A stretch of 64,000 nucleotides of DNA, taken from positions 131,284 to 195,283 of IMG/VR virus record IMGVR_UViG_3300042484_003148; one strand, written 5' to 3'. The stretch comes from a virus (taxonomy: Duplodnaviria > Heunggongvirae > Uroviricota > Caudoviricetes). Below the pieces are notes generated by a model. That model saw only the letters and a list, made by a program, of their open reading frames with translations, did not search any database and was not told the origin of the DNA. The position numbers and the translations under genes were made by a program. Positions within the stretch are counted from its first letter, which is position 1. Every line of letters starts with the position of its first letter. This document shows, piece after piece, positions 1 to 64,000 of the stretch.

Positions 1-960
1 AATCGGAGGAATTTCACCAAAAGCTGTGTTATTTAAATAACCATCTAAACCATTATAAACACCGCCATTAGTCATTGCTGTATTAAATAAATCATAATCA
101 CCATTACCACCACCAAATGTTATTTTACATAAACCATTATGTGTAAATTCAGTAATAAATTTTTTAGTTACCTTATCCCAAACACCCGTTTTTAATGAAC
201 TATTATTATTTGAAGCTTTAAAAATTCTATCTTGTAACAAATAATCAACCTCATACCATAACTTAGTTGAATCATAAAAATCGGCATTAACAGGGTCCGG
301 ATTAGTTAAACCTGGTAATACAATTATTTGGTCAACTTGTATAATATCTGTTTCAGGTAAATTAAAAGATAAAAATGGTTTATAATTACTTGATGTTACT
401 GAACGTGAAAATATCCTAGTTATACCATTATAAACAACCTCACTTTTTGTTATATCGTAACTTAAAACTTTTTCATCAGCAGAAATATTAGGTTTTATAG
501 TTCTATTAGGGAAACCCAAAGCACTTGTATCACTATCAAAATCAACATCACTTCTTAACTCAAAAACTTGTCCACCACCAACAACTTGTGTACCTGCTTT
601 CAATATAGGTAAATATTTTGAATCATAAGTATCACCCAAAACAGGAACTGTAAATGTAAATGAAACTATTGTAACAGAACCTCTTTTGTTAGGAACCTTT
701 AAACCCATATTCTTTGCAATGCTAAAGATAGACCTTCTTTCTTGTGCAAACTCTAATTGTGTTTCCTGAAAACGTCTGTTTATTTGATAATTTAAACTAT
801 CACCCAAACCAGCAATCAACTCAATAAATAAAACACCTAAATCGTTCTCTGTAAAATCAGACAAACTATCAGGATAATACTGTTTAACGTAATTTATTAA
901 ATCCTCTCTAATAGATAAGAAATCTCTAGAACTATAATTAAGTTGTTTGGATGTAGCCAT
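1..960 (-). CDS. Baseplate wedge protein, T4 gp6-like (partial; extends past window start)
   Basis: Reverse-strand ORF starts at ATG 960-958 and stays open to position 1. Its N-terminus (MATSKQLNYSSRDFLSIREDLINYVKQYYPDSLSDFTENDLGVLFIELIAGLGDSLNYQ...ERRSIFSIAKNMGLK) matches the conserved N-terminal pattern of T4 gp6-family baseplate wedge proteins (F.EIK.NLIEWL...DF.GS.L..L.DLLAY....A.RSS...A...GY). Confidence 0.5.
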   Translation of the reverse strand, partial: MATSKQLNYSSRDFLSIREDLINYVKQYYPDSLSDFTENDLGVLFIELIAGLGDSLNYQINRRFQETQLEFAQERRSIFSIAKNMGLKVPNKRGSVTIVSFTFTVPVLGDTYDSKYLPILKAGTQVVGGGQVFELRSDVDFDSDTSALGFPNRTIKPNISADEKVLSYDITKSEVVYNGITRIFSRSVTSSNYKPFLSFNLPETDIIQVDQIIVLPGLTNPDPVNADFYDSTKLWYEVDYLLQDRIFKASNNNSSLKTGVWDKVTKKFITEFTHNGLCKITFGGGNGDYDLFNTAMTNGGVYNGLDGYLNNTAFGEIPPI

Positions 961-1039
961 TAATGTAAAAATCTTTTTTTATAAATAGCTTGGAACTAAA
1001 TAAATTATTTTGTATGTTTGTGTACTTAAATGTTATGTT

Positions 1040-1177
1040 ATGGAAGAAAAACTAGAAAAATTATCAATAGCTGAGTTAAAAATCGTAATTGATGAATCAG
1101 AAAAAATGCGAAAACCTAAACTAAAACAGGTTGCTGAAAAAGTTTTAAAAAATAAAATTAACGAACTGGGTAAATGA
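1040..1177 (+). CDS. small hypothetical protein (45 aa), translationally coupled to next gene
   Basis: ATG at 1040; the stop TGA overlaps the ATG of the 1174 gene (ATGA). Not in the ORF track because it is under 60 aa. Confidence 0.3.
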   Translation: MEEKLEKLSIAELKIVIDESEKMRKPKLKQVAEKVLKNKINELGK

Positions 1178-2028
1178 AAAAGAAACAAATTATAAATACC
1201 AAAGATAGTAGAACTTACCACGTTGGTTCACTTAAGTATGATTTTGAATCATTATTTGAAAATAATGATTTTTATAACAATAATGAAGTCTTTAATATTA
1301 ATTACTTTACATTTCATGTAGAATTACCTTGTGATAATGGTGAAGTTTGTACTGACACTTTTAATGTAAAAGAAATTGTTACTCAAAATAAATTAAACGA
1401 TTTAGTTTTAAGTATTGTTCTTGATAAACATTTTGAAACTAGATTTAACAGTGTAATTGATGTTGAAAATTATTTAAAAATGTTTTTAGATGATTATATA
1501 TTATTTTCATATTCAAAAAAAGTTAATAAGTTCTTTATAGTTAAACCAGAACAAGTTATTAAAAATGCTGAAACATATTTTTTATTTGCATCATTAGCTA
1601 ATGAACCCTTACAAGAACTAGAAGAAAAAGGAGAAATTGTAGATATAATACTTGATACAGTAGAAGAATGTCTAGGTGACAATACATTAGGTTGTATTGG
1701 AATTGATGGAAAAACATGGTTTAATATTTATAAAACTGAAGATAAAGGGTTAATATTTAATGAAACATTTGATGATTTTTACGATACTCTATTTAAAGAA
1801 TTTAATAAACGTAAAAACCAACCTACTTATATTTTCATTAAAGTTGTTACTAATCCAGAAATATCGTTAGATGAACAATATTTAGAATTTTATGGTATTT
1901 GTTGTCTTAAAAATAATACTAACGAATACGAAATAGGTTTTGTTAGTGCAGAGGGTTTAAAACAATGCGTTAAACCTAATGGTGATAAAATAATTTACTG
2001 TGATTTAGAAGGAAATAAAATTAACTAA
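1174..2028 (+). CDS. hypothetical protein, tandem paralog 1
   Basis: 284-aa ORF that shares motifs with the downstream 2031..2948 ORF (LNDLVLSIVLDKHFE...DYLKMFLDDY and C-terminal DLEGNKI). Confidence 0.6.
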   Translation: MKKKQIINTKDSRTYHVGSLKYDFESLFENNDFYNNNEVFNINYFTFHVELPCDNGEVCTDTFNVKEIVTQNKLNDLVLSIVLDKHFETRFNSVIDVENYLKMFLDDYILFSYSKKVNKFFIVKPEQVIKNAETYFLFASLANEPLQELEEKGEIVDIILDTVEECLGDNTLGCIGIDGKTWFNIYKTEDKGLIFNETFDDFYDTLFKEFNKRKNQPTYIFIKVVTNPEISLDEQYLEFYGICCLKNNTNEYEIGFVSAEGLKQCVKPNGDKIIYCDLEGNKIN

Positions 2029-2030
2029 AT

Positions 2031-2948
2031 ATGAACTACAAAGCTAAACAAAAGAAAGAGTATTTTATCGTTTCTAGTGAAGAAATAAATTGGTCAGATG
2101 TTGAAACACAGAATTTTGATATAACTGATTTTGATAGTGAATTACAATATCATGTAGAAATACCTTTAATATCAGGTTCATCAATTACTAGTGATAACAA
2201 AAATCACAAAGATATTATCAAAACCAAAAAACTAAGTGATTTGGTTCTTTTAATTGAATCAGAAGGTTTTTATGAAGATGACTTTACTGAATCAGATGAT
2301 TTTGTTGATTATTTACATAGTTGGTTAGATTTCTACAAAATTTGTTGTTACAATAAAACAACAAAAAAATATTCTATTTGCAAAACTGAAAATGTTATTA
2401 ATTGCTACAATCAAACTGAAGAAGAATTAAATTCATGGAATAATAATATCATTAGTAAACCAGAAATTAGTTTTGATTTAGACAAAATTGGTTTTGATGA
2501 ATCATTATATAAAAGTAGTTTCAAAAACTTAGAATCAGCTTTAAATAAAAGTCTAGGTGATAAATTTAACTTTGGTGTGGTTTACTGTTCAAACAATTTA
2601 ATCTTTGATGTTAATAAAAATAACAAAGGTGAAATTAGTTATGGTACTTTCTTTACTCATCACGAAAAAATAAAACGTGACATTGCTTTATATTTAGCAC
2701 AAGATATTGCACTTGGTATGACTTTTAAAGTTTATACAAAAGGTAAAGATGTGGAAGATAAAAAACAGTTCTTTGAAGTTTACGGTTTCGCTTTAATTAA
2801 CAAACCAAATGTTGATTATATATTTGATATAATGAATGTCACTGCCGAAGAAGTTAAAGATTCTTATAAAACTGACATAAACAAACAACCTGAACACTTT
2901 AAAAACTATGTTTTCTCTGATTTAGAAGGAAACAGAATAATTATTTAA
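2031..2948 (+). CDS. hypothetical protein, tandem paralog 2
   Basis: 305-aa ORF paralogous to 1174..2028 (LSDLVLLIESEGF...DYLHSWLDFY, C-terminal DLEGNRI). Confidence 0.6.
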   Translation: MNYKAKQKKEYFIVSSEEINWSDVETQNFDITDFDSELQYHVEIPLISGSSITSDNKNHKDIIKTKKLSDLVLLIESEGFYEDDFTESDDFVDYLHSWLDFYKICCYNKTTKKYSICKTENVINCYNQTEEELNSWNNNIISKPEISFDLDKIGFDESLYKSSFKNLESALNKSLGDKFNFGVVYCSNNLIFDVNKNNKGEISYGTFFTHHEKIKRDIALYLAQDIALGMTFKVYTKGKDVEDKKQFFEVYGFALINKPNVDYIFDIMNVTAEEVKDSYKTDINKQPEHFKNYVFSDLEGNRIII

Positions 2949-2951
2949 ATA

Positions 2952-3365
2952 ATGGAAATAAAACCAGGACTATCTTTAGTTTCAACTAAAGAATATTTTG
3001 AATTACTTAAATTCAAAGAAACTATCGAAAACAAAGGTACTGTTATTGTAAGTGAAGGTAATCGTTTTAACGGTTATCTTGATACTAAATTCAGCTTCTT
3101 AACTGAAAATGAAACTCTTGATAATTTATCTAAAAAGATAGAAACTTTAACAAAAGAAAATGTTTTATTAAAGGATGAAAACAATGTATTAAAAACTGAA
3201 AATAAAATTTTGAAATCTGATATTTTGTCTTTAAAATCGGTTAATTCTACATTAGAAAAAGGTAATGAATTATTATCTAATCAAATTCTAGAATTGACAC
3301 CTAAAGTATTAATACACGAACCTAATTGGTTTCAAAAACTATTTAAAATAAATATTTTTAGATGA
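2952..3365 (+). CDS. coiled-coil protein
   Basis: 137 aa with leucine/lysine heptad-like repeats (LTKENVLLKDENNVLKTENKILKSDILSLKS). Confidence 0.5.
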   Translation: MEIKPGLSLVSTKEYFELLKFKETIENKGTVIVSEGNRFNGYLDTKFSFLTENETLDNLSKKIETLTKENVLLKDENNVLKTENKILKSDILSLKSVNSTLEKGNELLSNQILELTPKVLIHEPNWFQKLFKINIFR

Positions 3366-3571
3366 CACAACAACAGTTAGAAATCATTGATAGATTATAT
3401 TCGTTTTACGCTATCAACAAGGAAGAATATAACATTTTAGTAGGAAATACTAACCAAGATACTTGCGTTAAATGTAGATGCTCAAAATGCACCAAAAACG
3501 AAAGATATGAAATACCGTATTCTCTTTATTCCAAAGATGGTACTATCAACTATAGTAAACATGGTTGTTAA
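3362..3571 (+). CDS. small Cys-rich protein
   Basis: 69 aa; ATGA overlap with the upstream gene; contains CVKCRCSKC...HGC. Confidence 0.45.
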   Translation: MTQQQLEIIDRLYSFYAINKEEYNILVGNTNQDTCVKCRCSKCTKNERYEIPYSLYSKDGTINYSKHGC

Positions 3572-3583
3572 ACATTATATTAT

Positions 3584-3835
3584 TTATTTTAAATAAAAAA
3601 CTCTTCTTAAATTAATAGGAAGAGTTTTTTGTTTTAATGAGGTTATAAATTGCTCAAGTAAAATCTCAATATTAGTTTCATATTTATCACTAATCTTACC
3701 ACATGTATTACATTTTATTTTAACTAAACTTTGACTATTTTTATAATTTTCATGTACTAACGAATAATCAAACTTACCGATACCATGTATATATTCAGAT
3801 TCTTCAATAAATTGTTCAACAGGTATTGGTTTCAA
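3584..3835 (-). CDS. zinc-ribbon protein (HG-x-GK-x-DYS ... C-x2-CG motif), paralog of 5365..5550
   Basis: 83 aa with IHGIGKFDYSLVHENYKNSQSLVKIKCNTCG. The same motif occurs in the 5365..5550 ORF. The module resembles zinc ribbons seen in phage homing-endonuclease-like proteins, but that family assignment is uncertain. Confidence 0.45.
   Translation of the reverse strand: MKPIPVEQFIEESEYIHGIGKFDYSLVHENYKNSQSLVKIKCNTCGKISDKYETNIEILLEQFITSLKQKTLPINLRRVFYLK
3594..3632. terminator. bidirectional rho-independent terminator hairpin
   Basis: Stem AAAAAACTCTTC...GAAGAGTTTTTT between convergent genes. Confidence 0.6.
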
Positions 3836-3966
3836 AACATTACAGTTTAAAATTTCATAGTATTTTATACTATTACTCTTCTTTTGTGGACTTTGACCTC
3901 ACACTGGGTTAACTGCCAACCCTCTATCGGTTTCATGTTCCGTTTGGAACAATCCGCCCTTGCGTT
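3836..3966 (-). ncRNA. candidate omega/right-end guide RNA scaffold of the TnpB element
   Basis: A GC-rich, hairpin-rich stretch (GUUCCAAACGGAAC, GGGUUGGCAGUUAACCC on the minus strand) lies immediately 3' of the tnpB stop. This is where TnpB reRNAs are encoded. Its composition is sharply different from the flanking AT-rich DNA. Confidence 0.45.
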
Positions 3967-5268
3967 TTATATTATTATCGGTACTAATTTACAGCGACTG
4001 CTGTCTAAGAACCTACCGATACTTAACATATACTTTCTTAGTATATTATAACTACCATTCACATCTGAGTTAACTTTGATGTTGTTTTTACTAACGTACA
4101 AACCTCTTAGCTTACGACTTCCACTGAAACTGTAATTCTTAGCTTGGTTTTTATTATAAGTTGGTATCAAGTCATCATCAACAAAGCTCGCTTGTGATGT
4201 GTAACTTTCCTCTTGTTCCACAACAACGTTACCTATCAACTCACTTTTGTACTTTAACTGTTGAGTTAATTTAGTATAAGGTATCGAAACGAAGTTTTGG
4301 TTAACTTTCTTTGACATATTTACTTCGTCTTTCCAACCTTTGTTACAACCTACAACTATTGTACCAATATTATACTGTAAACATAGTTGCAATATTTTGT
4401 TTGTGTACTCATGAAACTCATGTTCAATTTTACAGTTACGTTTGTGAGTTAAAGTGTTAATCTTATTTGAGTTCTGTAAGATTTGAGGGTTTCCTTCTTT
4501 GTCTTTCAAACTAGAATGATTTGGTAGTTGCGACTGCAACTCTGCTCTGACTTTATTATAAAACTGATTTATTGATTTAACATGACCACCTTTAATTATA
4601 CGAGGCTGAAAGCCTTCTACATTTGATGTTATGGTCATTAAATTGTTAACTCCGTAATCAATACTTATAATATTATCTTTATTTAAGTTCATGTTCTTTT
4701 CTTCTACATCATAAACAACTTCAATTTTATATTTTTTATTTGACATTGGTACTAATCGTACCATTTTCAAAACACCGTTGTGTTTGTTAATGACAGGTAC
4801 TTCAATGTTAGTTCCACTAAGTTTAATAAAACCTTGTTTTAATTTAGTTTTAGATATTGCACCAAGTTCATACGTTACTACGTAACGACCTTTGGTTTTG
4901 TGCAAGTAGTTAGGTAACTTTGGTCTGCCTGTTAAACAGTCTTTATTACTTTTGTACTTTTTACAAAGAGCAAAGAAAGATTTAAAGTTTTTATCAACCA
5001 ACATAAGAGTTTGATTACTAACTTTACGTGGTAATTCACAATAATCAACATCTTTACTGTCAACAAATTGTCTATTAATAGTATTATAATTAAAATAATT
5101 TGCATGGTCAACCATGCCTTGTTCTTTTAATTTGGAAGTATTAATAAATTCTTGTCTTACAGTATAGAGAGCTTTATTATACAGATTTTTACTTTTAAAA
5201 CACAGAGAATCAATCTCTTCATAGAAGCGATGTGATTTATTAATTATGTGTTTTTCGGTATTGTACAT
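3967..5268 (-). CDS. tnpB: TnpB-like RNA-guided nuclease (IS605/IS607 OrfB family), zinc-finger-less variant
   Basis: 433 aa. RuvC-I ISIDYGVNN, TSQ motif, and RuvC-III NSDVNGSYNILRKY (equivalent to D-x-NAA-x-NI). All four zinc-finger cysteines after TSQ are replaced (SQASFVDDD...FSGSRKLRG). The canonical IxxEDL reads IVVGCNKGWKDE. About 90% identical to the partial ORF at 63102..64000. Confidence 0.8.
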   Translation of the reverse strand: MYNTEKHIINKSHRFYEEIDSLCFKSKNLYNKALYTVRQEFINTSKLKEQGMVDHANYFNYNTINRQFVDSKDVDYCELPRKVSNQTLMLVDKNFKSFFALCKKYKSNKDCLTGRPKLPNYLHKTKGRYVVTYELGAISKTKLKQGFIKLSGTNIEVPVINKHNGVLKMVRLVPMSNKKYKIEVVYDVEEKNMNLNKDNIISIDYGVNNLMTITSNVEGFQPRIIKGGHVKSINQFYNKVRAELQSQLPNHSSLKDKEGNPQILQNSNKINTLTHKRNCKIEHEFHEYTNKILQLCLQYNIGTIVVGCNKGWKDEVNMSKKVNQNFVSIPYTKLTQQLKYKSELIGNVVVEQEESYTSQASFVDDDLIPTYNKNQAKNYSFSGSRKLRGLYVSKNNIKVNSDVNGSYNILRKYMLSIGRFLDSSRCKLVPIII

Positions 5269-5364
5269 TAACAGTTATTATTTATTATAAATAGTTTGTT
5301 TTATAAAATAAATATGTTAAATTTACATAAAACTAACATAAAGTTCTATGTTAGATGGTTGCTT

Positions 5365-5550
5365 TTAAACACAACCTCTTCTTTCATTTAGATGTCTATA
5401 CGGCGTATTAAAAAATGTGGTTCCGCATTTATTACATTTAATTTCCACTTTTGTATCCACATTTTTGTAAACTACGTTACTATAATCATAACGTCCATCT
5501 CCATGTATACTCTTACCTTTTTCTATAAAATTTTTTAATTTGTCTTCCAT
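5365..5550 (-). CDS. zinc-ribbon protein paralog (HG-x-G-x-YDYS ... CNKCG)
   Basis: 61 aa with IHGDGRYDYSNVVYKNVDTKVEIKCNKCG; paralog of 3584..3835 on the other side of tnpB. Confidence 0.45.
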   Translation of the reverse strand: MEDKLKNFIEKGKSIHGDGRYDYSNVVYKNVDTKVEIKCNKCGTTFFNTPYRHLNERRGCV

Positions 5551-5611
5551 TTTATTTTAAATTAAAAAACCTGATATTAACTAAAATACCAGGTCACACT
5601 TGTTTAATGTT

Positions 5612-5758
5612 TTATTTTACTGAATCTTTAGCTAAAGAATCCACTTTAACTACTACCGAGTCAACCTTAGTTGAATCTACTGAATCAGTTTTTTTAGTTT
5701 CACCACAAGATAATAAAGCGAAACTTACACAGATAATTGGAACTAATAATTTTTTCAT
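5612..5758 (-). CDS. small putative lipoprotein (48 aa)
   Basis: MKKLLVPIICVSFALLSCGE: signal peptide plus lipobox, followed by Ser/Asp/Val repeats. Under 60 aa, so absent from the ORF track. Confidence 0.3.
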   Translation of the reverse strand: MKKLLVPIICVSFALLSCGETKKTDSVDSTKVDSVVVKVDSLAKDSVK

Positions 5759-5856
5759 TTAATGAAATTTTTGGTTTAAAATTAAAGATTAGACAAAAAT
5801 ACAAAAAGCTTGGAATAAATCCAAGCTTTTCATACAATTTATTTTCAACTTATTGA

Positions 5857-7560
5857 TTAAGCTCTTAAATCAGAACCTACTGCGTAAGTTGGAATTGCAT
5901 CTACATAAATTTTACCATAGAAACGGTTGTTAATTACTTTAGTTGCAAAACGTGACATTAACATATACACTGAAGTACCATCATTGAAGTTAGTCATTTT
6001 TGGTAACATCATGATTGGAGTGTATGGTGCATACACATAACCTGTTGAGAATATGTCTGACCCCTTGTGTCCAATCAATAATTGAGAACTGGGGCTATAG
6101 TTGTCGACATATAAATCATAACGGTTTTGTAACGAACCAATTTTCTCAATACCCATAGAGAATTTAGTTTCACCAGCAGAAGCATCAGATACGTGGAAAT
6201 ACTCTAAAGAGTTAAACAACGCAGCGATTTCTGGAGAACAAACAATCCAGTTAGCTCCACCACCGTTTAAAGTAGATTTAGAGATAGCAGCTGAGATTTG
6301 ATTAATTTTGATAATTAACTCTTGGTTGTAATCTTGACGAGTAATACCACTTCTTTTTGAGAAACCATTGTAATCAAAACGGTCAATATAAGCAGCACAT
6401 GCACGTAATTCTCTTAAGATTGTACGGTCAATTTCAGTAGAAACTGATTGAGACATAAGAGAAACTAAAGACTCTTCAACATCAAAGTTGTGATAAGCTT
6501 TCGCATCAGCAGCAACCTCTGGAGTGAATGTAGCTCTTAATTTTCTTGGTTCTCCAACATCAATTGTAGTATAAGCTAAATCGAATGAAACCTCAGCAAT
6601 TTCTGAATCTTGCTCTAAATCAGAATATAAAGAATAAGAAGCTGTAAATACTGGTGTACCAGTTGTAGAACCTGATAAAGCGATGTATGAACCATCAGTT
6701 GCACCTGGATAAGTTAAATCTAAAATTAATTTTAAGTTACCGTTAGCATCAACGATAGATTTAGACCAAGACTGTAAACCTAATTTGAATGGAATTTCAG
6801 AACCAGCAGCAACATCATAGTTACCATTAGAAGCAGCGTTACCAACAAAAGCAACGTTTGAAGTAATTTTCAATGAAGCTAAGAATTCTTCAGTATCCAT
6901 TGGGTCTCCAACAGGACCTTGCATTTTTCCACCGTTTGAAGTGAAACCAGTTACGTTAACAGTGAAGAATTTAGTTACACCATTAGTGAAAGTACCACCT
7001 GAAACAACTGGAGCTTTTACAAAGATTTTTCCAGTAGTTCTATCGAACAATGCATCACCATACTCAGTAGCAGTTTGAGCATAATAAGCATCATACAATG
7101 AATAAGTCTCAAATTGAGTTCCGCCTGTTTTACCTGTACGTCTTCCGTCAGCATCTAAAGAATAGTTAGCAGCAGCATTTGAATAAGCACCATCCATTGA
7201 AGTATGTGCATCATTTACTCTTTTAGAAATTTTTGGGTTATAGTAATAGATACGTCCGTTAGGTCTATCTAAAGCTTGAACCGAAACAATTTCGTTAGCA
7301 AGTAATTTTGAGAACACACGTCTAATTACAGGGAATACAACTGTTTCAAAAGAACCAGAAGAATCTGTAGTTGTAGACTCATTTACCATCCAAGAAGCTT
7401 GGTTTTCTAATAATTGAGCCATGTTACCTTTTTGGAAACCGTTAAAACCTTCTAAAAGACCAACAGCATCCCATTTTTGAGCAATTAATTCACGTTGCTC
7501 ACGCATTAAATTTGTACCGATGTTTCCTAATTCACCACCAGCTAATAAACTTCTACTCAT
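5857..7560 (-). CDS. major capsid protein (T4 gp23-like)
   Basis: 567 aa. It has the highest GC and the most biased codon usage in the window. Its N-terminus (MSRSLLAGGELGNIGTNLMREQRELIAQKWDAVGLL) resembles a gp23-type propeptide region. It sits immediately downstream of the scaffold and protease genes in T4 head-gene order. Confidence 0.6.
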   Translation of the reverse strand: MSRSLLAGGELGNIGTNLMREQRELIAQKWDAVGLLEGFNGFQKGNMAQLLENQASWMVNESTTTDSSGSFETVVFPVIRRVFSKLLANEIVSVQALDRPNGRIYYYNPKISKRVNDAHTSMDGAYSNAAANYSLDADGRRTGKTGGTQFETYSLYDAYYAQTATEYGDALFDRTTGKIFVKAPVVSGGTFTNGVTKFFTVNVTGFTSNGGKMQGPVGDPMDTEEFLASLKITSNVAFVGNAASNGNYDVAAGSEIPFKLGLQSWSKSIVDANGNLKLILDLTYPGATDGSYIALSGSTTGTPVFTASYSLYSDLEQDSEIAEVSFDLAYTTIDVGEPRKLRATFTPEVAADAKAYHNFDVEESLVSLMSQSVSTEIDRTILRELRACAAYIDRFDYNGFSKRSGITRQDYNQELIIKINQISAAISKSTLNGGGANWIVCSPEIAALFNSLEYFHVSDASAGETKFSMGIEKIGSLQNRYDLYVDNYSPSSQLLIGHKGSDIFSTGYVYAPYTPIMMLPKMTNFNDGTSVYMLMSRFATKVINNRFYGKIYVDAIPTYAVGSDLRA

Positions 7561-7590
7561 TTTGTTTTTTTAAATTATTTTAGTTAGTTT

Positions 7591-7601
7591 TATTTAAATA
7601 G
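7591..7601 (-). promoter_or_regulatory. late-promoter-like motif (CTATTTAAATA) upstream of major capsid gene
   Basis: On the sense strand it reads CTATTTAAATAAAACTAACTAAAATAATTT, about 35 nt before the ATG. The same motif recurs before the scaffold gene (9044..9055), the sheath gene (18343..18354), the 27391..28641 gene (28658..28669), tnpA (62500..62511) and others. Confidence 0.45.
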
Positions 7602-7616
7602 ATAAAAAATTATTTT

Positions 7617-9023
7617 TTAAAGTAATTTTTTCCATCTAGCAACTAACGGATTAGTTTGTGTTTGTTCACCAGCTGCTTCGTTAAGTTTTTTACTATTAAC
7701 TTCATCAGTGGCAAGGATTGTTGTTCTAGTTATTTTATCATTAATAGATTCCTTAACTAAAGTTTTTGTTGAACTAGAAAAACTTTCATTTAAATTACCG
7801 TAACATGCTTTAGCACCTTCGATAGTATCAACTGACATAAATTCTCTAATTACTTTAATTTTCTCATCTTTTGATAAGTCGTGTTCTAGGAACAACTGAT
7901 TAACATGGGAAGTTTTATGTGACAACACTGTTGCCTCGTACAATTTTTCCTTGATTTTATCAAGGCTCTTTAAACTTTCTGTGTTATTTTTTTTAAGTTC
8001 AGTATTTTCAGCAATTAATTTTTCAGCAAGTGATTTTAATTGTTCAAAACCTTCACGTATAGTACCTTTATCTTTATTATATTCTCCGTATTGAGAAGGT
8101 TTAGCATTTACTGATTTAGCGTTAGCGAAACTTCTTGAAGTACCTTCTTCTAAATCATCACCTTCTTGTTCAAATTGACCAGCAATTCTTTCAGCAATAT
8201 CAAAAATTTGATATTCTTGGTCTTCGTTAGCTGGTGCAAATTTATCCGTTAATTTATTTCCTAAAGCTTCAACATTTAATTGGTTATTTGAATCAACTAA
8301 ATCAGAAGCTTCATGTTGAATTAAATATTTAGCAAAAGATTCAACCGCTTTAATATTTAATGGTGTTGAATCAACCTCGGTATTTTCTACTTCAGTATTT
8401 TCAATTTCATTATCAACATCTAAATCATCTGAACCTAAAGCGTTAATAGCTTCTTCTAATTCAGCATCTGTAATTTCTGAATCATCATTATCAACAATAA
8501 CATCAGCTGATTCTTCACTTTCAATTTCTTTTAATAGTGCATTAACTTCTTCTTCTGATAAATTATTTAAAAAATCATCAGTGTCACCATTTTCACCTTC
8601 TTTAGGTTCTAAATTTCCAACCTCAGATTTAATTTCATCTTGTGAAATAGGTTCTTGTTCCTCACCTTTGTTAAATTCAGGCATTTCTGTATCTGTATTA
8701 TCTGTCGTTAGTTTAGTTTCATCAGAACTAGTATTATCTACATCAGTTGTATCAACATCAGCGTTAATTAATCCTTCAATATCAACATCATTTAATATTG
8801 AATTAATAAAATCAACATCATGTTCACCTTCTTGATTTTCAATTCCTGATTCTGGTGTATTTACTGGTGCGTCATTATCTAAATTTTCTTCACCTTCAAA
8901 AAGTCGTGCAAGTTTATTATCAAGGTGTTTTTTTGATTCTTTGATAACTTCTTTATTAGCAACTTTAGAAACGGTGTTTTTAATTTCTTTTAAATCAGCA
9001 ACTGCTTTTTTTATTACACTCAT
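7617..9023 (-). CDS. prohead scaffold/core protein (acidic, coiled-coil; gp22-like)
   Basis: 468 aa, extremely acidic (D/E runs) and coiled-coil, located between the protease-like and capsid genes. Confidence 0.5.
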   Translation of the reverse strand: MSVIKKAVADLKEIKNTVSKVANKEVIKESKKHLDNKLARLFEGEENLDNDAPVNTPESGIENQEGEHDVDFINSILNDVDIEGLINADVDTTDVDNTSSDETKLTTDNTDTEMPEFNKGEEQEPISQDEIKSEVGNLEPKEGENGDTDDFLNNLSEEEVNALLKEIESEESADVIVDNDDSEITDAELEEAINALGSDDLDVDNEIENTEVENTEVDSTPLNIKAVESFAKYLIQHEASDLVDSNNQLNVEALGNKLTDKFAPANEDQEYQIFDIAERIAGQFEQEGDDLEEGTSRSFANAKSVNAKPSQYGEYNKDKGTIREGFEQLKSLAEKLIAENTELKKNNTESLKSLDKIKEKLYEATVLSHKTSHVNQLFLEHDLSKDEKIKVIREFMSVDTIEGAKACYGNLNESFSSSTKTLVKESINDKITRTTILATDEVNSKKLNEAAGEQTQTNPLVARWKKLL

Positions 9024-9111
9024 TTTTTAGTTTTATTTTAAATAGTAATTTTTATTTTATTAAATATTTGTTTTTATGTTAAAACTTTTTTAATAAATTA
9101 TTTTAGTAGTT

Positions 9112-9798
9112 TTATTTTATTAAAAAAGACTTATATTTATTTTCAATTTCTGATAATTGTCTTTTAACAACACTTTCATTAACATTTTTTAATTCATCAG
9201 AATCTATTGATTTATATAAATAAGCATCCGGTGTTGATGGTGATGAAACTAAATCCCAACCAATTAATTCAAAATCATTCTGAACAACTAAAACATCGTT
9301 TTGTTTTCTAACCGAACCTAAACCTCTAGATGAAATACCTAGTTTACATTTCTTTTTAAGTAAATCAGCTATATAATCAGCTTGACAACCTATTGTTCCG
9401 TCATTATCATATTTAATTGATGTTAATAGCTCGATAACACCCCATAATGTGTTTTGTGACCACCAAAAATCGACAACCAACAAACCTAAATCTTGACTCC
9501 TTAAAGAAATATCACTTCTATCAGGATGACAAACTTCACCAAAACTATTTCTATCTTTAACTAACTGAATATATTTTTGTAATTCTCTTTCTAAAATTTG
9601 TCTTGAGTAAATTCTTGAATTACGATTTCTCACTTCTGCTTTTTGCAAAATACATTCAATATAAGTTGATTTACTATCTCTAACTAAATTAGAAACTGAT
9701 TCATTTATATTACTAGAACTAGTTATAATTTTATTAGTATAACCTTCATGTTCAATTAATATCCCAGTACCAACTTCTCTAGCTTCTAAAATTTTCAT
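9112..9798 (-). CDS. putative prohead protease (gp21-like)
   Basis: 228 aa. Assigned by size and by synteny with the gp21-gp22-gp23 order. Catalytic residues could not be verified by eye. Confidence 0.35.
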   Translation of the reverse strand: MKILEAREVGTGILIEHEGYTNKIITSSSNINESVSNLVRDSKSTYIECILQKAEVRNRNSRIYSRQILERELQKYIQLVKDRNSFGEVCHPDRSDISLRSQDLGLLVVDFWWSQNTLWGVIELLTSIKYDNDGTIGCQADYIADLLKKKCKLGISSRGLGSVRKQNDVLVVQNDFELIGWDLVSSPSTPDAYLYKSIDSDELKNVNESVVKRQLSEIENKYKSFLIK

Positions 9799-9934
9799 TA
9801 GTTTTAATTTTAATTAAATAGGTTAAAGAATTTTGTTATTTATTTTTTATAAAAAGTTATAATTAGTTTTTATTATAAATAGTCAACGTTATTTATTCTA
9901 ACTATTTATAATAAATAAAAAAACTTATAACTAG

Positions 9935-10711
9935 ATGATAAACTTTGGAATTATAAACGAGGCACTAAATTCATTATTCGTAAATGAAAGTATTGAAAAT
10001 GGTGGTTTAAATTCTACATACAAGGGTTATGTGGATTTAATTAAAAATTCAGAAATATTAAAACAAGAATTTAAAGTTTACAAAACTTTAGAAGACACAA
10101 AATTTGAAAATAAAGATATAGCTAAAGTATTTCTTGATAAAATTCTAGAACCTTTTAAAAATTATACTTATAACGAGGTATTAAATGAAGTTGCTAAGAT
10201 TAAAAATTTAGTATCAAATCCGGAAAGAATTGAAGATACAAAAAGAGATTTATTTATTGCAATTGACAACTTAATTTTAAGTTCTACTAAGGATGGTATT
10301 TTTAAAGAACCAGTTAAAAATAATTTTGAAAAATCATTAAATACTGTTTTAACATTCATTACAGAACCACAAGTTTTAGAAACTGAAGACGAAGACGAAA
10401 TAAGTGAGGAAGAGTTAGGTTATTTTAAATCAGATGATATAATGGATAAATCAGTTGAGTTATACGAGGAAGAATATGGTGAACAACTTAATGAAATGCA
10501 AAAGGAATTTATTGGTAAGTTATTCAAAAGTGAAGATAATGAAAAACCATTAGTTTTTGAACAAATAAAACAACATGTTTTAAATGTTTTAGTGGAAGAT
10601 AAAACAAGTGACCCACAACTTATTGATAGTTGTATTGCTAAGGTAACTAAAATGAAATTCAATGAAAATAATTTCTATGAAAACGTCACAGATTTACTCG
10701 AATTCTGTTAA
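9935..10711 (+). CDS. acidic hypothetical protein
   Basis: 258-aa ORF, divergent from the head operon. Confidence 0.5.
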   Translation: MINFGIINEALNSLFVNESIENGGLNSTYKGYVDLIKNSEILKQEFKVYKTLEDTKFENKDIAKVFLDKILEPFKNYTYNEVLNEVAKIKNLVSNPERIEDTKRDLFIAIDNLILSSTKDGIFKEPVKNNFEKSLNTVLTFITEPQVLETEDEDEISEEELGYFKSDDIMDKSVELYEEEYGEQLNEMQKEFIGKLFKSEDNEKPLVFEQIKQHVLNVLVEDKTSDPQLIDSCIAKVTKMKFNENNFYENVTDLLEFC

Positions 10712-10784
10712 AAACAAGAAAGATTGCAACTGTCCAAAAGATAAACCTAGAGTTATCAAACGTTAATAATAACCACTTGACTTT

Positions 10785-10820
10785 AAAAACCTCTCTTATT
10801 AATTTAAGGAGGTTTTTTAT
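10785..10820 (+). terminator. rho-independent terminator (AAACCTCTC family)
   Basis: AAAACCTCTCTTATTAATTTAAGGAGGTTTTTTATTTT. Confidence 0.55.
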
Positions 10821-10908
10821 TTTATAACCTCTTTGTAATCTTTACTGAAACGTAATAAATAATACCTGAAACGTAAAATATTTTCTATTTAAAATAAAAT
10901 AGGGAGAG

Positions 10909-11058
10909 ATGAGGATGGTTTTTATTATTATCGCACTGGTTCTTACTTCTGTTGATATTACATTGCTTAACAGAAGAAATAAGACAAAAACTAAATATTC
11001 TGTTGTTTGTACATTAAACAAACAAACAGAATCTGAACTAGAACATTTTTATTTATAA
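10909..11058 (+). CDS. small membrane protein (49 aa)
   Basis: MRMVFIIIALVLTSVDITLL..., preceded by AGGGAGAG; followed by the hairpin 11068..11102. Confidence 0.3.
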   Translation: MRMVFIIIALVLTSVDITLLNRRNKTKTKYSVVCTLNKQTESELEHFYL

Positions 11059-11086
11059 AATATTTTTAAACAGCTTGTAATTAATT

Positions 11087-11464
11087 TTGCAAGCTGTTTT
11101 CTTTATTAACTATTTATTTGAAAAATACACAACTATGATAATACTAGATTTTTGCTTTATATTTATGTTACTTGGAATAAGTGCTGGGTTATTCTCTAAG
11201 TTTATTGATTTTTGTTTTAATGAAGGTAACGTTTTAGATTTTTATTATCTTTGGGTTATCACGTACATTGAACCTTTATACCCTAAACTAGCTAAACCTT
11301 TAGGTGTTTGCAATGTATGTTTTAATTTTTGGTTCTCTAGTTTTTTATTTCCTTTATTATTAACTTCCATCGGGTTAAGTTTTAAAGTTAGTTATTTTTG
11401 TTTATATTTTATTTACATTTCATTCACTTGTATAACTAGTTTATATTTGAATAAAGAAAATTAA
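11087..11464 (+). CDS. hydrophobic membrane protein
   Basis: 125 aa with several hydrophobic segments. Confidence 0.45.
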   Translation: MQAVFFINYLFEKYTTMIILDFCFIFMLLGISAGLFSKFIDFCFNEGNVLDFYYLWVITYIEPLYPKLAKPLGVCNVCFNFWFSSFLFPLLLTSIGLSFKVSYFCLYFIYISFTCITSLYLNKEN

Positions 11465-11495
11465 TTTATTCTATTTATTAATAAACATATCTAAT

Positions 11496-11915
11496 ATGTA
11501 TACTATATATCATTCAAAGAAACTAACTAATTTATCACCTGTTAAATATAAACTTTTCAACTTAGGTGTTGCATTTGCGGTTAATTATTTAAAAATAGAT
11601 AAAAATATTAAATTCAATATTTACTTATTTCATAAAGATGATAAAAGTAAACCACAAAATATTACCCTTGCTGCTTATGACCCACAAACCCACGATATTC
11701 ATGTAAGAGCTGATAATAGAATATTAATGGATATATTAAGAAGTTTCTTTCACGAAATGGAACACTTCAGGGAGCAAACTCAAGGTGGAATAGATTTTTC
11801 AAAGTATGATGATATCCACTGTGATACAGAATATAATGCAAATAAACAAGCAGGTATAATGTGTAAAGTATTTGCAAAAGAAAATAATGCTAAGTGGATT
11901 AATAGTATTGATTAA
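11496..11915 (+). CDS. small HExxH-motif protein (possible metallopeptidase-like)
   Basis: 139 aa containing FFHEMEHF. Confidence 0.4.
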   Translation: MYTIYHSKKLTNLSPVKYKLFNLGVAFAVNYLKIDKNIKFNIYLFHKDDKSKPQNITLAAYDPQTHDIHVRADNRILMDILRSFFHEMEHFREQTQGGIDFSKYDDIHCDTEYNANKQAGIMCKVFAKENNAKWINSID

Positions 11916-11969
11916 TTCATTTAATTAAAGAAACGGCTTAGGACCGATTTGCTGTTACGGCAAAATTTG

Positions 11970-12002
11970 ACCTGCATGATTCGCTCCCATGCAGGTTTTT
12001 TA
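11970..12002 (+). terminator. GC-rich hairpin terminator
   Basis: CCTGCATGATTCGCTCCCATGCAGG followed by TTTTTT. Confidence 0.6.
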
Positions 12003-12037
12003 TTTAAAAAATTGGATTTTATTAATTTTATATATTT

Positions 12038-12904
12038 ATGTTTAAAACCAACTCTATGAAAAAATGTGCTAAATGTAAAATAGAAAAACCTGAAACTGAA
12101 TTCGGTAATAATAAATCTTCAAAAGATGGATTACATTCTTATTGTAAAGAATGTGAAAATAAATGTTCTCGTGATAAATATTATAATAATCGTGAAAAAA
12201 AACTTAAACAACTAAAAGATAAATATCAAAATGACATTGAATTTAAAAATAAAAGAAATTCAATAATAAACACAGATGAATTTAAAAATAAAAGAAATGA
12301 AAATGCTAGAAATAAACGTAAAAATAATGAAGAATATCGCGAAAAAATAAATAAACAAGAACGTGATAAATACAATAATAAAACTGAATTACGTGAAAAA
12401 AAACTAAAGAAAATAAGAGACAAAACTGCTAATGATAGTGAATTTCGTGAAAAAGAAAGCAAGCGAAAAAAAGAATACCACGCAACACCCAAAGGTAAAA
12501 AGGTATTAAAACGTGCATATTCAAAATACATAAATAAACCTGAAAATAAAATGATTCGTACTATTCGTGATTTTATCCATAGAACATTAAAATATAAAAA
12601 TGAAACATATACTAACAAAGATTTAGGTTATACTAAACATGAGCTAAAAGAACACCTAGAAAAACAATTTGATGAAAATATGTCATGGGACAATTATGGT
12701 ATTTGGCATGTTGACCATATTATACCTATTACAAAGTTTGATAAAACAACACCGATATATGTTATTAATCACCTAGAAAATTTACAACCTTTAGATGGTA
12801 CTGAAAATATGAGTAAGAATAACCGCATCGAATTACTACCTGAACGAACAATCGGTGAATATGTTTTATTTTTAAATGAAAATAATAAGTATCAATTAAA
12901 ATAA
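12038..12904 (+). CDS. HNH homing-like endonuclease with N-terminal zinc ribbon and basic EYR repeats
   Basis: 288 aa. N-terminal C-x2-C...C-x2-C (CAKCKIEKPETEFGNNKSSKDGLHSYCKECENK). K/R-rich repeats (EYREKINKQERDKYN...). C-terminal HNH (WHVDHIIPITKF...NLQPLDGTENMSKNN). Paralog of 14141..15574. Confidence 0.75.
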   Translation: MFKTNSMKKCAKCKIEKPETEFGNNKSSKDGLHSYCKECENKCSRDKYYNNREKKLKQLKDKYQNDIEFKNKRNSIINTDEFKNKRNENARNKRKNNEEYREKINKQERDKYNNKTELREKKLKKIRDKTANDSEFREKESKRKKEYHATPKGKKVLKRAYSKYINKPENKMIRTIRDFIHRTLKYKNETYTNKDLGYTKHELKEHLEKQFDENMSWDNYGIWHVDHIIPITKFDKTTPIYVINHLENLQPLDGTENMSKNNRIELLPERTIGEYVLFLNENNKYQLK

Positions 12905-12960
12905 TTTGTTTTATTGAAACCTTTTATGTAGGTTTGCGTTATAGTTTAAAATTACATTTA

Positions 12961-13230
12961 ATGATATTATCAGAACAAGAAATAAACGGATTTGAGATTT
13001 GTAAGTATGAATCTACAAACATAACACAAACCAGGTATAACATTGAAACCAAAGAACTAATTGTGTTTTTTGGTAGAGCAGGAAGAGTTTTTAAATATTT
13101 CCCTGTAGAATACGATAATTATTTGTTTTTCAAAAGTAGTGAATCACAGGGTAAATATTTTATTGCTAATATTCAAAAGAATCCTGATATTGATTTTGAA
13201 CCTTATAAACCTATAGAACAAAATGATTAA
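12961..13230 (+). CDS. hypothetical protein (start moved to first ATG)
   Basis: The ORF-track start 12934 is a TTG inside the conserved promoter motif; the first ATG is at 12961. Confidence 0.45.
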   Translation: MILSEQEINGFEICKYESTNITQTRYNIETKELIVFFGRAGRVFKYFPVEYDNYLFFKSSESQGKYFIANIQKNPDIDFEPYKPIEQND

Positions 13231-13489
13231 TTCAACAAAACGTTTAGAACGTAGGAATATAACCTATAGTGAAATTGGTTATAAAAGTCAAGGTAGTATG
13301 TTTGATTTATTAGATAATAGTTTAAAAACTGTTGCTAGGATAAATGATGAACAATATGATTTCATTGCTGAAAACGCAAATGATGATGAATTAGATTTAT
13401 TAGTTAAAGAAGAATTTACTTTTGCTGAAAAAAGACAATTTATTATTATGTTAGAAAAATATTTAACACAGTTTAACAATAAAAAATAA
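13223..13489 (+). CDS. hypothetical protein
   Basis: 88-aa ORF overlapping its neighbours by a few nucleotides (operon). Confidence 0.45.
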   Translation: MINSTKRLERRNITYSEIGYKSQGSMFDLLDNSLKTVARINDEQYDFIAENANDDELDLLVKEEFTFAEKRQFIIMLEKYLTQFNNKK

Positions 13490-13815
13490 TGGAAAAATAT
13501 TTAGAACTTTGTAAGAAGCATTACGAGATAATGGAAAAGAAAAACGTTCTTATTTCAGTTTACAGTAATGCGAGTGGGTTTTTGTGGCAAGTAATGAAAG
13601 TTGATAGTGGAACCGATTTAGGTTGGTCTGAATTTAATGGAAATTGTGAATTATCTGGTACGTTTATTAAATACGAAGATGCGCTAGAAGATGCTATTAA
13701 TTTAATAGAAAAAGCTAATTTAGTTAAGTTTAAAAAAGAAACTAAAACTTCTGAGTTTCATTGGGGAAATTACGTACACTACTTAAATAAAAATTACAGA
13801 AATGACTCCAAATAA
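13489..13815 (+). CDS. hypothetical protein
   Basis: 108-aa ORF. Confidence 0.45.
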   Translation: MEKYLELCKKHYEIMEKKNVLISVYSNASGFLWQVMKVDSGTDLGWSEFNGNCELSGTFIKYEDALEDAINLIEKANLVKFKKETKTSEFHWGNYVHYLNKNYRNDSK

Positions 13816-14137
13816 CTGGAAAATTAAACCTTCCAATATAACTGATGTGGTTAAAGAAAAGGTCCAAGAAACAAGTAATTTTCTCAAAGAACTAGAAAAA
13901 GATTTTCAAAAGTTCAAGAAAAATAATACCAGCAAGAAAGGTAAAAAAGAATGGCAAACTAATGTTAATATCGAATCAAAGTCGGGCATGTTTGAAGTAA
14001 CAAATTTATTTGATACTAAACAAATTGTCTTTGATATTCACGATGACAAGCTCAATATAGATAAACCTATTCATTCAATAACTTTGAGTTATAAAGAATT
14101 CAAAGAATTAAGTAAATTTATTAAAAAAATATCTTAA
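13802..14137 (+). CDS. hypothetical protein
   Basis: 111-aa ORF. Confidence 0.45.
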   Translation: MTPNNWKIKPSNITDVVKEKVQETSNFLKELEKDFQKFKKNNTSKKGKKEWQTNVNIESKSGMFEVTNLFDTKQIVFDIHDDKLNIDKPIHSITLSYKEFKELSKFIKKIS

Positions 14138-14140
14138 GAT

Positions 14141-15574
14141 ATGGAAATAAACAATACTAAAAAATGTACCAAGTGTGGTGTTGAAAAAGAGTTGAGCGAG
14201 TTTGCTAAAAATAAAAATACAAAAGATGGTGTAAAACCTGCTTGTAAAACTTGTGTAAATAAACAAACATCTGAAAAATATTTTAATGATTCAATTTTAC
14301 GTGAAAAACGAAGTCAAGAAGCTAAAGAACGTTATAAAGAAAAACTTAAGGTTGAGAAAATAACTATTGATTTTTCAGCTTCAAAACCTTGTATTAAATG
14401 TGGTGTTGAAAAAACATTAGATAAATACACCAAAAATATATCTTCTATAGATGGTGTTGAAAATGTTTGTAAAGATTGTAAAAATGAACATAAAAGAAAC
14501 AAGGTTAAAAATGATTCAGAATATCGTGAAAAATTAAATAAACGAGGTAGAGATAGATATTTACAAAAAGCAAATGAAAACAAACAACAAGACCTTAATT
14601 TAATATTAAAGGTTTGTAGTAAATGTGGTATTGAAAAAGATGGTACCTGTTTTAATAAACACAAAAGTAGACAAGACGGATTAACAGGTGTTTGTAAAGA
14701 ATGTAGAAATAAATATTTACGTGATAAAGGTAAAGAAAACCCTGAATATCGTTATATGATAAATCAAAAAAGACAGGATAAAATTATTTTTAAAAAATAT
14801 ACATTTAAAGGTGTTGATAATACAATATTGAAACCTTGTAGTAAATGTGGTATTGAAAAAACTTTAGATAAATTTTCCAAAGAAATATTATGTACTGATG
14901 GTACTAAAAATATTTGTAATGAATGTAAAAATGAACGAAACAAGGGAATACTAAATAATAATCCTGAACGTAGAATTAAATACAATACACAAAGACGTAA
15001 TAAAATTAACAACAATATTGAATATCGTAACAAAATCCGTCAAAAACAAAGGGAATTTTTAAAAAATAACCCAGAAATTAAAGAAAGGTATAAACAAACC
15101 CAAAAAGAAAAGTTTAACGACCCTGAGTATCGTGTTATCTATAATAATAGACAACGTAAATATCACTCATCACCTAGTAGTAAAAAAGCTAGAAAAATAA
15201 GAGAATCTAGACCCGAATACAAAATAGCCAAAGCTATGAGACATTCAGTTAAAAGAGTGTTAAATTATAGTGATGGTAATTTTATAAATGAAAAATTAGG
15301 TTATACCAAACATGAATTAATGGAACATTTAGAAAAACAGTTTGATGAAAATATGTCATGGAACAATTACGGTACTTGGCATATTGACCATATCATACCT
15401 ATAACTAAGTTTGACAAAACAACACCTTCTTACATAATCAATCATCTTGAAAATTTACAACCTTTAGATGGTACAGAAAATAAAAGTAAAAATAATCGTA
15501 TTGAATTAATTCCTGAAATTTCAATTGGTGAATATGTATTATTTTTAAATGAATCAGGTAAATATCAACTATAA
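14141..15574 (+). CDS. HNH endonuclease with four zinc-ribbon/basic modules
   Basis: 477 aa. Four repeats of C-x2-CG-x-EK-x-L-x-F...DG....C-K-x-C, each followed by a basic EYR-type segment. C-terminal HNH domain about 80% identical to 12038..12904 (WHIDHIIPITKFDKTTP...NLQPLDGTENKSKNN). Confidence 0.75.
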   Translation: MEINNTKKCTKCGVEKELSEFAKNKNTKDGVKPACKTCVNKQTSEKYFNDSILREKRSQEAKERYKEKLKVEKITIDFSASKPCIKCGVEKTLDKYTKNISSIDGVENVCKDCKNEHKRNKVKNDSEYREKLNKRGRDRYLQKANENKQQDLNLILKVCSKCGIEKDGTCFNKHKSRQDGLTGVCKECRNKYLRDKGKENPEYRYMINQKRQDKIIFKKYTFKGVDNTILKPCSKCGIEKTLDKFSKEILCTDGTKNICNECKNERNKGILNNNPERRIKYNTQRRNKINNNIEYRNKIRQKQREFLKNNPEIKERYKQTQKEKFNDPEYRVIYNNRQRKYHSSPSSKKARKIRESRPEYKIAKAMRHSVKRVLNYSDGNFINEKLGYTKHELMEHLEKQFDENMSWNNYGTWHIDHIIPITKFDKTTPSYIINHLENLQPLDGTENKSKNNRIELIPEISIGEYVLFLNESGKYQL

Positions 15575-15579
15575 AACAG

Positions 15580-15618
15580 AAAAACCTCTCCTAATTTCTT
15601 AAGAGAGGTTTTCTTTTT
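15580..15618. terminator. bidirectional terminator (AAACCTCTC family)
   Basis: AAAACCTCTCCTAATTTCTTAAGAGAGGTTTTC between convergent genes. Confidence 0.65.
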
Positions 15619-15632
15619 ACATTTTAAGTTAA

Positions 15633-18308
15633 TTAAACATTAGCAAAACTTGCACCTTGGTTTGAAATTATCATACTAACCCCGATATATTCCAAACTCT
15701 TTACAGGTTTAACATAAATATTAAAATACAACTCATTACGTTCTCTAGTTGAACTATCATTAATATCAGCAAATGTAATTTTAGCATCCAATAACCCTCT
15801 TTCTGACCTAACAGCATTAAGTATTGGATTAGCCTGGTCCAAGAACTGATTAATTACTGTATCATCATTAGGTTCAAACAACAAACCTCTTGCAATATTT
15901 GAGAATTGTCTACCTAAATACAAGAACAAACGTCTAACATTAATTCTATCTAAAGCAGATGGTTTAGTTGGTGATTTAAGAGTTTTATTACCAAACACAT
16001 CAATTACACCACCAAAATTAGCCACTGGGTTAATTGCTTGAGCGTATAAAACATCTCTTGCAGATTCTTTCAATTTAAATCTAACTTTATTAGCGTTCAA
16101 CAAACCTCTAGTTGTACCAGCAGTTGCAAACCAACTATAGAATTTATTATCAGTGAATGCGAATGCTCTAGCCATCTCTCCGGTTGGTGGAATGTAAACG
16201 TTAACATTATTATCTGTATCTAAAATCTGAATATGTGGTCCATAAGTACAAGCATAAGTGGTATCTAAATCAGCCGCTTCAATTAAACTAGCAATAGAAC
16301 TAGCATAAGTTTCAGAAGTTTCATTAGGTAAATCTGGTGAGTCCATAATATACAAGAAATCACCTCTTTCATTTTCAATTAAGTCAACAACTTCATTTAC
16401 TAATGTAAGGTTATCTGACCAGTTAAGTCCAGGTGTTGCAAACAAGTTAATAGGTGTTTCCTCAGCATTACTGAATGTTGCAATACCTTGTTCCCATGCT
16501 TGATAATCTGCACCTAAGAAATAACCACTACCACCTTTAGCATATCTAGGTGTAATAGTTCTTTGGTCTCTATATTCATCCCAACCATCAAAACCACCAT
16601 AAGCAGTTACAGTGAATTTTCTAGTGTTTTTATCGAAATATTTATTGTTAACATTTCTAACATCTGTAATAGTTTGTAATGTATCAGCACCTGTAACAAA
16701 TTGACCAATTGAATAAGTACCATCAGTATAAGTACCTGTTGCACCTGAATCAAAGTGGAAACCTTTTGTTTTATTTACACTAGCTGAAGCTAAATTACCA
16801 GAGAATTGGAAGAAATCAGAATTAAGACCAGAACCAACAGTAGTTGTACTATCATAAGCTCTTTCTGAAATACCCAAGAAAACACGTTTAACTTTATCAG
16901 AATCAGCGTAAGATGATTTATATAATAATGTTGGTGTTTGTCCTGTATTAGTTACACCATTTACATAACCTCTTAAATTATAACCTTCAAAACCGCCAGG
17001 TAAAGTTGTTTCATCAATATTATCATAATCAGCGAATTCTAAATAAACATAAGAAGATTGATTATCGTAATTTTCACCACCATCACCAATTCTTTTACCT
17101 ATAAAGTTAGTACTAGATTTTGATAAAGAACATCTAGTATATGATTCCAATACAGACATACTATCATCAGTATCATTAAAATCTCTAATAATTACATCAA
17201 ACTCACCTGTTTCTGGTGAAACATTAGCAATAGAAACTTTAACAAATGTATTAGCTGCATTACCATCTGAGAATAAAACAAACCTAAACAATCTATCAAC
17301 TTTATTTCCTTTTAGTAAAGAAACAATCCAAGGTGTCTCAGGTGTTTTGTAACCTGTATTAAATTCAGTTGTTTCAGTAAATAATGATAATGTAGGTGAA
17401 ACACCATACAATGCACCGTCATTATACAATTTTGAAATTAAAGCATCGTAAGATTTTTCAACAAAAATATCTGCTGTTTTATCTTTATGTTTAGTACCTA
17501 AAACTTTAGTAATATAAGATGAAGATTTTGGGTCAATAGATACTGTATAAGTATTAGTTGATGTACCTGATAATGTAAAGTTACTGTAAGGTGAACTATT
17601 TGCTACAGTTGAATCGCTAATAGTTAATCCTGAAATATTATAAATTAGTGTATCATTACTATAATAACCTCTACTTCTTAACAAACCAACAACCATACCT
17701 TCATAAGCAGCATAAGGTGTAGCTGTTTGAGTAGTTGCTGTATACGATACTGTACCTGTCAAACCATTAATTGTAGAAACAGCAGTTTGAGGGATAATAG
17801 TTACATAATTTCTGTTAAATGTAGCACCAGGTGTTGTAGCTCTAGTAAACGAAGTATAACCTGTTTGAGTAACACCTGTAGTTGTAATAGTTATACCACT
17901 AAACACACCACCTGTATAAGTAGTTGACCCGGTTGTAGTACTACCATTAGCGATAGTTGCAGGGTCATAGTTAGCTAAAACTTTAATAGCGTAACCATTT
18001 CCAGAAGCGTAACCGCTTTTACCCAAAATTCTAGTAACAAATAAATTATTACCTTCACTTAAAAAAGAATCTGCATAGTAAGGTAATGTATATTTAAGGT
18101 TTCCACCTATTTTTTCAATACTTTTACCACCAAAAACTTTTTTAAACTGGGTTTTATTTGTTATTTGCTGAGGTTCAAAAGCTGGACCTTGCGTTGTTTC
18201 ACCCAATAAACCTAATGCAGTAACACCCAAAGCAACACCACCATTATATTGGCTGTTATCAATCTCCCTTACTTTAACGGTTGGTGATACGAAAATAAAA
18301 TCACTCAT
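15633..18308 (-). CDS. tail sheath protein (contractile tail)
   Basis: 891 aa. The N-terminus (FIFVSPTVKVREIDNSQYNGGVALGVTALGLLGETTQGPAFEPQQITNKTQFKKVFGG) follows the conserved sheath signature (SPG.ELKE...GTAAL.GKF.WGPAF....T....F...FG, as in T4 gp18). Confidence 0.7.
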   Translation of the reverse strand: MSDFIFVSPTVKVREIDNSQYNGGVALGVTALGLLGETTQGPAFEPQQITNKTQFKKVFGGKSIEKIGGNLKYTLPYYADSFLSEGNNLFVTRILGKSGYASGNGYAIKVLANYDPATIANGSTTTGSTTYTGGVFSGITITTTGVTQTGYTSFTRATTPGATFNRNYVTIIPQTAVSTINGLTGTVSYTATTQTATPYAAYEGMVVGLLRSRGYYSNDTLIYNISGLTISDSTVANSSPYSNFTLSGTSTNTYTVSIDPKSSSYITKVLGTKHKDKTADIFVEKSYDALISKLYNDGALYGVSPTLSLFTETTEFNTGYKTPETPWIVSLLKGNKVDRLFRFVLFSDGNAANTFVKVSIANVSPETGEFDVIIRDFNDTDDSMSVLESYTRCSLSKSSTNFIGKRIGDGGENYDNQSSYVYLEFADYDNIDETTLPGGFEGYNLRGYVNGVTNTGQTPTLLYKSSYADSDKVKRVFLGISERAYDSTTTVGSGLNSDFFQFSGNLASASVNKTKGFHFDSGATGTYTDGTYSIGQFVTGADTLQTITDVRNVNNKYFDKNTRKFTVTAYGGFDGWDEYRDQRTITPRYAKGGSGYFLGADYQAWEQGIATFSNAEETPINLFATPGLNWSDNLTLVNEVVDLIENERGDFLYIMDSPDLPNETSETYASSIASLIEAADLDTTYACTYGPHIQILDTDNNVNVYIPPTGEMARAFAFTDNKFYSWFATAGTTRGLLNANKVRFKLKESARDVLYAQAINPVANFGGVIDVFGNKTLKSPTKPSALDRINVRRLFLYLGRQFSNIARGLLFEPNDDTVINQFLDQANPILNAVRSERGLLDAKITFADINDSSTRERNELYFNIYVKPVKSLEYIGVSMIISNQGASFANV

Positions 18309-18515
18309 TTATAATAGTATATTAAATAATTAGTTTAGTTTTATTTTAAATAGTTTTTAAAAATCCAAAAAAAGTCTTATTTATTAAAAACAACTATGGG
18401 TTTCGGTTTTATTTTTATAGTCATTTCTTCATTTTTTATTGTTGTTTTCAATAAAAAAATTTTCACCAAATGTGGTTCATGTTCAGACAGTAAACCTAAA
18501 ATAAAATAAATAAAA

Positions 18516-19952
18516 ATGGAAAAAATAACAACTATATTACCTAGCAAAAAGGTATTTAATTCATCCGACAAAGATTTATTTCTTAATATAAATTTAGAAT
18601 CTGATTCTAATGATTTACCTTTAACTGAAAATATTAATACTATTCTAAACTTAAGTGAATTATTAACAACTGAACGAGAAGAAAGTAAAAAATATTACCT
18701 TAATGGTACTGTTGATATTATCGCACCGTTTATTAACAGTTTTAAAAATCCTATAACTATTAGTAATATATTTAATTACTATAATGGTAATGATATTAAA
18801 AGTAATTATGTTTCTATTACTGATTTATTTAAAATACATATTTGTATTCCTAATTCATTAGAAATAATAACAGGTAATACTTATAAATTATTTCTTAAAT
18901 CTTTATACACATCAGATGATAAAATAATTTTTAATCAATCAGGTTTTTCACAGAATTTATTTAGTGAACCCGTTTACCAGTATATTAATAAGAAAAGTGT
19001 TGATTTATCAACTTATAATGATATTATTTCTGATGATGAAAAAATAATCTTACCTATTACAGATTTTTATATTTTTTTAGAATTTAAGAATAATTCAAAT
19101 TATTATATTGACACAATATATGATTACAATAAATTGTTTTATTCTGAAATTATATATGATAATAATGAATTTACATTTACTGAAAGTAATAATTACATTG
19201 AAACAATAAAATTACCTATTACTAGCGGTACAACATCTTTAGAATTACAATACATTTATGAACCTTTTACTAAAATAAAAATAAAAGATTTTGATAATGA
19301 TGTTGAATTTGGTAATATTAAAAATGAAACAAATATACCTTATTATGCAAGTATTCAAGATGACCAAACTAATAATTACAATAGTTTAAAAAGTGAATTT
19401 TATACATTTAATGAATTTCCAATTTTTAGTGGTTCAAGCAGATTAACAACTTCAGACCCTTTATTAATGTTACCTAGAAAATTTATATATGACACTAAAA
19501 CTAATAGTCAAGTTTATTTTTTAGAAAATACGATTTATGACATTAATAGATTAGAAGTTAGTTATAGTAAATACAATGATTTATCAACTAAAATAAAACT
19601 TGATTACTACACTGATTATTATAGTGATGTTATTGATACATATAAAGGTATTAATAAACTATTGTTTAAATTGGGTAATATTAACCAAGGTGATATGTTA
19701 TATTTTACTTATCATAGCGGTGAGAATTATATCTGGCGAGATTTATTAGCTAATGGAATAGTTGATGTTGAAAACAATCTAGGTGTTAATTTTCCTTTTG
19801 TAAATGGGTATCACTATGTTCAGAATAATTTAAAATATATTATACAACCTAATTTAGATAATATTGACACGTTTAATGTTTACAACACATTTAAATTTAC
19901 ATCAGAAAATAACAAAAATATTTTGAATAATAATTTTAACCAGAATTGTTGA
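18516..19952 (+). CDS. hypothetical structural protein (N/Y-rich)
   Basis: 478-aa ORF, divergent from the sheath gene. Confidence 0.45.
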   Translation: MEKITTILPSKKVFNSSDKDLFLNINLESDSNDLPLTENINTILNLSELLTTEREESKKYYLNGTVDIIAPFINSFKNPITISNIFNYYNGNDIKSNYVSITDLFKIHICIPNSLEIITGNTYKLFLKSLYTSDDKIIFNQSGFSQNLFSEPVYQYINKKSVDLSTYNDIISDDEKIILPITDFYIFLEFKNNSNYYIDTIYDYNKLFYSEIIYDNNEFTFTESNNYIETIKLPITSGTTSLELQYIYEPFTKIKIKDFDNDVEFGNIKNETNIPYYASIQDDQTNNYNSLKSEFYTFNEFPIFSGSSRLTTSDPLLMLPRKFIYDTKTNSQVYFLENTIYDINRLEVSYSKYNDLSTKIKLDYYTDYYSDVIDTYKGINKLLFKLGNINQGDMLYFTYHSGENYIWRDLLANGIVDVENNLGVNFPFVNGYHYVQNNLKYIIQPNLDNIDTFNVYNTFKFTSENNKNILNNNFNQNC

Positions 19953-20045
19953 TAGTTAAAAACAATAACTAACAGAATATTTGCTAAAGTGGGTTTTTAT
20001 TCCTACATTTGTTTCTCAATCTAAAATTCTACTAAAAACCAAGTT

Positions 20046-20561
20046 ATGAACTTTATACAATCTTTAATAACCCACCTTCGCAAATATTTAATGTTGTGTG
20101 TTAGTTTGGTAAGACCGAAACGTAAAACAGAGTTGCAAGAGAATGAAAAAATTGGTAAGTTTGAGAATAACTTATATGAATTTATTATGATAAACAACCC
20201 TGAAGCTAAAAATAAAATAGAATCATTTGAAACACACAAATTATTTTCAAAATTTTTAAAAGAAAAAATAATTTTAGATGATATAAAAGAAATAACTGAA
20301 TTTATATCAGAAAGTAAGACTATTATAAATATTGAATTACTTTTTTCAGAAGTTCATATAAAATATGAAGGTTTTATACATGAATCAGGTTTAATCAAAA
20401 ACAAATATATAGTAAAAGATAAAAATTTCAATGTGTTATATGAATTTAAAATAATTAAAAATTACCCAGGACTTTACTGTGAAATTAACAACACAAATCA
20501 AGAGTTTAATGACGTAATGTTCATTAATATTATAATGAAAATAATTAATAATTTAAAATAA
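20046..20561 (+). CDS. hypothetical protein
   Basis: 171-aa ORF followed by the hairpin 20594..20617 (CCCTAGT...ACTAGGG). Confidence 0.45.
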   Translation: MNFIQSLITHLRKYLMLCVSLVRPKRKTELQENEKIGKFENNLYEFIMINNPEAKNKIESFETHKLFSKFLKEKIILDDIKEITEFISESKTIINIELLFSEVHIKYEGFIHESGLIKNKYIVKDKNFNVLYEFKIIKNYPGLYCEINNTNQEFNDVMFINIIMKIINNLK

Positions 20562-21001
20562 ATTCTGTTGAAAGGTTTGGTTGTTAAAGATTACCCTAGT
20601 TTCTGTCAAAACTAGGGTTGTCTGCTCTACTTTCTTATTTCAAAAAATGTAATTTTATTCACATTAATATTAGTAGTTTTGTTAAAGTACATGGCAACGA
20701 CAAATGCCAGAAACAATAGTTTGTAAAAATTTGACATATAAAAATTATTTAGACAGCAATCTACAAACTTTGACAATAACAACCAAACCCAAGACAGAAA
20801 TAACAAAACCAACACACAACATGGGTTTGGTAAAAGCAGGGCTGACGTGAATAACCGAGTTTCTACTTCTACCAAACTTAAGTTGTCAAACAAAGTGATG
20901 TAATTTTAAACCCTGCCTTCACCAAGCCCTTTGACGTTAGTTATCATTTTACAAAACATAAACCTTATCAAGCTATTTAATTTAAACAACCTTAAATTAT
21001 T

Positions 21002-21898
21002 ATGGCTCGTTACGGAACAAATAGATTAGCAACAATACAACCTACTGATGTAGAAATTTTTTACACATATAAAGCAGACAGAACAGTGGCACCAGACTTA
21101 ACTAATGGAATAAATACATTAAATAGTGCTACTGTCTTACAACCATACACAACAAATGGAACTGAATTATTTGGTGGTTTATATTCATTAAAATTACCTA
21201 GTTCAACATTTAATCAATTAGGAATTTACAACATTATCATTAAACCAAAACAAATAAGGGTTCAAATAACAGATTGTGGTTCATTATTTAATTTACCAAA
21301 CGAAAAAGGTATTGTTTTAAATTCAACATCAGCTGTTGATAATAATGGTAATCAAGTTGACTTAACTACTTTAGTTAACGATTTACCAGGTTATAGAATT
21401 GAATATCTTAATAATGATACTTCATTAAAAACTAATTATTTCACTATTATCACAAGTGCAAACAAATGTGAACTTATTAGTAATAATAGTTCAAATAGTA
21501 CACAAAAATCAGTTGCTTATAGATTAAATGACAGCGGTTCATTATTATTTTTATCAGTTACACCATCCACAGCTTCAACAACAAAACCAAATCAAAGACC
21601 ATTTATTGGTGTACCAAATCAAAACATTATTTTAACAAATACATTTTTTAACCCTATAATGATTGAGGTTGAATTAACTGAATATACAGAAAATGAATTA
21701 GGTATCGGTTTATTTGGTGACCAAATTATTGACGAACAAAATGGTGTAGGTAGTTATTATAATCCTGATAAAACAATACTAAAACAAACTTTAATGTACG
21801 TAGTTGAAGATGAAACAGGTAAACCTTTATATAGAGTTCGTGAAAATAAAACTCAAATAGATAACACACAAGATTTTAATACTATAACTACTTTGTAA
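21002..21898 (+). CDS. hypothetical structural protein
   Basis: 298-aa ORF. Confidence 0.45.
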   Translation: MARYGTNRLATIQPTDVEIFYTYKADRTVAPDLTNGINTLNSATVLQPYTTNGTELFGGLYSLKLPSSTFNQLGIYNIIIKPKQIRVQITDCGSLFNLPNEKGIVLNSTSAVDNNGNQVDLTTLVNDLPGYRIEYLNNDTSLKTNYFTIITSANKCELISNNSSNSTQKSVAYRLNDSGSLLFLSVTPSTASTTKPNQRPFIGVPNQNIILTNTFFNPIMIEVELTEYTENELGIGLFGDQIIDEQNGVGSYYNPDKTILKQTLMYVVEDETGKPLYRVRENKTQIDNTQDFNTITTL

Positions 21899-21899
21899 T

Positions 21900-22151
21900 A
21901 TGAAAATATTTTTTAAAAACAAAAAAGAGAGTTTTATTTACGATACTAATAAATCTAAAACAATAATAAAAACTATACACGAACTCATTGATTTTGTGTA
22001 TGAAAAATTAGACGATAATTGGTATCTTTTTGAAATAGAAGATGGCACATTAAAACATTATCAAATTATTGATAGACTAAATAAAACTAAATGTACTTAT
22101 GTTTATTCTAAATTAATTAAGAATAAACTTTATATAAAAAATGTTTATTAA
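21900..22151 (+). CDS. hypothetical protein
   Basis: 83-aa ORF. Confidence 0.4.
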   Translation: MKIFFKNKKESFIYDTNKSKTIIKTIHELIDFVYEKLDDNWYLFEIEDGTLKHYQIIDRLNKTKCTYVYSKLIKNKLYIKNVY

Positions 22152-22153
22152 CT

Positions 22154-24589
22154 ATGAAAACATTAAGAATTAAAACTGACGTTAATAACCCAACAGATAA
22201 ATATATTAATATCAAACTTGAACAAGATTTTGATATTATAAATATTTTATCAATGAATTTATCACAATCAGATGTTTATTCAACATTTAGTAGTGATACA
22301 GGTGTGGTATGTGGTAGAATTAATAGTTTTTTTGTTGGTTTACCTAATGCAAAAGTTTCATTATTTATTCCTGTCTCTTCTGTTGAAAATAGACCTGATG
22401 TATTAGAACTATATCCATTCAAAACCGTTAATGATACTGATAACAATGGTAAACGATATAATTTATTAAGTAGAATTAAAAAACTTAACCCATTTACTTA
22501 TACTAAAGAGAATATTCTAGGTATTGGTTATACACCAAAAACTCCTGTTGGTTCTATACCTGATAAAAATGAATTATTAGTTAATAACACATGGATTGAA
22601 ACTTACAAAGATTATTACAAATTCACCACTACAACAAACGATAGTGGTGATTTTATGTTTACTAACATTCCAATAGGTACGTATAACTTACATGCTGAAT
22701 TTGATATAACAGATATTGGTAAGTATAGTACACCAGCACCTTTATTACAAAAAATAAATAATGTAAGTAAATCATTATATAACGAAGAAGGTAGTAAATT
22801 ATTACCTAATAATGATTTAAATTCAATGCCAAATATTTATAGTAGAAATGTTACAGTAAATGTTTTACCTTCATGGGGTGATAATACACAACAAGAAATA
22901 GACATTACAAGACAAGATATTGATTTTAAAGTAAAACTTACACCTGCTTTTACTGTTATCGGAAATGGTTTTACACAAGATGAAGATTCATTTTGGGGTG
23001 ATAGAGTTTTATTAAGAGTTTTATTTGCTATATCTAATTTATGTTTTGGTATTAATCAAGATTATACTGAAGAAAAAAAAGAATTTGTAACATTAAAATT
23101 TAGAATGAAAATTCTAGGTAAATCTTTTGAATTAGGTTTTGGTAATAAATGGACAAGTAAAGCGCCACCTACAGCACTTTCGTTCAGAGTTGTTATTCCA
23201 GATGCTAGACCTAGATTCAAGTTTGATATTGGACCTTATTATAAAGATAGAGTAAACGGTGGTCAGTTTGAATTAGCACCATTGGATTTTAAATTTCTAG
23301 GTTTTGGTACAACTAAAGATGGTGCAGATGAAATAGGTTGTTGCAATTCATTTCCTGATTGCGGCGCTAACGCTGACACTATAACTGATAGGTTAAATCT
23401 AAACACATTTAGAACAGGTAAGATATTTACAAAATTATTTTCATATCAAGAAAATACTGATTTAACTGACCCATGTGTCGAAACAACAAATTCTGATTAC
23501 ATTGATTATTTAAAATCTGAATTAACAACTATTAATGAAAATAAATTTTATACATTTAATGAAGAGAAAGGTTCTTTTATTCACATAATACCTTGTAACA
23601 GAAAACGTGTTATAACTAATGAATTAGGTCAAGAAATTGAAACCGATGATTCAACAGTTGGTGTATTTACTGAATTTTCAGGTTCTATGATATATGAAAT
23701 GGAAGATTTATCTATAAAATCAACAGGTACTAGAATTGAAACGAATAGAGTTAAAATTAAAATACCACAAAATACTGACTATGATTATAATAATGATTTA
23801 AATAAAAATTTATGGGTTGTGAATTATTATACATTTAAATTAAATGAAGTGTATACAGTTTCTTGTTTTAATAATAGTTTACAGGAAGAATTTGTTAAAG
23901 GTGATAATTTCATTACGAAAGCTATAAATATAATAACAAAAGGTTCCACTGCAACAACTAACAAATATTATGCGCGTACAGGTTTATTTCTACCGAATAT
24001 GTATGATAAATTCACATTAAATTATACTGATGATGAACCTGAATATACAGGTAATAAGATTGACACTAAATATTATTTTAATCAATTCAATCTAACTAAT
24101 ATAAACGAAAACAATTCACCTATATTTAATGATACCATAATACTAGGGACAGACAACTTATCTTCTGACACAATAAACCAAGAATGGATTACTGGCTCAT
24201 TATTCTTTCAACAATACGCAATTAAAAAACGTAGAAATAAAAAGAAAACCAAATACCCTAGTATATTATTCAATAATTATAAATTAGTGTTAAATAATAA
24301 TGATAACATAGGTGCAAACGTAACTAATAGCAAAGGTTTATTATCAGGAACTATGTATCCAACAACATTTGTAAAATTAGGTTTAGAAACAACTGTAAAT
24401 GGTAAAAATATTACACAGAAAGATATTTTAATTGATTTATACAATAATAAAGATTTAGCTATGAATCTTGCTGGTAATGACAATATTAATACATTAATTT
24501 CAAATAATATTAATAATAAATTTTTCATCAAAGGTATTAATACTGAGTCAAATATGATAAATAACTTAATTAAAAAAGATATTATTTAA
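22154..24589 (+). CDS. tail/baseplate protein with carboxypeptidase-regulatory-like beta-sandwich domain
   Basis: 811 aa. DSGDFMFTNIPIGTYNLHAEFD matches the CarboxypepD_reg-like motif common in phage tail fiber and baseplate proteins. Confidence 0.45.
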   Translation: MKTLRIKTDVNNPTDKYINIKLEQDFDIINILSMNLSQSDVYSTFSSDTGVVCGRINSFFVGLPNAKVSLFIPVSSVENRPDVLELYPFKTVNDTDNNGKRYNLLSRIKKLNPFTYTKENILGIGYTPKTPVGSIPDKNELLVNNTWIETYKDYYKFTTTTNDSGDFMFTNIPIGTYNLHAEFDITDIGKYSTPAPLLQKINNVSKSLYNEEGSKLLPNNDLNSMPNIYSRNVTVNVLPSWGDNTQQEIDITRQDIDFKVKLTPAFTVIGNGFTQDEDSFWGDRVLLRVLFAISNLCFGINQDYTEEKKEFVTLKFRMKILGKSFELGFGNKWTSKAPPTALSFRVVIPDARPRFKFDIGPYYKDRVNGGQFELAPLDFKFLGFGTTKDGADEIGCCNSFPDCGANADTITDRLNLNTFRTGKIFTKLFSYQENTDLTDPCVETTNSDYIDYLKSELTTINENKFYTFNEEKGSFIHIIPCNRKRVITNELGQEIETDDSTVGVFTEFSGSMIYEMEDLSIKSTGTRIETNRVKIKIPQNTDYDYNNDLNKNLWVVNYYTFKLNEVYTVSCFNNSLQEEFVKGDNFITKAINIITKGSTATTNKYYARTGLFLPNMYDKFTLNYTDDEPEYTGNKIDTKYYFNQFNLTNINENNSPIFNDTIILGTDNLSSDTINQEWITGSLFFQQYAIKKRRNKKKTKYPSILFNNYKLVLNNNDNIGANVTNSKGLLSGTMYPTTFVKLGLETTVNGKNITQKDILIDLYNNKDLAMNLAGNDNINTLISNNINNKFFIKGINTESNMINNLIKKDII

Positions 24590-24665
24590 AATATTTTTGA
24601 TAAAATGTTTGGTATTACAAAAATAAAACAGTAAGTTTGTTGTATGGATTAAATGAACTAATAAA

Positions 24666-25214
24666 ATGACAACAAATAAAATTCAAGTAACTGAAGCGTT
24701 ACGTTTAAAAAAAGAAATATCTACTTATTTTAATAGAATTTCAAGTTTATATCACAGTAAAGTTTACTTCGGTACAACTACTATTGATAATGTAAAACAA
24801 AATGATTTGATTGCTAATAAAATTTCAGCTTCAGATTATTTAGTTCATTTAGAAACATTATGTAATTTCTCTGAGGAAATAAATGATAAGTTATCTAACT
24901 TTAATAGAACAACAAAAATTGATTCTTTAGTTAGAAGAAAAAGTAACTTACAACATCAGATTGATATTATTTCATTAGTATCTGAAAAATCTGTTGGTGT
25001 TGAAAAAGAAAGCACTACTATTACAGGTACTGGTGAAAAGGTTAAAACAATTACCAAATTCACGCCTACTTTGGATGTAAACAAAATCAAAGAAGATGTT
25101 TTGAAATTAAAATCTGAGGTTAGAGAAATTCAAAATAAAATTGATAAGTTAAATTTAAAAACTATTGACTTAAGTTTTGATTTTGAACAATTTGAAAAAT
25201 TTAAATTAGTTTAA
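24666..25214 (+). CDS. hypothetical protein
   Basis: 182-aa ORF. Confidence 0.45.
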   Translation: MTTNKIQVTEALRLKKEISTYFNRISSLYHSKVYFGTTTIDNVKQNDLIANKISASDYLVHLETLCNFSEEINDKLSNFNRTTKIDSLVRRKSNLQHQIDIISLVSEKSVGVEKESTTITGTGEKVKTITKFTPTLDVNKIKEDVLKLKSEVREIQNKIDKLNLKTIDLSFDFEQFEKFKLV

Positions 25215-25216
25215 AA

Positions 25217-25753
25217 ATGGAACATTATGATTTGGTAGCATTAATACGAAAAACTATTAATGAAGAATTGAATAAAAAAGGTTTATTTGAAATGTCAATT
25301 TCAAAATCTGACGCTATTAGAAAATTTAATAACTCAGCAGATGAGATAGTTGAACATTTATTTAAATTATTTATTTATCAAAACTCACCAAATTATAATA
25401 AATGGAAAAAAGAAATATCAACATTTGTCATACAAAGTGGTTCATTCACTGTAAAAACAGGTAATGGTAAATTAAAACAAAATGAATATTTTAATGGCAT
25501 GTTTCAATATATTGAAACCGATATTGACAAAGAAAATAAATACAAGGTAGTTGTTAGTAAATTTAATTTAAACGCTCTTAGACGTGACATTAAAAATGTT
25601 GAACAACCTTTACCTTATGTTTATTTCATTAAATATATTGATGATATAATTAATACTATTACAGATATTTCTTTTTACTTAGCTGAAAATAAAAGTTTAG
25701 ATGAAGGTAAAATAATTTTAATAATTAACAAACATTTACCTAAATTTAACTAA
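25217..25753 (+). CDS. hypothetical protein
   Basis: 178-aa ORF. Confidence 0.45.
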   Translation: MEHYDLVALIRKTINEELNKKGLFEMSISKSDAIRKFNNSADEIVEHLFKLFIYQNSPNYNKWKKEISTFVIQSGSFTVKTGNGKLKQNEYFNGMFQYIETDIDKENKYKVVVSKFNLNALRRDIKNVEQPLPYVYFIKYIDDIINTITDISFYLAENKSLDEGKIILIINKHLPKFN

Positions 25754-25982
25754 CTTAAAAATATTTATTCATCTCATCGGTTGCACCAAAATTTTTATAA
25801 CTTTTTCTTGGTTGGAAAAATAAAAGTTATAACTTCTTAACCTACGGCTATTGGCTATCTGACGCAAGTTGTAAAAACGGTAAAGTTGTAATCTAGTAAA
25901 TTAGTAAGTTGTAAATAGTATGCACCACATAAACTTGAAAAATTTACTTACCCAATTTAATCAACCGATGATTTGAATAAAC

Positions 25983-26020
25983 AAAAAACCTCACCTAATT
26001 TCTTAAGAGAGGTTTTTCTT
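25983..26020. terminator. bidirectional terminator (AAACCTC family)
   Basis: AAAAAACCTCACCTAATTTCTTAAGAGAGGTTTTTC between convergent genes. Confidence 0.6.
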
Positions 26021-26021
26021 T

Positions 26022-27116
26022 TTATATTTTAAGGTTAACTGTAAATTGAACCGAGTTAAACCTATTCTTTGGTACCGGTTCAGATAATTTAGCAATAGCT
26101 ATTAATTCTTTATTTGCGTTATACAAACCTATTTCTGTTATATAAACAGGGTCATCATTTTCATTACCTGTTGGGTATACATCTAAGAAAGTTGGATTTG
26201 TACTTTCGTAAAATTCACCTGGTCCACCAATACAACTAATACTTTGAACAAACTCTGTTGAGTAACTTGTAAATGCAGCTGAACTAAAAGTTGTACCAGT
26301 AAAATAAATTTGTGTAAAATTAGTACCACCCGTATAAGTAGAACCACTAGTTATACCATCAAAACCAGATGAGAAACCTGCTTCATAATCAAAATTATTA
26401 ACCAAAGTTTGATTAGTAATAACAAAGAAACCTTTATCTAAATAAGCAACTCCAACAACTTCATCTTTAGAAGAACCATCATACTGAGCAAATTGTTTTG
26501 CTGTTGTTGATGTGATAGGATTTTTCACGTCATATTTATTTGCAGAAGACCATGCTGACCAAGTTGTTCCGGTATTCACTTTTGGTGTACTAATGCTATT
26601 ACTAAACAAGAACGCAATATTTGATTGATAATTATTATCACTATTTGCAGGTACACCAAAATATTCAGCTTGAGGAGTTGAATCTGAATATTGTTTATTC
26701 ATATTTCCTTGTGTTGTATTTTGTGAACTATCATTAAAATACGTACCATAACAAGTAACCTGATATTGAGTTGAACCAGTCTTTTGTGGTATGTTAAAAG
26801 TTATAGTTTTACCATCAATAACTTCACCATAAGTATTTTTAGGTATCTCTACAACAATAACATTATCCTGATTAATATTTTGTAAAGCTGTGTTATAAAA
26901 AGTACCACCACTTAAAAATTCATTTTTTTGTTCTTGTGTTACAGGTAAGTTAAATGAAGTAAATAAATTACCATAAGGTCTAACAGTTAAATCAGTTCTA
27001 CTAGCTTTAGTAAAAAACAAATTTGGTCCAGATAAACTTGTAGTAGTTTTAACTAATTGTGTCTGAAAAGCATTAGGGTTTGCCTCAACAGATTTTAATT
27101 TATCATCTATGAACAT
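26022..27116 (-). CDS. putative tail structural protein
   Basis: 364-aa ORF in a minus-strand structural operon. Confidence 0.4.
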   Translation of the reverse strand: MFIDDKLKSVEANPNAFQTQLVKTTTSLSGPNLFFTKASRTDLTVRPYGNLFTSFNLPVTQEQKNEFLSGGTFYNTALQNINQDNVIVVEIPKNTYGEVIDGKTITFNIPQKTGSTQYQVTCYGTYFNDSSQNTTQGNMNKQYSDSTPQAEYFGVPANSDNNYQSNIAFLFSNSISTPKVNTGTTWSAWSSANKYDVKNPITSTTAKQFAQYDGSSKDEVVGVAYLDKGFFVITNQTLVNNFDYEAGFSSGFDGITSGSTYTGGTNFTQIYFTGTTFSSAAFTSYSTEFVQSISCIGGPGEFYESTNPTFLDVYPTGNENDDPVYITEIGLYNANKELIAIAKLSEPVPKNRFNSVQFTVNLKI

Positions 27117-27119
27117 AAA

Positions 27120-27389
27120 TTATTTAATTTTATAGAAAACAGCTTTTTTAACTGTTGAAGTTTGAGAAGTGATTAATGGTTCATTCAATAAACCCAAAGT
27201 TGGTAACATATAATTTTTATTGTAATTACCTGAACTATCAATATCATCAGTAACCAACCCAGTTGTGTTTGTATTATTTGTTATATTTATACCTATCATA
27301 TTAATAGGTAAACCGTAAATCATTGATTCAATATCTTTATTACTAAATGTGGAACCACTAACAACAGGTACGGTATAAGTTTTAGTCAT
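27120..27389 (-). CDS. hypothetical structural protein
   Basis: 89-aa ORF. Confidence 0.4.
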   Translation of the reverse strand: MTKTYTVPVVSGSTFSNKDIESMIYGLPINMIGINITNNTNTTGLVTDDIDSSGNYNKNYMLPTLGLLNEPLITSQTSTVKKAVFYKIK

Positions 27390-27390
27390 G

Positions 27391-28641
27391 TTAAGAAATA
27401 GTTACAAAAGTATCATTAATAGAAGGTGTATAAATCGTTGCTGAATCATATTTCAAAACAACCTTAACAACACCATCTTTAATTTTTATATCATTAGTTT
27501 CTGAAACAAATCTTAAATTAAAAGGTTTCGATGTGTATACAGTTGAAATATTATCAAACAAATCAACTCTATTAATTATATACGATTCTAATAATTCAGA
27601 TTCTCTGTATATTAAAGTTTTATTAGTATTCGGGTCAATAAAACCTTTACCGTATTGATTTTCCGTAAAAGTATTTGATTTAAATTTAGATAAATAATCT
27701 TCTCTAATAATAAAATATTCATTTTGTTGTAAATTATCTTTAACATAAGAAACATTTACTGTAGGTCTAACCAACATATTTTCATCAGTTACATCTACAT
27801 TTAATATTGAATTATTAACCAGTAAATCAGATAAAGAAACAAAAGATTTTAAAGTATAAACACTATTAATGATTGACCAAACACCATAACCTATTGTTCT
27901 ATTATTTACTGTAAATGAAACATTTTTTTGTTCATCAAAAATAAACTGAATTGGTGGTGTTTGATAATTTAATAAAGGTTCTGTCAAAGTAAAAGTATCT
28001 GACAATAAAAATCTATTATATTGTTTAAATATATTATAATCAGCTAAAGACAATTCAATTGATAATAAATTTCTCATATTAGGTACACCGTATTTAGATG
28101 TATTATCATAAACAGTAATACCATCAATAACTGGAATAGTTGTTTTAAATTTACTATCATTAGTATTATATTGACTACCTAAAACAGATGAATATCCACC
28201 AAATGTTTTCAGATATGAAATATATTTAAACAAATCAATTTCAACTTTAACAAAATTTTTACCATCATTGTTTAAAACGTCATTGTTATTTAACCTTACT
28301 TCATAATTAACATTAGTTGACAATTCAACATCTGAACTATTATCATCTAACAAGGTAATAAACGAATCAACACTATCAGGTTTTTTATAAAACACTGGGT
28401 TAGTAATATTATCTTCAGAAATACTTTTTAAACAATCATCAACATCACCAGTTAAATCAGGAATTAAAATATTATTTGTTGTTGTATTAACATCTAAATT
28501 ATAATTGATATCACCATCACCAAATGAAAAGTATGTTATTATTTTATCAGCATCAGTACCACTAGCAAATAAACTTCTACCTTTTTGAGTATAATAAGCA
28601 TTCACTAATATTTCTGATGTTTTTTTGGAAATAAAACCCAT
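27391..28641 (-). CDS. putative tail/baseplate structural protein
   Basis: 416-aa ORF preceded by a late-promoter-like motif. Confidence 0.4.
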   Translation of the reverse strand: MGFISKKTSEILVNAYYTQKGRSLFASGTDADKIITYFSFGDGDINYNLDVNTTTNNILIPDLTGDVDDCLKSISEDNITNPVFYKKPDSVDSFITLLDDNSSDVELSTNVNYEVRLNNNDVLNNDGKNFVKVEIDLFKYISYLKTFGGYSSVLGSQYNTNDSKFKTTIPVIDGITVYDNTSKYGVPNMRNLLSIELSLADYNIFKQYNRFLLSDTFTLTEPLLNYQTPPIQFIFDEQKNVSFTVNNRTIGYGVWSIINSVYTLKSFVSLSDLLVNNSILNVDVTDENMLVRPTVNVSYVKDNLQQNEYFIIREDYLSKFKSNTFTENQYGKGFIDPNTNKTLIYRESELLESYIINRVDLFDNISTVYTSKPFNLRFVSETNDIKIKDGVVKVVLKYDSATIYTPSINDTFVTIS

Positions 28642-28700
28642 AAAAGTTTGGTTGTTTAATTTAAATAGTCTAGTTTTGTGTTGTTAAAATTGTATTTAAA

Positions 28701-28946
28701 ATGAAAAAAAGACGTGTTTGCAAAACCGTGAAATTAATATTAGGGGATAATTACCAAGTTGGTTGGTCAGTTAATAAAATGTCAACTTGCAAGTTTATTA
28801 AAGTCACAAGCAAAGGTTATAATTTTCTAGATATTGAAACTAATAAATGTATTTTAAAACATCATTTATATGCTAGTAAATATGAAAACAATAAAAATGG
28901 TAACTTATTTATTATAAATGAATTATTAAAAATCACTAATGAATAA
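28701..28946 (+). CDS. hypothetical protein
   Basis: 81-aa ORF. Confidence 0.35.
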   Translation: MKKRRVCKTVKLILGDNYQVGWSVNKMSTCKFIKVTSKGYNFLDIETNKCILKHHLYASKYENNKNGNLFIINELLKITNE

Positions 28947-29075
28947 CAAACAACATTGGAAAAAACTTTTCTTAATTACTTATTGGTTAAGAAATGACAA
29001 ATTTAATATTATAACATTCTTATTTGATATTTATATAATTTTTATTATATTAACTGTAGGAATTTATAGTTATTA

Positions 29076-29465
29076 TTAACTAATCACCGCACCACCTGTT
29101 TGTATAGTTGTTACAACTCCATTAGTTACAACAGGGATACCTATAGCATCAGTACCTGTAGCTGTTACATTACCAAACGGTTCGATAGCTACTTGTATTT
29201 TTGCGTTTTCTCTAATATCATTATATATTTCTTGTATTAACAAATAAATTAAAATAGCGTTTGGATTTGGCGAACCATCAGGTAAATTACCAACAGGTAT
29301 GTCCAACTTTTTCATGTGTTCTACCATTTTATTATATACCCTGGTTTCAGAAATACCTGTACGTGAACTAGCAGCCAAAACCAAAGGTGTTGGTATTGAT
29401 TGTGATTTCACACTTTTAAAACCTAATAGGTTTTTAAGATTACTTAACATTTGAGTTATTTCCAT
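29076..29465 (-). CDS. hypothetical protein
   Basis: 129-aa ORF. Its N-terminal half is paralogous to the small ORF 29471..29638. Confidence 0.45.
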   Translation of the reverse strand: MEITQMLSNLKNLLGFKSVKSQSIPTPLVLAASSRTGISETRVYNKMVEHMKKLDIPVGNLPDGSPNPNAILIYLLIQEIYNDIRENAKIQVAIEPFGNVTATGTDAIGIPVVTNGVVTTIQTGGAVIS

Positions 29466-29470
29466 AATGT

Positions 29471-29638
29471 TTACAAGTTAATTTGTATTTTTGCTTTAGT
29501 TCTTAAAACTTCGTAAATTTCTTTGCAAAGTAAATACAAATGAATTGACTCATCATCAGATGGGGTTATACCTAATTTTTTCATGTGCGCTATTGTTTTA
29601 TTATAAACAATAATTTCACGATTTTCTAAGTTATTCAT
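29471..29638 (-). CDS. small paralog (55 aa) of the N-terminal half of 29076..29465
   Basis: MNNLENREIIVYNKTIAHMKKLGITPSDDESIHLYLLCKEIYEVLRTKAKIQINL aligns with RVYNKMVEHMKKLDIP...ILIYLLIQEIYNDIRENAKIQVAIE. Confidence 0.4.
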   Translation of the reverse strand: MNNLENREIIVYNKTIAHMKKLGITPSDDESIHLYLLCKEIYEVLRTKAKIQINL

Positions 29639-29669
29639 TACTGAATCTATTTATTTTAAATAGGATATC

Positions 29670-29960
29670 ATGAGTTATTTTAGTATTTACGATTATTACA
29701 AACCTACCGAATCAATTCCATTTTTTACGATTGATACCAGGTCAAGTGATAAATTTATTACATATAGAGAAGGTTCACACACTATGGACATGTTATCATT
29801 TAAATATTACAGGTCCAACTTATATGGCTGGTTAATATTACAAGGTAACGGTTTTATTGATGAAAATGATATTCCGGATGGAACTGTTTTAAGAATACCT
29901 TTTCCTTTAGAAGAAGTTAGATTTGAATTACAAACAAAAATACAAGCTGACCAAAAATAA
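29670..29960 (+). CDS. LysM-like tail protein X family
   Basis: 96 aa. REGSHTMDMLSFKYYRSNLYGWLILQGNGFIDENDIPDGTVLRIP matches the LysM-like signature of P2 gpX-type tail proteins (GDTLD..A.RYYG.......I..AN......L..G..L.IP). Confidence 0.45.
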   Translation: MSYFSIYDYYKPTESIPFFTIDTRSSDKFITYREGSHTMDMLSFKYYRSNLYGWLILQGNGFIDENDIPDGTVLRIPFPLEEVRFELQTKIQADQK

Positions 29961-29965
29961 TTTTT

Positions 29966-32900
29966 ATGCCAATTAATAATATTACAGACCCAAACGACAC
30001 ACTTATAATAGGTTCTAATTTAACTGAACAAAACTTGGTACCTGAATTACAAAATCAAGTACCTTATGTTGAGTTAGTTGTTTATAGAAATAAAGTTGCA
30101 GATTATTATGTTGCAGAGAATGGTGAAATAAAAGAATATATCACACAACAATCTGTTCCAATACCTTTAATGGGTTATGACCCATCAACAAATGTTTATG
30201 AAAATAATTTTGAAAGTGATAGTGATGTATTTCAAAATTTTGGTATTCTTTCAATTGATATAAATATCAAAAGTAAATTCATCCCAACTGTAAATATTAA
30301 ATTCATTGATGTTAAAGGACAATCAACATTTAATACAGACACTAAAACAAGTAATGCTGGTTATCGTAGTTTATTCGATTTACCACCAGCTACCTATGTC
30401 TTAAAAGTAAAGGGTGTTTTTGGTAATATTGTTAGATATGATTTACACTTACTTAAAACTAATAGTACTTTTAATTCTTCAAACGGTAATTTTGAAATAG
30501 CTTGTGAATTTGTTGGAAAATCATTTATCCCTTTAACTGATATAAAATTAGGCTGGATTAAAGCGGTTAGTAGAATGAATACACCTGATATTGATTCTAC
30601 TAACACCAATAATGGTTCTAATGTAAATAATTTTCAAGATTTGATTTGGCAAACTAAACAAATGTATAGTGATGTACGTAAATTAGTTAATGGTAGTAAA
30701 GAAACTGAAAAGTTAAATCAAAATAATATTAATAAAGATTTATGTGTTTCATATTTGGTTGATTTAAGAAAACGTTATGGAACTGTACTTAACAAAAGAA
30801 ATAACAACTCAAGTACAACACTAAACGAAACAAAAACCATAACATTATATAATCTTTATACGCACGGTTCATCATTTAACCCAGGTGAAGAAATATTTAT
30901 TGTATCAGGTAAGACTTATGAAGAGTTTTATGGTACTACTTACACTACAACAAGTACTGATATAACAAAAACAGTAGAAACTTTATACACTGAATTTAAT
31001 ACATATAAGACTGAGATAATTAGATTTAACAAAACAAAATATAAAGATTTAAATATTGACATAGTTGATACTGATTTAGAAGTATTTTATACTAAACCTG
31101 TAAGTTTATTTGACAATAATAACAATGGGTTATCAACTGACATAACTGTTTACTATAACTATACACCGTTATATAAAAAAATTCAAGAAGCTTCAACTAA
31201 AGCACAAAATGAATTAACTAAAACTGCTACTGATTTAGATAGTAAAATAAGTGAAATAGTAAATGATACAGTTGGTTTTGATTTAAAAATTAAAAAAGTT
31301 TTTGATATTTTAATGGGTGATGCTTCTAAGTTTTTAAGGTTATTAAAAGAATCTGGTGATATATCTGAAGATAGACGAAATTTAGTCAATTCAGGTGCTT
31401 CTACGATAAGGAATGATGTACCCTTAGTTGCATACCCTAGAGTTATTAATAATAACGGAGAGACGATATATCCGGGTGAAATGGAACAGTTTAAAAACTG
31501 GAAGGAAGTCAAGTTTGTTGAATCATTTCTTGATGCTTATTTAGCTACATTAAGAATCGACAAAGAGTTTCAAGATTCATTAGCAAATAGCGATGATTCA
31601 CCTAGAGAATATATTCCAATAGGTACTTTAGATTTTAATTCATTAAAATACAGAAGTAGTTCTAGTATGGATGATATTTTTACTAATTTATTTAAAAGAT
31701 ATTATATTTTAAGTCAGTATAGTTATAAAGGTAGATGGGAAAATAATGATATAGGGTTTTTTGAACGCCAAACGTTTTTTAATGCATTATATAAACAATT
31801 AGGTGAAAATGAATCTGAAAACGTATGTAGAAATATGTTTGATTTAACGTTATTAAAACAATTTAAAACTAATTTAACTGCAATAAAAAATGAAACACAA
31901 AAAAATGGTTTACAATATTTCTTAAACAATAGAAATAATTTTAGGAATACTGTTAGTACACTAAAAGAAGGGTTAAAACCTAACACAGGTACTAGTATAG
32001 ATGGTGAATTTATAACTATAAATAAAAAAGAAATTAAGGGTGAAAATTTATTTATAATACCTAAGCCTAAAATTTTCGATGCAACTACACTAGATAGACA
32101 AAAAGAAGAACCAACGGCAAGTTTACTTGATTCTATAACAGGTTTCTTTAGTTCATTTAATAGTTTTTTTAATAATATAACTAACTTATTTAAAACTGAT
32201 TTAGAACTAATAGGTATTGAAAAAATAACTGAAAATAATGTAACATTAATTATCGACAAAAGCATGTCTGAAAACACTGACGGTTATTACAGTGATTTTT
32301 ATGTTAGTACTGATAAAAACGTGTTATATAAACTTTGTGAAGAATATCTCACAGATAAAGCTAATTTTTTAACTGATAATAATAGTAGGTTTACTTATTT
32401 TGGTCAAAATACACCAAGGAATTATGAAAACTTAACAAATAAATTAAAACAAAAGTTTTCTTTACCTTCCATTGTTGAAATACCTAAAATTACGGTTATT
32501 AATATCGGTAGATTAATGTTTATTTACAGTGCATTACCTGAGTTAAATACTTCTGATAGAGAAATATTTATAGATGCATACAAAGAATACTTGCATAATG
32601 ACACTGAAAATATAATTAAAAAAGAAATTAGTATCATAAACGATTTCTTAAGTGTATCTAATGCAACTGAATATCTCGTAGATAAATTACCAAAAAATTC
32701 AGTTATTTATAGTTTACTAGAACCTATGTATATACAAAACAATAGTTCTTATACATTTCTATTACCTGAAGAGACCAATGATGATATAACAAAAGGTGAA
32801 TTCTTCCCATTAATTTCAGGTAACACTGAAAATTATAACACAAAAGACACACCAAATATTAATTTTACTGAGGTTTTAAATCAAATACAACCAAAAATTA

Positions 32901-34093
32901 AACTATTTCTTGATGCTTTTATTGATAACTCATTAAAAATATTAAATGAAAAAATAAAATCTATTGAAACAACTGAAAAAGATTTATCATCTAAAATAAA
33001 AGATAATGATGTTAAACGTCAAATTTATTATTCATTTAAAAACATATATGATAAATGGTTATCTGATGATGTTAAAATACCTGATGTAAATAATAGTAAT
33101 AATGGATACCTAGAAACTATATTTTTGGATTATGAAAACCAATTTCAATTTGTTGACCGTACTCTAAAAGATATTGGACCAGAAATGGTGATTGATATTG
33201 AACCATTAATTGAAGCTGTTGAAAGTGGACCAGATACATCTTTATACACAGGTATTAGTTTACTGTTATCTAAAAATAACTTTGAGTTCTTTCCATTACC
33301 TAACCTAATTAATTATGATGATAAAAATTTATGGTCTGATGTATTCAAAATAAATACATTTTTACAAACAACAAACAGAACTCAGTTTACCTGCATGTAT
33401 ATTGGTGGTTATAGTACATCTAAAGATGACTATGTGTCATTTACTGATAACAGACCTACAGATTTCACAAAAAACGATATAGGTGTTGTTAATTCATTTA
33501 ATGTATATTTTGGAAAACAAAATCAAATGATTTTTCAAGATATTAAATTAACAACAACTGATATTAAAGAAACTGGTGAAAGTTTAGCTTTAGTTGATAG
33601 AATATTTCAAAATAACGGAACAAATGTACCTGTTATTAAAACACAAAGTTTATTTGAAGTTTATGAAAAACGTGCATATGCTTGTGAAATGACAATACCT
33701 TTAGGTAATACATGTATTCAACCAACTTGTTATTTTGAATTAAAAAATGTACAAATGTTTAATGGGTGTTATATTATACTAGAAGTTAACCATAATATTG
33801 AAAGTGGTTCAAATACAGTTAAAACAACTATTAAAGGTACTAGAATAGGCAAGTTTCCACCACCAATAATAACTAAAATGATTGTGTTAATTAATGGACT
33901 AGAAGGTAATGTTGCTAAAATTATCGCAGACAATAGTGCAAATAGAAATACAACAAATGATAAATATGTAAACCCTGATTTTAATCCTAATACAATGACA
34001 AGACAATGGTCAAGAAAACAAGGTAAACAAACACCTAGTATTATTAGATACAACAGTAAAACAAGTGGTTTTGAATTTAAACCTGACATGTAA
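29966..34093 (+). CDS. large tail/baseplate structural protein (tape-measure or hub candidate)
   Basis: 1375-aa ORF directly after the tail X-like gene. Confidence 0.4.
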   Translation: MPINNITDPNDTLIIGSNLTEQNLVPELQNQVPYVELVVYRNKVADYYVAENGEIKEYITQQSVPIPLMGYDPSTNVYENNFESDSDVFQNFGILSIDINIKSKFIPTVNIKFIDVKGQSTFNTDTKTSNAGYRSLFDLPPATYVLKVKGVFGNIVRYDLHLLKTNSTFNSSNGNFEIACEFVGKSFIPLTDIKLGWIKAVSRMNTPDIDSTNTNNGSNVNNFQDLIWQTKQMYSDVRKLVNGSKETEKLNQNNINKDLCVSYLVDLRKRYGTVLNKRNNNSSTTLNETKTITLYNLYTHGSSFNPGEEIFIVSGKTYEEFYGTTYTTTSTDITKTVETLYTEFNTYKTEIIRFNKTKYKDLNIDIVDTDLEVFYTKPVSLFDNNNNGLSTDITVYYNYTPLYKKIQEASTKAQNELTKTATDLDSKISEIVNDTVGFDLKIKKVFDILMGDASKFLRLLKESGDISEDRRNLVNSGASTIRNDVPLVAYPRVINNNGETIYPGEMEQFKNWKEVKFVESFLDAYLATLRIDKEFQDSLANSDDSPREYIPIGTLDFNSLKYRSSSSMDDIFTNLFKRYYILSQYSYKGRWENNDIGFFERQTFFNALYKQLGENESENVCRNMFDLTLLKQFKTNLTAIKNETQKNGLQYFLNNRNNFRNTVSTLKEGLKPNTGTSIDGEFITINKKEIKGENLFIIPKPKIFDATTLDRQKEEPTASLLDSITGFFSSFNSFFNNITNLFKTDLELIGIEKITENNVTLIIDKSMSENTDGYYSDFYVSTDKNVLYKLCEEYLTDKANFLTDNNSRFTYFGQNTPRNYENLTNKLKQKFSLPSIVEIPKITVINIGRLMFIYSALPELNTSDREIFIDAYKEYLHNDTENIIKKEISIINDFLSVSNATEYLVDKLPKNSVIYSLLEPMYIQNNSSYTFLLPEETNDDITKGEFFPLISGNTENYNTKDTPNINFTEVLNQIQPKIKLFLDAFIDNSLKILNEKIKSIETTEKDLSSKIKDNDVKRQIYYSFKNIYDKWLSDDVKIPDVNNSNNGYLETIFLDYENQFQFVDRTLKDIGPEMVIDIEPLIEAVESGPDTSLYTGISLLLSKNNFEFFPLPNLINYDDKNLWSDVFKINTFLQTTNRTQFTCMYIGGYSTSKDDYVSFTDNRPTDFTKNDIGVVNSFNVYFGKQNQMIFQDIKLTTTDIKETGESLALVDRIFQNNGTNVPVIKTQSLFEVYEKRAYACEMTIPLGNTCIQPTCYFELKNVQMFNGCYIILEVNHNIESGSNTVKTTIKGTRIGKFPPPIITKMIVLINGLEGNVAKIIADNSANRNTTNDKYVNPDFNPNTMTRQWSRKQGKQTPSIIRYNSKTSGFEFKPDM

Positions 34094-34099
34094 AAAAAT

Positions 34100-34146
34100 A
34101 AAACCTACAAATTAATTGGATAAATAAAAATTAATTTGTAGGTTTG
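34100..34146 (+). repeat. hairpin repeat copy 1 (AAACCTACAAATT...AATTTGTAGGTTTGTTGAA)
   Basis: Stem AAACCTACAAATT/AATTTGTAGGTTT. The same stem sequence recurs at 34561..34606. Confidence 0.6.
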
Positions 34147-34554
34147 TTGAAACTAAACAACTTAACTATGAGTACAAAATTAAATTATGAAATTGTTTTT
34201 GACGATTTCGTCATTACTAATGATATTATAATATCAGCAAATAAACCTAAATACGGACATCATTATGTTAATAATTGGTTACCTATAACAATTCAATTAA
34301 ATGACCTAATTAGTAAATCCCCATCACAAACAATATATCACGGATTGGTACGTGAATTACAAAAAGGTAGTAATAAAAATAAAACCTTTAAAATTAGAAC
34401 ACTATCTTCAAATAAAGAAGAATATCAACAATGGGATATTGTAATAGATAAAATACTTTATATTGATTTTGGACAATTAAATGAATATTCTGAAAATAGT
34501 AACGGAATATGTACAATTGTAATACAACCTAAAGACTGTATATTAAATTATTAA
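34144..34554 (+). CDS. hypothetical protein flanked by paired hairpin repeats
   Basis: 136-aa ORF. Confidence 0.4.
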   Translation: MLKLNNLTMSTKLNYEIVFDDFVITNDIIISANKPKYGHHYVNNWLPITIQLNDLISKSPSQTIYHGLVRELQKGSNKNKTFKIRTLSSNKEEYQQWDIVIDKILYIDFGQLNEYSENSNGICTIVIQPKDCILNY

Positions 34555-34560
34555 CAAATA

Positions 34561-34606
34561 AAACCTACAATTTGTTTCATTTTATCGGAATAATTTGTAG
34601 GTTTGT
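34561..34606 (+). repeat. hairpin repeat copy 2
   Basis: AAACCTACAATTTG...TAATTTGTAGGTTTGTTGAA. Confidence 0.6.
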
Positions 34607-34621
34607 TGAAATGTTAGCAAG

Positions 34622-34783
34622 ATGAAATTAAACGTAACAATTTACTTAGCACATATTTTTACTTTTGGAAAAGATGCAAAACAAGTTTGGTTAAATGAAA
34701 CAACTGTAACCAAATCAGTTAATATTGACTTTATTTCAAAAAGAAAGACTAAAAACAGATTACTTATTTTACATAGATTATGA
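34622..34783 (+). CDS. micro-ORF 1 (53 aa)
   Basis: MKLNVTIYLAHIF...; the stop overlaps the next ATG (ATGA). Confidence 0.3.
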   Translation: MKLNVTIYLAHIFTFGKDAKQVWLNETTVTKSVNIDFISKRKTKNRLLILHRL

Positions 34784-34911
34784 AATTAAAAATCAACGGT
34801 AAACCTAAAATAATGTTTAATGAAACATTTGTAAAACAAATATTATGTCATGAAATATTATTTAATTTAGAATCATATCACTTAAACACTTTAATTATAA
34901 CTGAAAGATGA
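34780..34911 (+). CDS. micro-ORF 2 (43 aa)
   Basis: MKLKINGKPKIMFNE...LIITER; ATGA overlaps on both sides. Confidence 0.3.
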   Translation: MKLKINGKPKIMFNETFVKQILCHEILFNLESYHLNTLIITER

Positions 34912-35057
34912 AAATAAAATTTATTAAAAGAAGTGATTACAAATATAGTGCAACTTATATACATGATTGGTTGAATATTGGAATACTAAACCCGACATTA
35001 CATTCAGCTTTAGGTCAAAAACTGTATAAAAATACAATATATATTTACGGAAGATGA
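34908..35057 (+). CDS. micro-ORF 3 (49 aa)
   Basis: MKIKFIKRSDYKYSATYIHDW...IYIYGR; ATGA overlap with the 35054 gene. Confidence 0.3.
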   Translation: MKIKFIKRSDYKYSATYIHDWLNIGILNPTLHSALGQKLYKNTIYIYGR

Positions 35058-35392
35058 AAACACTAAGATTTTACAAAACAACAATAGGTGAATGGTTTAT
35101 TGATTTACCTGAATATCAAGGTTTTCAATCAGATTTGCAGATGGTTGAAGGTGCTGAGACTTTGTTAGATATTATTTCTGATAATAGTAATGAATGTGAA
35201 ATAACTATATCCGAAGACCCTTTCTACAAATGCAATGTTCTAGAATTAATAGGACCTAACACTGAATACAATAACGGTGCTTATTATTTTATTGAAGAAT
35301 ATAACGGTAAACAAATTAACCTAAAAATATGGTTGTGTGATGTAACTTTAGAGGTTATTGGCACGTTTCCAGAAGAAATATATTTTTATTAG
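35054..35392 (+). CDS. hypothetical protein
   Basis: 112-aa ORF that continues the ATGA-coupled chain. Confidence 0.45.
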   Translation: MKTLRFYKTTIGEWFIDLPEYQGFQSDLQMVEGAETLLDIISDNSNECEITISEDPFYKCNVLELIGPNTEYNNGAYYFIEEYNGKQINLKIWLCDVTLEVIGTFPEEIYFY

Positions 35393-35395
35393 AAT

Positions 35396-35827
35396 ATGTC
35401 AATATACAACCAACAAACAAAAACATGGTTAATTGATACATTAACCAACGGAACATTTGAATTAAAATATTTAGATTTGGTTGCCTTTCCGGAACTAAAT
35501 GAAACATTAATTTCAACAGACCCAACACCTGAAGCTTTAGCTAATTTACAATATATTATTGATAATATATACGAACCATGTTGTCAACAATATACGTCTA
35601 TAATTAAAGTTTTACCTTCTTATAGAAATTACGAAGTTAGTCAATATTTACAGACTGACGTGAATTCAGGGTATTTTACAGGAAATATACTAGTTCTTGA
35701 TATTGAATCAACCTTAAGAGGTATTAGTAATCATGATTTGTTTGATTATATAAAAAATAATATATATACCGATACATTAGTTTATAATAATGATAGTATA
35801 GTAGTTGGTTTGTATAAAAAAGAATAA
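35396..35827 (+). CDS. hypothetical protein
   Basis: 143-aa ORF. Confidence 0.45.
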   Translation: MSIYNQQTKTWLIDTLTNGTFELKYLDLVAFPELNETLISTDPTPEALANLQYIIDNIYEPCCQQYTSIIKVLPSYRNYEVSQYLQTDVNSGYFTGNILVLDIESTLRGISNHDLFDYIKNNIYTDTLVYNNDSIVVGLYKKE

Positions 35828-35833
35828 AAACAA

Positions 35834-35868
35834 AAAACCTCTCCTAAAATTAATTAAGAGAGGTTTTC
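35834..35868. terminator. bidirectional terminator (AAACCTCTC family)
   Basis: AAAAAACCTCTCCTAAAATTAATTAAGAGAGGTTTTC. Confidence 0.6.
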
Positions 35869-36831
35869 TATTTTCTGGATTCAGACATCTTTTTTTGTTG
35901 TTCAAATTCTTTAACTAATCTATCGAAATGTTTTTTTCTTTCATAAACAGTCATTATGTTTTTAACATCACTAAAAGAATAACCACCATGTTTAACTAAT
36001 ATACCTATTTCATCATTTATGTAGTTCTCATAATCAACCCATAATTTTAATGATTCTTCTGAACTATCGTTAAACTGGATAAAAAAAGTCTGGACCGATT
36101 GAAACCCTAGCTTGAAATGTTTGTCCTGTATCTGGACACGTAAATTCATACGTTAAATCCAAACCAGCTTCTACCTCATTAATTTTATTTCTTAGTTCTT
36201 TAGCTTCTCTAATTTGCATCCTATCCAAGAATAAATCATTCTTAGCTTTATTATCATTACCATTAATTGAAACAATTTGTGTTTTTAATTTATTCATAAT
36301 TAGATTATTTGCACCACCTAACATCTTAACTTCACTCTCAGATGTAGATTGCAATCTTCTCATTTCACCCATTGTCAGATATCTAAAAATAAATGTGTTA
36401 CCGTTTTTAGATACATATCTAAAATAACCGTCTTTATCATGAACATCACCAAATGGTCTAGTTTCAAATTTACCCAAATCAACAACTTCTTTAAATTCTA
36501 CACCTGTATATGGTGAAGTAACTATTGTTTCATACTCAGCACCATAAGCTGTAATCCTTAAGTTAAATAAAATTGCATCATAATCACCAGGTAATAACTG
36601 GTCTGGTTGCATACCTAAATCTTTAGCTTTCAATGAAATTAAAGTATCAAAAGCCTTGTTTGATTTAATTAAGTTAGGTGATAATAATATTGCTTCATCC
36701 TTCGCACACATACCTTCAACAGTTACCTGTGTCTTGCCATTAGGGTACAACACACCACCACTAGGTAAATCTACAACGTCAAACATTATATTACCAAACT
36801 CTGGTTTTTCGTTTAAATTATTTTGTTCCAT
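35868..36831 (-). CDS. hypothetical protein split by a +1 frameshift at a T7 tract (ORFs 36070..36831 and 35868..36149)
   Basis: The 253-aa and 93-aa ORFs overlap in different frames at the homopolymer 36081..36087 (A7 on plus, T7 on minus). Removing one base gives a continuous reading ...SIGPDFFIQFNDSSEE.... Confidence 0.4.
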
Positions 36832-37002
36832 AAAAAATTAATTTATTAGTCTTTTATTTAAATATAAAAATTTTATAAAAAATAGTATGTTTATTGAAAC
36901 TTTTTTTGTAAGTTTACGTTAGAATTAGAAAATGAGGTATAACGGCTACGGCTATGTGCAGTAGCGGATTTGAAACACAAAACTTTAAATAACAGATAAA
37001 TT

Positions 37003-37777
37003 ATGATAGTAGAACAAATGTTGAAGAACGCACAAACACCGCTATTGCATATAGCCGATGTTAGCGGTAGTGCTTTATTTCAAGGCGATTGCTTAGATAT
37101 TATGCCTTTGATACCTGATAAATCGGTGCAGTTAATTTTGGCTGATTTGCCTTATGGAACGACACAATGTAAATGGGATAGTGTTTTGCCTTTGGACTTA
37201 CTTTGGAAGCAATACGAAAGGATTATTACAGACAAAGGAGCAATGATTTTTACTGCTTCCCAACCATTTACAACAATATTGACTGCAAGTAACATAAACC
37301 ACTTTAAATATTCTTTGGTTTGGGTGAAAACAAAAGCAACTGGACACTTGGATGCAAAAAAAGAAGCCAATGAAAAAACACGAGGATATTTTGGTATTTT
37401 GTAAAAACGGATTTCCAAACTATTACCCACAAGGTCTAATTGATGGGGAGTTTAAGACTGGAAGAGATGTTGATATGGAAGGTAGAGTTTATGGACAATA
37501 CAAAAATCATAAAATATCTACAAAGGGTAACTATCCAAAAAGTGTTTTAGAAATACCAAACCCAAGCGGAAAGGGTAATTTGCATCCAACAGTAAAACCT
37601 ATTGATTTAATGAAGTGGTTTATTGAGCAATATTCACTTGAAAACGATATGGTATTAGATAACACAATGGGAAGCGGAACAACTTGTTTAGCTGCCAAAG
37701 AACTTAACCGTAAATTTATCGGGATAGAAAAGGAAGCCAATTATTATGAGATTGCTTGTCGAAGATGCGGTTTTTAG
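37003..37777 (+). pseudogene. beta-class N6-adenine/N4-cytosine DNA methyltransferase, frameshifted at an A7 tract
   Basis: ORF 37003..37404 carries the DLPYG (DPPY) motif. ORF 37352..37777 carries HEDILVF, HPTVKP and DNTMGSGTT (motif I). The frame switches (+1) at A7 37356..37362; an A6 tract lies at 37373..37378. The region is about 40% GC against roughly 30% in the flanks. Confidence 0.65.
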
Positions 37778-37967
37778 CATTACCGCTAACGTTAAAACGC
37801 TTGGCGAAGAAGCGGACTTGAAAGCACAAACTTTCAGTTTAGCACAAACGCCAATAGAAAGCACGAGTGTTCAATTTAGCACTAAACCCGCTTTTTTGCC
37901 AAACGTGTGTTATGTGCCGTTTTTTTTTTCGGAGTAGGATTTAATTAACAAAATAAAAAACAATAAA

Positions 37968-38306
37968 ATGGAATTTAAAAATTTATTACAAGACCACGAT
38001 TACTATTGCTCTGATAGCAATTATTATTCAAATGATGCAGGGCAAAAATGGGAAAACTTTCAGGATTTTTATGATGAATATAAAGATGCTGATGTAGATA
38101 TGAACTTAATATTTAGATGGGATATTAAGAAAAGAGATGACGGAATGTTATATATGGAAGTATTTATTATACACCAAAGAAAAGGGATTTTTGCACCACA
38201 TTTTATTGAGAATGTCGTGGAAAATGATTTTGAAAGTATAAAAACATTGCTTCAACCACATTTAGATAAATTGGCTAAAAATTGGCTTCCATTTACGGTG
38301 TCTTAA
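37968..38306 (+). CDS. hypothetical protein
   Basis: 112-aa ORF. Confidence 0.45.
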   Translation: MEFKNLLQDHDYYCSDSNYYSNDAGQKWENFQDFYDEYKDADVDMNLIFRWDIKKRDDGMLYMEVFIIHQRKGIFAPHFIENVVENDFESIKTLLQPHLDKLAKNWLPFTVS

Positions 38307-38349
38307 AATGGCACATAACTACTATATAGAAGAATGTATATTTAAATAA

Positions 38350-39165
38350 TTGATTATGAATGTAAAGGGTGAATCAACTCTCGAAAAATTAAAAAATATT
38401 TTAAGAGTTAAAAATTATAGTGATAAAACAATAAATAATTATATACACTGTGTTGGGGTTTTTATAAACTCACATAATAAACAAACTTATCATTTAAATG
38501 AACAAGATTTAAAAACATATCTTCTAAATTATAATTATAGTTCTGTTTCTCAACAAAATCAAATTATTTCTTCTCTAAAATTATTTTATAAATATATTTT
38601 GGAGAAGAAAAATATACACTTAGATAAAATAGAACGACCTCGTTCAGAAAAGAAATTACCGAAAATAATTGATTCAGAATCTATTTTAAATAACCTTTCT
38701 AAAATAGAAAATTTAAAGCATAGAACAATATTAAGTTTAACTTATAGCGTTGGTTTGAGAGTTTCAGAAGTCGTGAATTTAAAAATTGGTGATATTGATT
38801 CAAAAAGAATGATTATTAATATAATCAATGGAAAAGGCAGAAAAGATAGAATTGTTCCGCTATCTCAAAATATTCTTAATTTATTGCGTGAATATTATAA
38901 AGAATATAAACCGAAAGAATATTTATTTAACGGTCAAAATTCAAATCAATATTCTATAAAATCAATACAGAATATTTATAAAAAATATATTGATGATAAA
39001 ACATCTGTACATAATTTACGACATAGTTGTTTTACAAATTTATTAGAAAATGATACCGATATAATGATAATTAAAGAAATCGCAGGTCATTCAAATATTA
39101 AAACAACGCAAATTTATACTCACGTTTCGACTAAATTACTTAACAAAGTGAAATTACCAATATAA
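38350..39165 (+). CDS. tyrosine site-specific recombinase (XerC/D-like small integrase)
   Basis: 271 aa. C-terminus NLRHSCFTNLLENDTDIMIIKEIAGHSNIKTTQIYTHVS shows the R...H-x-x-R...Y catalytic pattern. Confidence 0.75.
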   Translation: MIMNVKGESTLEKLKNILRVKNYSDKTINNYIHCVGVFINSHNKQTYHLNEQDLKTYLLNYNYSSVSQQNQIISSLKLFYKYILEKKNIHLDKIERPRSEKKLPKIIDSESILNNLSKIENLKHRTILSLTYSVGLRVSEVVNLKIGDIDSKRMIINIINGKGRKDRIVPLSQNILNLLREYYKEYKPKEYLFNGQNSNQYSIKSIQNIYKKYIDDKTSVHNLRHSCFTNLLENDTDIMIIKEIAGHSNIKTTQIYTHVSTKLLNKVKLPI

Positions 39166-39169
39166 AAAT

Positions 39170-39200
39170 AAAACCTCTACCAATTAAGATAGAGGTTTTA
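39170..39200. terminator. bidirectional terminator
   Basis: AAACCTCTACCAATTAAGATAGAGGTTTTA. Confidence 0.55.
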
Positions 39201-39204
39201 ATAT

Positions 39205-39855
39205 TTACTTCGTAAAACTAGTATCATAAAATACACCACCACCTATATCACTAATTCCTGATTCTTGGTAAGCTAGATTAGGAACTAAACAAAAACTATT
39301 ACCTCTACGTTGAATAACTTCTCTTAGAACCATGTCTAATGGTTTTTCATTCTTCTCTAATTCAGTTAGTAACTTTTGAAATACACTAGAGTTAATACCA
39401 AAACAATGACAAGCATTTGCTTCTCTAACAATACCTACAACATTATTATAATATTTAAATGGTACTAAATGAGTGCAACCAAAATAAAATAAATCATAAG
39501 TAAACGGCATATTTATTTTTAATGTTGAAAATACATCAAAATAATTTTCTTTAAACCTTAAATCATCTTCACAAATTAAAATAGATTTGTATTTCTTCTT
39601 AATAGCTTCTTTAAGAATATTTATAACCGTAAGATTTAAAGCATAAGAATTTTTATTAAATCTTAAATATGTTTTTTGGTCATCAGTAAAAACAGGTACA
39701 CCATTCTCACCTTCAACTAAAGTTTCACCATCTACGGCACTAACTCTAGTAAACTCAAAATCAAACTGTTCAGTTAACTGGTTAATACCTGCTAGTCTAT
39801 CAGTCCTTCTATCTAAATTAATTAGATATGTTTTGTCAAATATTGTATTTATCAT
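39205..39855 (-). CDS. glycosyltransferase family 25 (LPS/LOS glycosyltransferase-like)
   Basis: 216 aa. N-terminus KTYLINLDRRTDRLAGINQLTEQFDFEFTRVSAVDG is a typical GT25 signature. It is the last gene of the tail-fiber operon. Confidence 0.55.
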   Translation of the reverse strand: MINTIFDKTYLINLDRRTDRLAGINQLTEQFDFEFTRVSAVDGETLVEGENGVPVFTDDQKTYLRFNKNSYALNLTVINILKEAIKKKYKSILICEDDLRFKENYFDVFSTLKINMPFTYDLFYFGCTHLVPFKYYNNVVGIVREANACHCFGINSSVFQKLLTELEKNEKPLDMVLREVIQRRGNSFCLVPNLAYQESGISDIGGGVFYDTSFTK

Positions 39856-39872
39856 AAAAGTAAATTTAAGTT

Positions 39873-41864
39873 TTATATATAAGTTTCAATTGAAGCATAA
39901 ACAGGTGTTGTACCACCAGTAAATGTTAAACCAACTAATTGGTTTGTTTCATCTAAACCTATAAAGTTTTTATTATTAATATCTATATTAGTTATCGTTA
40001 TATTTGGTCTTAATGGTGATGCTTTATAACCATCATAGGCTAAACATGTTTTAATATTAGTATATATTTTAGTTGTAAAATCAGGTGTGTTAAAATTAAT
40101 ATTTTGAGTACCTGGTGCAAATGTACAATTTGTCAAACCAACATTCCAAGCTAACATTCTAATATTTTTACACCTTTCACCAAAAGAACAATTAGTTATT
40201 TGTCCAACATTTAAATATGTACTAATATTTTCACAACCTGATTTATATGTACTGTAATCAGAAAATAAATAAGGTGTTGCTCCTGTTGTGTTACTTATAC
40301 CCAAATTCAAACAGTTATCTAAATTATTGTAACTACCGTATAAATTAATATTATTAGAATTTTTAATAATGTTATTTGTATTAGTACCATAAGTTGTTGT
40401 ATTTCCTGTTGTACCGATATTTATGTACGTTGAATTAGATACATCATGATAAGAACCACCAATAACTGAATTAACAACATTAGTTAATAATAAGTTATTA
40501 CTTGTACTAAAAACTTTACTGTAATAAAATTTATTTATAATATTATTTGTACACCCCCCTTGAAAAATTGAATATCGCACGTCAAAGAAAGTAGAATCAG
40601 AATTACTTAAAATGTTATTAAATTGTGAACGAGATATAACTGTACCGTTACTCCCTCCACCAACTAAAATATTATTACTATAAGTTATTTCAGTATTATT
40701 AAACGCTCCATCCACAAAAGTACTATTAGCCACGTTAGCTAATGTAATATTACTAAAAGTACCATTAATAATATTAAAATTATTAATATCATTAATTTTA
40801 AAATTTGTTAATGAACCTTTAAATAAAGTTACATCTGTTACACTATCTGAAAAATATCCATTTTGACAAAAACTACTCCACAAAACAATATTAGGTTTGT
40901 GTGTGTAATTAGTTGATGTATAGTCATAAAAAGGTCTCCAACCGTTATAACTATAAAAACTATCTATTTCAATATTTTTATATTGTGTTGATGAATTATT
41001 ATTTTCACTATATGTTAAACCAAAAGTAAAACCTGATGTAACCCCTGTCATTGTATTACCGCTAATATATGTTGACGCTGAAGTAATAACAGGATATAAT
41101 AAAATATCAGCCTTAACAGTTGTACCGTAATTAGTGGAACCTGTTTTTGTTAAATATATATCTGAATCAATTATACAAACTGAATTATCAGTTGTTGGCG
41201 GTGTACTAGCACCAACGTTTTTAGAGTAAACATACAACTTACCATTGTACCATACATAATCACCGGTTCCACCTGTTACAGCAGGGTTATATTGATTATA
41301 ATTTACTTTATCAACAGGATACCTAAACATAATATGAGTTCTAAAATCATACCCCCTTACCTTAATATTTCTTACTGTATCATGCCTATAATAAATATAC
41401 CCATTTCTTCTATAAACTTCAGTTCCATTAGGTAAAAGAAAACCGTTATTACTAAAATCATAATAAATTATATCTTGTGGGTAATCTTTACTGTAAACTT
41501 GTGTATGAAAACTATAATCATCAACAGCTAATAATAATAACGTTTCTGTTTGTCCTGTATATACAATATTTGTATTATTAATACTATCAATAGTGTTATG
41601 ATTTAATTCATAATACATTCCAGATATTAAATCACCGGCTAATGCTAAACTCAATAAAGAATTGTAAGTATTACCTGTAACAATATTACTTTTATTAATA
41701 ACCGTACTAAAGGAACCACCACCTATTTTATTATAGGTTATAACAGTACGTGCTACCGAATCAACAGTACTTACTGATTCAATAACCTCATCAACTAACC
41801 CATTATATTTAATTGCCCAAGCACCAACCTTATCAGCACCCTCAACAACTTTAAAATCACTCAT
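39873..41864 (-). CDS. tail fiber / tailspike protein with beta-helix repeats
   Basis: 663 aa with repeated N-x-T/S-x-I/V beta-helix-like segments (TNCTFAPGTQNINFNT, ISRSQFNNILSNSD). Confidence 0.5.
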   Translation of the reverse strand: MSDFKVVEGADKVGAWAIKYNGLVDEVIESVSTVDSVARTVITYNKIGGGSFSTVINKSNIVTGNTYNSLLSLALAGDLISGMYYELNHNTIDSINNTNIVYTGQTETLLLLAVDDYSFHTQVYSKDYPQDIIYYDFSNNGFLLPNGTEVYRRNGYIYYRHDTVRNIKVRGYDFRTHIMFRYPVDKVNYNQYNPAVTGGTGDYVWYNGKLYVYSKNVGASTPPTTDNSVCIIDSDIYLTKTGSTNYGTTVKADILLYPVITSASTYISGNTMTGVTSGFTFGLTYSENNNSSTQYKNIEIDSFYSYNGWRPFYDYTSTNYTHKPNIVLWSSFCQNGYFSDSVTDVTLFKGSLTNFKINDINNFNIINGTFSNITLANVANSTFVDGAFNNTEITYSNNILVGGGSNGTVISRSQFNNILSNSDSTFFDVRYSIFQGGCTNNIINKFYYSKVFSTSNNLLLTNVVNSVIGGSYHDVSNSTYINIGTTGNTTTYGTNTNNIIKNSNNINLYGSYNNLDNCLNLGISNTTGATPYLFSDYSTYKSGCENISTYLNVGQITNCSFGERCKNIRMLAWNVGLTNCTFAPGTQNINFNTPDFTTKIYTNIKTCLAYDGYKASPLRPNITITNIDINNKNFIGLDETNQLVGLTFTGGTTPVYASIETYI

Positions 41865-41874
41865 ATATATTTAG

Positions 41875-42615
41875 TTAAATTATTTTTGTATTAGTTCTTA
41901 ACCTATTATAAGCTTTAGTAACTGTAAAGTCTTTTTCACTTAATATATAAGCTCTCAAATTTATTTTTGTTGTAATTACATAATACCTATCAGCATTTCT
42001 ATCTCCAGTTGTGCCATCATCACTAAATTCAACATCTCTTAACATTCTAAAATAATGACCATTAACTGTTATGTAATATTCTAAACCTTTAAATTTATCT
42101 AATATATGTTCAATAAATGTATTGGTGTCTTGAATATACCTACTAACAAAACTTACTTTATATTCAATATCCAAAGCACTAGGTTCTGGTATTTTATACA
42201 AATCATATCCGTACAAACCATTTTCAAATGTTGGTTTCTTATAATACAAATAATTTTTTACTGGTGTGTTATACCTACCCTCATAATAAGTCCCTTTCTG
42301 TATTCTACCTCTTTCAATTAAAATATATGGTGGTACAACATTCTTATCACCATCATTATATTCCCAAGTCTTAGCAAAATCACCCCACCTTTCATTTGTT
42401 AAATAAATAACAGGTATTTGTTTATTATCAATGGTCATAGCAAACTCACCAGTCTGAAATACATCCATCACACCACCCTCTATATCTTCCATATAAATCG
42501 GTTGCGGTAAATCCGTACTATACTGACTGTACTCATCAACAATTTCAGCAGTTCTACCAGGACCACCTTTTTGTAATGAAATATCTATATTATTTTTTAA
42601 CCTCTTTTTTAACAT
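41875..42615 (-). CDS. hypothetical tail-associated protein
   Basis: 246-aa ORF in the tail-fiber operon. Confidence 0.4.
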   Translation of the reverse strand: MLKKRLKNNIDISLQKGGPGRTAEIVDEYSQYSTDLPQPIYMEDIEGGVMDVFQTGEFAMTIDNKQIPVIYLTNERWGDFAKTWEYNDGDKNVVPPYILIERGRIQKGTYYEGRYNTPVKNYLYYKKPTFENGLYGYDLYKIPEPSALDIEYKVSFVSRYIQDTNTFIEHILDKFKGLEYYITVNGHYFRMLRDVEFSDDGTTGDRNADRYYVITTKINLRAYILSEKDFTVTKAYNRLRTNTKII

Positions 42616-42618
42616 AAT

Positions 42619-43362
42619 TTAAACAATTACTGTATATTTACCATCCACATTAATATAATCTTTATTTTTATCAGTATTATATTTTTGTGTCGGTACAAAG
42701 TCTGCATTGTTTTGAATACTAACTAACTCATTTGGATTCTTATACTCATCTAACATGAAATAATCAGACGAATCAAAAGACCATAAATCACTTGTATTAT
42801 CCAACAATACTTTAATATAAATATCATTATTTTTTGTTTTAAAAAACTTAAGTTCACCATTCTTTGCATTGAATAACCTAACTCTTAAATACAATGAACT
42901 ATAATTTGTGTTCTTCGGTAAAAACAACATTAAATCACTTAATGTAAATGATAATAAATCTATTAGTTTACCAGAAGTATCAACCAAAGACCTAAAATAT
43001 TTTCGATAACTATAAACTAATCTGTTTAACCTAGGGTCAGTTGTTTCGTAAAACTCTAACAAATAAAAACTTTTTAAAAATTTATCACTACCACTTCTAA
43101 CCTCTTGTTCAGTAAACATATTAGTTAAATATGTGTTAAAAATTGTACCACCTGTTGTTAAACAAGATAAGTTGATTTGATATGTTATTGATGGGTCAAA
43201 AACTGTGACTTCTGTATCTCTAATTGGATTAGTATTTTGTTTTAATGTCTCTAATTCAAAAACACCTAATAAGTTATTATTCTCAACAACTATGTCATTT
43301 GATATGTTTATATCAATATATGAATCAGAATTAGTTGTTTGTTTAACCTTATAGAACTCCAT
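42619..43362 (-). CDS. hypothetical tail-associated protein
   Basis: 247-aa ORF, first gene of the minus-strand operon; late-like motif upstream. Confidence 0.4.
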   Translation of the reverse strand: MEFYKVKQTTNSDSYIDINISNDIVVENNNLLGVFELETLKQNTNPIRDTEVTVFDPSITYQINLSCLTTGGTIFNTYLTNMFTEQEVRSGSDKFLKSFYLLEFYETTDPRLNRLVYSYRKYFRSLVDTSGKLIDLLSFTLSDLMLFLPKNTNYSSLYLRVRLFNAKNGELKFFKTKNNDIYIKVLLDNTSDLWSFDSSDYFMLDEYKNPNELVSIQNNADFVPTQKYNTDKNKDYINVDGKYTVIV

Positions 43363-43427
43363 GTGTTTTTATGTAAATAGATAAAAACTATTATTTACTA
43401 TTTATTTGTAAAAGTTAATAATTTTTT

Positions 43428-45122
43428 ATGGCTGATATAACAATTTTACCAAAAACCAAACAAGAACTACAAGAAGAGTGGTTGAAATGCGCTCTTGATT
43501 TTGAATATTTTGCTGAGACTTATCTTAAAGTTGAAGATAAAAAAAAAGGTGGGTGGTTTCCTTTTAAATTAATGCCACATCAAAAAGATGTTTTTGAATT
43601 ATATGAAAATAATGAATTAGCTATAACTAATAAATATAGACAATCAGGTATTACCACCTTTACTTGTGCTTATTATACATGGAAAATGTGTTTCAATAAA
43701 AATATAAGAATTGCAGTAATCGGTTCAAACTTAGAACATGCTAAAACTGAACTATTAAAACGTATATCAGATAATATTGAAGGTTTACCTGATTTTTTAC
43801 GTATAGAAACAATAATAGATTCACAAAAATATAAAACATATAAAAATGGTGGTGAAATAATCGCTAAAGCAGCTCAAGGAAATGCACTCAGGGGGACGAG
43901 TCCGAATCATATCATCCTAGATGAATTAGCACATTATGAGGACCTTGATAGTTTTTGGGAATCATCAAAATCAGCTTTTTCTATGGGGGGGTGTGTGAGA
44001 ATCATAAGTACCCCTTTAGGGTCAAGTAACATATTTTTTCAACTTTTTGATTTAGCTAAACAAGGTAAAAGTAGTTTTAAACCTATCGAATTAAAATGGT
44101 ATCATGATATACGATTAAATACTGACCTTAAATGGGTTTCTGGGTCAGATGAAATTATTGAGTACAATAAAGATAAACAAAAAGAATTAATTTTAAAAGG
44201 TTATAAACCTACATCTACATGGTATGAAAAAGAATGTGCAGGGTTTAATTATGATAAAAAGAAAATTGCACAAGAATTAGAAGGCGAATTCCTAGGTTCA
44301 GGTAATAGTTTTATAGATGAAGAATACATTAACCAACAGGAATTAGAAAACGTCTCAAAACCTATGTATTATGAACATAGTGATAAAAACTTTTGGATAT
44401 GGAAATATCCTTTAAATAGTGAACAAAAATTTATATTTGGTGTTGATGTTTCGTTAGGTACAGCAGAAGACTATAGTACTATTACTGTAATGGATATGTT
44501 TAATTTAGAAATGTATGCTGAATATAGAGGTAAAATACCACCAGATTTACTTGCTGATGTTGTTTACAAATTCGCAAACATATTCAATCATGCTTATGTT
44601 TGTGTTGATATAACAGGTGGTTATGGTGTTGCAACAGTACAAAAATTAATTAATGAATATAGTTATAAAAATTTACATTACACTGAAATTAAAGATAGAT
44701 ATATAAAAGATAGACTAGAAGGTGAAGCTAATGGTGATTTACGACCAGGTTTAACTATTGGGAAAAATCGCATGGAAATATTAGAATGTATGGCTAAAGC
44801 ATTCAGAAGTGGTGAATTAATTATTAGGTCATCTAGATTAATTGATGAATTAAAAGGTTTTAAAGATGTGGGTGGGAAACCTGACCATAAAAGAGGTGGT
44901 ACATCTGATTTAATTTTTTCATTAGCTATTGCATTATATGTTGGTGATAATAGTGGAACTACCATACTTAAAGCACTTGAAAGAACTAAATCTATGGTTT
45001 CATCATGGGTTGTTGTAAACTATAATAATGAAGATTTTGCTAGAGAACAAATTAAATTTGAAGAAAATTTAAAAAATAACGAAAATAATAATAAAATCCC
45101 TAGTTTATTTTATTTTAATTGA
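43428..45122 (+). CDS. terminase large subunit
   Basis: 564 aa. P-loop-like RQSGITT, Walker B IILDELAH, and a C-terminal RNaseH-like nuclease motif FGVDVSLGTAEDYSTITVMD. Confidence 0.75.
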   Translation: MADITILPKTKQELQEEWLKCALDFEYFAETYLKVEDKKKGGWFPFKLMPHQKDVFELYENNELAITNKYRQSGITTFTCAYYTWKMCFNKNIRIAVIGSNLEHAKTELLKRISDNIEGLPDFLRIETIIDSQKYKTYKNGGEIIAKAAQGNALRGTSPNHIILDELAHYEDLDSFWESSKSAFSMGGCVRIISTPLGSSNIFFQLFDLAKQGKSSFKPIELKWYHDIRLNTDLKWVSGSDEIIEYNKDKQKELILKGYKPTSTWYEKECAGFNYDKKKIAQELEGEFLGSGNSFIDEEYINQQELENVSKPMYYEHSDKNFWIWKYPLNSEQKFIFGVDVSLGTAEDYSTITVMDMFNLEMYAEYRGKIPPDLLADVVYKFANIFNHAYVCVDITGGYGVATVQKLINEYSYKNLHYTEIKDRYIKDRLEGEANGDLRPGLTIGKNRMEILECMAKAFRSGELIIRSSRLIDELKGFKDVGGKPDHKRGGTSDLIFSLAIALYVGDNSGTTILKALERTKSMVSSWVVVNYNNEDFAREQIKFEENLKNNENNNKIPSLFYFN

Positions 45123-45156
45123 TTACATTTGCATCGTAAATTTAAAACAAATAAAA

Positions 45157-47949
45157 ATGGCTAAAAAGTATTTTACTCCAGAACAAGTTAATCATATTAT
45201 TGATTGTTACGAAAATAAAAATTATTCTATTAAAAATATAGCTGTGGAATACAGATGTGACCCTGGTACTATTACTAGGGTCTTAAATGAAAATGACGTA
45301 AAAATTAAAGATTATAGGATACCATTTACGCCTGAACAAGAAGAGTATATTAAAATACAATATAACAATGGTAAAAGTACAGTCAAATTAGGTGAAGAAT
45401 TTGGTTGTTCAGCTAAAGCTATTGGGTCTTTCTTGAAAAGAAATGAAATAGTTGTAACTAAATCAACATTATTGTGTGATGAAGATATATCTAACATTAT
45501 TTTAGATTACATTGAAAATTCACTTACTTTAGAAGTTATTTCCGCAAAATATAATATTGCTAAAAGAAGACTTTCAGATATTTTACAAGAAAAGGGTATT
45601 GAAACAAAAAATAAATTATATAAAACATTTTCAGAAGAAGATGTTAAAGAGATTATCAAAATGTACACTATCGGATTTATTAGTTTAAAGAAGATAGGTG
45701 AAAAATATAATTGCGATAAAAGTGTTATTAGTAATCTTCTAAAGAAAAACAAGATTGAAATATATGATAGAAACCTTAAACACCATTTAATTGACGATGA
45801 AACCGTTTGTAATGAACATATTAACGGTTTATCAATAAATGATTTAAGTAAAAAATATGGTTGTTCTGACACAGTTATTACTAGAATTTTACAAAAAAAT
45901 AACATTGAAACTATTAATCATAGATTTTATAATTTTTCTAAAGAACAAGTTGATGAATTAATTAGGTTATACACAACTGAACTTAAACCAACATCTGAGT
46001 TATCTGTTTTATTTGACTGTACTGTTGATAGAGTTAATAAGATTTTACATGATAATAATGTATCTTTAATTAAACAAGCAGCAAATAAAATAACTTTCTC
46101 TACTGAAGATATTGATAAAATAAAAAGTTTACACAAAACAATGTCTAACAAAGAAATAGGTAGTTTATTTAATTGTAGTCCTGATACAATCAGACGACTT
46201 CTAAATAAGGAAGGTGTTAATACAAGTAAAAATTATCAAACCGAACAAAGTGTCATTGATAATATTGTTATTGATTATTCAATAAATAAACTTAGTACTA
46301 GAACATTATCTGAAAAATATAATTTCTCTCAAACGTATATTAGTAAGGTTTTAAAAGAAAATAATGTTGAAGCTAATTTAAGATATATAATTTCAGTTTC
46401 TTCTGATGAAGAGAAAGAAATTATTAGAAAACATGTTGAAGATAGAAAAACTTTAACTGAGATTAGTAATGAATATGGCATTAATATTAAATTTTTAAGT
46501 GAAAATATCTTTAAAAAGAATAATATTAATATTCAACTTAAAAAACCTGCTCAAGAGAAATTAAATATTGAACAAATATTAACCGAACTAAAAACAGGTA
46601 AAGGTATTTCAACTATCGCTAGAGAGAATAATTGTTCTTTCGGTACTATAAACTCAATAGCTATTAGTAATGGAATTAAAACAACAAATGAATTAACAGA
46701 TGTTTTTACTAATGAGTTGATTCTTAAAAAAGAAAATAGAAGATTTGTATTTGATAATTATCAAACTAAATTTGTTATTGAAAAATACACTAATGGTGCA
46801 ACAATAAAACAAATTAGTAATTTCCTTAAAGTTGACTATACTACAATCCACAGGGTACTTGTAAATAACAATATAAAGGTTCAACATAAATTATTAAAAA
46901 CATTTACTGAACAAGTTGAAGAAGATATCTGTTCAGAATACGTTGATAATAACAAAACTATGTTAGAAATTGGCAAACTATACAATGTGTCACAATCAGT
47001 TATTAGAAAAGTTCTAATAAAACACAACGTAGAAATTACCAATAATTATTATTCATCGGTTAACGAAAATAAAATTCGTTATATTCTTGGTTATTTTATT
47101 CCAACTATTCACAAGAAATCAGATTGTGATAATATTTTGCAAGCTAAGGAAATAGACATTATTGATTATACCAAAAAGATTGGTATAGAATATAACGGAA
47201 CATATTTTCATAGAAGCGAGAATAAATCCGAAACTTATCATATTGATAAAACAAAAGAAGCTTCGTCTGCCGGTTATAAACTGTATCATGTTTTTGATGA
47301 TGAATATGTACATGATTCTGTTAAAATAATAAACCGACTTTTGAAGTTATTTAAAACAGGTTTGTATATTACTGAAGATACTTATGATGAACTAGAAGAA
47401 TGTTTCTTCAGCAATACTAGTTACGATGAAATTTACATTGAAGGTTTAGTTAAAACCAAACTACCACTTTCTGAATGTACGATAACTAAAGTTGAACCAA
47501 CTAAACAATATTATCAGTTTTACACTGCGTTTGGTTTATTGAAATCTTACGATGAAACTATTAATAATGTCAATTACAATATTGAACATAAAGAATACGG
47601 TTTAATTGGTTATATTAGTATTAATAAAACAACCAATACTGTTGAAAATTTATTCATTGAAGATGATTATGTAATTACAGGTTTAAACAAAAGAATCTTT
47701 GATTTATATTTAAATGAATTTAAACCAACTGAGTTATTTATTGAAATTGACAGAAGATACGCTTCAGAGCCAGAGAATTTATCTGGTTTATCATTTGAGT
47801 TAATTAACGAAACAGAACCTAGAATTCATTATTTTAAGAATTATTCAAGATATATCGCAACTAATGAAACTAATTTAGAATTGGATTCTGATGTTGAGTG
47901 GAACATTATTCACGATTGTGGGACTTGGAAATATAAATTGATTAAATAA
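45157..47949 (+). CDS. modular endonuclease: 12 tandem helix-turn-helix repeats plus C-terminal DUF559/Vsr-like PD-(D/E)XK nuclease domain
   Basis: 930 aa. Twelve repeats of about 50 aa with consensus F(S/T)xE(Q/D)(V/I)xxIIxxY....S...I...Y.CS..TI.R.L..NNI. C-terminus DIIDYTKKIGIEYNGTYFH...YKLYHVFDDEYV aligns to the DUF559/Vsr-like motif (DF....IE.DG..H...L...G..V.RF...EV). Confidence 0.7.
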   Translation: MAKKYFTPEQVNHIIDCYENKNYSIKNIAVEYRCDPGTITRVLNENDVKIKDYRIPFTPEQEEYIKIQYNNGKSTVKLGEEFGCSAKAIGSFLKRNEIVVTKSTLLCDEDISNIILDYIENSLTLEVISAKYNIAKRRLSDILQEKGIETKNKLYKTFSEEDVKEIIKMYTIGFISLKKIGEKYNCDKSVISNLLKKNKIEIYDRNLKHHLIDDETVCNEHINGLSINDLSKKYGCSDTVITRILQKNNIETINHRFYNFSKEQVDELIRLYTTELKPTSELSVLFDCTVDRVNKILHDNNVSLIKQAANKITFSTEDIDKIKSLHKTMSNKEIGSLFNCSPDTIRRLLNKEGVNTSKNYQTEQSVIDNIVIDYSINKLSTRTLSEKYNFSQTYISKVLKENNVEANLRYIISVSSDEEKEIIRKHVEDRKTLTEISNEYGINIKFLSENIFKKNNINIQLKKPAQEKLNIEQILTELKTGKGISTIARENNCSFGTINSIAISNGIKTTNELTDVFTNELILKKENRRFVFDNYQTKFVIEKYTNGATIKQISNFLKVDYTTIHRVLVNNNIKVQHKLLKTFTEQVEEDICSEYVDNNKTMLEIGKLYNVSQSVIRKVLIKHNVEITNNYYSSVNENKIRYILGYFIPTIHKKSDCDNILQAKEIDIIDYTKKIGIEYNGTYFHRSENKSETYHIDKTKEASSAGYKLYHVFDDEYVHDSVKIINRLLKLFKTGLYITEDTYDELEECFFSNTSYDEIYIEGLVKTKLPLSECTITKVEPTKQYYQFYTAFGLLKSYDETINNVNYNIEHKEYGLIGYISINKTTNTVENLFIEDDYVITGLNKRIFDLYLNEFKPTELFIEIDRRYASEPENLSGLSFELINETEPRIHYFKNYSRYIATNETNLELDSDVEWNIIHDCGTWKYKLIK

Positions 47950-48003
47950 TATTAAGGTAATTAAACATAAAAGTTGTAAGACTATTTACAATAAACGACT
48001 TTT

Positions 48004-50955
48004 ATGTTTAATAACAAACCTAAAGAAATTGAATTGATAAATGAAGGTTTAATTCCAAGTATATTATCACATCAAGAAATGTTAAAAATGGGTGCGACAG
48101 GTGCTTTATCAAGAGCATTTGAAAGATATATTCTTTTAGATAAAATAGAAGGATTAGACCCAGAACCTTCTACATGGGGTGATGGTTATGAATTTAAAAA
48201 AGGTGAAGAAATTAAAAGTTCAATCGAAGTTATTTACGATAAAGACCGTGATATTTATTTTTTACAAAACGGTAATCATCGCATTAAACAAGCTAGAGTT
48301 AACGGTGATAAATATATACGTGCATTTATACAACCAGATAATGGTAAAATAGGTAATGATGCAAAATTATCTATAAGTGAATCATTAAATGAAACACGAC
48401 TTAACGAAGGTTACGAAGAAATTAAAGATATTAATGAATTAGCTAATGATATTATATATTCATTAAGTTATAAATTAAATGCAACAAAAACACCTAGTAA
48501 AAGTAACCCAGGTACATATTTATATGAATTTAATAAAGCTATTACTACAATAGAAGAATCTATTAATTTTCAAAAAACTGTTAAATATCAAAATTTTACA
48601 TCTAATAATTTTAAAAACTTTTGTGATAAGTTTAAAAATATTTCAATTACTTTTGAAAAAGGTTCAAAGGATAATGAAGGTAGATACAATCTTAATACTA
48701 AGAGTATTATATTATTTATTACAGATGAAAAAGAACTAGAAATTAATCAAGATTTAAATATTGATAATAAAGTTACAACTACTAAAGATATATATTTTAA
48801 AATTCATGGTAAGTTCATTTCTATATTAGAACATGAATTACAACATGTTTATGATGACTATATTTCAAAAGGTCAAGCTTTTAATGTTAAACAAACTAAA
48901 CATGAATACGATTATACTCAATTTGATGATGCTAAAGAATATTTAAATTTACCTTATGAAGTTAATGCTAGATTTACTCAAGCTATTAATAAAATTAATT
49001 TCTTAGAATTAGTGGATTTTACTGATGATAATAAACAAATTGAAAGACCTTATGAATTTAAAAAAGTATTACGTGATTTTTTATATCAATTTCCACATAA
49101 ACATTTGTTAAATCAAAATGTTAAAAATACTGTTATCAAAAGGTTATATAATATTTACAACAAAGCTATTGAAAAAGCTAAAACTGATGATAAAATTGAG
49201 TTAATTAAAGAAAATAACTTAGATTACACTACAACTGATGATAAAAATAATGTTTTAATTTATGTTGATGGTAATAAAATATTAAACAAATTAAAAACTG
49301 ATTCACCAGAGTTTGATATTACTAATAAAGATAACCAAATTGGTAATAGAGTTGAGAAAGCTAAAGAGTTTATTAGTAATTACAAAACCGACAAAAGACC
49401 AATTCACCCTACGACAGGTGAAAGAATAGATTATTTAGGTAAACATAGTTTTGAACCTTCAGTTGCATCTTTTGATATGAATGGTAAGTTAGGTTTTACT
49501 GACGGTAGACATAGAATATTAGCAGCAATTGAATCTGGAATAAACAAAGTAGGTGTATTAGTACCTAAAAACCAAGTAGATATGTTTAAAGATTTAATAA
49601 ACGAATCCAACTCACAACTTGAAGACACGTTTATTAAAATAAATTCACCAAATATTAAATCACACATTGATTCTTTAATTAATAAATACAGTGAGAAATC
49701 TGAGGTTATGAATTATATTAAACATGCTGATGAAGAATCAAATAAACCTGAGTATTCTATTTCATATACATATTGTAAAAAACTAATTAGTTTAGCTACT
49801 AATTTAAAAGACAAACATGGTCTTGATAAAGATAAATTTGAATTATATGGTGGTTTTCCTCTTATAAATTATTTATCAAAAGAACTAAATAATAAACGTG
49901 AAATAATATCACGTTCTAAAAAAATAAAAACTATGGCAGGATTTAATCACCAATATAACAAAGAACATGAAAGAGTTGGTTTAATTAAGAATGGTAAAAA
50001 ATATGTTGATAGAAATTTAAGAGAATGTATTGAATTAATTAAAGAATCTGAAGTTAAGGTAAATAAAGAAGCTTCATGTATTGTTTTATTAAATGAAGAC
50101 AAAAAAATATTATTACTTAAACGTAGTGATAAAACCCCTTGGGAACCTGGTAAATGGTCTTTAGTTGGTGGAAAGATTGATTTAGGTGAAAACGCTAAAG
50201 AAGCTGCTATTAGAGAATGTGGTGAGGAAACAGGTTTAGGTATCAAAGGAAATAAATTAATTTATTGTTTCACAATGAAAGAGGATGACTATGAAGTTAA
50301 TTTCTTTATTGGTGTTTCTGAAGGTAGTGATGTTAGATTAAATGGTGAACATACTGAATATAAATGGGTTAACCCAAATGAAATACCTGAACTAGAAACA
50401 GTACCTAATTTATTAGGTGAAATTAAAAAGTGTTTTGAAACGTTAAATGAAAATAAAGAAGAAACGGTTATTAACGAAGAATTCAATAAAACTGAATATT
50501 TAAAATGGAAACGTAATAATGTAACATATAGAGGAATTAAAGAATTAGGTCAAGATAACAATGTTTATGGTTCTTTTGGTAAAGGTTTATATACTGTACC
50601 AGCTAGCAATAAAGTTATGGCTAAAACTTTCGGAAAACTTTATTTTGTTGTAAATGGTATACCAAAAAATCCTAAAGTTGTTAATTCATTAAATGATGCT
50701 GAAATGTTCAGATATAATCTTATTAATGAATATTGTAAACAACATAATAACATTAAATCAGACGGATTTTTTGATGATAATACATCAATGGAAGCTGAAA
50801 TGTTAAAGCTTGGTTATGATGGTTTTGTTATTAAAGGTAGAGAAATGGTTAATTATAAACCTGAAAATGATAAGGTTAAATATTTTTCAAATGAAAACCA
50901 ATTAATTCAATATTATGAAAACTTTATCGAAAACAATAATTCTGTTATTAACTAA
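48004..50955 (+). CDS. large multidomain protein: two ParB-like nuclease domains, HExxH motif, NUDIX hydrolase domain, uncharacterised C-terminal domain
   Basis: 983 aa. ParB-like YFLQNGNHRIKQARVNGDKYIRAFI and LGFTDGRHRILAAIESGINKVGVLV. HELQH motif. Perfect Nudix box GGKIDLGENAKEAAIRECGEETGL (G-x5-E-x7-REUxEExGU). Confidence 0.65.
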   Translation: MFNNKPKEIELINEGLIPSILSHQEMLKMGATGALSRAFERYILLDKIEGLDPEPSTWGDGYEFKKGEEIKSSIEVIYDKDRDIYFLQNGNHRIKQARVNGDKYIRAFIQPDNGKIGNDAKLSISESLNETRLNEGYEEIKDINELANDIIYSLSYKLNATKTPSKSNPGTYLYEFNKAITTIEESINFQKTVKYQNFTSNNFKNFCDKFKNISITFEKGSKDNEGRYNLNTKSIILFITDEKELEINQDLNIDNKVTTTKDIYFKIHGKFISILEHELQHVYDDYISKGQAFNVKQTKHEYDYTQFDDAKEYLNLPYEVNARFTQAINKINFLELVDFTDDNKQIERPYEFKKVLRDFLYQFPHKHLLNQNVKNTVIKRLYNIYNKAIEKAKTDDKIELIKENNLDYTTTDDKNNVLIYVDGNKILNKLKTDSPEFDITNKDNQIGNRVEKAKEFISNYKTDKRPIHPTTGERIDYLGKHSFEPSVASFDMNGKLGFTDGRHRILAAIESGINKVGVLVPKNQVDMFKDLINESNSQLEDTFIKINSPNIKSHIDSLINKYSEKSEVMNYIKHADEESNKPEYSISYTYCKKLISLATNLKDKHGLDKDKFELYGGFPLINYLSKELNNKREIISRSKKIKTMAGFNHQYNKEHERVGLIKNGKKYVDRNLRECIELIKESEVKVNKEASCIVLLNEDKKILLLKRSDKTPWEPGKWSLVGGKIDLGENAKEAAIRECGEETGLGIKGNKLIYCFTMKEDDYEVNFFIGVSEGSDVRLNGEHTEYKWVNPNEIPELETVPNLLGEIKKCFETLNENKEETVINEEFNKTEYLKWKRNNVTYRGIKELGQDNNVYGSFGKGLYTVPASNKVMAKTFGKLYFVVNGIPKNPKVVNSLNDAEMFRYNLINEYCKQHNNIKSDGFFDDNTSMEAEMLKLGYDGFVIKGREMVNYKPENDKVKYFSNENQLIQYYENFIENNNSVIN

Positions 50956-50981
50956 ACTATTTAATTTAAACAACTAAAAAC

Positions 50982-51209
50982 ATGGCAATTATAAAATCAA
51001 AAGTTAAGGCTTCACAAACCTTACAAAAACCTGTATTAGAAGCAAAGAATGATTATAAAGAAGCGAAACAATACTCTATATCTGATACTTTGACAGCAAA
51101 TGGTGGTAAAAGTGATAACGGTAGTTTCTTGGATATTAGTCAACGAGCTAAATTGCAAGCGTCCAACATTTTCTCTGATAATTCTCCGTATGGAATGCCG
51201 TCTGACTGA
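50982..51209 (+). CDS. hypothetical protein
   Basis: 75-aa ORF. Confidence 0.35.
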   Translation: MAIIKSKVKASQTLQKPVLEAKNDYKEAKQYSISDTLTANGGKSDNGSFLDISQRAKLQASNIFSDNSPYGMPSD

Positions 51210-51285
51210 AAATCAATAACTTACAAAACAAAAACCCTTATCTAAATTATTCAGATAAGGGTTTTCTATTTTAAATAGTTGTTAA

Positions 51286-51792
51286 TTACTTAACAAAACC
51301 TTTTTTCTTATGTTCAATATAATGTTTTGTTTTAAAATAATCAACATAAGTTTTTCCATTAAACACTAATACACCTTGAGGTTGACCTGGTGTAATTCCA
51401 ATATGTAACCAATCTGGCATAACGACATCACCTTTCTCCCAAATAAGTTTTGTGAATTTTAAAGTTTTTCTGTTATTAACCAACCAAAAGAAAACTTGGT
51501 CACTTATTTCTTTACCATCCTTAATGAAAGTTTCATCAAATGCCTGACCATCTAAATGTTGTGATTTTTTAGCTGCACCTGGAATAGCATCGTTAACACG
51601 TTTACAACGATAAGCAACGGTTGGTGAAAATGACCCAAATTGTTTTCTAATTGGTTCGGCTACTTCAATAGCTAATAATTTAAGATTTTCTATAATATTA
51701 GCTGGTGGATTAAATTGTTCTTTAATCCCAAGACGCATTGCAGTTGCTGAAGAAGTAAATTCCCTCAGACTAAAATTTTCTGATAATTGCAT
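51286..51792 (-). CDS. endolysin, peptidase M15 family (L-alanyl-D-glutamate peptidase-like)
   Basis: 168 aa. FSLREF...EPIRKQFGSFSPTVAYRC...SQHLDGQAFD...WLHIG match the M15 zinc-peptidase motifs (SxHxxGxAxD, WxH). Confidence 0.7.
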   Translation of the reverse strand: MQLSENFSLREFTSSATAMRLGIKEQFNPPANIIENLKLLAIEVAEPIRKQFGSFSPTVAYRCKRVNDAIPGAAKKSQHLDGQAFDETFIKDGKEISDQVFFWLVNNRKTLKFTKLIWEKGDVVMPDWLHIGITPGQPQGVLVFNGKTYVDYFKTKHYIEHKKKGFVK

Positions 51793-51816
51793 AGTTTAAA
51801 ATATTTTTAATAAATA

Positions 51817-51857
51817 GTTTAGGTTTACTGAAACCTTTTCTATAACTTTGCGTTCAA
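51817..51857 (+). promoter_or_regulatory. early promoter-like element, exact 41-nt duplicate (copy 1)
   Basis: CTGAAACCTTTTCTATAACTTTGCGTTCAAGAACATATAAT; identical to 52339..52379; contains TAacTTTG. Confidence 0.5.
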
Positions 51858-51877
51858 GAACATATAATTTATATAAA

Positions 51878-52339
51878 ATGGTAATAACTGAAGAAGTAGC
51901 TGAATTTTGTTTAAACAACAATCTAACATTTAACCAATTCTTTGGAATTGAAAAAATTATTGGTTCTTTAGATTTAAGTAAAGTTAAACATTTACCTAAA
52001 GGGTTTGAACCTGTTATAGAAGGTTCATTATATTTAAACTCATTAAAAAGTATTGAATACAAGACACGTTTTATTGTTAGTGAACGATTACATTTACCAT
52101 CATTAAGATATTTATGCACTGATTGTGTATTATTTGTTCTTGGGACAATTTATTTATCAAATTTAAAGTCAATTCCTAGCAGAACTACAATTGTAACAAA
52201 TACTGTTTTAGATATTATGAATTGTATATTTATAACAGATAGTTCAGTTATAATAAGTAAAGAGTATATTATTAATAACAATAATTTAAAAATAAATAAT
52301 GTTATTTCCTTTGAAAAATTAGTTGATAATTTAAAATAA
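51878..52339 (+). CDS. hypothetical protein with leucine-rich-repeat-like segments (start moved to first ATG)
   Basis: The ORF-track start is a TTG inside the duplicated promoter element; the ATG is at 51878. This reading was chosen over the overlapping minus-strand ORF 51796..52119. Confidence 0.4.
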   Translation: MVITEEVAEFCLNNNLTFNQFFGIEKIIGSLDLSKVKHLPKGFEPVIEGSLYLNSLKSIEYKTRFIVSERLHLPSLRYLCTDCVLFVLGTIYLSNLKSIPSRTTIVTNTVLDIMNCIFITDSSVIISKEYIINNNNLKINNVISFEKLVDNLK

Positions 52340-52379
52340 ACTGAAACCTTTTCTATAACTTTGCGTTCAAGAACATATA
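52339..52379 (+). promoter_or_regulatory. early promoter-like element, exact 41-nt duplicate (copy 2)
   Basis: Identical 41-mer to 51817..51857. Confidence 0.5.
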
Positions 52380-52399
52380 ATCAAAATATAAATAAAGAA

Positions 52400-52972
52400 A
52401 TGAAAAAAACTAAATTCGATGTGTTTGTTGGTGACACTTATATTACAACTATTAATCCAACTTTAATTAAAAGACAAAACATTGATTCAGATGGTTTAAA
52501 ACTTATCAAGGAATTACATAAAATAAAATATTCTGTTTTAAAACAAATGGAAGAAACAGATGATTCTGATAAGTTAAAAGAATTGGGTAAAAGTATTACT
52601 GATATCGAATTTAAGTTACAAAAAGCTTGGGGTTTTAAAGAAGATATTAATTTTCATAGATTCTGGGATGTCCCTAAATGTGAATGTCCAAAAATGGATA
52701 ATGAAGATAGTTACCCTTCTGGTCATTATGTAATAAATCAAAATTGCCCAGTACACTGTGTTTTCCATAGTTCTATTGAATCAGAATTAGAAAGTGATAA
52801 CAACATAACAGAATTTGTTTTGAACGCTAAGAATGATGTTAAAACAGCAAATATTGAAGAGTTAACAAAAGGTGCAAGTTACCTTGCTAAAATAGCTGAT
52901 TTAGTAGGTAAAGGTGACTTAACAAAAATTAACGATTTAAAGAAAGCTATTAATTCAATTAATCTTAATTAA
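52400..52972 (+). CDS. hypothetical Cys-rich protein (start moved to first ATG)
   Basis: MKKTKFDV...; contains CECPKMDNEDSYPSGHYVINQNCPVHC. Confidence 0.45.
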   Translation: MKKTKFDVFVGDTYITTINPTLIKRQNIDSDGLKLIKELHKIKYSVLKQMEETDDSDKLKELGKSITDIEFKLQKAWGFKEDINFHRFWDVPKCECPKMDNEDSYPSGHYVINQNCPVHCVFHSSIESELESDNNITEFVLNAKNDVKTANIEELTKGASYLAKIADLVGKGDLTKINDLKKAINSINLN

Positions 52973-52974
52973 AA

Positions 52975-53355
52975 ATGAATCAAATCCAAGAAGTAATCAA
53001 ACAAATAAAAACTTCAATTCAGTTAATTGAAGAAAAACAATACCAACGTGCTAAACAAATATTGGTTGATTTGGCTGGAACTAATTATTCTTTATTAGAA
53101 GAATATAATAAGGAATTCGGTGAGATAGATACATTAATTAGAGAACAAGAAGACTTAAAAACTGAAGTTCGAGATTTGGAATCTAAAATTGAAGATAAAG
53201 ATACTGAAATTGATGAAAAAGAAGATGAAATTACATCTTTAGAAAATGATATTCTTCAACTTAATAGTAAAATTCAAGAATTAGAACAAGAAGTCGAAAT
53301 GTTGACTGATGAAAAGAATAGTTTAGAACTAAAATTATTTGATTTCAGAAATTAA
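52975..53355 (+). CDS. coiled-coil protein
   Basis: 126 aa, acidic heptad repeats. Confidence 0.45.
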   Translation: MNQIQEVIKQIKTSIQLIEEKQYQRAKQILVDLAGTNYSLLEEYNKEFGEIDTLIREQEDLKTEVRDLESKIEDKDTEIDEKEDEITSLENDILQLNSKIQELEQEVEMLTDEKNSLELKLFDFRN

Positions 53356-53435
53356 ATATAAAATATATTAACATAATATTTGTTTATTATGTTTTCAATA
53401 ACTAAATTTGCACTATCAATTTAAACAATTAACTA

Positions 53436-54143
53436 ATGCAGTTCACACACGAATACAATTTAATCAAAATATTTCAGGAATCATTCTCATTTCCTGTTCT
53501 TTGTTATTCACCGTTAAATAACAAAACAATTACATTAAGACATAACTTAATTAAAGAAGAAGCTGAAGAAACACAAGAAGGTATCGAACTTTACTTACAA
53601 AGAATTAAAGAAAATGTTTTACAACCAAAAGATGACTCTTTAGTTGAGATAGCGGATGGTTTAGGTGACTTAACCGTTGTAACATTAGGTAGTTTATTTA
53701 CATTCGGTTTATCTGTTGATTTAGAACTAGGTAAGAAATTTAGTTTACAAGCTCCCATGTATTTTAGAGATGATACTAGCACTATCATCTACCTTTTAGA
53801 TAATTATATTTTAAAAGAATATGATGATTCAGTTAGTTTAGAAGATTATCATGGTGCTTTAAATTTAATTCTTTTAGAAATTAAAAGACTTTGGAATGTT
53901 TTCTTACCTAAAGTATCTTTTAAAGACATATATGAAGAAATTCATAATTCAAACATGTCAAAAGCTTGTGAGACAGAAGAAACAGCTTTAAAAACAATTG
54001 CACAACCTCAATATAAAGATGTTAATTTATCTTACACTGTAACAGATGGTAGATATTTTGTTAGACGTGACGATAACAAACTAATCAAAAGTTGCGATTA
54101 TAAACCTGCTAATTTAAGTCCTATTGTTTATGAAACTAAATAG
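53436..54143 (+). CDS. MazG-like nucleotide pyrophosphohydrolase (putative)
   Basis: KEEAEETQEGIE and LVEIADGLGDLTVVTLGS resemble the EExxE and ExxDxL motifs of all-alpha NTP pyrophosphatases. Confidence 0.45.
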   Translation: MQFTHEYNLIKIFQESFSFPVLCYSPLNNKTITLRHNLIKEEAEETQEGIELYLQRIKENVLQPKDDSLVEIADGLGDLTVVTLGSLFTFGLSVDLELGKKFSLQAPMYFRDDTSTIIYLLDNYILKEYDDSVSLEDYHGALNLILLEIKRLWNVFLPKVSFKDIYEEIHNSNMSKACETEETALKTIAQPQYKDVNLSYTVTDGRYFVRRDDNKLIKSCDYKPANLSPIVYETK

Positions 54144-54432
54144 ATTATCAGAAAAAACTCTTCAAGAAACTGAAAATCTTGAAGAGTTGTATTACAAAAT
54201 GTTCTTCACAGTTGATGGTGAATTTATTGGTCCAGTTGGATGTAAAACATTTGAAGATTTTTACAATCTGTATTGTTTCTTTACAGAACATATTTGTAAA
54301 CTAATTCCTGATATAACTTTAGGTGAGTTTCTAAAATTCGATAGGAACTACTCAAAGTTACAAGAAATTTATACATGGAAAAACACCGAGTTTTACATTA
54401 AAGCTCTTGAATTTGAAATAAACAAAAAATAA
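54124..54432 (+). CDS. hypothetical protein
   Basis: 102-aa ORF. Confidence 0.4.
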   Translation: MFMKLNRLSEKTLQETENLEELYYKMFFTVDGEFIGPVGCKTFEDFYNLYCFFTEHICKLIPDITLGEFLKFDRNYSKLQEIYTWKNTEFYIKALEFEINKK

Positions 54433-54436
54433 ACCG

Positions 54437-54715
54437 ATGGGATATAATTTTAAAAAGAAAACAGTTGTTTGTGATTGTGAATGTCAGCGTGGTTCAAACT
54501 GTGGACGAAAAACTTGTTTTATGTTTAGATACGGAACAAATACTGATATAGGTGATTTATACATTAAAGACATACCACCAAATACTGAAAATGAAGATTC
54601 ATTACCATATCAACACATTAGAACATTCACCGATGATGAAATATCCGCTATATGTAGTGTAATGGAAGGTGGTCAAAGCGAGGAAGAAATAACTAAAAAC
54701 GATAAATTAGCTTAA
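54437..54715 (+). CDS. hypothetical Cys-rich protein
   Basis: 92-aa ORF with CDCECQRGSNCGRKTC. Confidence 0.4.
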   Translation: MGYNFKKKTVVCDCECQRGSNCGRKTCFMFRYGTNTDIGDLYIKDIPPNTENEDSLPYQHIRTFTDDEISAICSVMEGGQSEEEITKNDKLA

Positions 54716-54776
54716 AAATATTAGGTTATTTAAAACCTTTTAATTAATTTTACGTTCAAGATAAAAACAAATTATT

Positions 54777-55646
54777 ATGTTTATAAAATCAACAAACGAT
54801 TTCGAGAAAATTTACCAAGATATGTTTCAAGCCATTCATCAATATGGTGAATGGTCAACTGAAAAAGTACGTACCAAATACATAGATGGTACACCAGCTA
54901 AAAGAAAACAAATAATTGGTTATCAATTTAAATTTGATAACTCTACTGATGTAGTACCATTAGTTAGAAGTAGATTCATTCCTACTAAAGATGCTTTACG
55001 TGAGATGCAGTGGATTTGGATTATGCAATCTAACAAAGTACAAGACCTTAGAGATTTGGGTTGTAAATATTGGAACCAATGGGAGAAGGAAGATGGTACG
55101 ATAGGTCCATCTTATGGACATCAAATAGCTAAGTCTGTTTTCGGACACAAAAACCAATTAGATTATATTCTACATGAATTAAAAAACAATCCGGATTCAA
55201 CTAGAATATTAACTGAACTTTGGAACACTAGTGATATTGATAACATGTCATTAACACCATGTATTCATTTAACACAATGGTCTGTTAATAATGGTAAAGT
55301 TCATTTAGAAGTTAGAGCAAGAAGCCAGGATTTTGCTTTAGGTTTATGTTCTAATGTATATCAGTATTCGATTTTACATAAAAAAGTTTGTCAACAAATA
55401 GGTTTACCAGCTGGTGATATGTTATATACTATTCATAATTTACATTATTATGACCGACATGAAGAGAATTTATTAAAACAATTTTCTGTTTATAATAATG
55501 AAATTAAAGGTTCTAAACTAGATGTTTTATCAACAGCTAACCTAACCAAACTAGATAGTATCTATGATTTTGTTGCTGATAAACATGTTGAATTAATAAC
55601 GACCAACAAAGAATTACCAAAATATAAGTTTGAAATAGCAATATAA
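54777..55646 (+). CDS. thymidylate synthase family protein (ThyA or pyrimidine hydroxymethylase)
   Basis: 289 aa. EMQWIWIMQSN, GTIGPSYGHQ, PDSTRILTELWN, TPCIHLTQW (PCH catalytic Cys region), and SQDFALGLCSNVYQYSIL against the canonical QRS.D..LG.PFNIASYALL. Confidence 0.65.
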   Translation: MFIKSTNDFEKIYQDMFQAIHQYGEWSTEKVRTKYIDGTPAKRKQIIGYQFKFDNSTDVVPLVRSRFIPTKDALREMQWIWIMQSNKVQDLRDLGCKYWNQWEKEDGTIGPSYGHQIAKSVFGHKNQLDYILHELKNNPDSTRILTELWNTSDIDNMSLTPCIHLTQWSVNNGKVHLEVRARSQDFALGLCSNVYQYSILHKKVCQQIGLPAGDMLYTIHNLHYYDRHEENLLKQFSVYNNEIKGSKLDVLSTANLTKLDSIYDFVADKHVELITTNKELPKYKFEIAI

Positions 55647-55648
55647 CT

Positions 55649-56056
55649 ATGAAAAAAATAGCAATGTATGACCTTGAAGGTTATCTACTAGAGGTATTTG
55701 AAGTTGAGACTTACGTTGAACTTGAAAGACAATTAAAACTACCTCAAGCAAGTATTTACTCTTGTGTTAATAACAGACAACATCAGGTTAAGAATAGACA
55801 GTTTAAAGAGATAAAAGGTGAAAGAGTTGCATTGCAAAAAATAGGCGATGTGTCAATGTTAGTCAATGGAAGTACAGAGTATAAAACAATACTTAAACTA
55901 TACAAAGAACGTGTAATATGTGCTTATGAATCTTTGCAAGAAGCTTCTTTTAAAAACAAAATAAGTGACACTTCTATAAAAATTTGTCTTAATGGTAAAA
56001 CTAGCAATGCTGGAGGGTTTGAATGGAAATATGCAGATAGTTTAAATGATAATTAA
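55649..56056 (+). CDS. NUMOD-like DNA-binding protein (homing-endonuclease DNA-binding module without an obvious nuclease domain)
   Basis: 135 aa. Two HTH-like segments ending NRQFKEI and SIKICLNGKTSNAGGFEWKY (the GISxxxIsxxLxGKxKxAGGFxW pattern of NUMOD1/IENR modules). Confidence 0.45.
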   Translation: MKKIAMYDLEGYLLEVFEVETYVELERQLKLPQASIYSCVNNRQHQVKNRQFKEIKGERVALQKIGDVSMLVNGSTEYKTILKLYKERVICAYESLQEASFKNKISDTSIKICLNGKTSNAGGFEWKYADSLNDN

Positions 56057-56228
56057 TATGATTAAAAGAATTATCCAACAAATCATAGACAAATTGTTTT
56101 GTTTACATGAATATGAAGAAAAACATTATAGAAACGTAATGGAAAATGAAAGTGACACTTTACCGTTATATTCTAAAGTAACATACATGTGCAAAAAATG
56201 TGGCAAGATTAAACAAATTAAACTTTAA
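56046..56228 (+). CDS. small zinc-ribbon protein
   Basis: 60 aa: CLHEY...CKKCGK. Confidence 0.35.
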   Translation: MIINMIKRIIQQIIDKLFCLHEYEEKHYRNVMENESDTLPLYSKVTYMCKKCGKIKQIKL

Positions 56229-56230
56229 CT

Positions 56231-56485
56231 ATGCAAAAGATTACCTGCATTAACGATAAAAACAAACCCAATGATATTTCTAACAAACATTGGATTAAAG
56301 CTGAACAAGAATACACACCTGTTAAGATTATTAGGTCAAAATTAACCGGAGACCATTATTTTGTTTTAGAGGAAGTTAAACCCGACAACCCTTTGTATGG
56401 TGGTTATAATGTAAACAGATTTGCAATCAGAGTTTCGATAAAAGATTTTATTGAAGAAAACGAACTTGAATTAATTGAGAAATAG
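56231..56485 (+). CDS. hypothetical protein
   Basis: 84-aa ORF. Confidence 0.4.
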   Translation: MQKITCINDKNKPNDISNKHWIKAEQEYTPVKIIRSKLTGDHYFVLEEVKPDNPLYGGYNVNRFAIRVSIKDFIEENELELIEK

Positions 56486-56487
56486 TT

Positions 56488-56610
56488 ATGAATAAAAAAT
56501 TTATTGCAACTCTTATTATACTAGCTGTTGTTACAACAATGTGTTTTGTTTTAACAAGTTGTAGAAAGAAACCTGCTTCATGTCCGACATTTAATTATTG
56601 TAAACGATGA
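56488..56610 (+). CDS. small lipoprotein (40 aa)
   Basis: MNKKFIATLIILAVVTTMCFVLTSC has a lipobox; ATGA overlap with the 56607 gene. Confidence 0.3.
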   Translation: MNKKFIATLIILAVVTTMCFVLTSCRKKPASCPTFNYCKR

Positions 56611-57071
56611 GAATATATAATTCTAACAACATAATTAGATATAAAAATAATTATTATTGTAAGGTTAAAATTAAAACAGTTAACATACAGTTTAAATATT
56701 TAACTAAGTCACCAATCTTAGTTGTTGAAGATGAACCTTATATGTTAGGTGAACCTGTTTGTTTATTTGAAACAGATAATAAGAAAATAACTGAATCTTG
56801 TCATATAGTTGAATACCAAGGGCAAGAAGAACATTTATTAAACAAATTTGTTCCTTACAATATACCTGATAGTTTATCTAATTTACATGACACTAACGAA
56901 ATACAAGATTTTAATGTGTTATTAATTAAAGCTAAAAAAGTATTTGGTTTATATTTCATTGATGAACAAGATGATAATATTATATTTGAATCAACATTTA
57001 AAGATTTTCATAAAATAGAAACTAAATTTGAAAAATGGTTTTATAATTTTAAAGAAAAATATTTTATATAA
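56607..57071 (+). CDS. hypothetical protein
   Basis: 154-aa ORF. Confidence 0.4.
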   Translation: MRIYNSNNIIRYKNNYYCKVKIKTVNIQFKYLTKSPILVVEDEPYMLGEPVCLFETDNKKITESCHIVEYQGQEEHLLNKFVPYNIPDSLSNLHDTNEIQDFNVLLIKAKKVFGLYFIDEQDDNIIFESTFKDFHKIETKFEKWFYNFKEKYFI

Positions 57072-57113
57072 AATGTGTAACCTTATTAATTTGTTTGCGT
57101 TAAAGACTAATAT

Positions 57114-57296
57114 ATGAATTACAAAGAACTATTAAAAAATGCAGAAGAATATTACTCTGGTAATAAAATGAAATTAGATAACAGACATATTGTTACTATC
57201 AAAAGTTTAACTCCAAACTTTATGTTTTCAACAGTTTATGTTGATAATGAAAATGATTCTTGGGATGTTATGTCAAATAGGTTAAAAAAGATTTAA
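57114..57296 (+). CDS. hypothetical protein
   Basis: 60-aa ORF preceded by an early promoter motif. Confidence 0.35.
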   Translation: MNYKELLKNAEEYYSGNKMKLDNRHIVTIKSLTPNFMFSTVYVDNENDSWDVMSNRLKKI

Positions 57297-57357
57297 AATA
57301 ATTTTGTTTTATCGAAAACTAATTGTAAGTTTGTAAAGTCATTAATTTATTAAGGAA

Positions 57358-57567
57358 ATGTTAAAGAATATTATCATAATTATTATCGCTCTAGTTGTAA
57401 TTTTAAATCTAATATTAACAGGGTTTAAATTACTATCCGAACCAAATGATTTAGCTTTCTATTTTGGTTTTGTTGTGTTGTTCGTTTTACCTGCAACAAT
57501 TATTTATCTTACATATCAAATCATTAAAAAATCGTTTAAAAACAAAAATGAAAAAGTTAATCTTTAA
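57358..57567 (+). CDS. small membrane protein
   Basis: 69 aa with two hydrophobic helices. Confidence 0.4.
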   Translation: MLKNIIIIIIALVVILNLILTGFKLLSEPNDLAFYFGFVVLFVLPATIIYLTYQIIKKSFKNKNEKVNL

Positions 57568-58369
57568 TTTAGCTATTGTAGCTACACTATTATCATTTTT
57601 CTCATGTAGAGAAAAAATTGATGCAGGAAATGTTGGTTTATTAATTAATCAGTATGGCACAGGAAAAGGACAAGGTGTTGAAATTGTTGCAGGTTCAACT
57701 TGGTACAATCCTTGGACAGAAGATGTAATTCAAGTTCCAGCCTTTGTTCAACACAAAGAATTTGAAAAAGTTACTGTTAATGATAAAAACGGTACTGAGT
57801 GGACAATGACACCAACATTGGACTATAGAATTGAAAAAGGTACTATTTCTGATACTTACAGAAAATACAGAAAACCTTTAGCTGAACTTGAAGAAGGTGT
57901 TATTAAAACTATTGTGAAAGAATCTTGTAGATTTATCATTAATAATTACAGCACTGATTCAATTATGGGTTCAAGAGGTGATATTGAAAAACAAATCAAA
58001 GCTAGAATTAAAATCACACTTCAAAGTGAAGGATTTAATACAGAAAACTTTACTTCAGGTCTATACCCACCTAAAGCAATCACTGAATCTATCACCTTAA
58101 AAAACCGTGCCATCCAAGACGCAATGCGAATTGAGAACGAAGTAAAGTCAACAGAAGCTGAAGCCAAGAAAAAGGTTGCTCAAGCAAAAGGTAGCGCTGA
58201 AAGTTTACTTATCAATGCAAGAGCTGAAGCTGAAGCAAATAGATTAAAACAACAATCATTAACACCAATGTTAATCCAACAACAATGGATTCAAAAATGG
58301 AATGGTAATCTACCAGAAACTATGACTGGTTCCGGTTCAAATCTAATGATTGGAATTAACAAACAATAA
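57548..58369 (+). CDS. SPFH/band-7 domain lipoprotein
   Basis: Start set at MKKLIFNLAIVATLLSFFSC (lipobox). The C-terminus has an alanine/glutamate-rich SPFH-type coiled segment (EAEAKKKVAQAKGSAESLLINARAEAEANRLKQQ). Confidence 0.5.
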   Translation: MKKLIFNLAIVATLLSFFSCREKIDAGNVGLLINQYGTGKGQGVEIVAGSTWYNPWTEDVIQVPAFVQHKEFEKVTVNDKNGTEWTMTPTLDYRIEKGTISDTYRKYRKPLAELEEGVIKTIVKESCRFIINNYSTDSIMGSRGDIEKQIKARIKITLQSEGFNTENFTSGLYPPKAITESITLKNRAIQDAMRIENEVKSTEAEAKKKVAQAKGSAESLLINARAEAEANRLKQQSLTPMLIQQQWIQKWNGNLPETMTGSGSNLMIGINKQ

Positions 58370-58375
58370 AAACCA

Positions 58376-58415
58376 AAACCTATGTAGATTTGAAATACAT
58401 TCTACATAGGTTTTA
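58376..58415 (+). terminator. hairpin terminator
   Basis: AAAACCTATGTAGATTTGAAATACATTCTACATAGGTTTT. Confidence 0.6.
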
Positions 58416-58422
58416 AAAACAT

Positions 58423-58573
58423 GGTTCTGTAGGTTTTACTTGGTCGCACCAGTATTACTGAAATTGGGTTCCTGATGATTTCTTGTTCGTAAGATAACAA
58501 TATTCTAGATAGTTATAATTACGAGCAAGTTAATATGTAAGGGATGTTGTTGGTTCGATTCCGACCAGAGCCA
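58423..58573 (+). other. tRNA-like element (canonical T-arm plus acceptor 3' strand; 5' acceptor match 151 nt upstream)
   Basis: GTTGG-TTCGATT-CCGAC followed by CAGAGCC-A at 58549..58573 fits a tRNA T-arm, acceptor and discriminator. A complementary GGTTCTG lies at 58423..58429. No normal 73-90 nt cloverleaf could be folded by eye. Confidence 0.2.
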
Positions 58574-58590
58574 CTTAAATTTAAAGTAAA

Positions 58591-58863
58591 ATGAAAAAAC
58601 TTATATTAATTTTATCAGCAATAACTTTACTTAGTTGTTCTGAATATAATGAACAAAGAGAGTGTTATAGTGGAACTTTAGTTGTTTTGAAGAAAGAAAC
58701 CCAATCAGGTGTTAGAGGTGTTGGTTATTGGTATTTTCTATACATCTTTGATGGTAAAGAAGCTAAATATTATCAAACCTCAGAAAAAGATTATAACAAA
58801 TATAATGTTAACGATACATTACCAACATTGGTTCTTAAAACAACTTTAACTAAAAATAAATAA
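58591..58863 (+). CDS. small lipoprotein
   Basis: MKKLILILSAITLLSCSE lipobox. Confidence 0.45.
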   Translation: MKKLILILSAITLLSCSEYNEQRECYSGTLVVLKKETQSGVRGVGYWYFLYIFDGKEAKYYQTSEKDYNKYNVNDTLPTLVLKTTLTKNK

Positions 58864-58864
58864 T

Positions 58865-59272
58865 ATGTTAAATTCTGAAACAATAAAAAATAAATTTCTT
58901 AAAGAAAAAGAAGAATATCTTAAAACTTTAAAAGAAAACGACACAGTAGTCTTTGAATATCAATTTACATTTAAAGGTTTTACTGTATATGTTTATTACG
59001 AGGATGATGAAACTGTACATTACAGTATTACATCAATAGTTATTAAAGGGAATGAATATGTACTACCTGAAAGAGTTGTTGATAGTTTAACTGAAATTGA
59101 AGATTTAAATCACTTAGAAGATTATATATTTGCGATTGAAAATCGTGATTTTGATTGGATTAAAAGTCTTTATAGTGATTTATTAAAAATAAATGAAAAA
59201 TACATTGATAATTCATTTACTGATGAAGCAACTGTTGTTAATTTAATCTACCACTTACTACCAATAGAATAA
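58865..59272 (+). CDS. hypothetical protein
   Basis: 135-aa ORF. Confidence 0.4.
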   Translation: MLNSETIKNKFLKEKEEYLKTLKENDTVVFEYQFTFKGFTVYVYYEDDETVHYSITSIVIKGNEYVLPERVVDSLTEIEDLNHLEDYIFAIENRDFDWIKSLYSDLLKINEKYIDNSFTDEATVVNLIYHLLPIE

Positions 59273-59273
59273 T

Positions 59274-59450
59274 ATGAATCTAGTCAACTCCTGGGTCTTG
59301 GAAGTACTTTCTGAACCTGAATTTAAATATAATTTTTACTTTGTTAAAGTTAAAGCGATTGCTGAAGGTTCTGAATTTCAAACTGATATAATGGTTGAAA
59401 CATTAGAACAAGCTTTATCAATTAAAAAAGATTATAAATTTCTTAGTTAA
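59274..59450 (+). CDS. small hypothetical protein (58 aa)
   Basis: ATG 2 nt after the previous stop; under 60 aa, so not in the ORF track. Confidence 0.3.
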   Translation: MNLVNSWVLEVLSEPEFKYNFYFVKVKAIAEGSEFQTDIMVETLEQALSIKKDYKFLS

Positions 59451-59526
59451 AACGTAACCTTATTAATTTATTTGCGTTAAACACCTTAAATCAACAACGA
59501 AGTTGGTTTGTTAAATATAAAATGTT

Positions 59527-59736
59527 ATGTTAGAAAGAATGCTAAAATACAAATTGTTGTTCTTCCTTGTAGGTTCACCAATCATCACTGTTGTTTTATT
59601 CAACAAAACAATGAATTATATAGGTTTACATTTCCAAAGAAATAGTGAAATGTACCACATCAGTAAAACAATATTTCTTATGTTGATATTCGTTTTGATT
59701 TATAAATTCAGAAAACAAATATTTAAATTGTTTTAA
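59527..59736 (+). CDS. small membrane protein
   Basis: 69 aa, hydrophobic. Confidence 0.4.
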   Translation: MLERMLKYKLLFFLVGSPIITVVLFNKTMNYIGLHFQRNSEMYHISKTIFLMLIFVLIYKFRKQIFKLF

Positions 59737-59738
59737 TT

Positions 59739-59942
59739 ATGGGAAAACCGTATACCTTTAAATATATTATTAATACAGTTTCAACATTAGTATTAATATT
59801 ATGTGGTGCTTTCTTATTACCTATCATGTTCAACTTTTCAGTTGTTCCGGAATCAGAAAAAGATGTTAACTTCTATTTGTTAATGATTGATATTAGTTTA
59901 GGTTCAATTAGTTGGTTTATTAGTTATTTGAGTAAAGAATAA
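59739..59942 (+). CDS. small membrane protein
   Basis: 67 aa, hydrophobic. Confidence 0.4.
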   Translation: MGKPYTFKYIINTVSTLVLILCGAFLLPIMFNFSVVPESEKDVNFYLLMIDISLGSISWFISYLSKE

Positions 59943-59946
59943 AAGC

Positions 59947-60291
59947 ATGACACCACCTGTTATATTACTATTAATATGTTTAGGCATATTAATACTCTTC
60001 GCAACTATTATGTTTTCAATAGTAGCTTACAAAATTATGAAAAGAGAACCAGTTATCTACAAGTTAGAAGAACTAAGAGGTTGGGGGAATTCAATACATC
60101 TTGATAGAGCTGATGACAATGGTAAAATTACAGCACATGGTTGGATTTCAAGACCTTATGTAAACAAAGGTGATTTTCTAACTTATAAACATTTCGATGG
60201 TTCTGAAGTAAAACTTAAGTTTACTAAAGTAAAATATTGTAACGACCCTCGTGATATGTTCTTTGCTGAACTTAAACAATTTGATAAATAA
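59947..60291 (+). CDS. membrane-anchored hypothetical protein
   Basis: 114 aa with an N-terminal transmembrane helix. Confidence 0.4.
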   Translation: MTPPVILLLICLGILILFATIMFSIVAYKIMKREPVIYKLEELRGWGNSIHLDRADDNGKITAHGWISRPYVNKGDFLTYKHFDGSEVKLKFTKVKYCNDPRDMFFAELKQFDK

Positions 60292-60764
60292 TGAGTCACC
60301 ACGTATATGTTATTTCTGACCCTCACTTTGGTCACGAAAACATGGCAATTAAACGAGGTTTTAGTTGTTCAGAAGAACATGATAATTATATTATTCAGGA
60401 ATGGAATAAAGTTGTAAATAAAAATGATACAGTTTGGATTCTTGGCGATATTACAATGGAAACAACTAAACATTATTATTTACTTAACAAGTTAAAAGGA
60501 ATTAAAAATGTTGTTTTAGGTAACCACGATTTACCACAACATATCCCGGAACTAATGAAATATGTAAATAAAGTTTGTGGTTCTGTTAAACTTAAAGGTT
60601 GTATATTAACACACATACCAATTCATCCACATGAAATTGGTAGATTCAAATATAATATATTTGGTCACTTGCACGATGAAATAATCAATCACGATAAATA
60701 CATTAATGTTTGTTGTGAACAAATTAACTATAAACCTGTTTTATTAAACGATTTAATATGTTAG
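60291..60764 (+). CDS. calcineurin-like metallophosphoesterase
   Basis: ISDPHFGH (D-x-H), VWILGDIT (GD), VVLGNHD (GNHD). Confidence 0.7.
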   Translation: MSHHVYVISDPHFGHENMAIKRGFSCSEEHDNYIIQEWNKVVNKNDTVWILGDITMETTKHYYLLNKLKGIKNVVLGNHDLPQHIPELMKYVNKVCGSVKLKGCILTHIPIHPHEIGRFKYNIFGHLHDEIINHDKYINVCCEQINYKPVLLNDLIC

Positions 60765-61039
60765 AAAATATCATACAATTTTGTATATTTGTATTATCAG
60801 CATCAGCTATTTGGTTTGTTGGGTCCACAGAAAAGTGGTCAAAATATGGTTATGTTCTTGGTTTACTTAGTCAACCATTTTGGTTCTACTCAACTATTAC
60901 CAAAGAACAATATGGAATGCTTTGCTTAACAGTATTCTATACGTATAGCTGGGGTCGTGGTTTTTATAATCATTTTATAAAAAAGAAAGAAATTACAATT
61001 GAAGAACGAGTTGCACAGGTTTATACTGATATTGATTAA
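60758..61039 (+). CDS. small membrane protein
   Basis: 93 aa, hydrophobic. Confidence 0.4.
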   Translation: MLENIIQFCIFVLSASAIWFVGSTEKWSKYGYVLGLLSQPFWFYSTITKEQYGMLCLTVFYTYSWGRGFYNHFIKKKEITIEERVAQVYTDID

Positions 61040-61042
61040 TAA

Positions 61043-61192
61043 ATGAAGAAAATACAATTCACCGAAGAAGAACTTTTACTATTATTAAACGATGTAGTAA
61101 AAGAACAACAAAATAAAGTAGAAATTTGGACCAACAATCTTTCGTTAAAAGAAGTTGTTGAAAAAGTTGGTTTTAAAATAGTTAAACAATGA
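61043..61192 (+). CDS. micro-ORF A (49 aa)
   Basis: MKKIQFTEEELLLLLNDVVKEQQNK...; ATGA overlap with the next ORF. Confidence 0.3.
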   Translation: MKKIQFTEEELLLLLNDVVKEQQNKVEIWTNNLSLKEVVEKVGFKIVKQ

Positions 61193-61314
61193 AACTAGAA
61201 ATAGCAAATTATAGTGATAGAAGATTTATTACAAGTAAATCGTTTGAAGTAATAAATAAGGAAATCCCTGTTAAAGAATATTGGTTTAACAACTTAAGAA
61301 TATATGAAAGATGA
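61189..61314 (+). CDS. micro-ORF B (41 aa), paralog of C
   Basis: MKLEIANYSDRRF...EYWFNNLRIYER; ATGA overlaps. Confidence 0.35.
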   Translation: MKLEIANYSDRRFITSKSFEVINKEIPVKEYWFNNLRIYER

Positions 61315-61436
61315 AATTAAATATCGATAACTTATATACAATTTCTTTTGAAGAAAGTAATGCGTATTTCTTTCTTATACAATTAACCCCAGCAAAGAAA
61401 CATTTACTAAACAATCTAAGGATTTATAAAAGATGA
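61311..61436 (+). CDS. micro-ORF C (41 aa), paralog of B
   Basis: MKLNIDNLYTISFEE...KHLLNNLRIYKR; ATGA overlaps. Confidence 0.35.
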   Translation: MKLNIDNLYTISFEESNAYFFLIQLTPAKKHLLNNLRIYKR

Positions 61437-61585
61437 AACTAATAGTTGCTTCAAATCCATATATCTATTTTAATTCAACTGATAGTTTCAGAGAATTATT
61501 TAATTTTATTACTAACGGAGATAAAATTAAGTTAGATAATTGGATGAATAAAAATAAACCTGATTTTATAGTAATGAAAAGATAA
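61433..61585 (+). CDS. micro-ORF D (50 aa)
   Basis: MKLIVASNPYIYFNSTDSFRELF... Confidence 0.3.
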   Translation: MKLIVASNPYIYFNSTDSFRELFNFITNGDKIKLDNWMNKNKPDFIVMKR

Positions 61586-61647
61586 TTTTGTTTTATTGCA
61601 ACCTTTTGTTTAGATTTGCGTTAGAATCATTATAAAATAACTAAACT

Positions 61648-61926
61648 ATGAAATCACATATTTTACCATTCCTTGCAGGTTGTTTCTTAATAACAACTAT
61701 TGCAGCAACATCACCAAAGGTTCAAGAAATACTAACCTTCAAACCAGCACAACCTAAGTTAGTTGTTTCTCAGACATTTGAACATGTTTCGTTAAACACA
61801 ATAAATAACTTTATTTTATCTAAAGCTAGAGAAGGCTACATACTTAAAAGTAATAGTTTAGGTATAATAACAAGTGCTGGTTACTCAAATGAATATTCAG
61901 CAATCGTAACATTAGAAAAATATTAA
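61648..61926 (+). CDS. secreted/periplasmic hypothetical protein
   Basis: 92 aa with N-terminal signal peptide MKSHILPFLAGCFLITTIAATS. Confidence 0.45.
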   Translation: MKSHILPFLAGCFLITTIAATSPKVQEILTFKPAQPKLVVSQTFEHVSLNTINNFILSKAREGYILKSNSLGIITSAGYSNEYSAIVTLEKY

Positions 61927-61930
61927 TATT

Positions 61931-62461
61931 ATGGAATTAAAAATCAACAACAAATATATTTTGCTTGAAAAGAATAATGATTATGTTTTCAAAGCATTAA
62001 TTAATGATGTTACTAAAACATCTATTCAAATTACTAACTTAGATAACGGAAGTGGTCCTGTTAGAACATTATTAACAGCGTTTCATGAACAACTTGATGT
62101 TATTGAGTTTATTGATGATAAACAAATAGAATCTCAAATAACAAATTCTATAAATAAATTAAATAAACTAGATAACATAGTAACTAAAGAACTTGTCTCT
62201 TTACCGACTAAGGTAATAAAAGATAATTTAGAAATAGAATCAGCAATGATGAATGTTTTTCTAGAAAATCAAAAACCTTTAGAACCGGATTTTCAAGATG
62301 CACTTAATGAGTTAACTAAAGAATCCGGAAAGGAAATACCAATTCGTTTTATTTCACCTCAAATTAATGTTCGTGAAATTGATAATATTATTTCTGATGA
62401 ACCAGATTACATTCAACCAACCAAACCTTTAACAAACAATTGGTGTTTTAAAAGCAAGTAA
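61931..62461 (+). CDS. hypothetical protein
   Basis: 176-aa ORF. Confidence 0.45.
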   Translation: MELKINNKYILLEKNNDYVFKALINDVTKTSIQITNLDNGSGPVRTLLTAFHEQLDVIEFIDDKQIESQITNSINKLNKLDNIVTKELVSLPTKVIKDNLEIESAMMNVFLENQKPLEPDFQDALNELTKESGKEIPIRFISPQINVREIDNIISDEPDYIQPTKPLTNNWCFKSK

Positions 62462-62521
62462 ATAATCTTTAATTTTATGGAAGTTTTATTTAATTTCTAC
62501 TATTTAAAATAAATAACTACA

Positions 62522-63094
62522 ATGTACTACAAACTATCTGATTACGCAAAAAAATTTAACATTACCTACCGTGCAGCGTGGAATCGCTTCAAAGCTGGTA
62601 AAATTAAAGATGCTTTTGTTGATGATACAAACCATGTTTGTATCCCTGTTCATAAAATGGACTCAATGTCTAAAAACATGGTAATTTATTCCAGAGTTTC
62701 TTCTAATGAAATGAAAGAAAACTTAGAACGTCAATCTGAAAGATTGACCAACTACGCTATCTCTAACGGTTATACTATCATTAAAGTTGTTAAAGAAGTA
62801 GGCTCTGGTCTGAACGACCACAGACCTAAACTTATGAAAGTTTTAACAGACAACAACTTTGATTTTATTTTAGTTGAAAATAAAGATAGATTAACCCGTT
62901 TCGGGTTTAATTATCTTGAAACTCTTTTAAAAACTCAAAACAAACAAATTATCGTTGTTAACAATACAAATGATGATAAAACAGATATCATTAATGATTT
63001 AGTTTCTATTATCTACTCATTCTCTGCCCGTATCTACGGGTTAAGAAGAGCTAAAAACAAACAAAAAGAAATACTTAATATTATAAATAATTAA
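62522..63094 (+). CDS. tnpA: IS607-family serine recombinase transposase TnpA
   Basis: 190 aa. N-terminal MerR-like HTH (MYYKLSDYAKKFNITYRAAWNRFKAGKI), then the serine-recombinase catalytic region VIYSRVSS...KVVKEVGSGLNDHRPKL...FDFILVENKDRLTRFGF. Confidence 0.75.
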   Translation: MYYKLSDYAKKFNITYRAAWNRFKAGKIKDAFVDDTNHVCIPVHKMDSMSKNMVIYSRVSSNEMKENLERQSERLTNYAISNGYTIIKVVKEVGSGLNDHRPKLMKVLTDNNFDFILVENKDRLTRFGFNYLETLLKTQNKQIIVVNNTNDDKTDIINDLVSIIYSFSARIYGLRRAKNKQKEILNIINN

Positions 63095-63101
63095 TTCTTT
63101 A

Positions 63102-64000
63102 ATGTACGTTACTGAAAAACATATAATCAACAAATTACATCGCTTCTACGAAGAGATTGATTCTCTGTGTTTTAAAAGTAAAAACTTGTATAATAAAGCT
63201 CTTTATACTGTAAGACAAGAATTTATTAATACTTCTAAATTAAAAGAACAAGGCATGGTTGACCATGCTAATTATTTTAATTATTATGATATTAATAGAC
63301 AATTCATTGACAGTAAAGATGTTGATTATTATAATTTACCTGTTAAAATTAGTAATCAAACCCTTATGTTGGTTGATAAGAACTTTAAATCTTTCTTTGC
63401 TTTATGTAAAAAGTACAAAAGCAACAAAAATAATTTAACAGGTAGACCAAAGTTACCTAACTACTTGCACAAAACCAAGGGTCGTTACGTAGTAACGTAT
63501 GAACTTGGTGCAATATCTAGCAAGTTTTTAAAACAAAATGTAATTAAACTAAGTGGGACTAACATTGAAGTACCCGTCATTAACAAACACAACGGTGTTT
63601 TAAAAATGGTACGATTAGTACCCATGTCAAATAAAAAATATAAAATTGAAGTTGTTTATGATGTAGAAGAAAAGAACATGAATTTAAATAAAGACAATAT
63701 AATAAGTATTGATTACGGAGTTAATAATTTAATGACTATAACATCAAATGTAGAAGGCTTTCAGCCTCGTATAATTAAAGGTGGTCATGTTAAATCAATA
63801 AATCAGTTTTATAATAAAGTCAAAAGTGAGTTGCAGTCGCAACTACCAAACCATTCTAGTTTGAAAGACAAAGAAGGTAAACCTCAAATCTTACAGAACT
63901 CTAATAAGATTAACACTTTAACACATAAGCGTAACTGTAAGATTGAACATGAGTTTCATGAGTACACAAACAAAATATTGCAACTGTGTTTACAGTATAA
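63102..64000 (+). CDS. tnpB: TnpB-like RNA-guided nuclease, second copy (partial; runs off window end)
   Basis: ATG at 63102, open to the end of the window. About 90% amino-acid identity to the 3967..5268 protein, including ISIDYGVNN (RuvC-I). Absent from the ORF track because no stop lies in the window. Confidence 0.8.
   Translation, partial: MYVTEKHIINKLHRFYEEIDSLCFKSKNLYNKALYTVRQEFINTSKLKEQGMVDHANYFNYYDINRQFIDSKDVDYYNLPVKISNQTLMLVDKNFKSFFALCKKYKSNKNNLTGRPKLPNYLHKTKGRYVVTYELGAISSKFLKQNVIKLSGTNIEVPVINKHNGVLKMVRLVPMSNKKYKIEVVYDVEEKNMNLNKDNIISIDYGVNNLMTITSNVEGFQPRIIKGGHVKSINQFYNKVKSELQSQLPNHSSLKDKEGKPQILQNSNKINTLTHKRNCKIEHEFHEYTNKILQLCLQY

What the first reader, a model, noticed from the sequence alone, without database searches (positions are those of the whole stretch)
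62462..64000. IS607-type element (serine recombinase TnpA plus TnpB) whose tnpA sits behind a phage late-promoter-like motif; second, diverged, inverted tnpB copy
tnpA (MerR-like HTH plus YSRVSS serine recombinase) and tnpB are adjacent. The sequence upstream of tnpA (CTATTTAAAATAAATAACTAC-ATG) is nearly identical to the motif upstream of the sheath, scaffold and capsid genes (CTATTTAAAATAAAACTAA). This suggests the IS is transcribed with the phage late genes. The two tnpB copies are about 90% identical at the protein level, inverted, and about 58 kb apart. That implies old duplication and divergence rather than an assembly artifact. They also provide substrates for recombinational inversion of most of this window.
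Basis: partly seen in the sequence, partly recalled or inferred. Interest (0 to 1): 0.6.

Follow-up and report, generated by a model that had tools for sequence, protein, structure and literature searches.

The report
Phage-adapted IS607 transposon with TnpB
A large T4-like phage carries a small jumping gene (IS607 type, with an RNA-guided nuclease) and a stripped-down second copy. Each copy carries, inside its own left end, the same short motif that sits in front of the phage's head and tail genes, so this is a known kind of element that looks adapted to life in a phage.

Summary
tnpA (62522-63094) is a full-length IS607-type serine transposase with the catalytic serine intact. tnpB follows 7 nt later and is cut by the window end. 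A second tnpB (3967-5268, minus strand) is 91.6% identical in DNA and 92.8% in protein, with different flanks.

Corrections:
- Copy A has no tnpA. It is a 1.53-kb tnpB-only derivative with its own left and right ends.
- Thirteen independent insertions in related phage contigs fix the ends: ...KGTGT|left end ... right end ACTGT|flank. Copy B therefore starts near 62447, not 62462.
- The motif CTATTTAWAATAAA has 13 hits against 1.06 expected and precedes capsid, scaffold and sheath genes. It lies inside the left end and travels with the element to different sites and phages.
- The TnpB belongs to a known clade with the RuvC-II glutamate replaced by glycine, an alternative glutamate, and no zinc finger.
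- The right end encodes a structured guide-RNA scaffold supported by compensatory changes.
- The ends are GT-type, not the GG usual for IS607.

Inversion between the copies is untested. A mosaic variant suggests the copies exchange sequence. Verdict: a real, probably active IS607-family element, a phage-adapted variant of a known kind. Interest is moderate.

The parts
62442..62446 (+). Left junction GGTGT of copy B. Putative TnpA target core (GT) and TnpB TAM.
   Evidence: KGTGT immediately precedes the left end in 13 independent insertions. GTGT occurs only about 5 times per kb on both strands combined.
62447..62521 (+). Left end (LE) of copy B, 75 nt. It supplies the stop codon (62459-62461) of the upstream 176-aa ORF.
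   Evidence: It is homologous to the LE of L041 and of the L009 mini-element, and 74% identical over 61 nt to the LE of copy A.
62500..62513 (+). Late-promoter-like motif CTATTTAAAATAAA inside the LE, 8 nt before the tnpA ATG.
62522..63094 (+). tnpA: IS607-type serine transposase, 190 aa, presumed nucleophile S60 in the YSRVSS motif.
63102..64000 (+). tnpB of copy B: first 299 of 434 codons, cut by the window end. The right end would fall at about window coordinate 64530.
   Evidence: (the window is 100% identical to L009).
5369..5373 (-). Left junction TGTGT of copy A.
5269..5368 (-). Left end of copy A, 100 nt. It supplies the stop codon (5365-5367) of the upstream 61-aa DUF723 ORF.
   Evidence: It is homologous to the LEs of L011, L013 and L025, which lie at other insertion sites.
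5281..5294 (-). Motif CTATTTATAATAAA inside the LE of copy A, 12 nt before the tnpB ATG.
3967..5268 (-). tnpB of copy A, 433 aa. D204, E353/E354 and D402 are conserved, G307 replaces the canonical RuvC-II glutamate, and there are no zinc-finger cysteines.
3842..4056 (-). Predicted omega-RNA (reRNA) scaffold: the 3' end of tnpB plus 125 nt of non-coding right end, finishing in ...AACTGT.
   Evidence: All elements diverge from one another immediately after ACTGT. Covariation supports the fold.
3822..3841 (-). Right flank of copy A (AATGTTTTGAAACCAATACC), the predicted guide portion of the omega-RNA.
   Evidence: Inferred from TnpB biology. It has no other TAM-adjacent match in the window.

Best explanation
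The window holds two members of a phage-resident IS607-family lineage.

Copy B (from about 62447 past the window end, about 2.08 kb) is the autonomous form: left end, tnpA (serine transposase), tnpB (RNA-guided nuclease), then a right end that encodes the omega-RNA scaffold. Copy A (5368-3842, minus strand, 1.53 kb) is a non-autonomous form: left end, tnpB, right end.

Shown:
- the family membership of both proteins;
- conserved catalytic residues and purifying selection on tnpB;
- exact element ends (KGTGT|LE ... ACTGT|flank);
- a structured, covarying RNA at the right end;
- a motif, shared with the phage structural genes, that is part of the left end.

Inferred:
- TnpA excises and inserts the element as a double-stranded circle by crossover at a GT dinucleotide, where most IS607 elements use GG. 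It could also move copy A and the protein-less mini-elements in trans.
- The left-end motif is a phage late promoter. It would drive one transcript (tnpA-)tnpB-omegaRNA late in infection, when many recombining genome copies are present.
- TnpB with its omega-RNA cuts element-free sites (TAM about KGTGT followed by the right-flank sequence). Recombinational repair from an occupied genome then restores or spreads the element, including into co-infecting relatives. This would resemble the late-expressed homing endonucleases of T4.
For: Proteins:
- TnpA scores 169 bits on NF033518 (cutoff 110), and its serine motif aligns with structures 6dgc and 6dgb.
- TnpB scores 141 bits on guided_TnpB. The AF2 model has pLDDT 82.9, and Foldseek matches Cas12f, ISDra2 TnpB (8h1j, target TM-score 0.70), ISFba1 TnpB and mimivirus Fanzor2.
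- D204, E353/E354 and D402 are invariant across 21 homologues down to 46% identity, while the canonical glutamate is Gly in all of them. This is the rearranged RuvC-II type described in PMC10691335.
- dN/dS between the copies is 0.16.

Ends:
- Thirteen insertions with unrelated flanks share GTGT on the left and ACTGT on the right.

RNA:
- 96.4% of cells pair, against 35-43% when the partners are slid. One helix has compensatory changes in 5 of 6 pairs.

Motif:
- It is enriched 12-fold and lies upstream of the scaffold and sheath genes, about 70 nt upstream of the head maturation protease gene, and, in a one-base-shorter form, upstream of the capsid gene.
- It is present in the left end at seven different insertion sites or elements.
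- Sigma-70-type sites are at chance level in both copies.

Other:
- Non-autonomous relatives exist, including protein-less mini-elements. One lies 3.5 kb from copy B on the 308-kb contig.
- The IS607 precedent is a strict GG core, a TGGG target equal to the TAM, and TnpB rescuing the excised element (PMC10690162; PMC10711439).
Against: - There is no direct evidence of transcription, transposition or cleavage.
- No empty site was found in public data, so the crossover dinucleotide and the TAM are read from junctions only.
- The motif is not the T4 consensus TATAAATA. It lies very close to the start codons (0-31 nt), which would give very short leaders.
- The omega-RNA matches no Rfam family, including the IS607-associated RAGATH-18.
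- The zinc finger is missing, and the alternative glutamate is assigned by alignment and literature analogy, not by measured geometry.
Confidence: 0.72

Rival explanations
1. The shared motif is not a promoter. It would be a TnpA-binding or left-end architectural sequence, or a general leader or translation-initiation signal of this AT-rich phage, so the element is not tied to late transcription.
For: The motif ends 0-31 nt from start codons, which is unusually close for a -10-type element. The genome is 26.8% GC, so A/T-rich motifs are easy to find. The motif differs from the T4 consensus TATAAATA.
Against: Enrichment is 13 hits against 1.06 expected with dinucleotide-preserving shuffles. It is found before only a subset of genes, mostly structural ones or the first gene of a block. 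It is absent from the roughly 10 kb of small same-strand genes upstream of tnpA. It also occurs before non-IS genes in related phages (L013 3362-3375, L012 12237-12250), so it is not specific to TnpA.
Confidence: 0.15
2. The tnpB copies are domesticated or immobile. The phage would keep them for its own benefit, for example as an RNA-guided weapon against competing phages or as a regulator, rather than as part of an active transposon.
For: Most copies in related phages lack tnpA (L011, L013, L014, L015, L025), and one has a truncated tnpA (L012). tnpB is under purifying selection. Exapted TnpBs are known (PMC10691335; the TldR preprint appeared in a literature listing, and was not read).
Against: Left and right ends are intact and precisely conserved at 13 unrelated sites. 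Protein-less mini-elements exist, and an intact tnpA sits in the same genome. All of this indicates ongoing mobility. The catalytic D/E/D residues are conserved, unlike nuclease-dead repressors. Each guide equals the element's own flank, as expected for a selfish element; no TAM-adjacent second match was found, and only this 64-kb window was scanned.
Confidence: 0.12
3. The two copies did not arise by duplication within this genome. They would be two older sub-lineages, a tnpA-bearing one and a tnpB-only one, that arrived separately and whose tnpB bodies were later partly homogenised by gene conversion.
For: The left ends fall into two types that cut across the TnpB tree. A, L025, L011 and L013 form one type; B, L041 and the L009 mini-element form the other. 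Yet TnpB A and B are 93% identical to each other and only 79-83% identical to the TnpBs of those partners. L025 tnpB matches A over codons 121-240 and matches B over codons 241-434.
Against: A and B are each other's closest full-length relatives apart from L025. The two left-end types still share 74% identity over 61 nt. L025 is a 1.7-kb metagenome contig and could be a chimeric assembly.
Confidence: 0.4
4. The second copy is an assembly or terminal-redundancy artefact.
For: None found. An IMG/VR contig does begin inside the right end (L017), which shows that repeats trouble assemblers here.
Against: There are 109 nucleotide differences over 433 codons, different gene content (one copy has tnpA, the other does not) and different flanks. 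Both copies were recovered on several contigs from different samples.
Confidence: 0.01

Closest known systems
IS607 family insertion sequences (IS607 of H. pylori, IS1535, ISC1926, ISXfa1, and the C. botulinum CboIStron IS607 part)
   Same: TnpA is a serine recombinase with an N-terminal DNA-binding part and a C-terminal catalytic domain. tnpB lies immediately downstream on the same strand. There are no long terminal inverted repeats and no target duplication beyond a shared dinucleotide. The guide RNA is encoded at the right end, and tnpA-less derivatives are common.
   Different: The ends and left junction are GT-type (KGTGT ... ACTGT) rather than the GG core with TGGG or GGG TAM reported for IS607 elements. 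The right-end RNA matches no Rfam family, including RAGATH-18. The element lives in a lytic-type T4-like phage and carries that phage's structural-gene motif in its left end.
RuvC-II-rearranged TnpB clades (RIIr groups of Altae-Tran et al. 2023, PMC10691335) and Fanzor2
   Same: The canonical RuvC-II glutamate is replaced by glycine, and a conserved alternative glutamate sits just before the YTS motif. These clades are associated with serine recombinases, and some branches are enriched in viruses. The fold matches TnpB, Cas12f and Fanzor2.
   Different: This clade also lacks all four zinc-finger cysteines. The paper notes zinc-finger loss only for 'some large branches', and I could not assign the protein to a named branch.
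Free-standing and intron-borne homing endonuclease genes of T4-like phages (seg, mob, I-TevI)
   Same: Small selfish nuclease genes inserted between or into phage genes, and proposed to spread between co-infecting genomes by cleavage and recombinational repair (review PMC13565253). Late-promoter expression of I-TevI is from my own knowledge.
   Different: Target recognition here would be by a guide RNA plus a TAM rather than by protein. The element also has a true transposase and defined transposon ends.
PATE-like and other non-autonomous IS200/IS605/IS607 derivatives
   Same: Mini-elements keep the left end and the guide-RNA-bearing right end but no protein gene (L009 15372-14942; L034, L036 and L037).
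   Different: They were found here in phage or metagenome contigs of this GT-ended IS607 subfamily and were not characterised further.

Membership tests
IS607 family | TnpA is a serine recombinase of the IS607 type, with an N-terminal HTH, a C-terminal catalytic domain and a catalytic serine | tested here: met
   NF033518 scores 169 bits against a cutoff of 110, covering profile positions 2-187 of 187. The catalytic domain aligns to 6dgc and 6dgb at E=1.9e-31 and 2.5e-27 with YSRVSS over VIYARVSS. The HTH is supported only by the full-length profile match; Pfam gave no separate MerR hit.
IS607 family | tnpB lies directly downstream of tnpA on the same strand within one element | tested here: met
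   The gap is 7 nt (63095-63101). L041 has the same layout.
IS607 family | No terminal inverted repeats and no target-site duplication; the ends recombine at a short shared dinucleotide | tested here: met
   Thirteen junction pairs share only GT/TGT between the left junction (GTGT|) and the right end (ACTGT|). No duplication of flank sequence was seen.
IS607 family | Ends terminate in GG with a G-rich target or TAM (true of most members, not all) | tested here: not met
   The ends are ...CTGT and the left junction is KGTGT in every element examined. The literature norm is GG.
IS607 family | Transposition through a circular double-stranded intermediate made by TnpA | not testable with these tools
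   Requires an excision or circle-junction assay, or reads spanning RE-LE joints.
TnpB / OMEGA RNA-guided nucleases | TnpB fold with a RuvC catalytic triad | tested here: met
   guided_TnpB scores 141 bits against a cutoff of 100. Foldseek hits TnpB and Cas12f at probability 1.00. D204 and D402 are invariant. The canonical glutamate is Gly307, but E353/E354 are invariant, which is the known rearranged type. The geometry of the alternative glutamate was not measured.
TnpB / OMEGA RNA-guided nucleases | A structured omega-RNA or reRNA overlaps the 3' end of tnpB and stops at the right end, followed by flank-derived guide sequence | tested here: met
   The conserved right end finishes at ACTGT in 17 sequences. 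96.4% of cells are paired against 35-43% in slid controls. Compensatory changes were found in 6 pairs of the tested right-end structure (5 of the 6 pairs of one helix) and, on a second alignment reaching into the coding 3' end, in 11 of 45 predicted pairs. Expression and processing were not tested.
TnpB / OMEGA RNA-guided nucleases | A TAM lies next to the left end and matches the transposase target | tested here: inconclusive
   KGTGT is conserved at all left junctions. Without an empty site or a cleavage assay, it cannot be split into element, crossover core and TAM.
TnpB / OMEGA RNA-guided nucleases | C4 zinc finger between RuvC-II and RuvC-III | tested here: not met
   There are no Cys or His at the expected positions in any of 21 aligned homologues. 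This loss is reported for some large TnpB branches, so it does not exclude membership.
IStron (group I intron fused to an IS605/IS607 element) | A group I intron at the 5' end of the element | tested here: not met
   No Rfam hit at gathering threshold in the whole window. The permissive scan (E up to 10), run over 3300-5700, which holds copy A, gave only four sub-threshold hits to unrelated families. The left ends are only 75-100 nt.
Nuclease-dead TnpB derivatives (TldR and similar) | Loss of RuvC catalytic residues or C-terminal truncation, fixed next to a regulated gene | tested here: not met
   The catalytic D, alternative E and D are invariant and the protein is full length. The copies lie at many unrelated sites with transposon ends.
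T4-type late promoter | A single -10-like element TATAAATA with no -35, upstream of late (structural) genes | tested here: inconclusive
   The motif precedes the capsid, scaffold and sheath genes and lies about 70 nt upstream of the protease gene. It is a single A/T-rich block. Its sequence (CTATTTAWAATAAA) is not the T4 consensus. Dependence on a gp55-like factor and the timing of expression were not tested.

The most novel reading that the evidence does not exclude
This would be a lineage of IS607 elements living permanently in large T4-like phages. It would have taken up the phage's late promoter and would spread mainly as tnpB-plus-guide-RNA units acting as RNA-guided homing endonucleases. 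Late in a mixed infection, TnpB would cut element-free relatives at KGTGT-plus-flank sites. The recombination-driven replication of the phage would then copy the element, and neighbouring markers, into them. TnpA would be needed only for occasional jumps to new sites.
Probability: 0.3. Interest if true: 0.7.

Novelty: new variant of a known kind. Interest (0 to 1): 0.45.

Why it matters
IS607/TnpB elements are known in bacteria, archaea, eukaryotes and viruses, and TnpB-driven homing has been shown in bacteria. What is uncommon here is an insertion sequence that carries the structural-gene motif of its lytic phage inside its own end, and keeps it at different sites and in different phages. That points to long residence in, and adaptation to, a phage transcription programme.

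It gives a testable natural case for RNA-guided homing between co-infecting phages, the guide-RNA counterpart of the T4 seg and mob genes. It also supplies a compact, zinc-finger-less TnpB with a rearranged active site, an apparently non-GG (GT-type) TAM and a defined guide scaffold, which may interest genome-editing work.

For genome analysis, the copies are real repeats. They break assemblies, and they coincide with a breakpoint between two otherwise identical phage contigs.

Tried and rejected
- **Rfam.** The whole window at gathering threshold, and 3300-5700 at E up to 10, gave no guide-RNA, RAGATH-18 or group I intron match. The IStron idea was dropped.
- **Source genome in public scans.** An exact 41-mer from copy B was not found in IMG/VR. 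The left flank of copy B was not found in the metagenome collection. The right flank of copy A was not found in IMG/VR. No empty site was recovered, so the pre-insertion sequence is not known.
- **TnpA back-translation scan of IMG/VR.** No relatives were found.
- **Sigma-70 promoter scan.** Hits were at chance level in both copies. One conserved TTAACT-17-TATAAT inside the 3' end of tnpB was noted but given no weight.
- **Is the DUF723 gene split in frame by copy A?** The answer depends on where the crossover dinucleotide is placed (in frame if GTT belongs to the element, out of frame if GT is shared). It is left open.
- **The 308,574-bp and 265,309-bp contigs.** After a homology search, the place on the 308-kb contig was not displayed. 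This is unresolved.
- **Guides hitting elsewhere in the window.** Only the self sites match.
- **Direct phmmer against PDB with TnpB.** This gave only weak Cas12f hits. The fold search was needed to confirm membership.
Full report
**Context.** The window is 26.8% GC. It encodes T4-like structural proteins: a major head protein at 5857-7560(-), a head maturation protease at 9112-9798(-) and a tail sheath at 15633-18308(-). The capsid protein is about 35% identical to those of Flavobacterium phage 'immuto', an uncultured megaphage and Microcystis phage Mel-JY01, and 28% to that of Rhodothermus phage RM378. The last 10.9 kb of the window is 100% identical to part of a 308,574-bp JGI metagenome contig (L009). 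The same genes also lie on a 265,309-bp contig from another sample. The source is therefore a large, uncultured, distant T4-like phage.

**Checking the observation.** The ORF at 62522-63094 (+), 190 aa, matches Pfam Resolvase (E=4e-18). It also matches the NCBIfam equivalog 'IS607 family transposase' over its full length (169 bits against a cutoff of 110).
- Its catalytic domain aligns with the solved IS607-family TnpA domains 6dgc and 6dgb (E=1.9e-31 and 2.5e-27). YSRVSS lies over VIYARVSS, so the nucleophile serine (S60) is present.
- Seven nucleotides later, at 63102, an ORF starts that matches OrfB_IS605 and runs off the window. On L009 it is 434 aa (P0001).
- A second tnpB lies at 3967-5268 (-), 433 aa. 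It matches OrfB_IS605 plus the Cas12f1-like TNB domain, and guided_TnpB at 141 bits against a cutoff of 100.
- Over 433 aligned codons the copies differ at 109 nucleotides: 91.6% DNA identity and 92.8% protein identity. dN is 0.048 and dS is 0.29, so both are under purifying selection.
- They are inverted and 57.8 kb apart. Their flanks are unrelated, and both are found on several assemblies. The artefact explanation is excluded.

**The motif.** CTATTTAAAATAAA with up to one mismatch occurs 13 times against 1.06 expected; no dinucleotide-preserving shuffle reached 13.
- Ten or eleven of the 13 sit 8-31 nt upstream of an ORF start in the correct orientation. These include the 468-aa acidic protein next to the capsid gene (a probable scaffold) and the sheath. 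A one-base-shorter form precedes the capsid gene.
- One exact copy is at 62500-62513, 8 nt before tnpA.
- Sigma-70-type sites are at chance level in both elements.

**Element boundaries.** I fetched relatives of TnpB and TnpA with their flanks.
- All sequences stay alignable for about 100-125 nt past the tnpB stop. They then diverge from one another immediately after a conserved ...AACTGT.
- On the left, homology among the tnpB-only elements (window copy A, L011, L013, L025) runs about 100 nt upstream of the tnpB ATG. Among the tnpA-bearing or B-type elements (copy B, L041, a mini-element on L009) it runs about 75-85 nt upstream of the tnpA ATG (or of the point where tnpA would begin).
- In every case homology stops just after GTGT.
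- Thirteen insertions with unrelated flanks therefore read ...KGTGT|LE ... RE-ACTGT|flank. GTGT occurs only about 5 times per kb on both strands combined in this genome, so this is not chance.
- In window coordinates, copy B begins near 62447 (GGTGT at 62442-62446) and would end near 64530. Copy A runs from 5368 to 3842 on the minus strand.
- In both copies the upstream phage ORF ends on a stop codon supplied by the left end (62459-61 and 5367-65), as expected for insertions into or at the end of coding sequence.

**The motif belongs to the element.** It lies inside the left end of copy A, copy B, L011, L013, L025, L041 and the L009 mini-element. Each sits at an unrelated site, and several are in other phages. 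Related phages use the same motif before ordinary genes (L013 3362-3375, L012 12237-12250). In the window, the roughly 10 kb of small same-strand genes upstream of tnpA has no other hit at up to one mismatch. So the insertion sequence carries a copy of the phage's structural-gene motif as its own upstream signal. That it is a late promoter is inferred from the class of genes it precedes. It is not the T4 consensus TATAAATA, and it sits very close to start codons.

**The nuclease.** In an alignment of 21 homologues down to 46% identity, D204 (IDYGVNN), E353/E354 (QEESYTS) and D402 (NSDVNGSYNI) are invariant.
- The position of the canonical RuvC-II glutamate is Gly in all of them (IVVGCNKGWK).
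- The four zinc-finger cysteines are absent throughout.
- This matches the 'rearranged RuvC-II' clades of Altae-Tran et al. There, Glu-to-Gly is proposed to be compensated by an alternative glutamate. Zinc-finger loss is noted in some large branches, and some rearranged branches are enriched in viruses (PMC10691335).
- An AlphaFold model (pLDDT 82.9) matches Cas12f, ISDra2 TnpB (8h1j, target TM-score 0.70), ISFba1 TnpB and mimivirus Fanzor2.
- More than 7,000 database proteins match at E<=1e-3. This is a large existing clade, not an oddity.

**The guide RNA.** The 3' end of tnpB plus the non-coding right end folds into conserved helices.
- On eight sequences, 11 of 45 predicted pairs show compensatory changes, including pairs inside the coding region.
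- On 17 sequences with a structure I specified, 96.4% of cells pair against 35-43% when the partners are slid. One helix has double changes in 5 of 6 pairs and is 100% paired.
- This is the expected anatomy of an omega-RNA whose scaffold ends at the right end and whose guide is the flank.
- No Rfam family matches it.

**Comparison with IS607 as described.** Published IS607 elements recombine at a GG dinucleotide. Their targets and TAMs are G-rich: TGGG for the C. botulinum element, GGG for ISXfa1, and 'most terminate in GG'. Here the shared core is GT (TGT) and the left-junction consensus is KGTGT. A more distant element with a 391-aa TnpB in another phage contig also reads GTGTT ... ATCTGT (L042). 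This looks like a GT-ended subfamily, which fits very AT-rich phage genomes. Which of the five bases are crossover core, TAM or element cannot be settled without an empty site. None was found.

**Derivatives and exchange.**
- Of the tnpB-bearing relatives whose upstream region is available, five lack tnpA and one keeps only the last 84 codons of tnpA (L012).
- Protein-less mini-elements (left end, motif, about 130 nt of spacer, guide scaffold, right end) occur in other contigs (L034, L036/L038, L037). One lies 3.5 kb downstream of copy B on the 308-kb contig, in convergent orientation (L009 15372-14942).
- These are what a trans-acting TnpA would be expected to mobilise.
- TnpB proteins A, B and L025 are 93-96% identical to one another and 79-83% identical to those of L011, L013, L012 and L041. 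The left-end types group A with L011 and L013, and B with L041.
- L025 tnpB is identical to A over codons 121-240 and identical to B over codons 241-434. It has an A-type left and right end and the right flank that copy B has in L010.
- Unless L025 is a chimeric assembly, the copies exchange sequence.
- Inversion of the intervening 58 kb could not be tested. An exchange within the tnpB bodies would leave both right-end junctions unchanged, so the available assemblies say nothing about it.

**An unresolved observation next to the element.** The 308-kb contig (L009) and three other assemblies (L010, L017 and the 265-kb contig) are identical through copy B. They become unrelated exactly after ACTGT.
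- L010 also differs from L009 at two bases in the last 20 nt of the right end, where it equals the A and L025 type.
- A gene of the L010-type flank is also somewhere on the 308-kb contig, but its position was not shown.
- The right end of copy B ends at position 265,454 of the 308-kb contig, close to the length of the other contig (265,309).
- This could mean a wrap-around assembly or a 43-kb segment bounded by element copies. I could not decide between them.

**Mechanism, with status.**
- Shown: family membership of both proteins, conserved active-site residues, selection, exact ends, the covarying right-end RNA, and the motif lying inside the left end.
- Inferred from IS607 and TnpB biology: TnpA excises the element as a circle and inserts it at GT sites. 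One late transcript from the left-end motif provides TnpA, TnpB and, by processing, the omega-RNA. TnpB cuts KGTGT-plus-flank sites that lack the element, and recombinational repair restores or spreads it.
- In a T4-like phage, with many recombining genome copies late in infection and frequent co-infection, this would act like the seg and mob homing endonucleases. That last step is a hypothesis. I give it about 0.3.

**Verdict.** The finding is real and mostly correctly read. It is an IS607-family element together with a non-autonomous sibling. It is a new variant of a known kind: GT-type ends, a TnpB without a zinc finger and with a rearranged RuvC site, a guide RNA not represented in Rfam, and a phage structural-gene motif built into the left end. 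Interest is moderate at 0.45.

Noticed in passing
L009 14942-15372 (minus strand); outside the window, about 3.5 kb beyond copy B on the 308-kb contig: A third, protein-less mini-element. It has a B-type left end with CTATTTAAAATAAA, about 200 nt of spacer with hairpins, the guide-RNA scaffold and a right end finishing in ACTGT. It is convergent with copy B.
   Followed up: partly
L009 11429/11430 versus L010 1497/1498 (also L017 and the 265-kb contig): Two otherwise identical phage assemblies become unrelated exactly at the right end of copy B. L010 also carries two A-type bases in the last 20 nt of the right end. The right end lies at 265,454 on the 308,574-bp contig, close to the 265,309-bp length of the other contig. 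This could be a wrap-around assembly or an indel mediated by the element; it is unresolved.
   Followed up: partly
L025 1-1699: A tnpB-only element whose tnpB is a mosaic: codons 121-240 match copy A and codons 241-434 match copy B. It is inserted at the 3' end of an HNH endonuclease gene and is followed by the same right flank that copy B has in L010. It is either a real recombinant or a chimeric short contig.
   Followed up: partly
L034 about 20-350, L036 about 430-811, L037 (minus strand) ending at 12051: Mini-elements of 330-380 bp from the 70%-identity sub-lineage (the L014/L015 type). They have a left end, the guide-RNA right end and no tnpB, and lie at three different sites.
   Followed up: no
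window 5365-5550 (-) and 3584-3835 (-): Copy A sits between two small ORFs that both carry the DUF723-type 'IHGxGxYDYS...KCxxCG' repeat typical of homing-endonuclease accessory domains. Whether they were once a single gene depends on where the crossover dinucleotide is placed.
   Followed up: partly
window 45157-47949 (+): A 930-aa protein made of many HNH-endonuclease-associated and DNA-binding repeat modules, with hits in 22 PHROG families. It is an unusually large homing-endonuclease-like gene lying just before a gene that carries the motif.
   Followed up: no
window 48004-50955 (+): A 983-aa protein directly behind the motif, with a Nudix hydrolase domain (residues about 680-840) and a weak portal-like hit. 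This is an odd combination for a gene in the structural block.
   Followed up: no
window 61043-61585 (+); also L009 12.2-16.4 kb: Arrays of tiny paralogous ORFs (41-50 aa, starting MKL..., two of them ending ...NNLRIY(E/K)R) just upstream of copy B. Fragments of them recur in the L009-type flank.
   Followed up: no
window 63443-63460 and 4927-4910 versus the L010 flank: The first bases of the L010-type right flank (TATACCAAAGTTACCT) share a 13-nt exact match (ACCAAAGTTACCT) with an internal tnpB segment. This may be chance or microhomology.
   Followed up: no
window 4045-4073 (-) and L009 11196-11224 (+): A TTAACT-17-TATAAT sigma-70-like site is conserved in both copies inside the 3' end of tnpB, about 90 nt before the stop. 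It could be an internal promoter for the guide RNA, but such matches are at chance level in this AT-rich DNA.
   Followed up: no
L012 5747-6001: A related element keeps only the last 84 codons of tnpA in front of an intact tnpB. This is a 5'-truncated, presumably immobile copy.
   Followed up: partly
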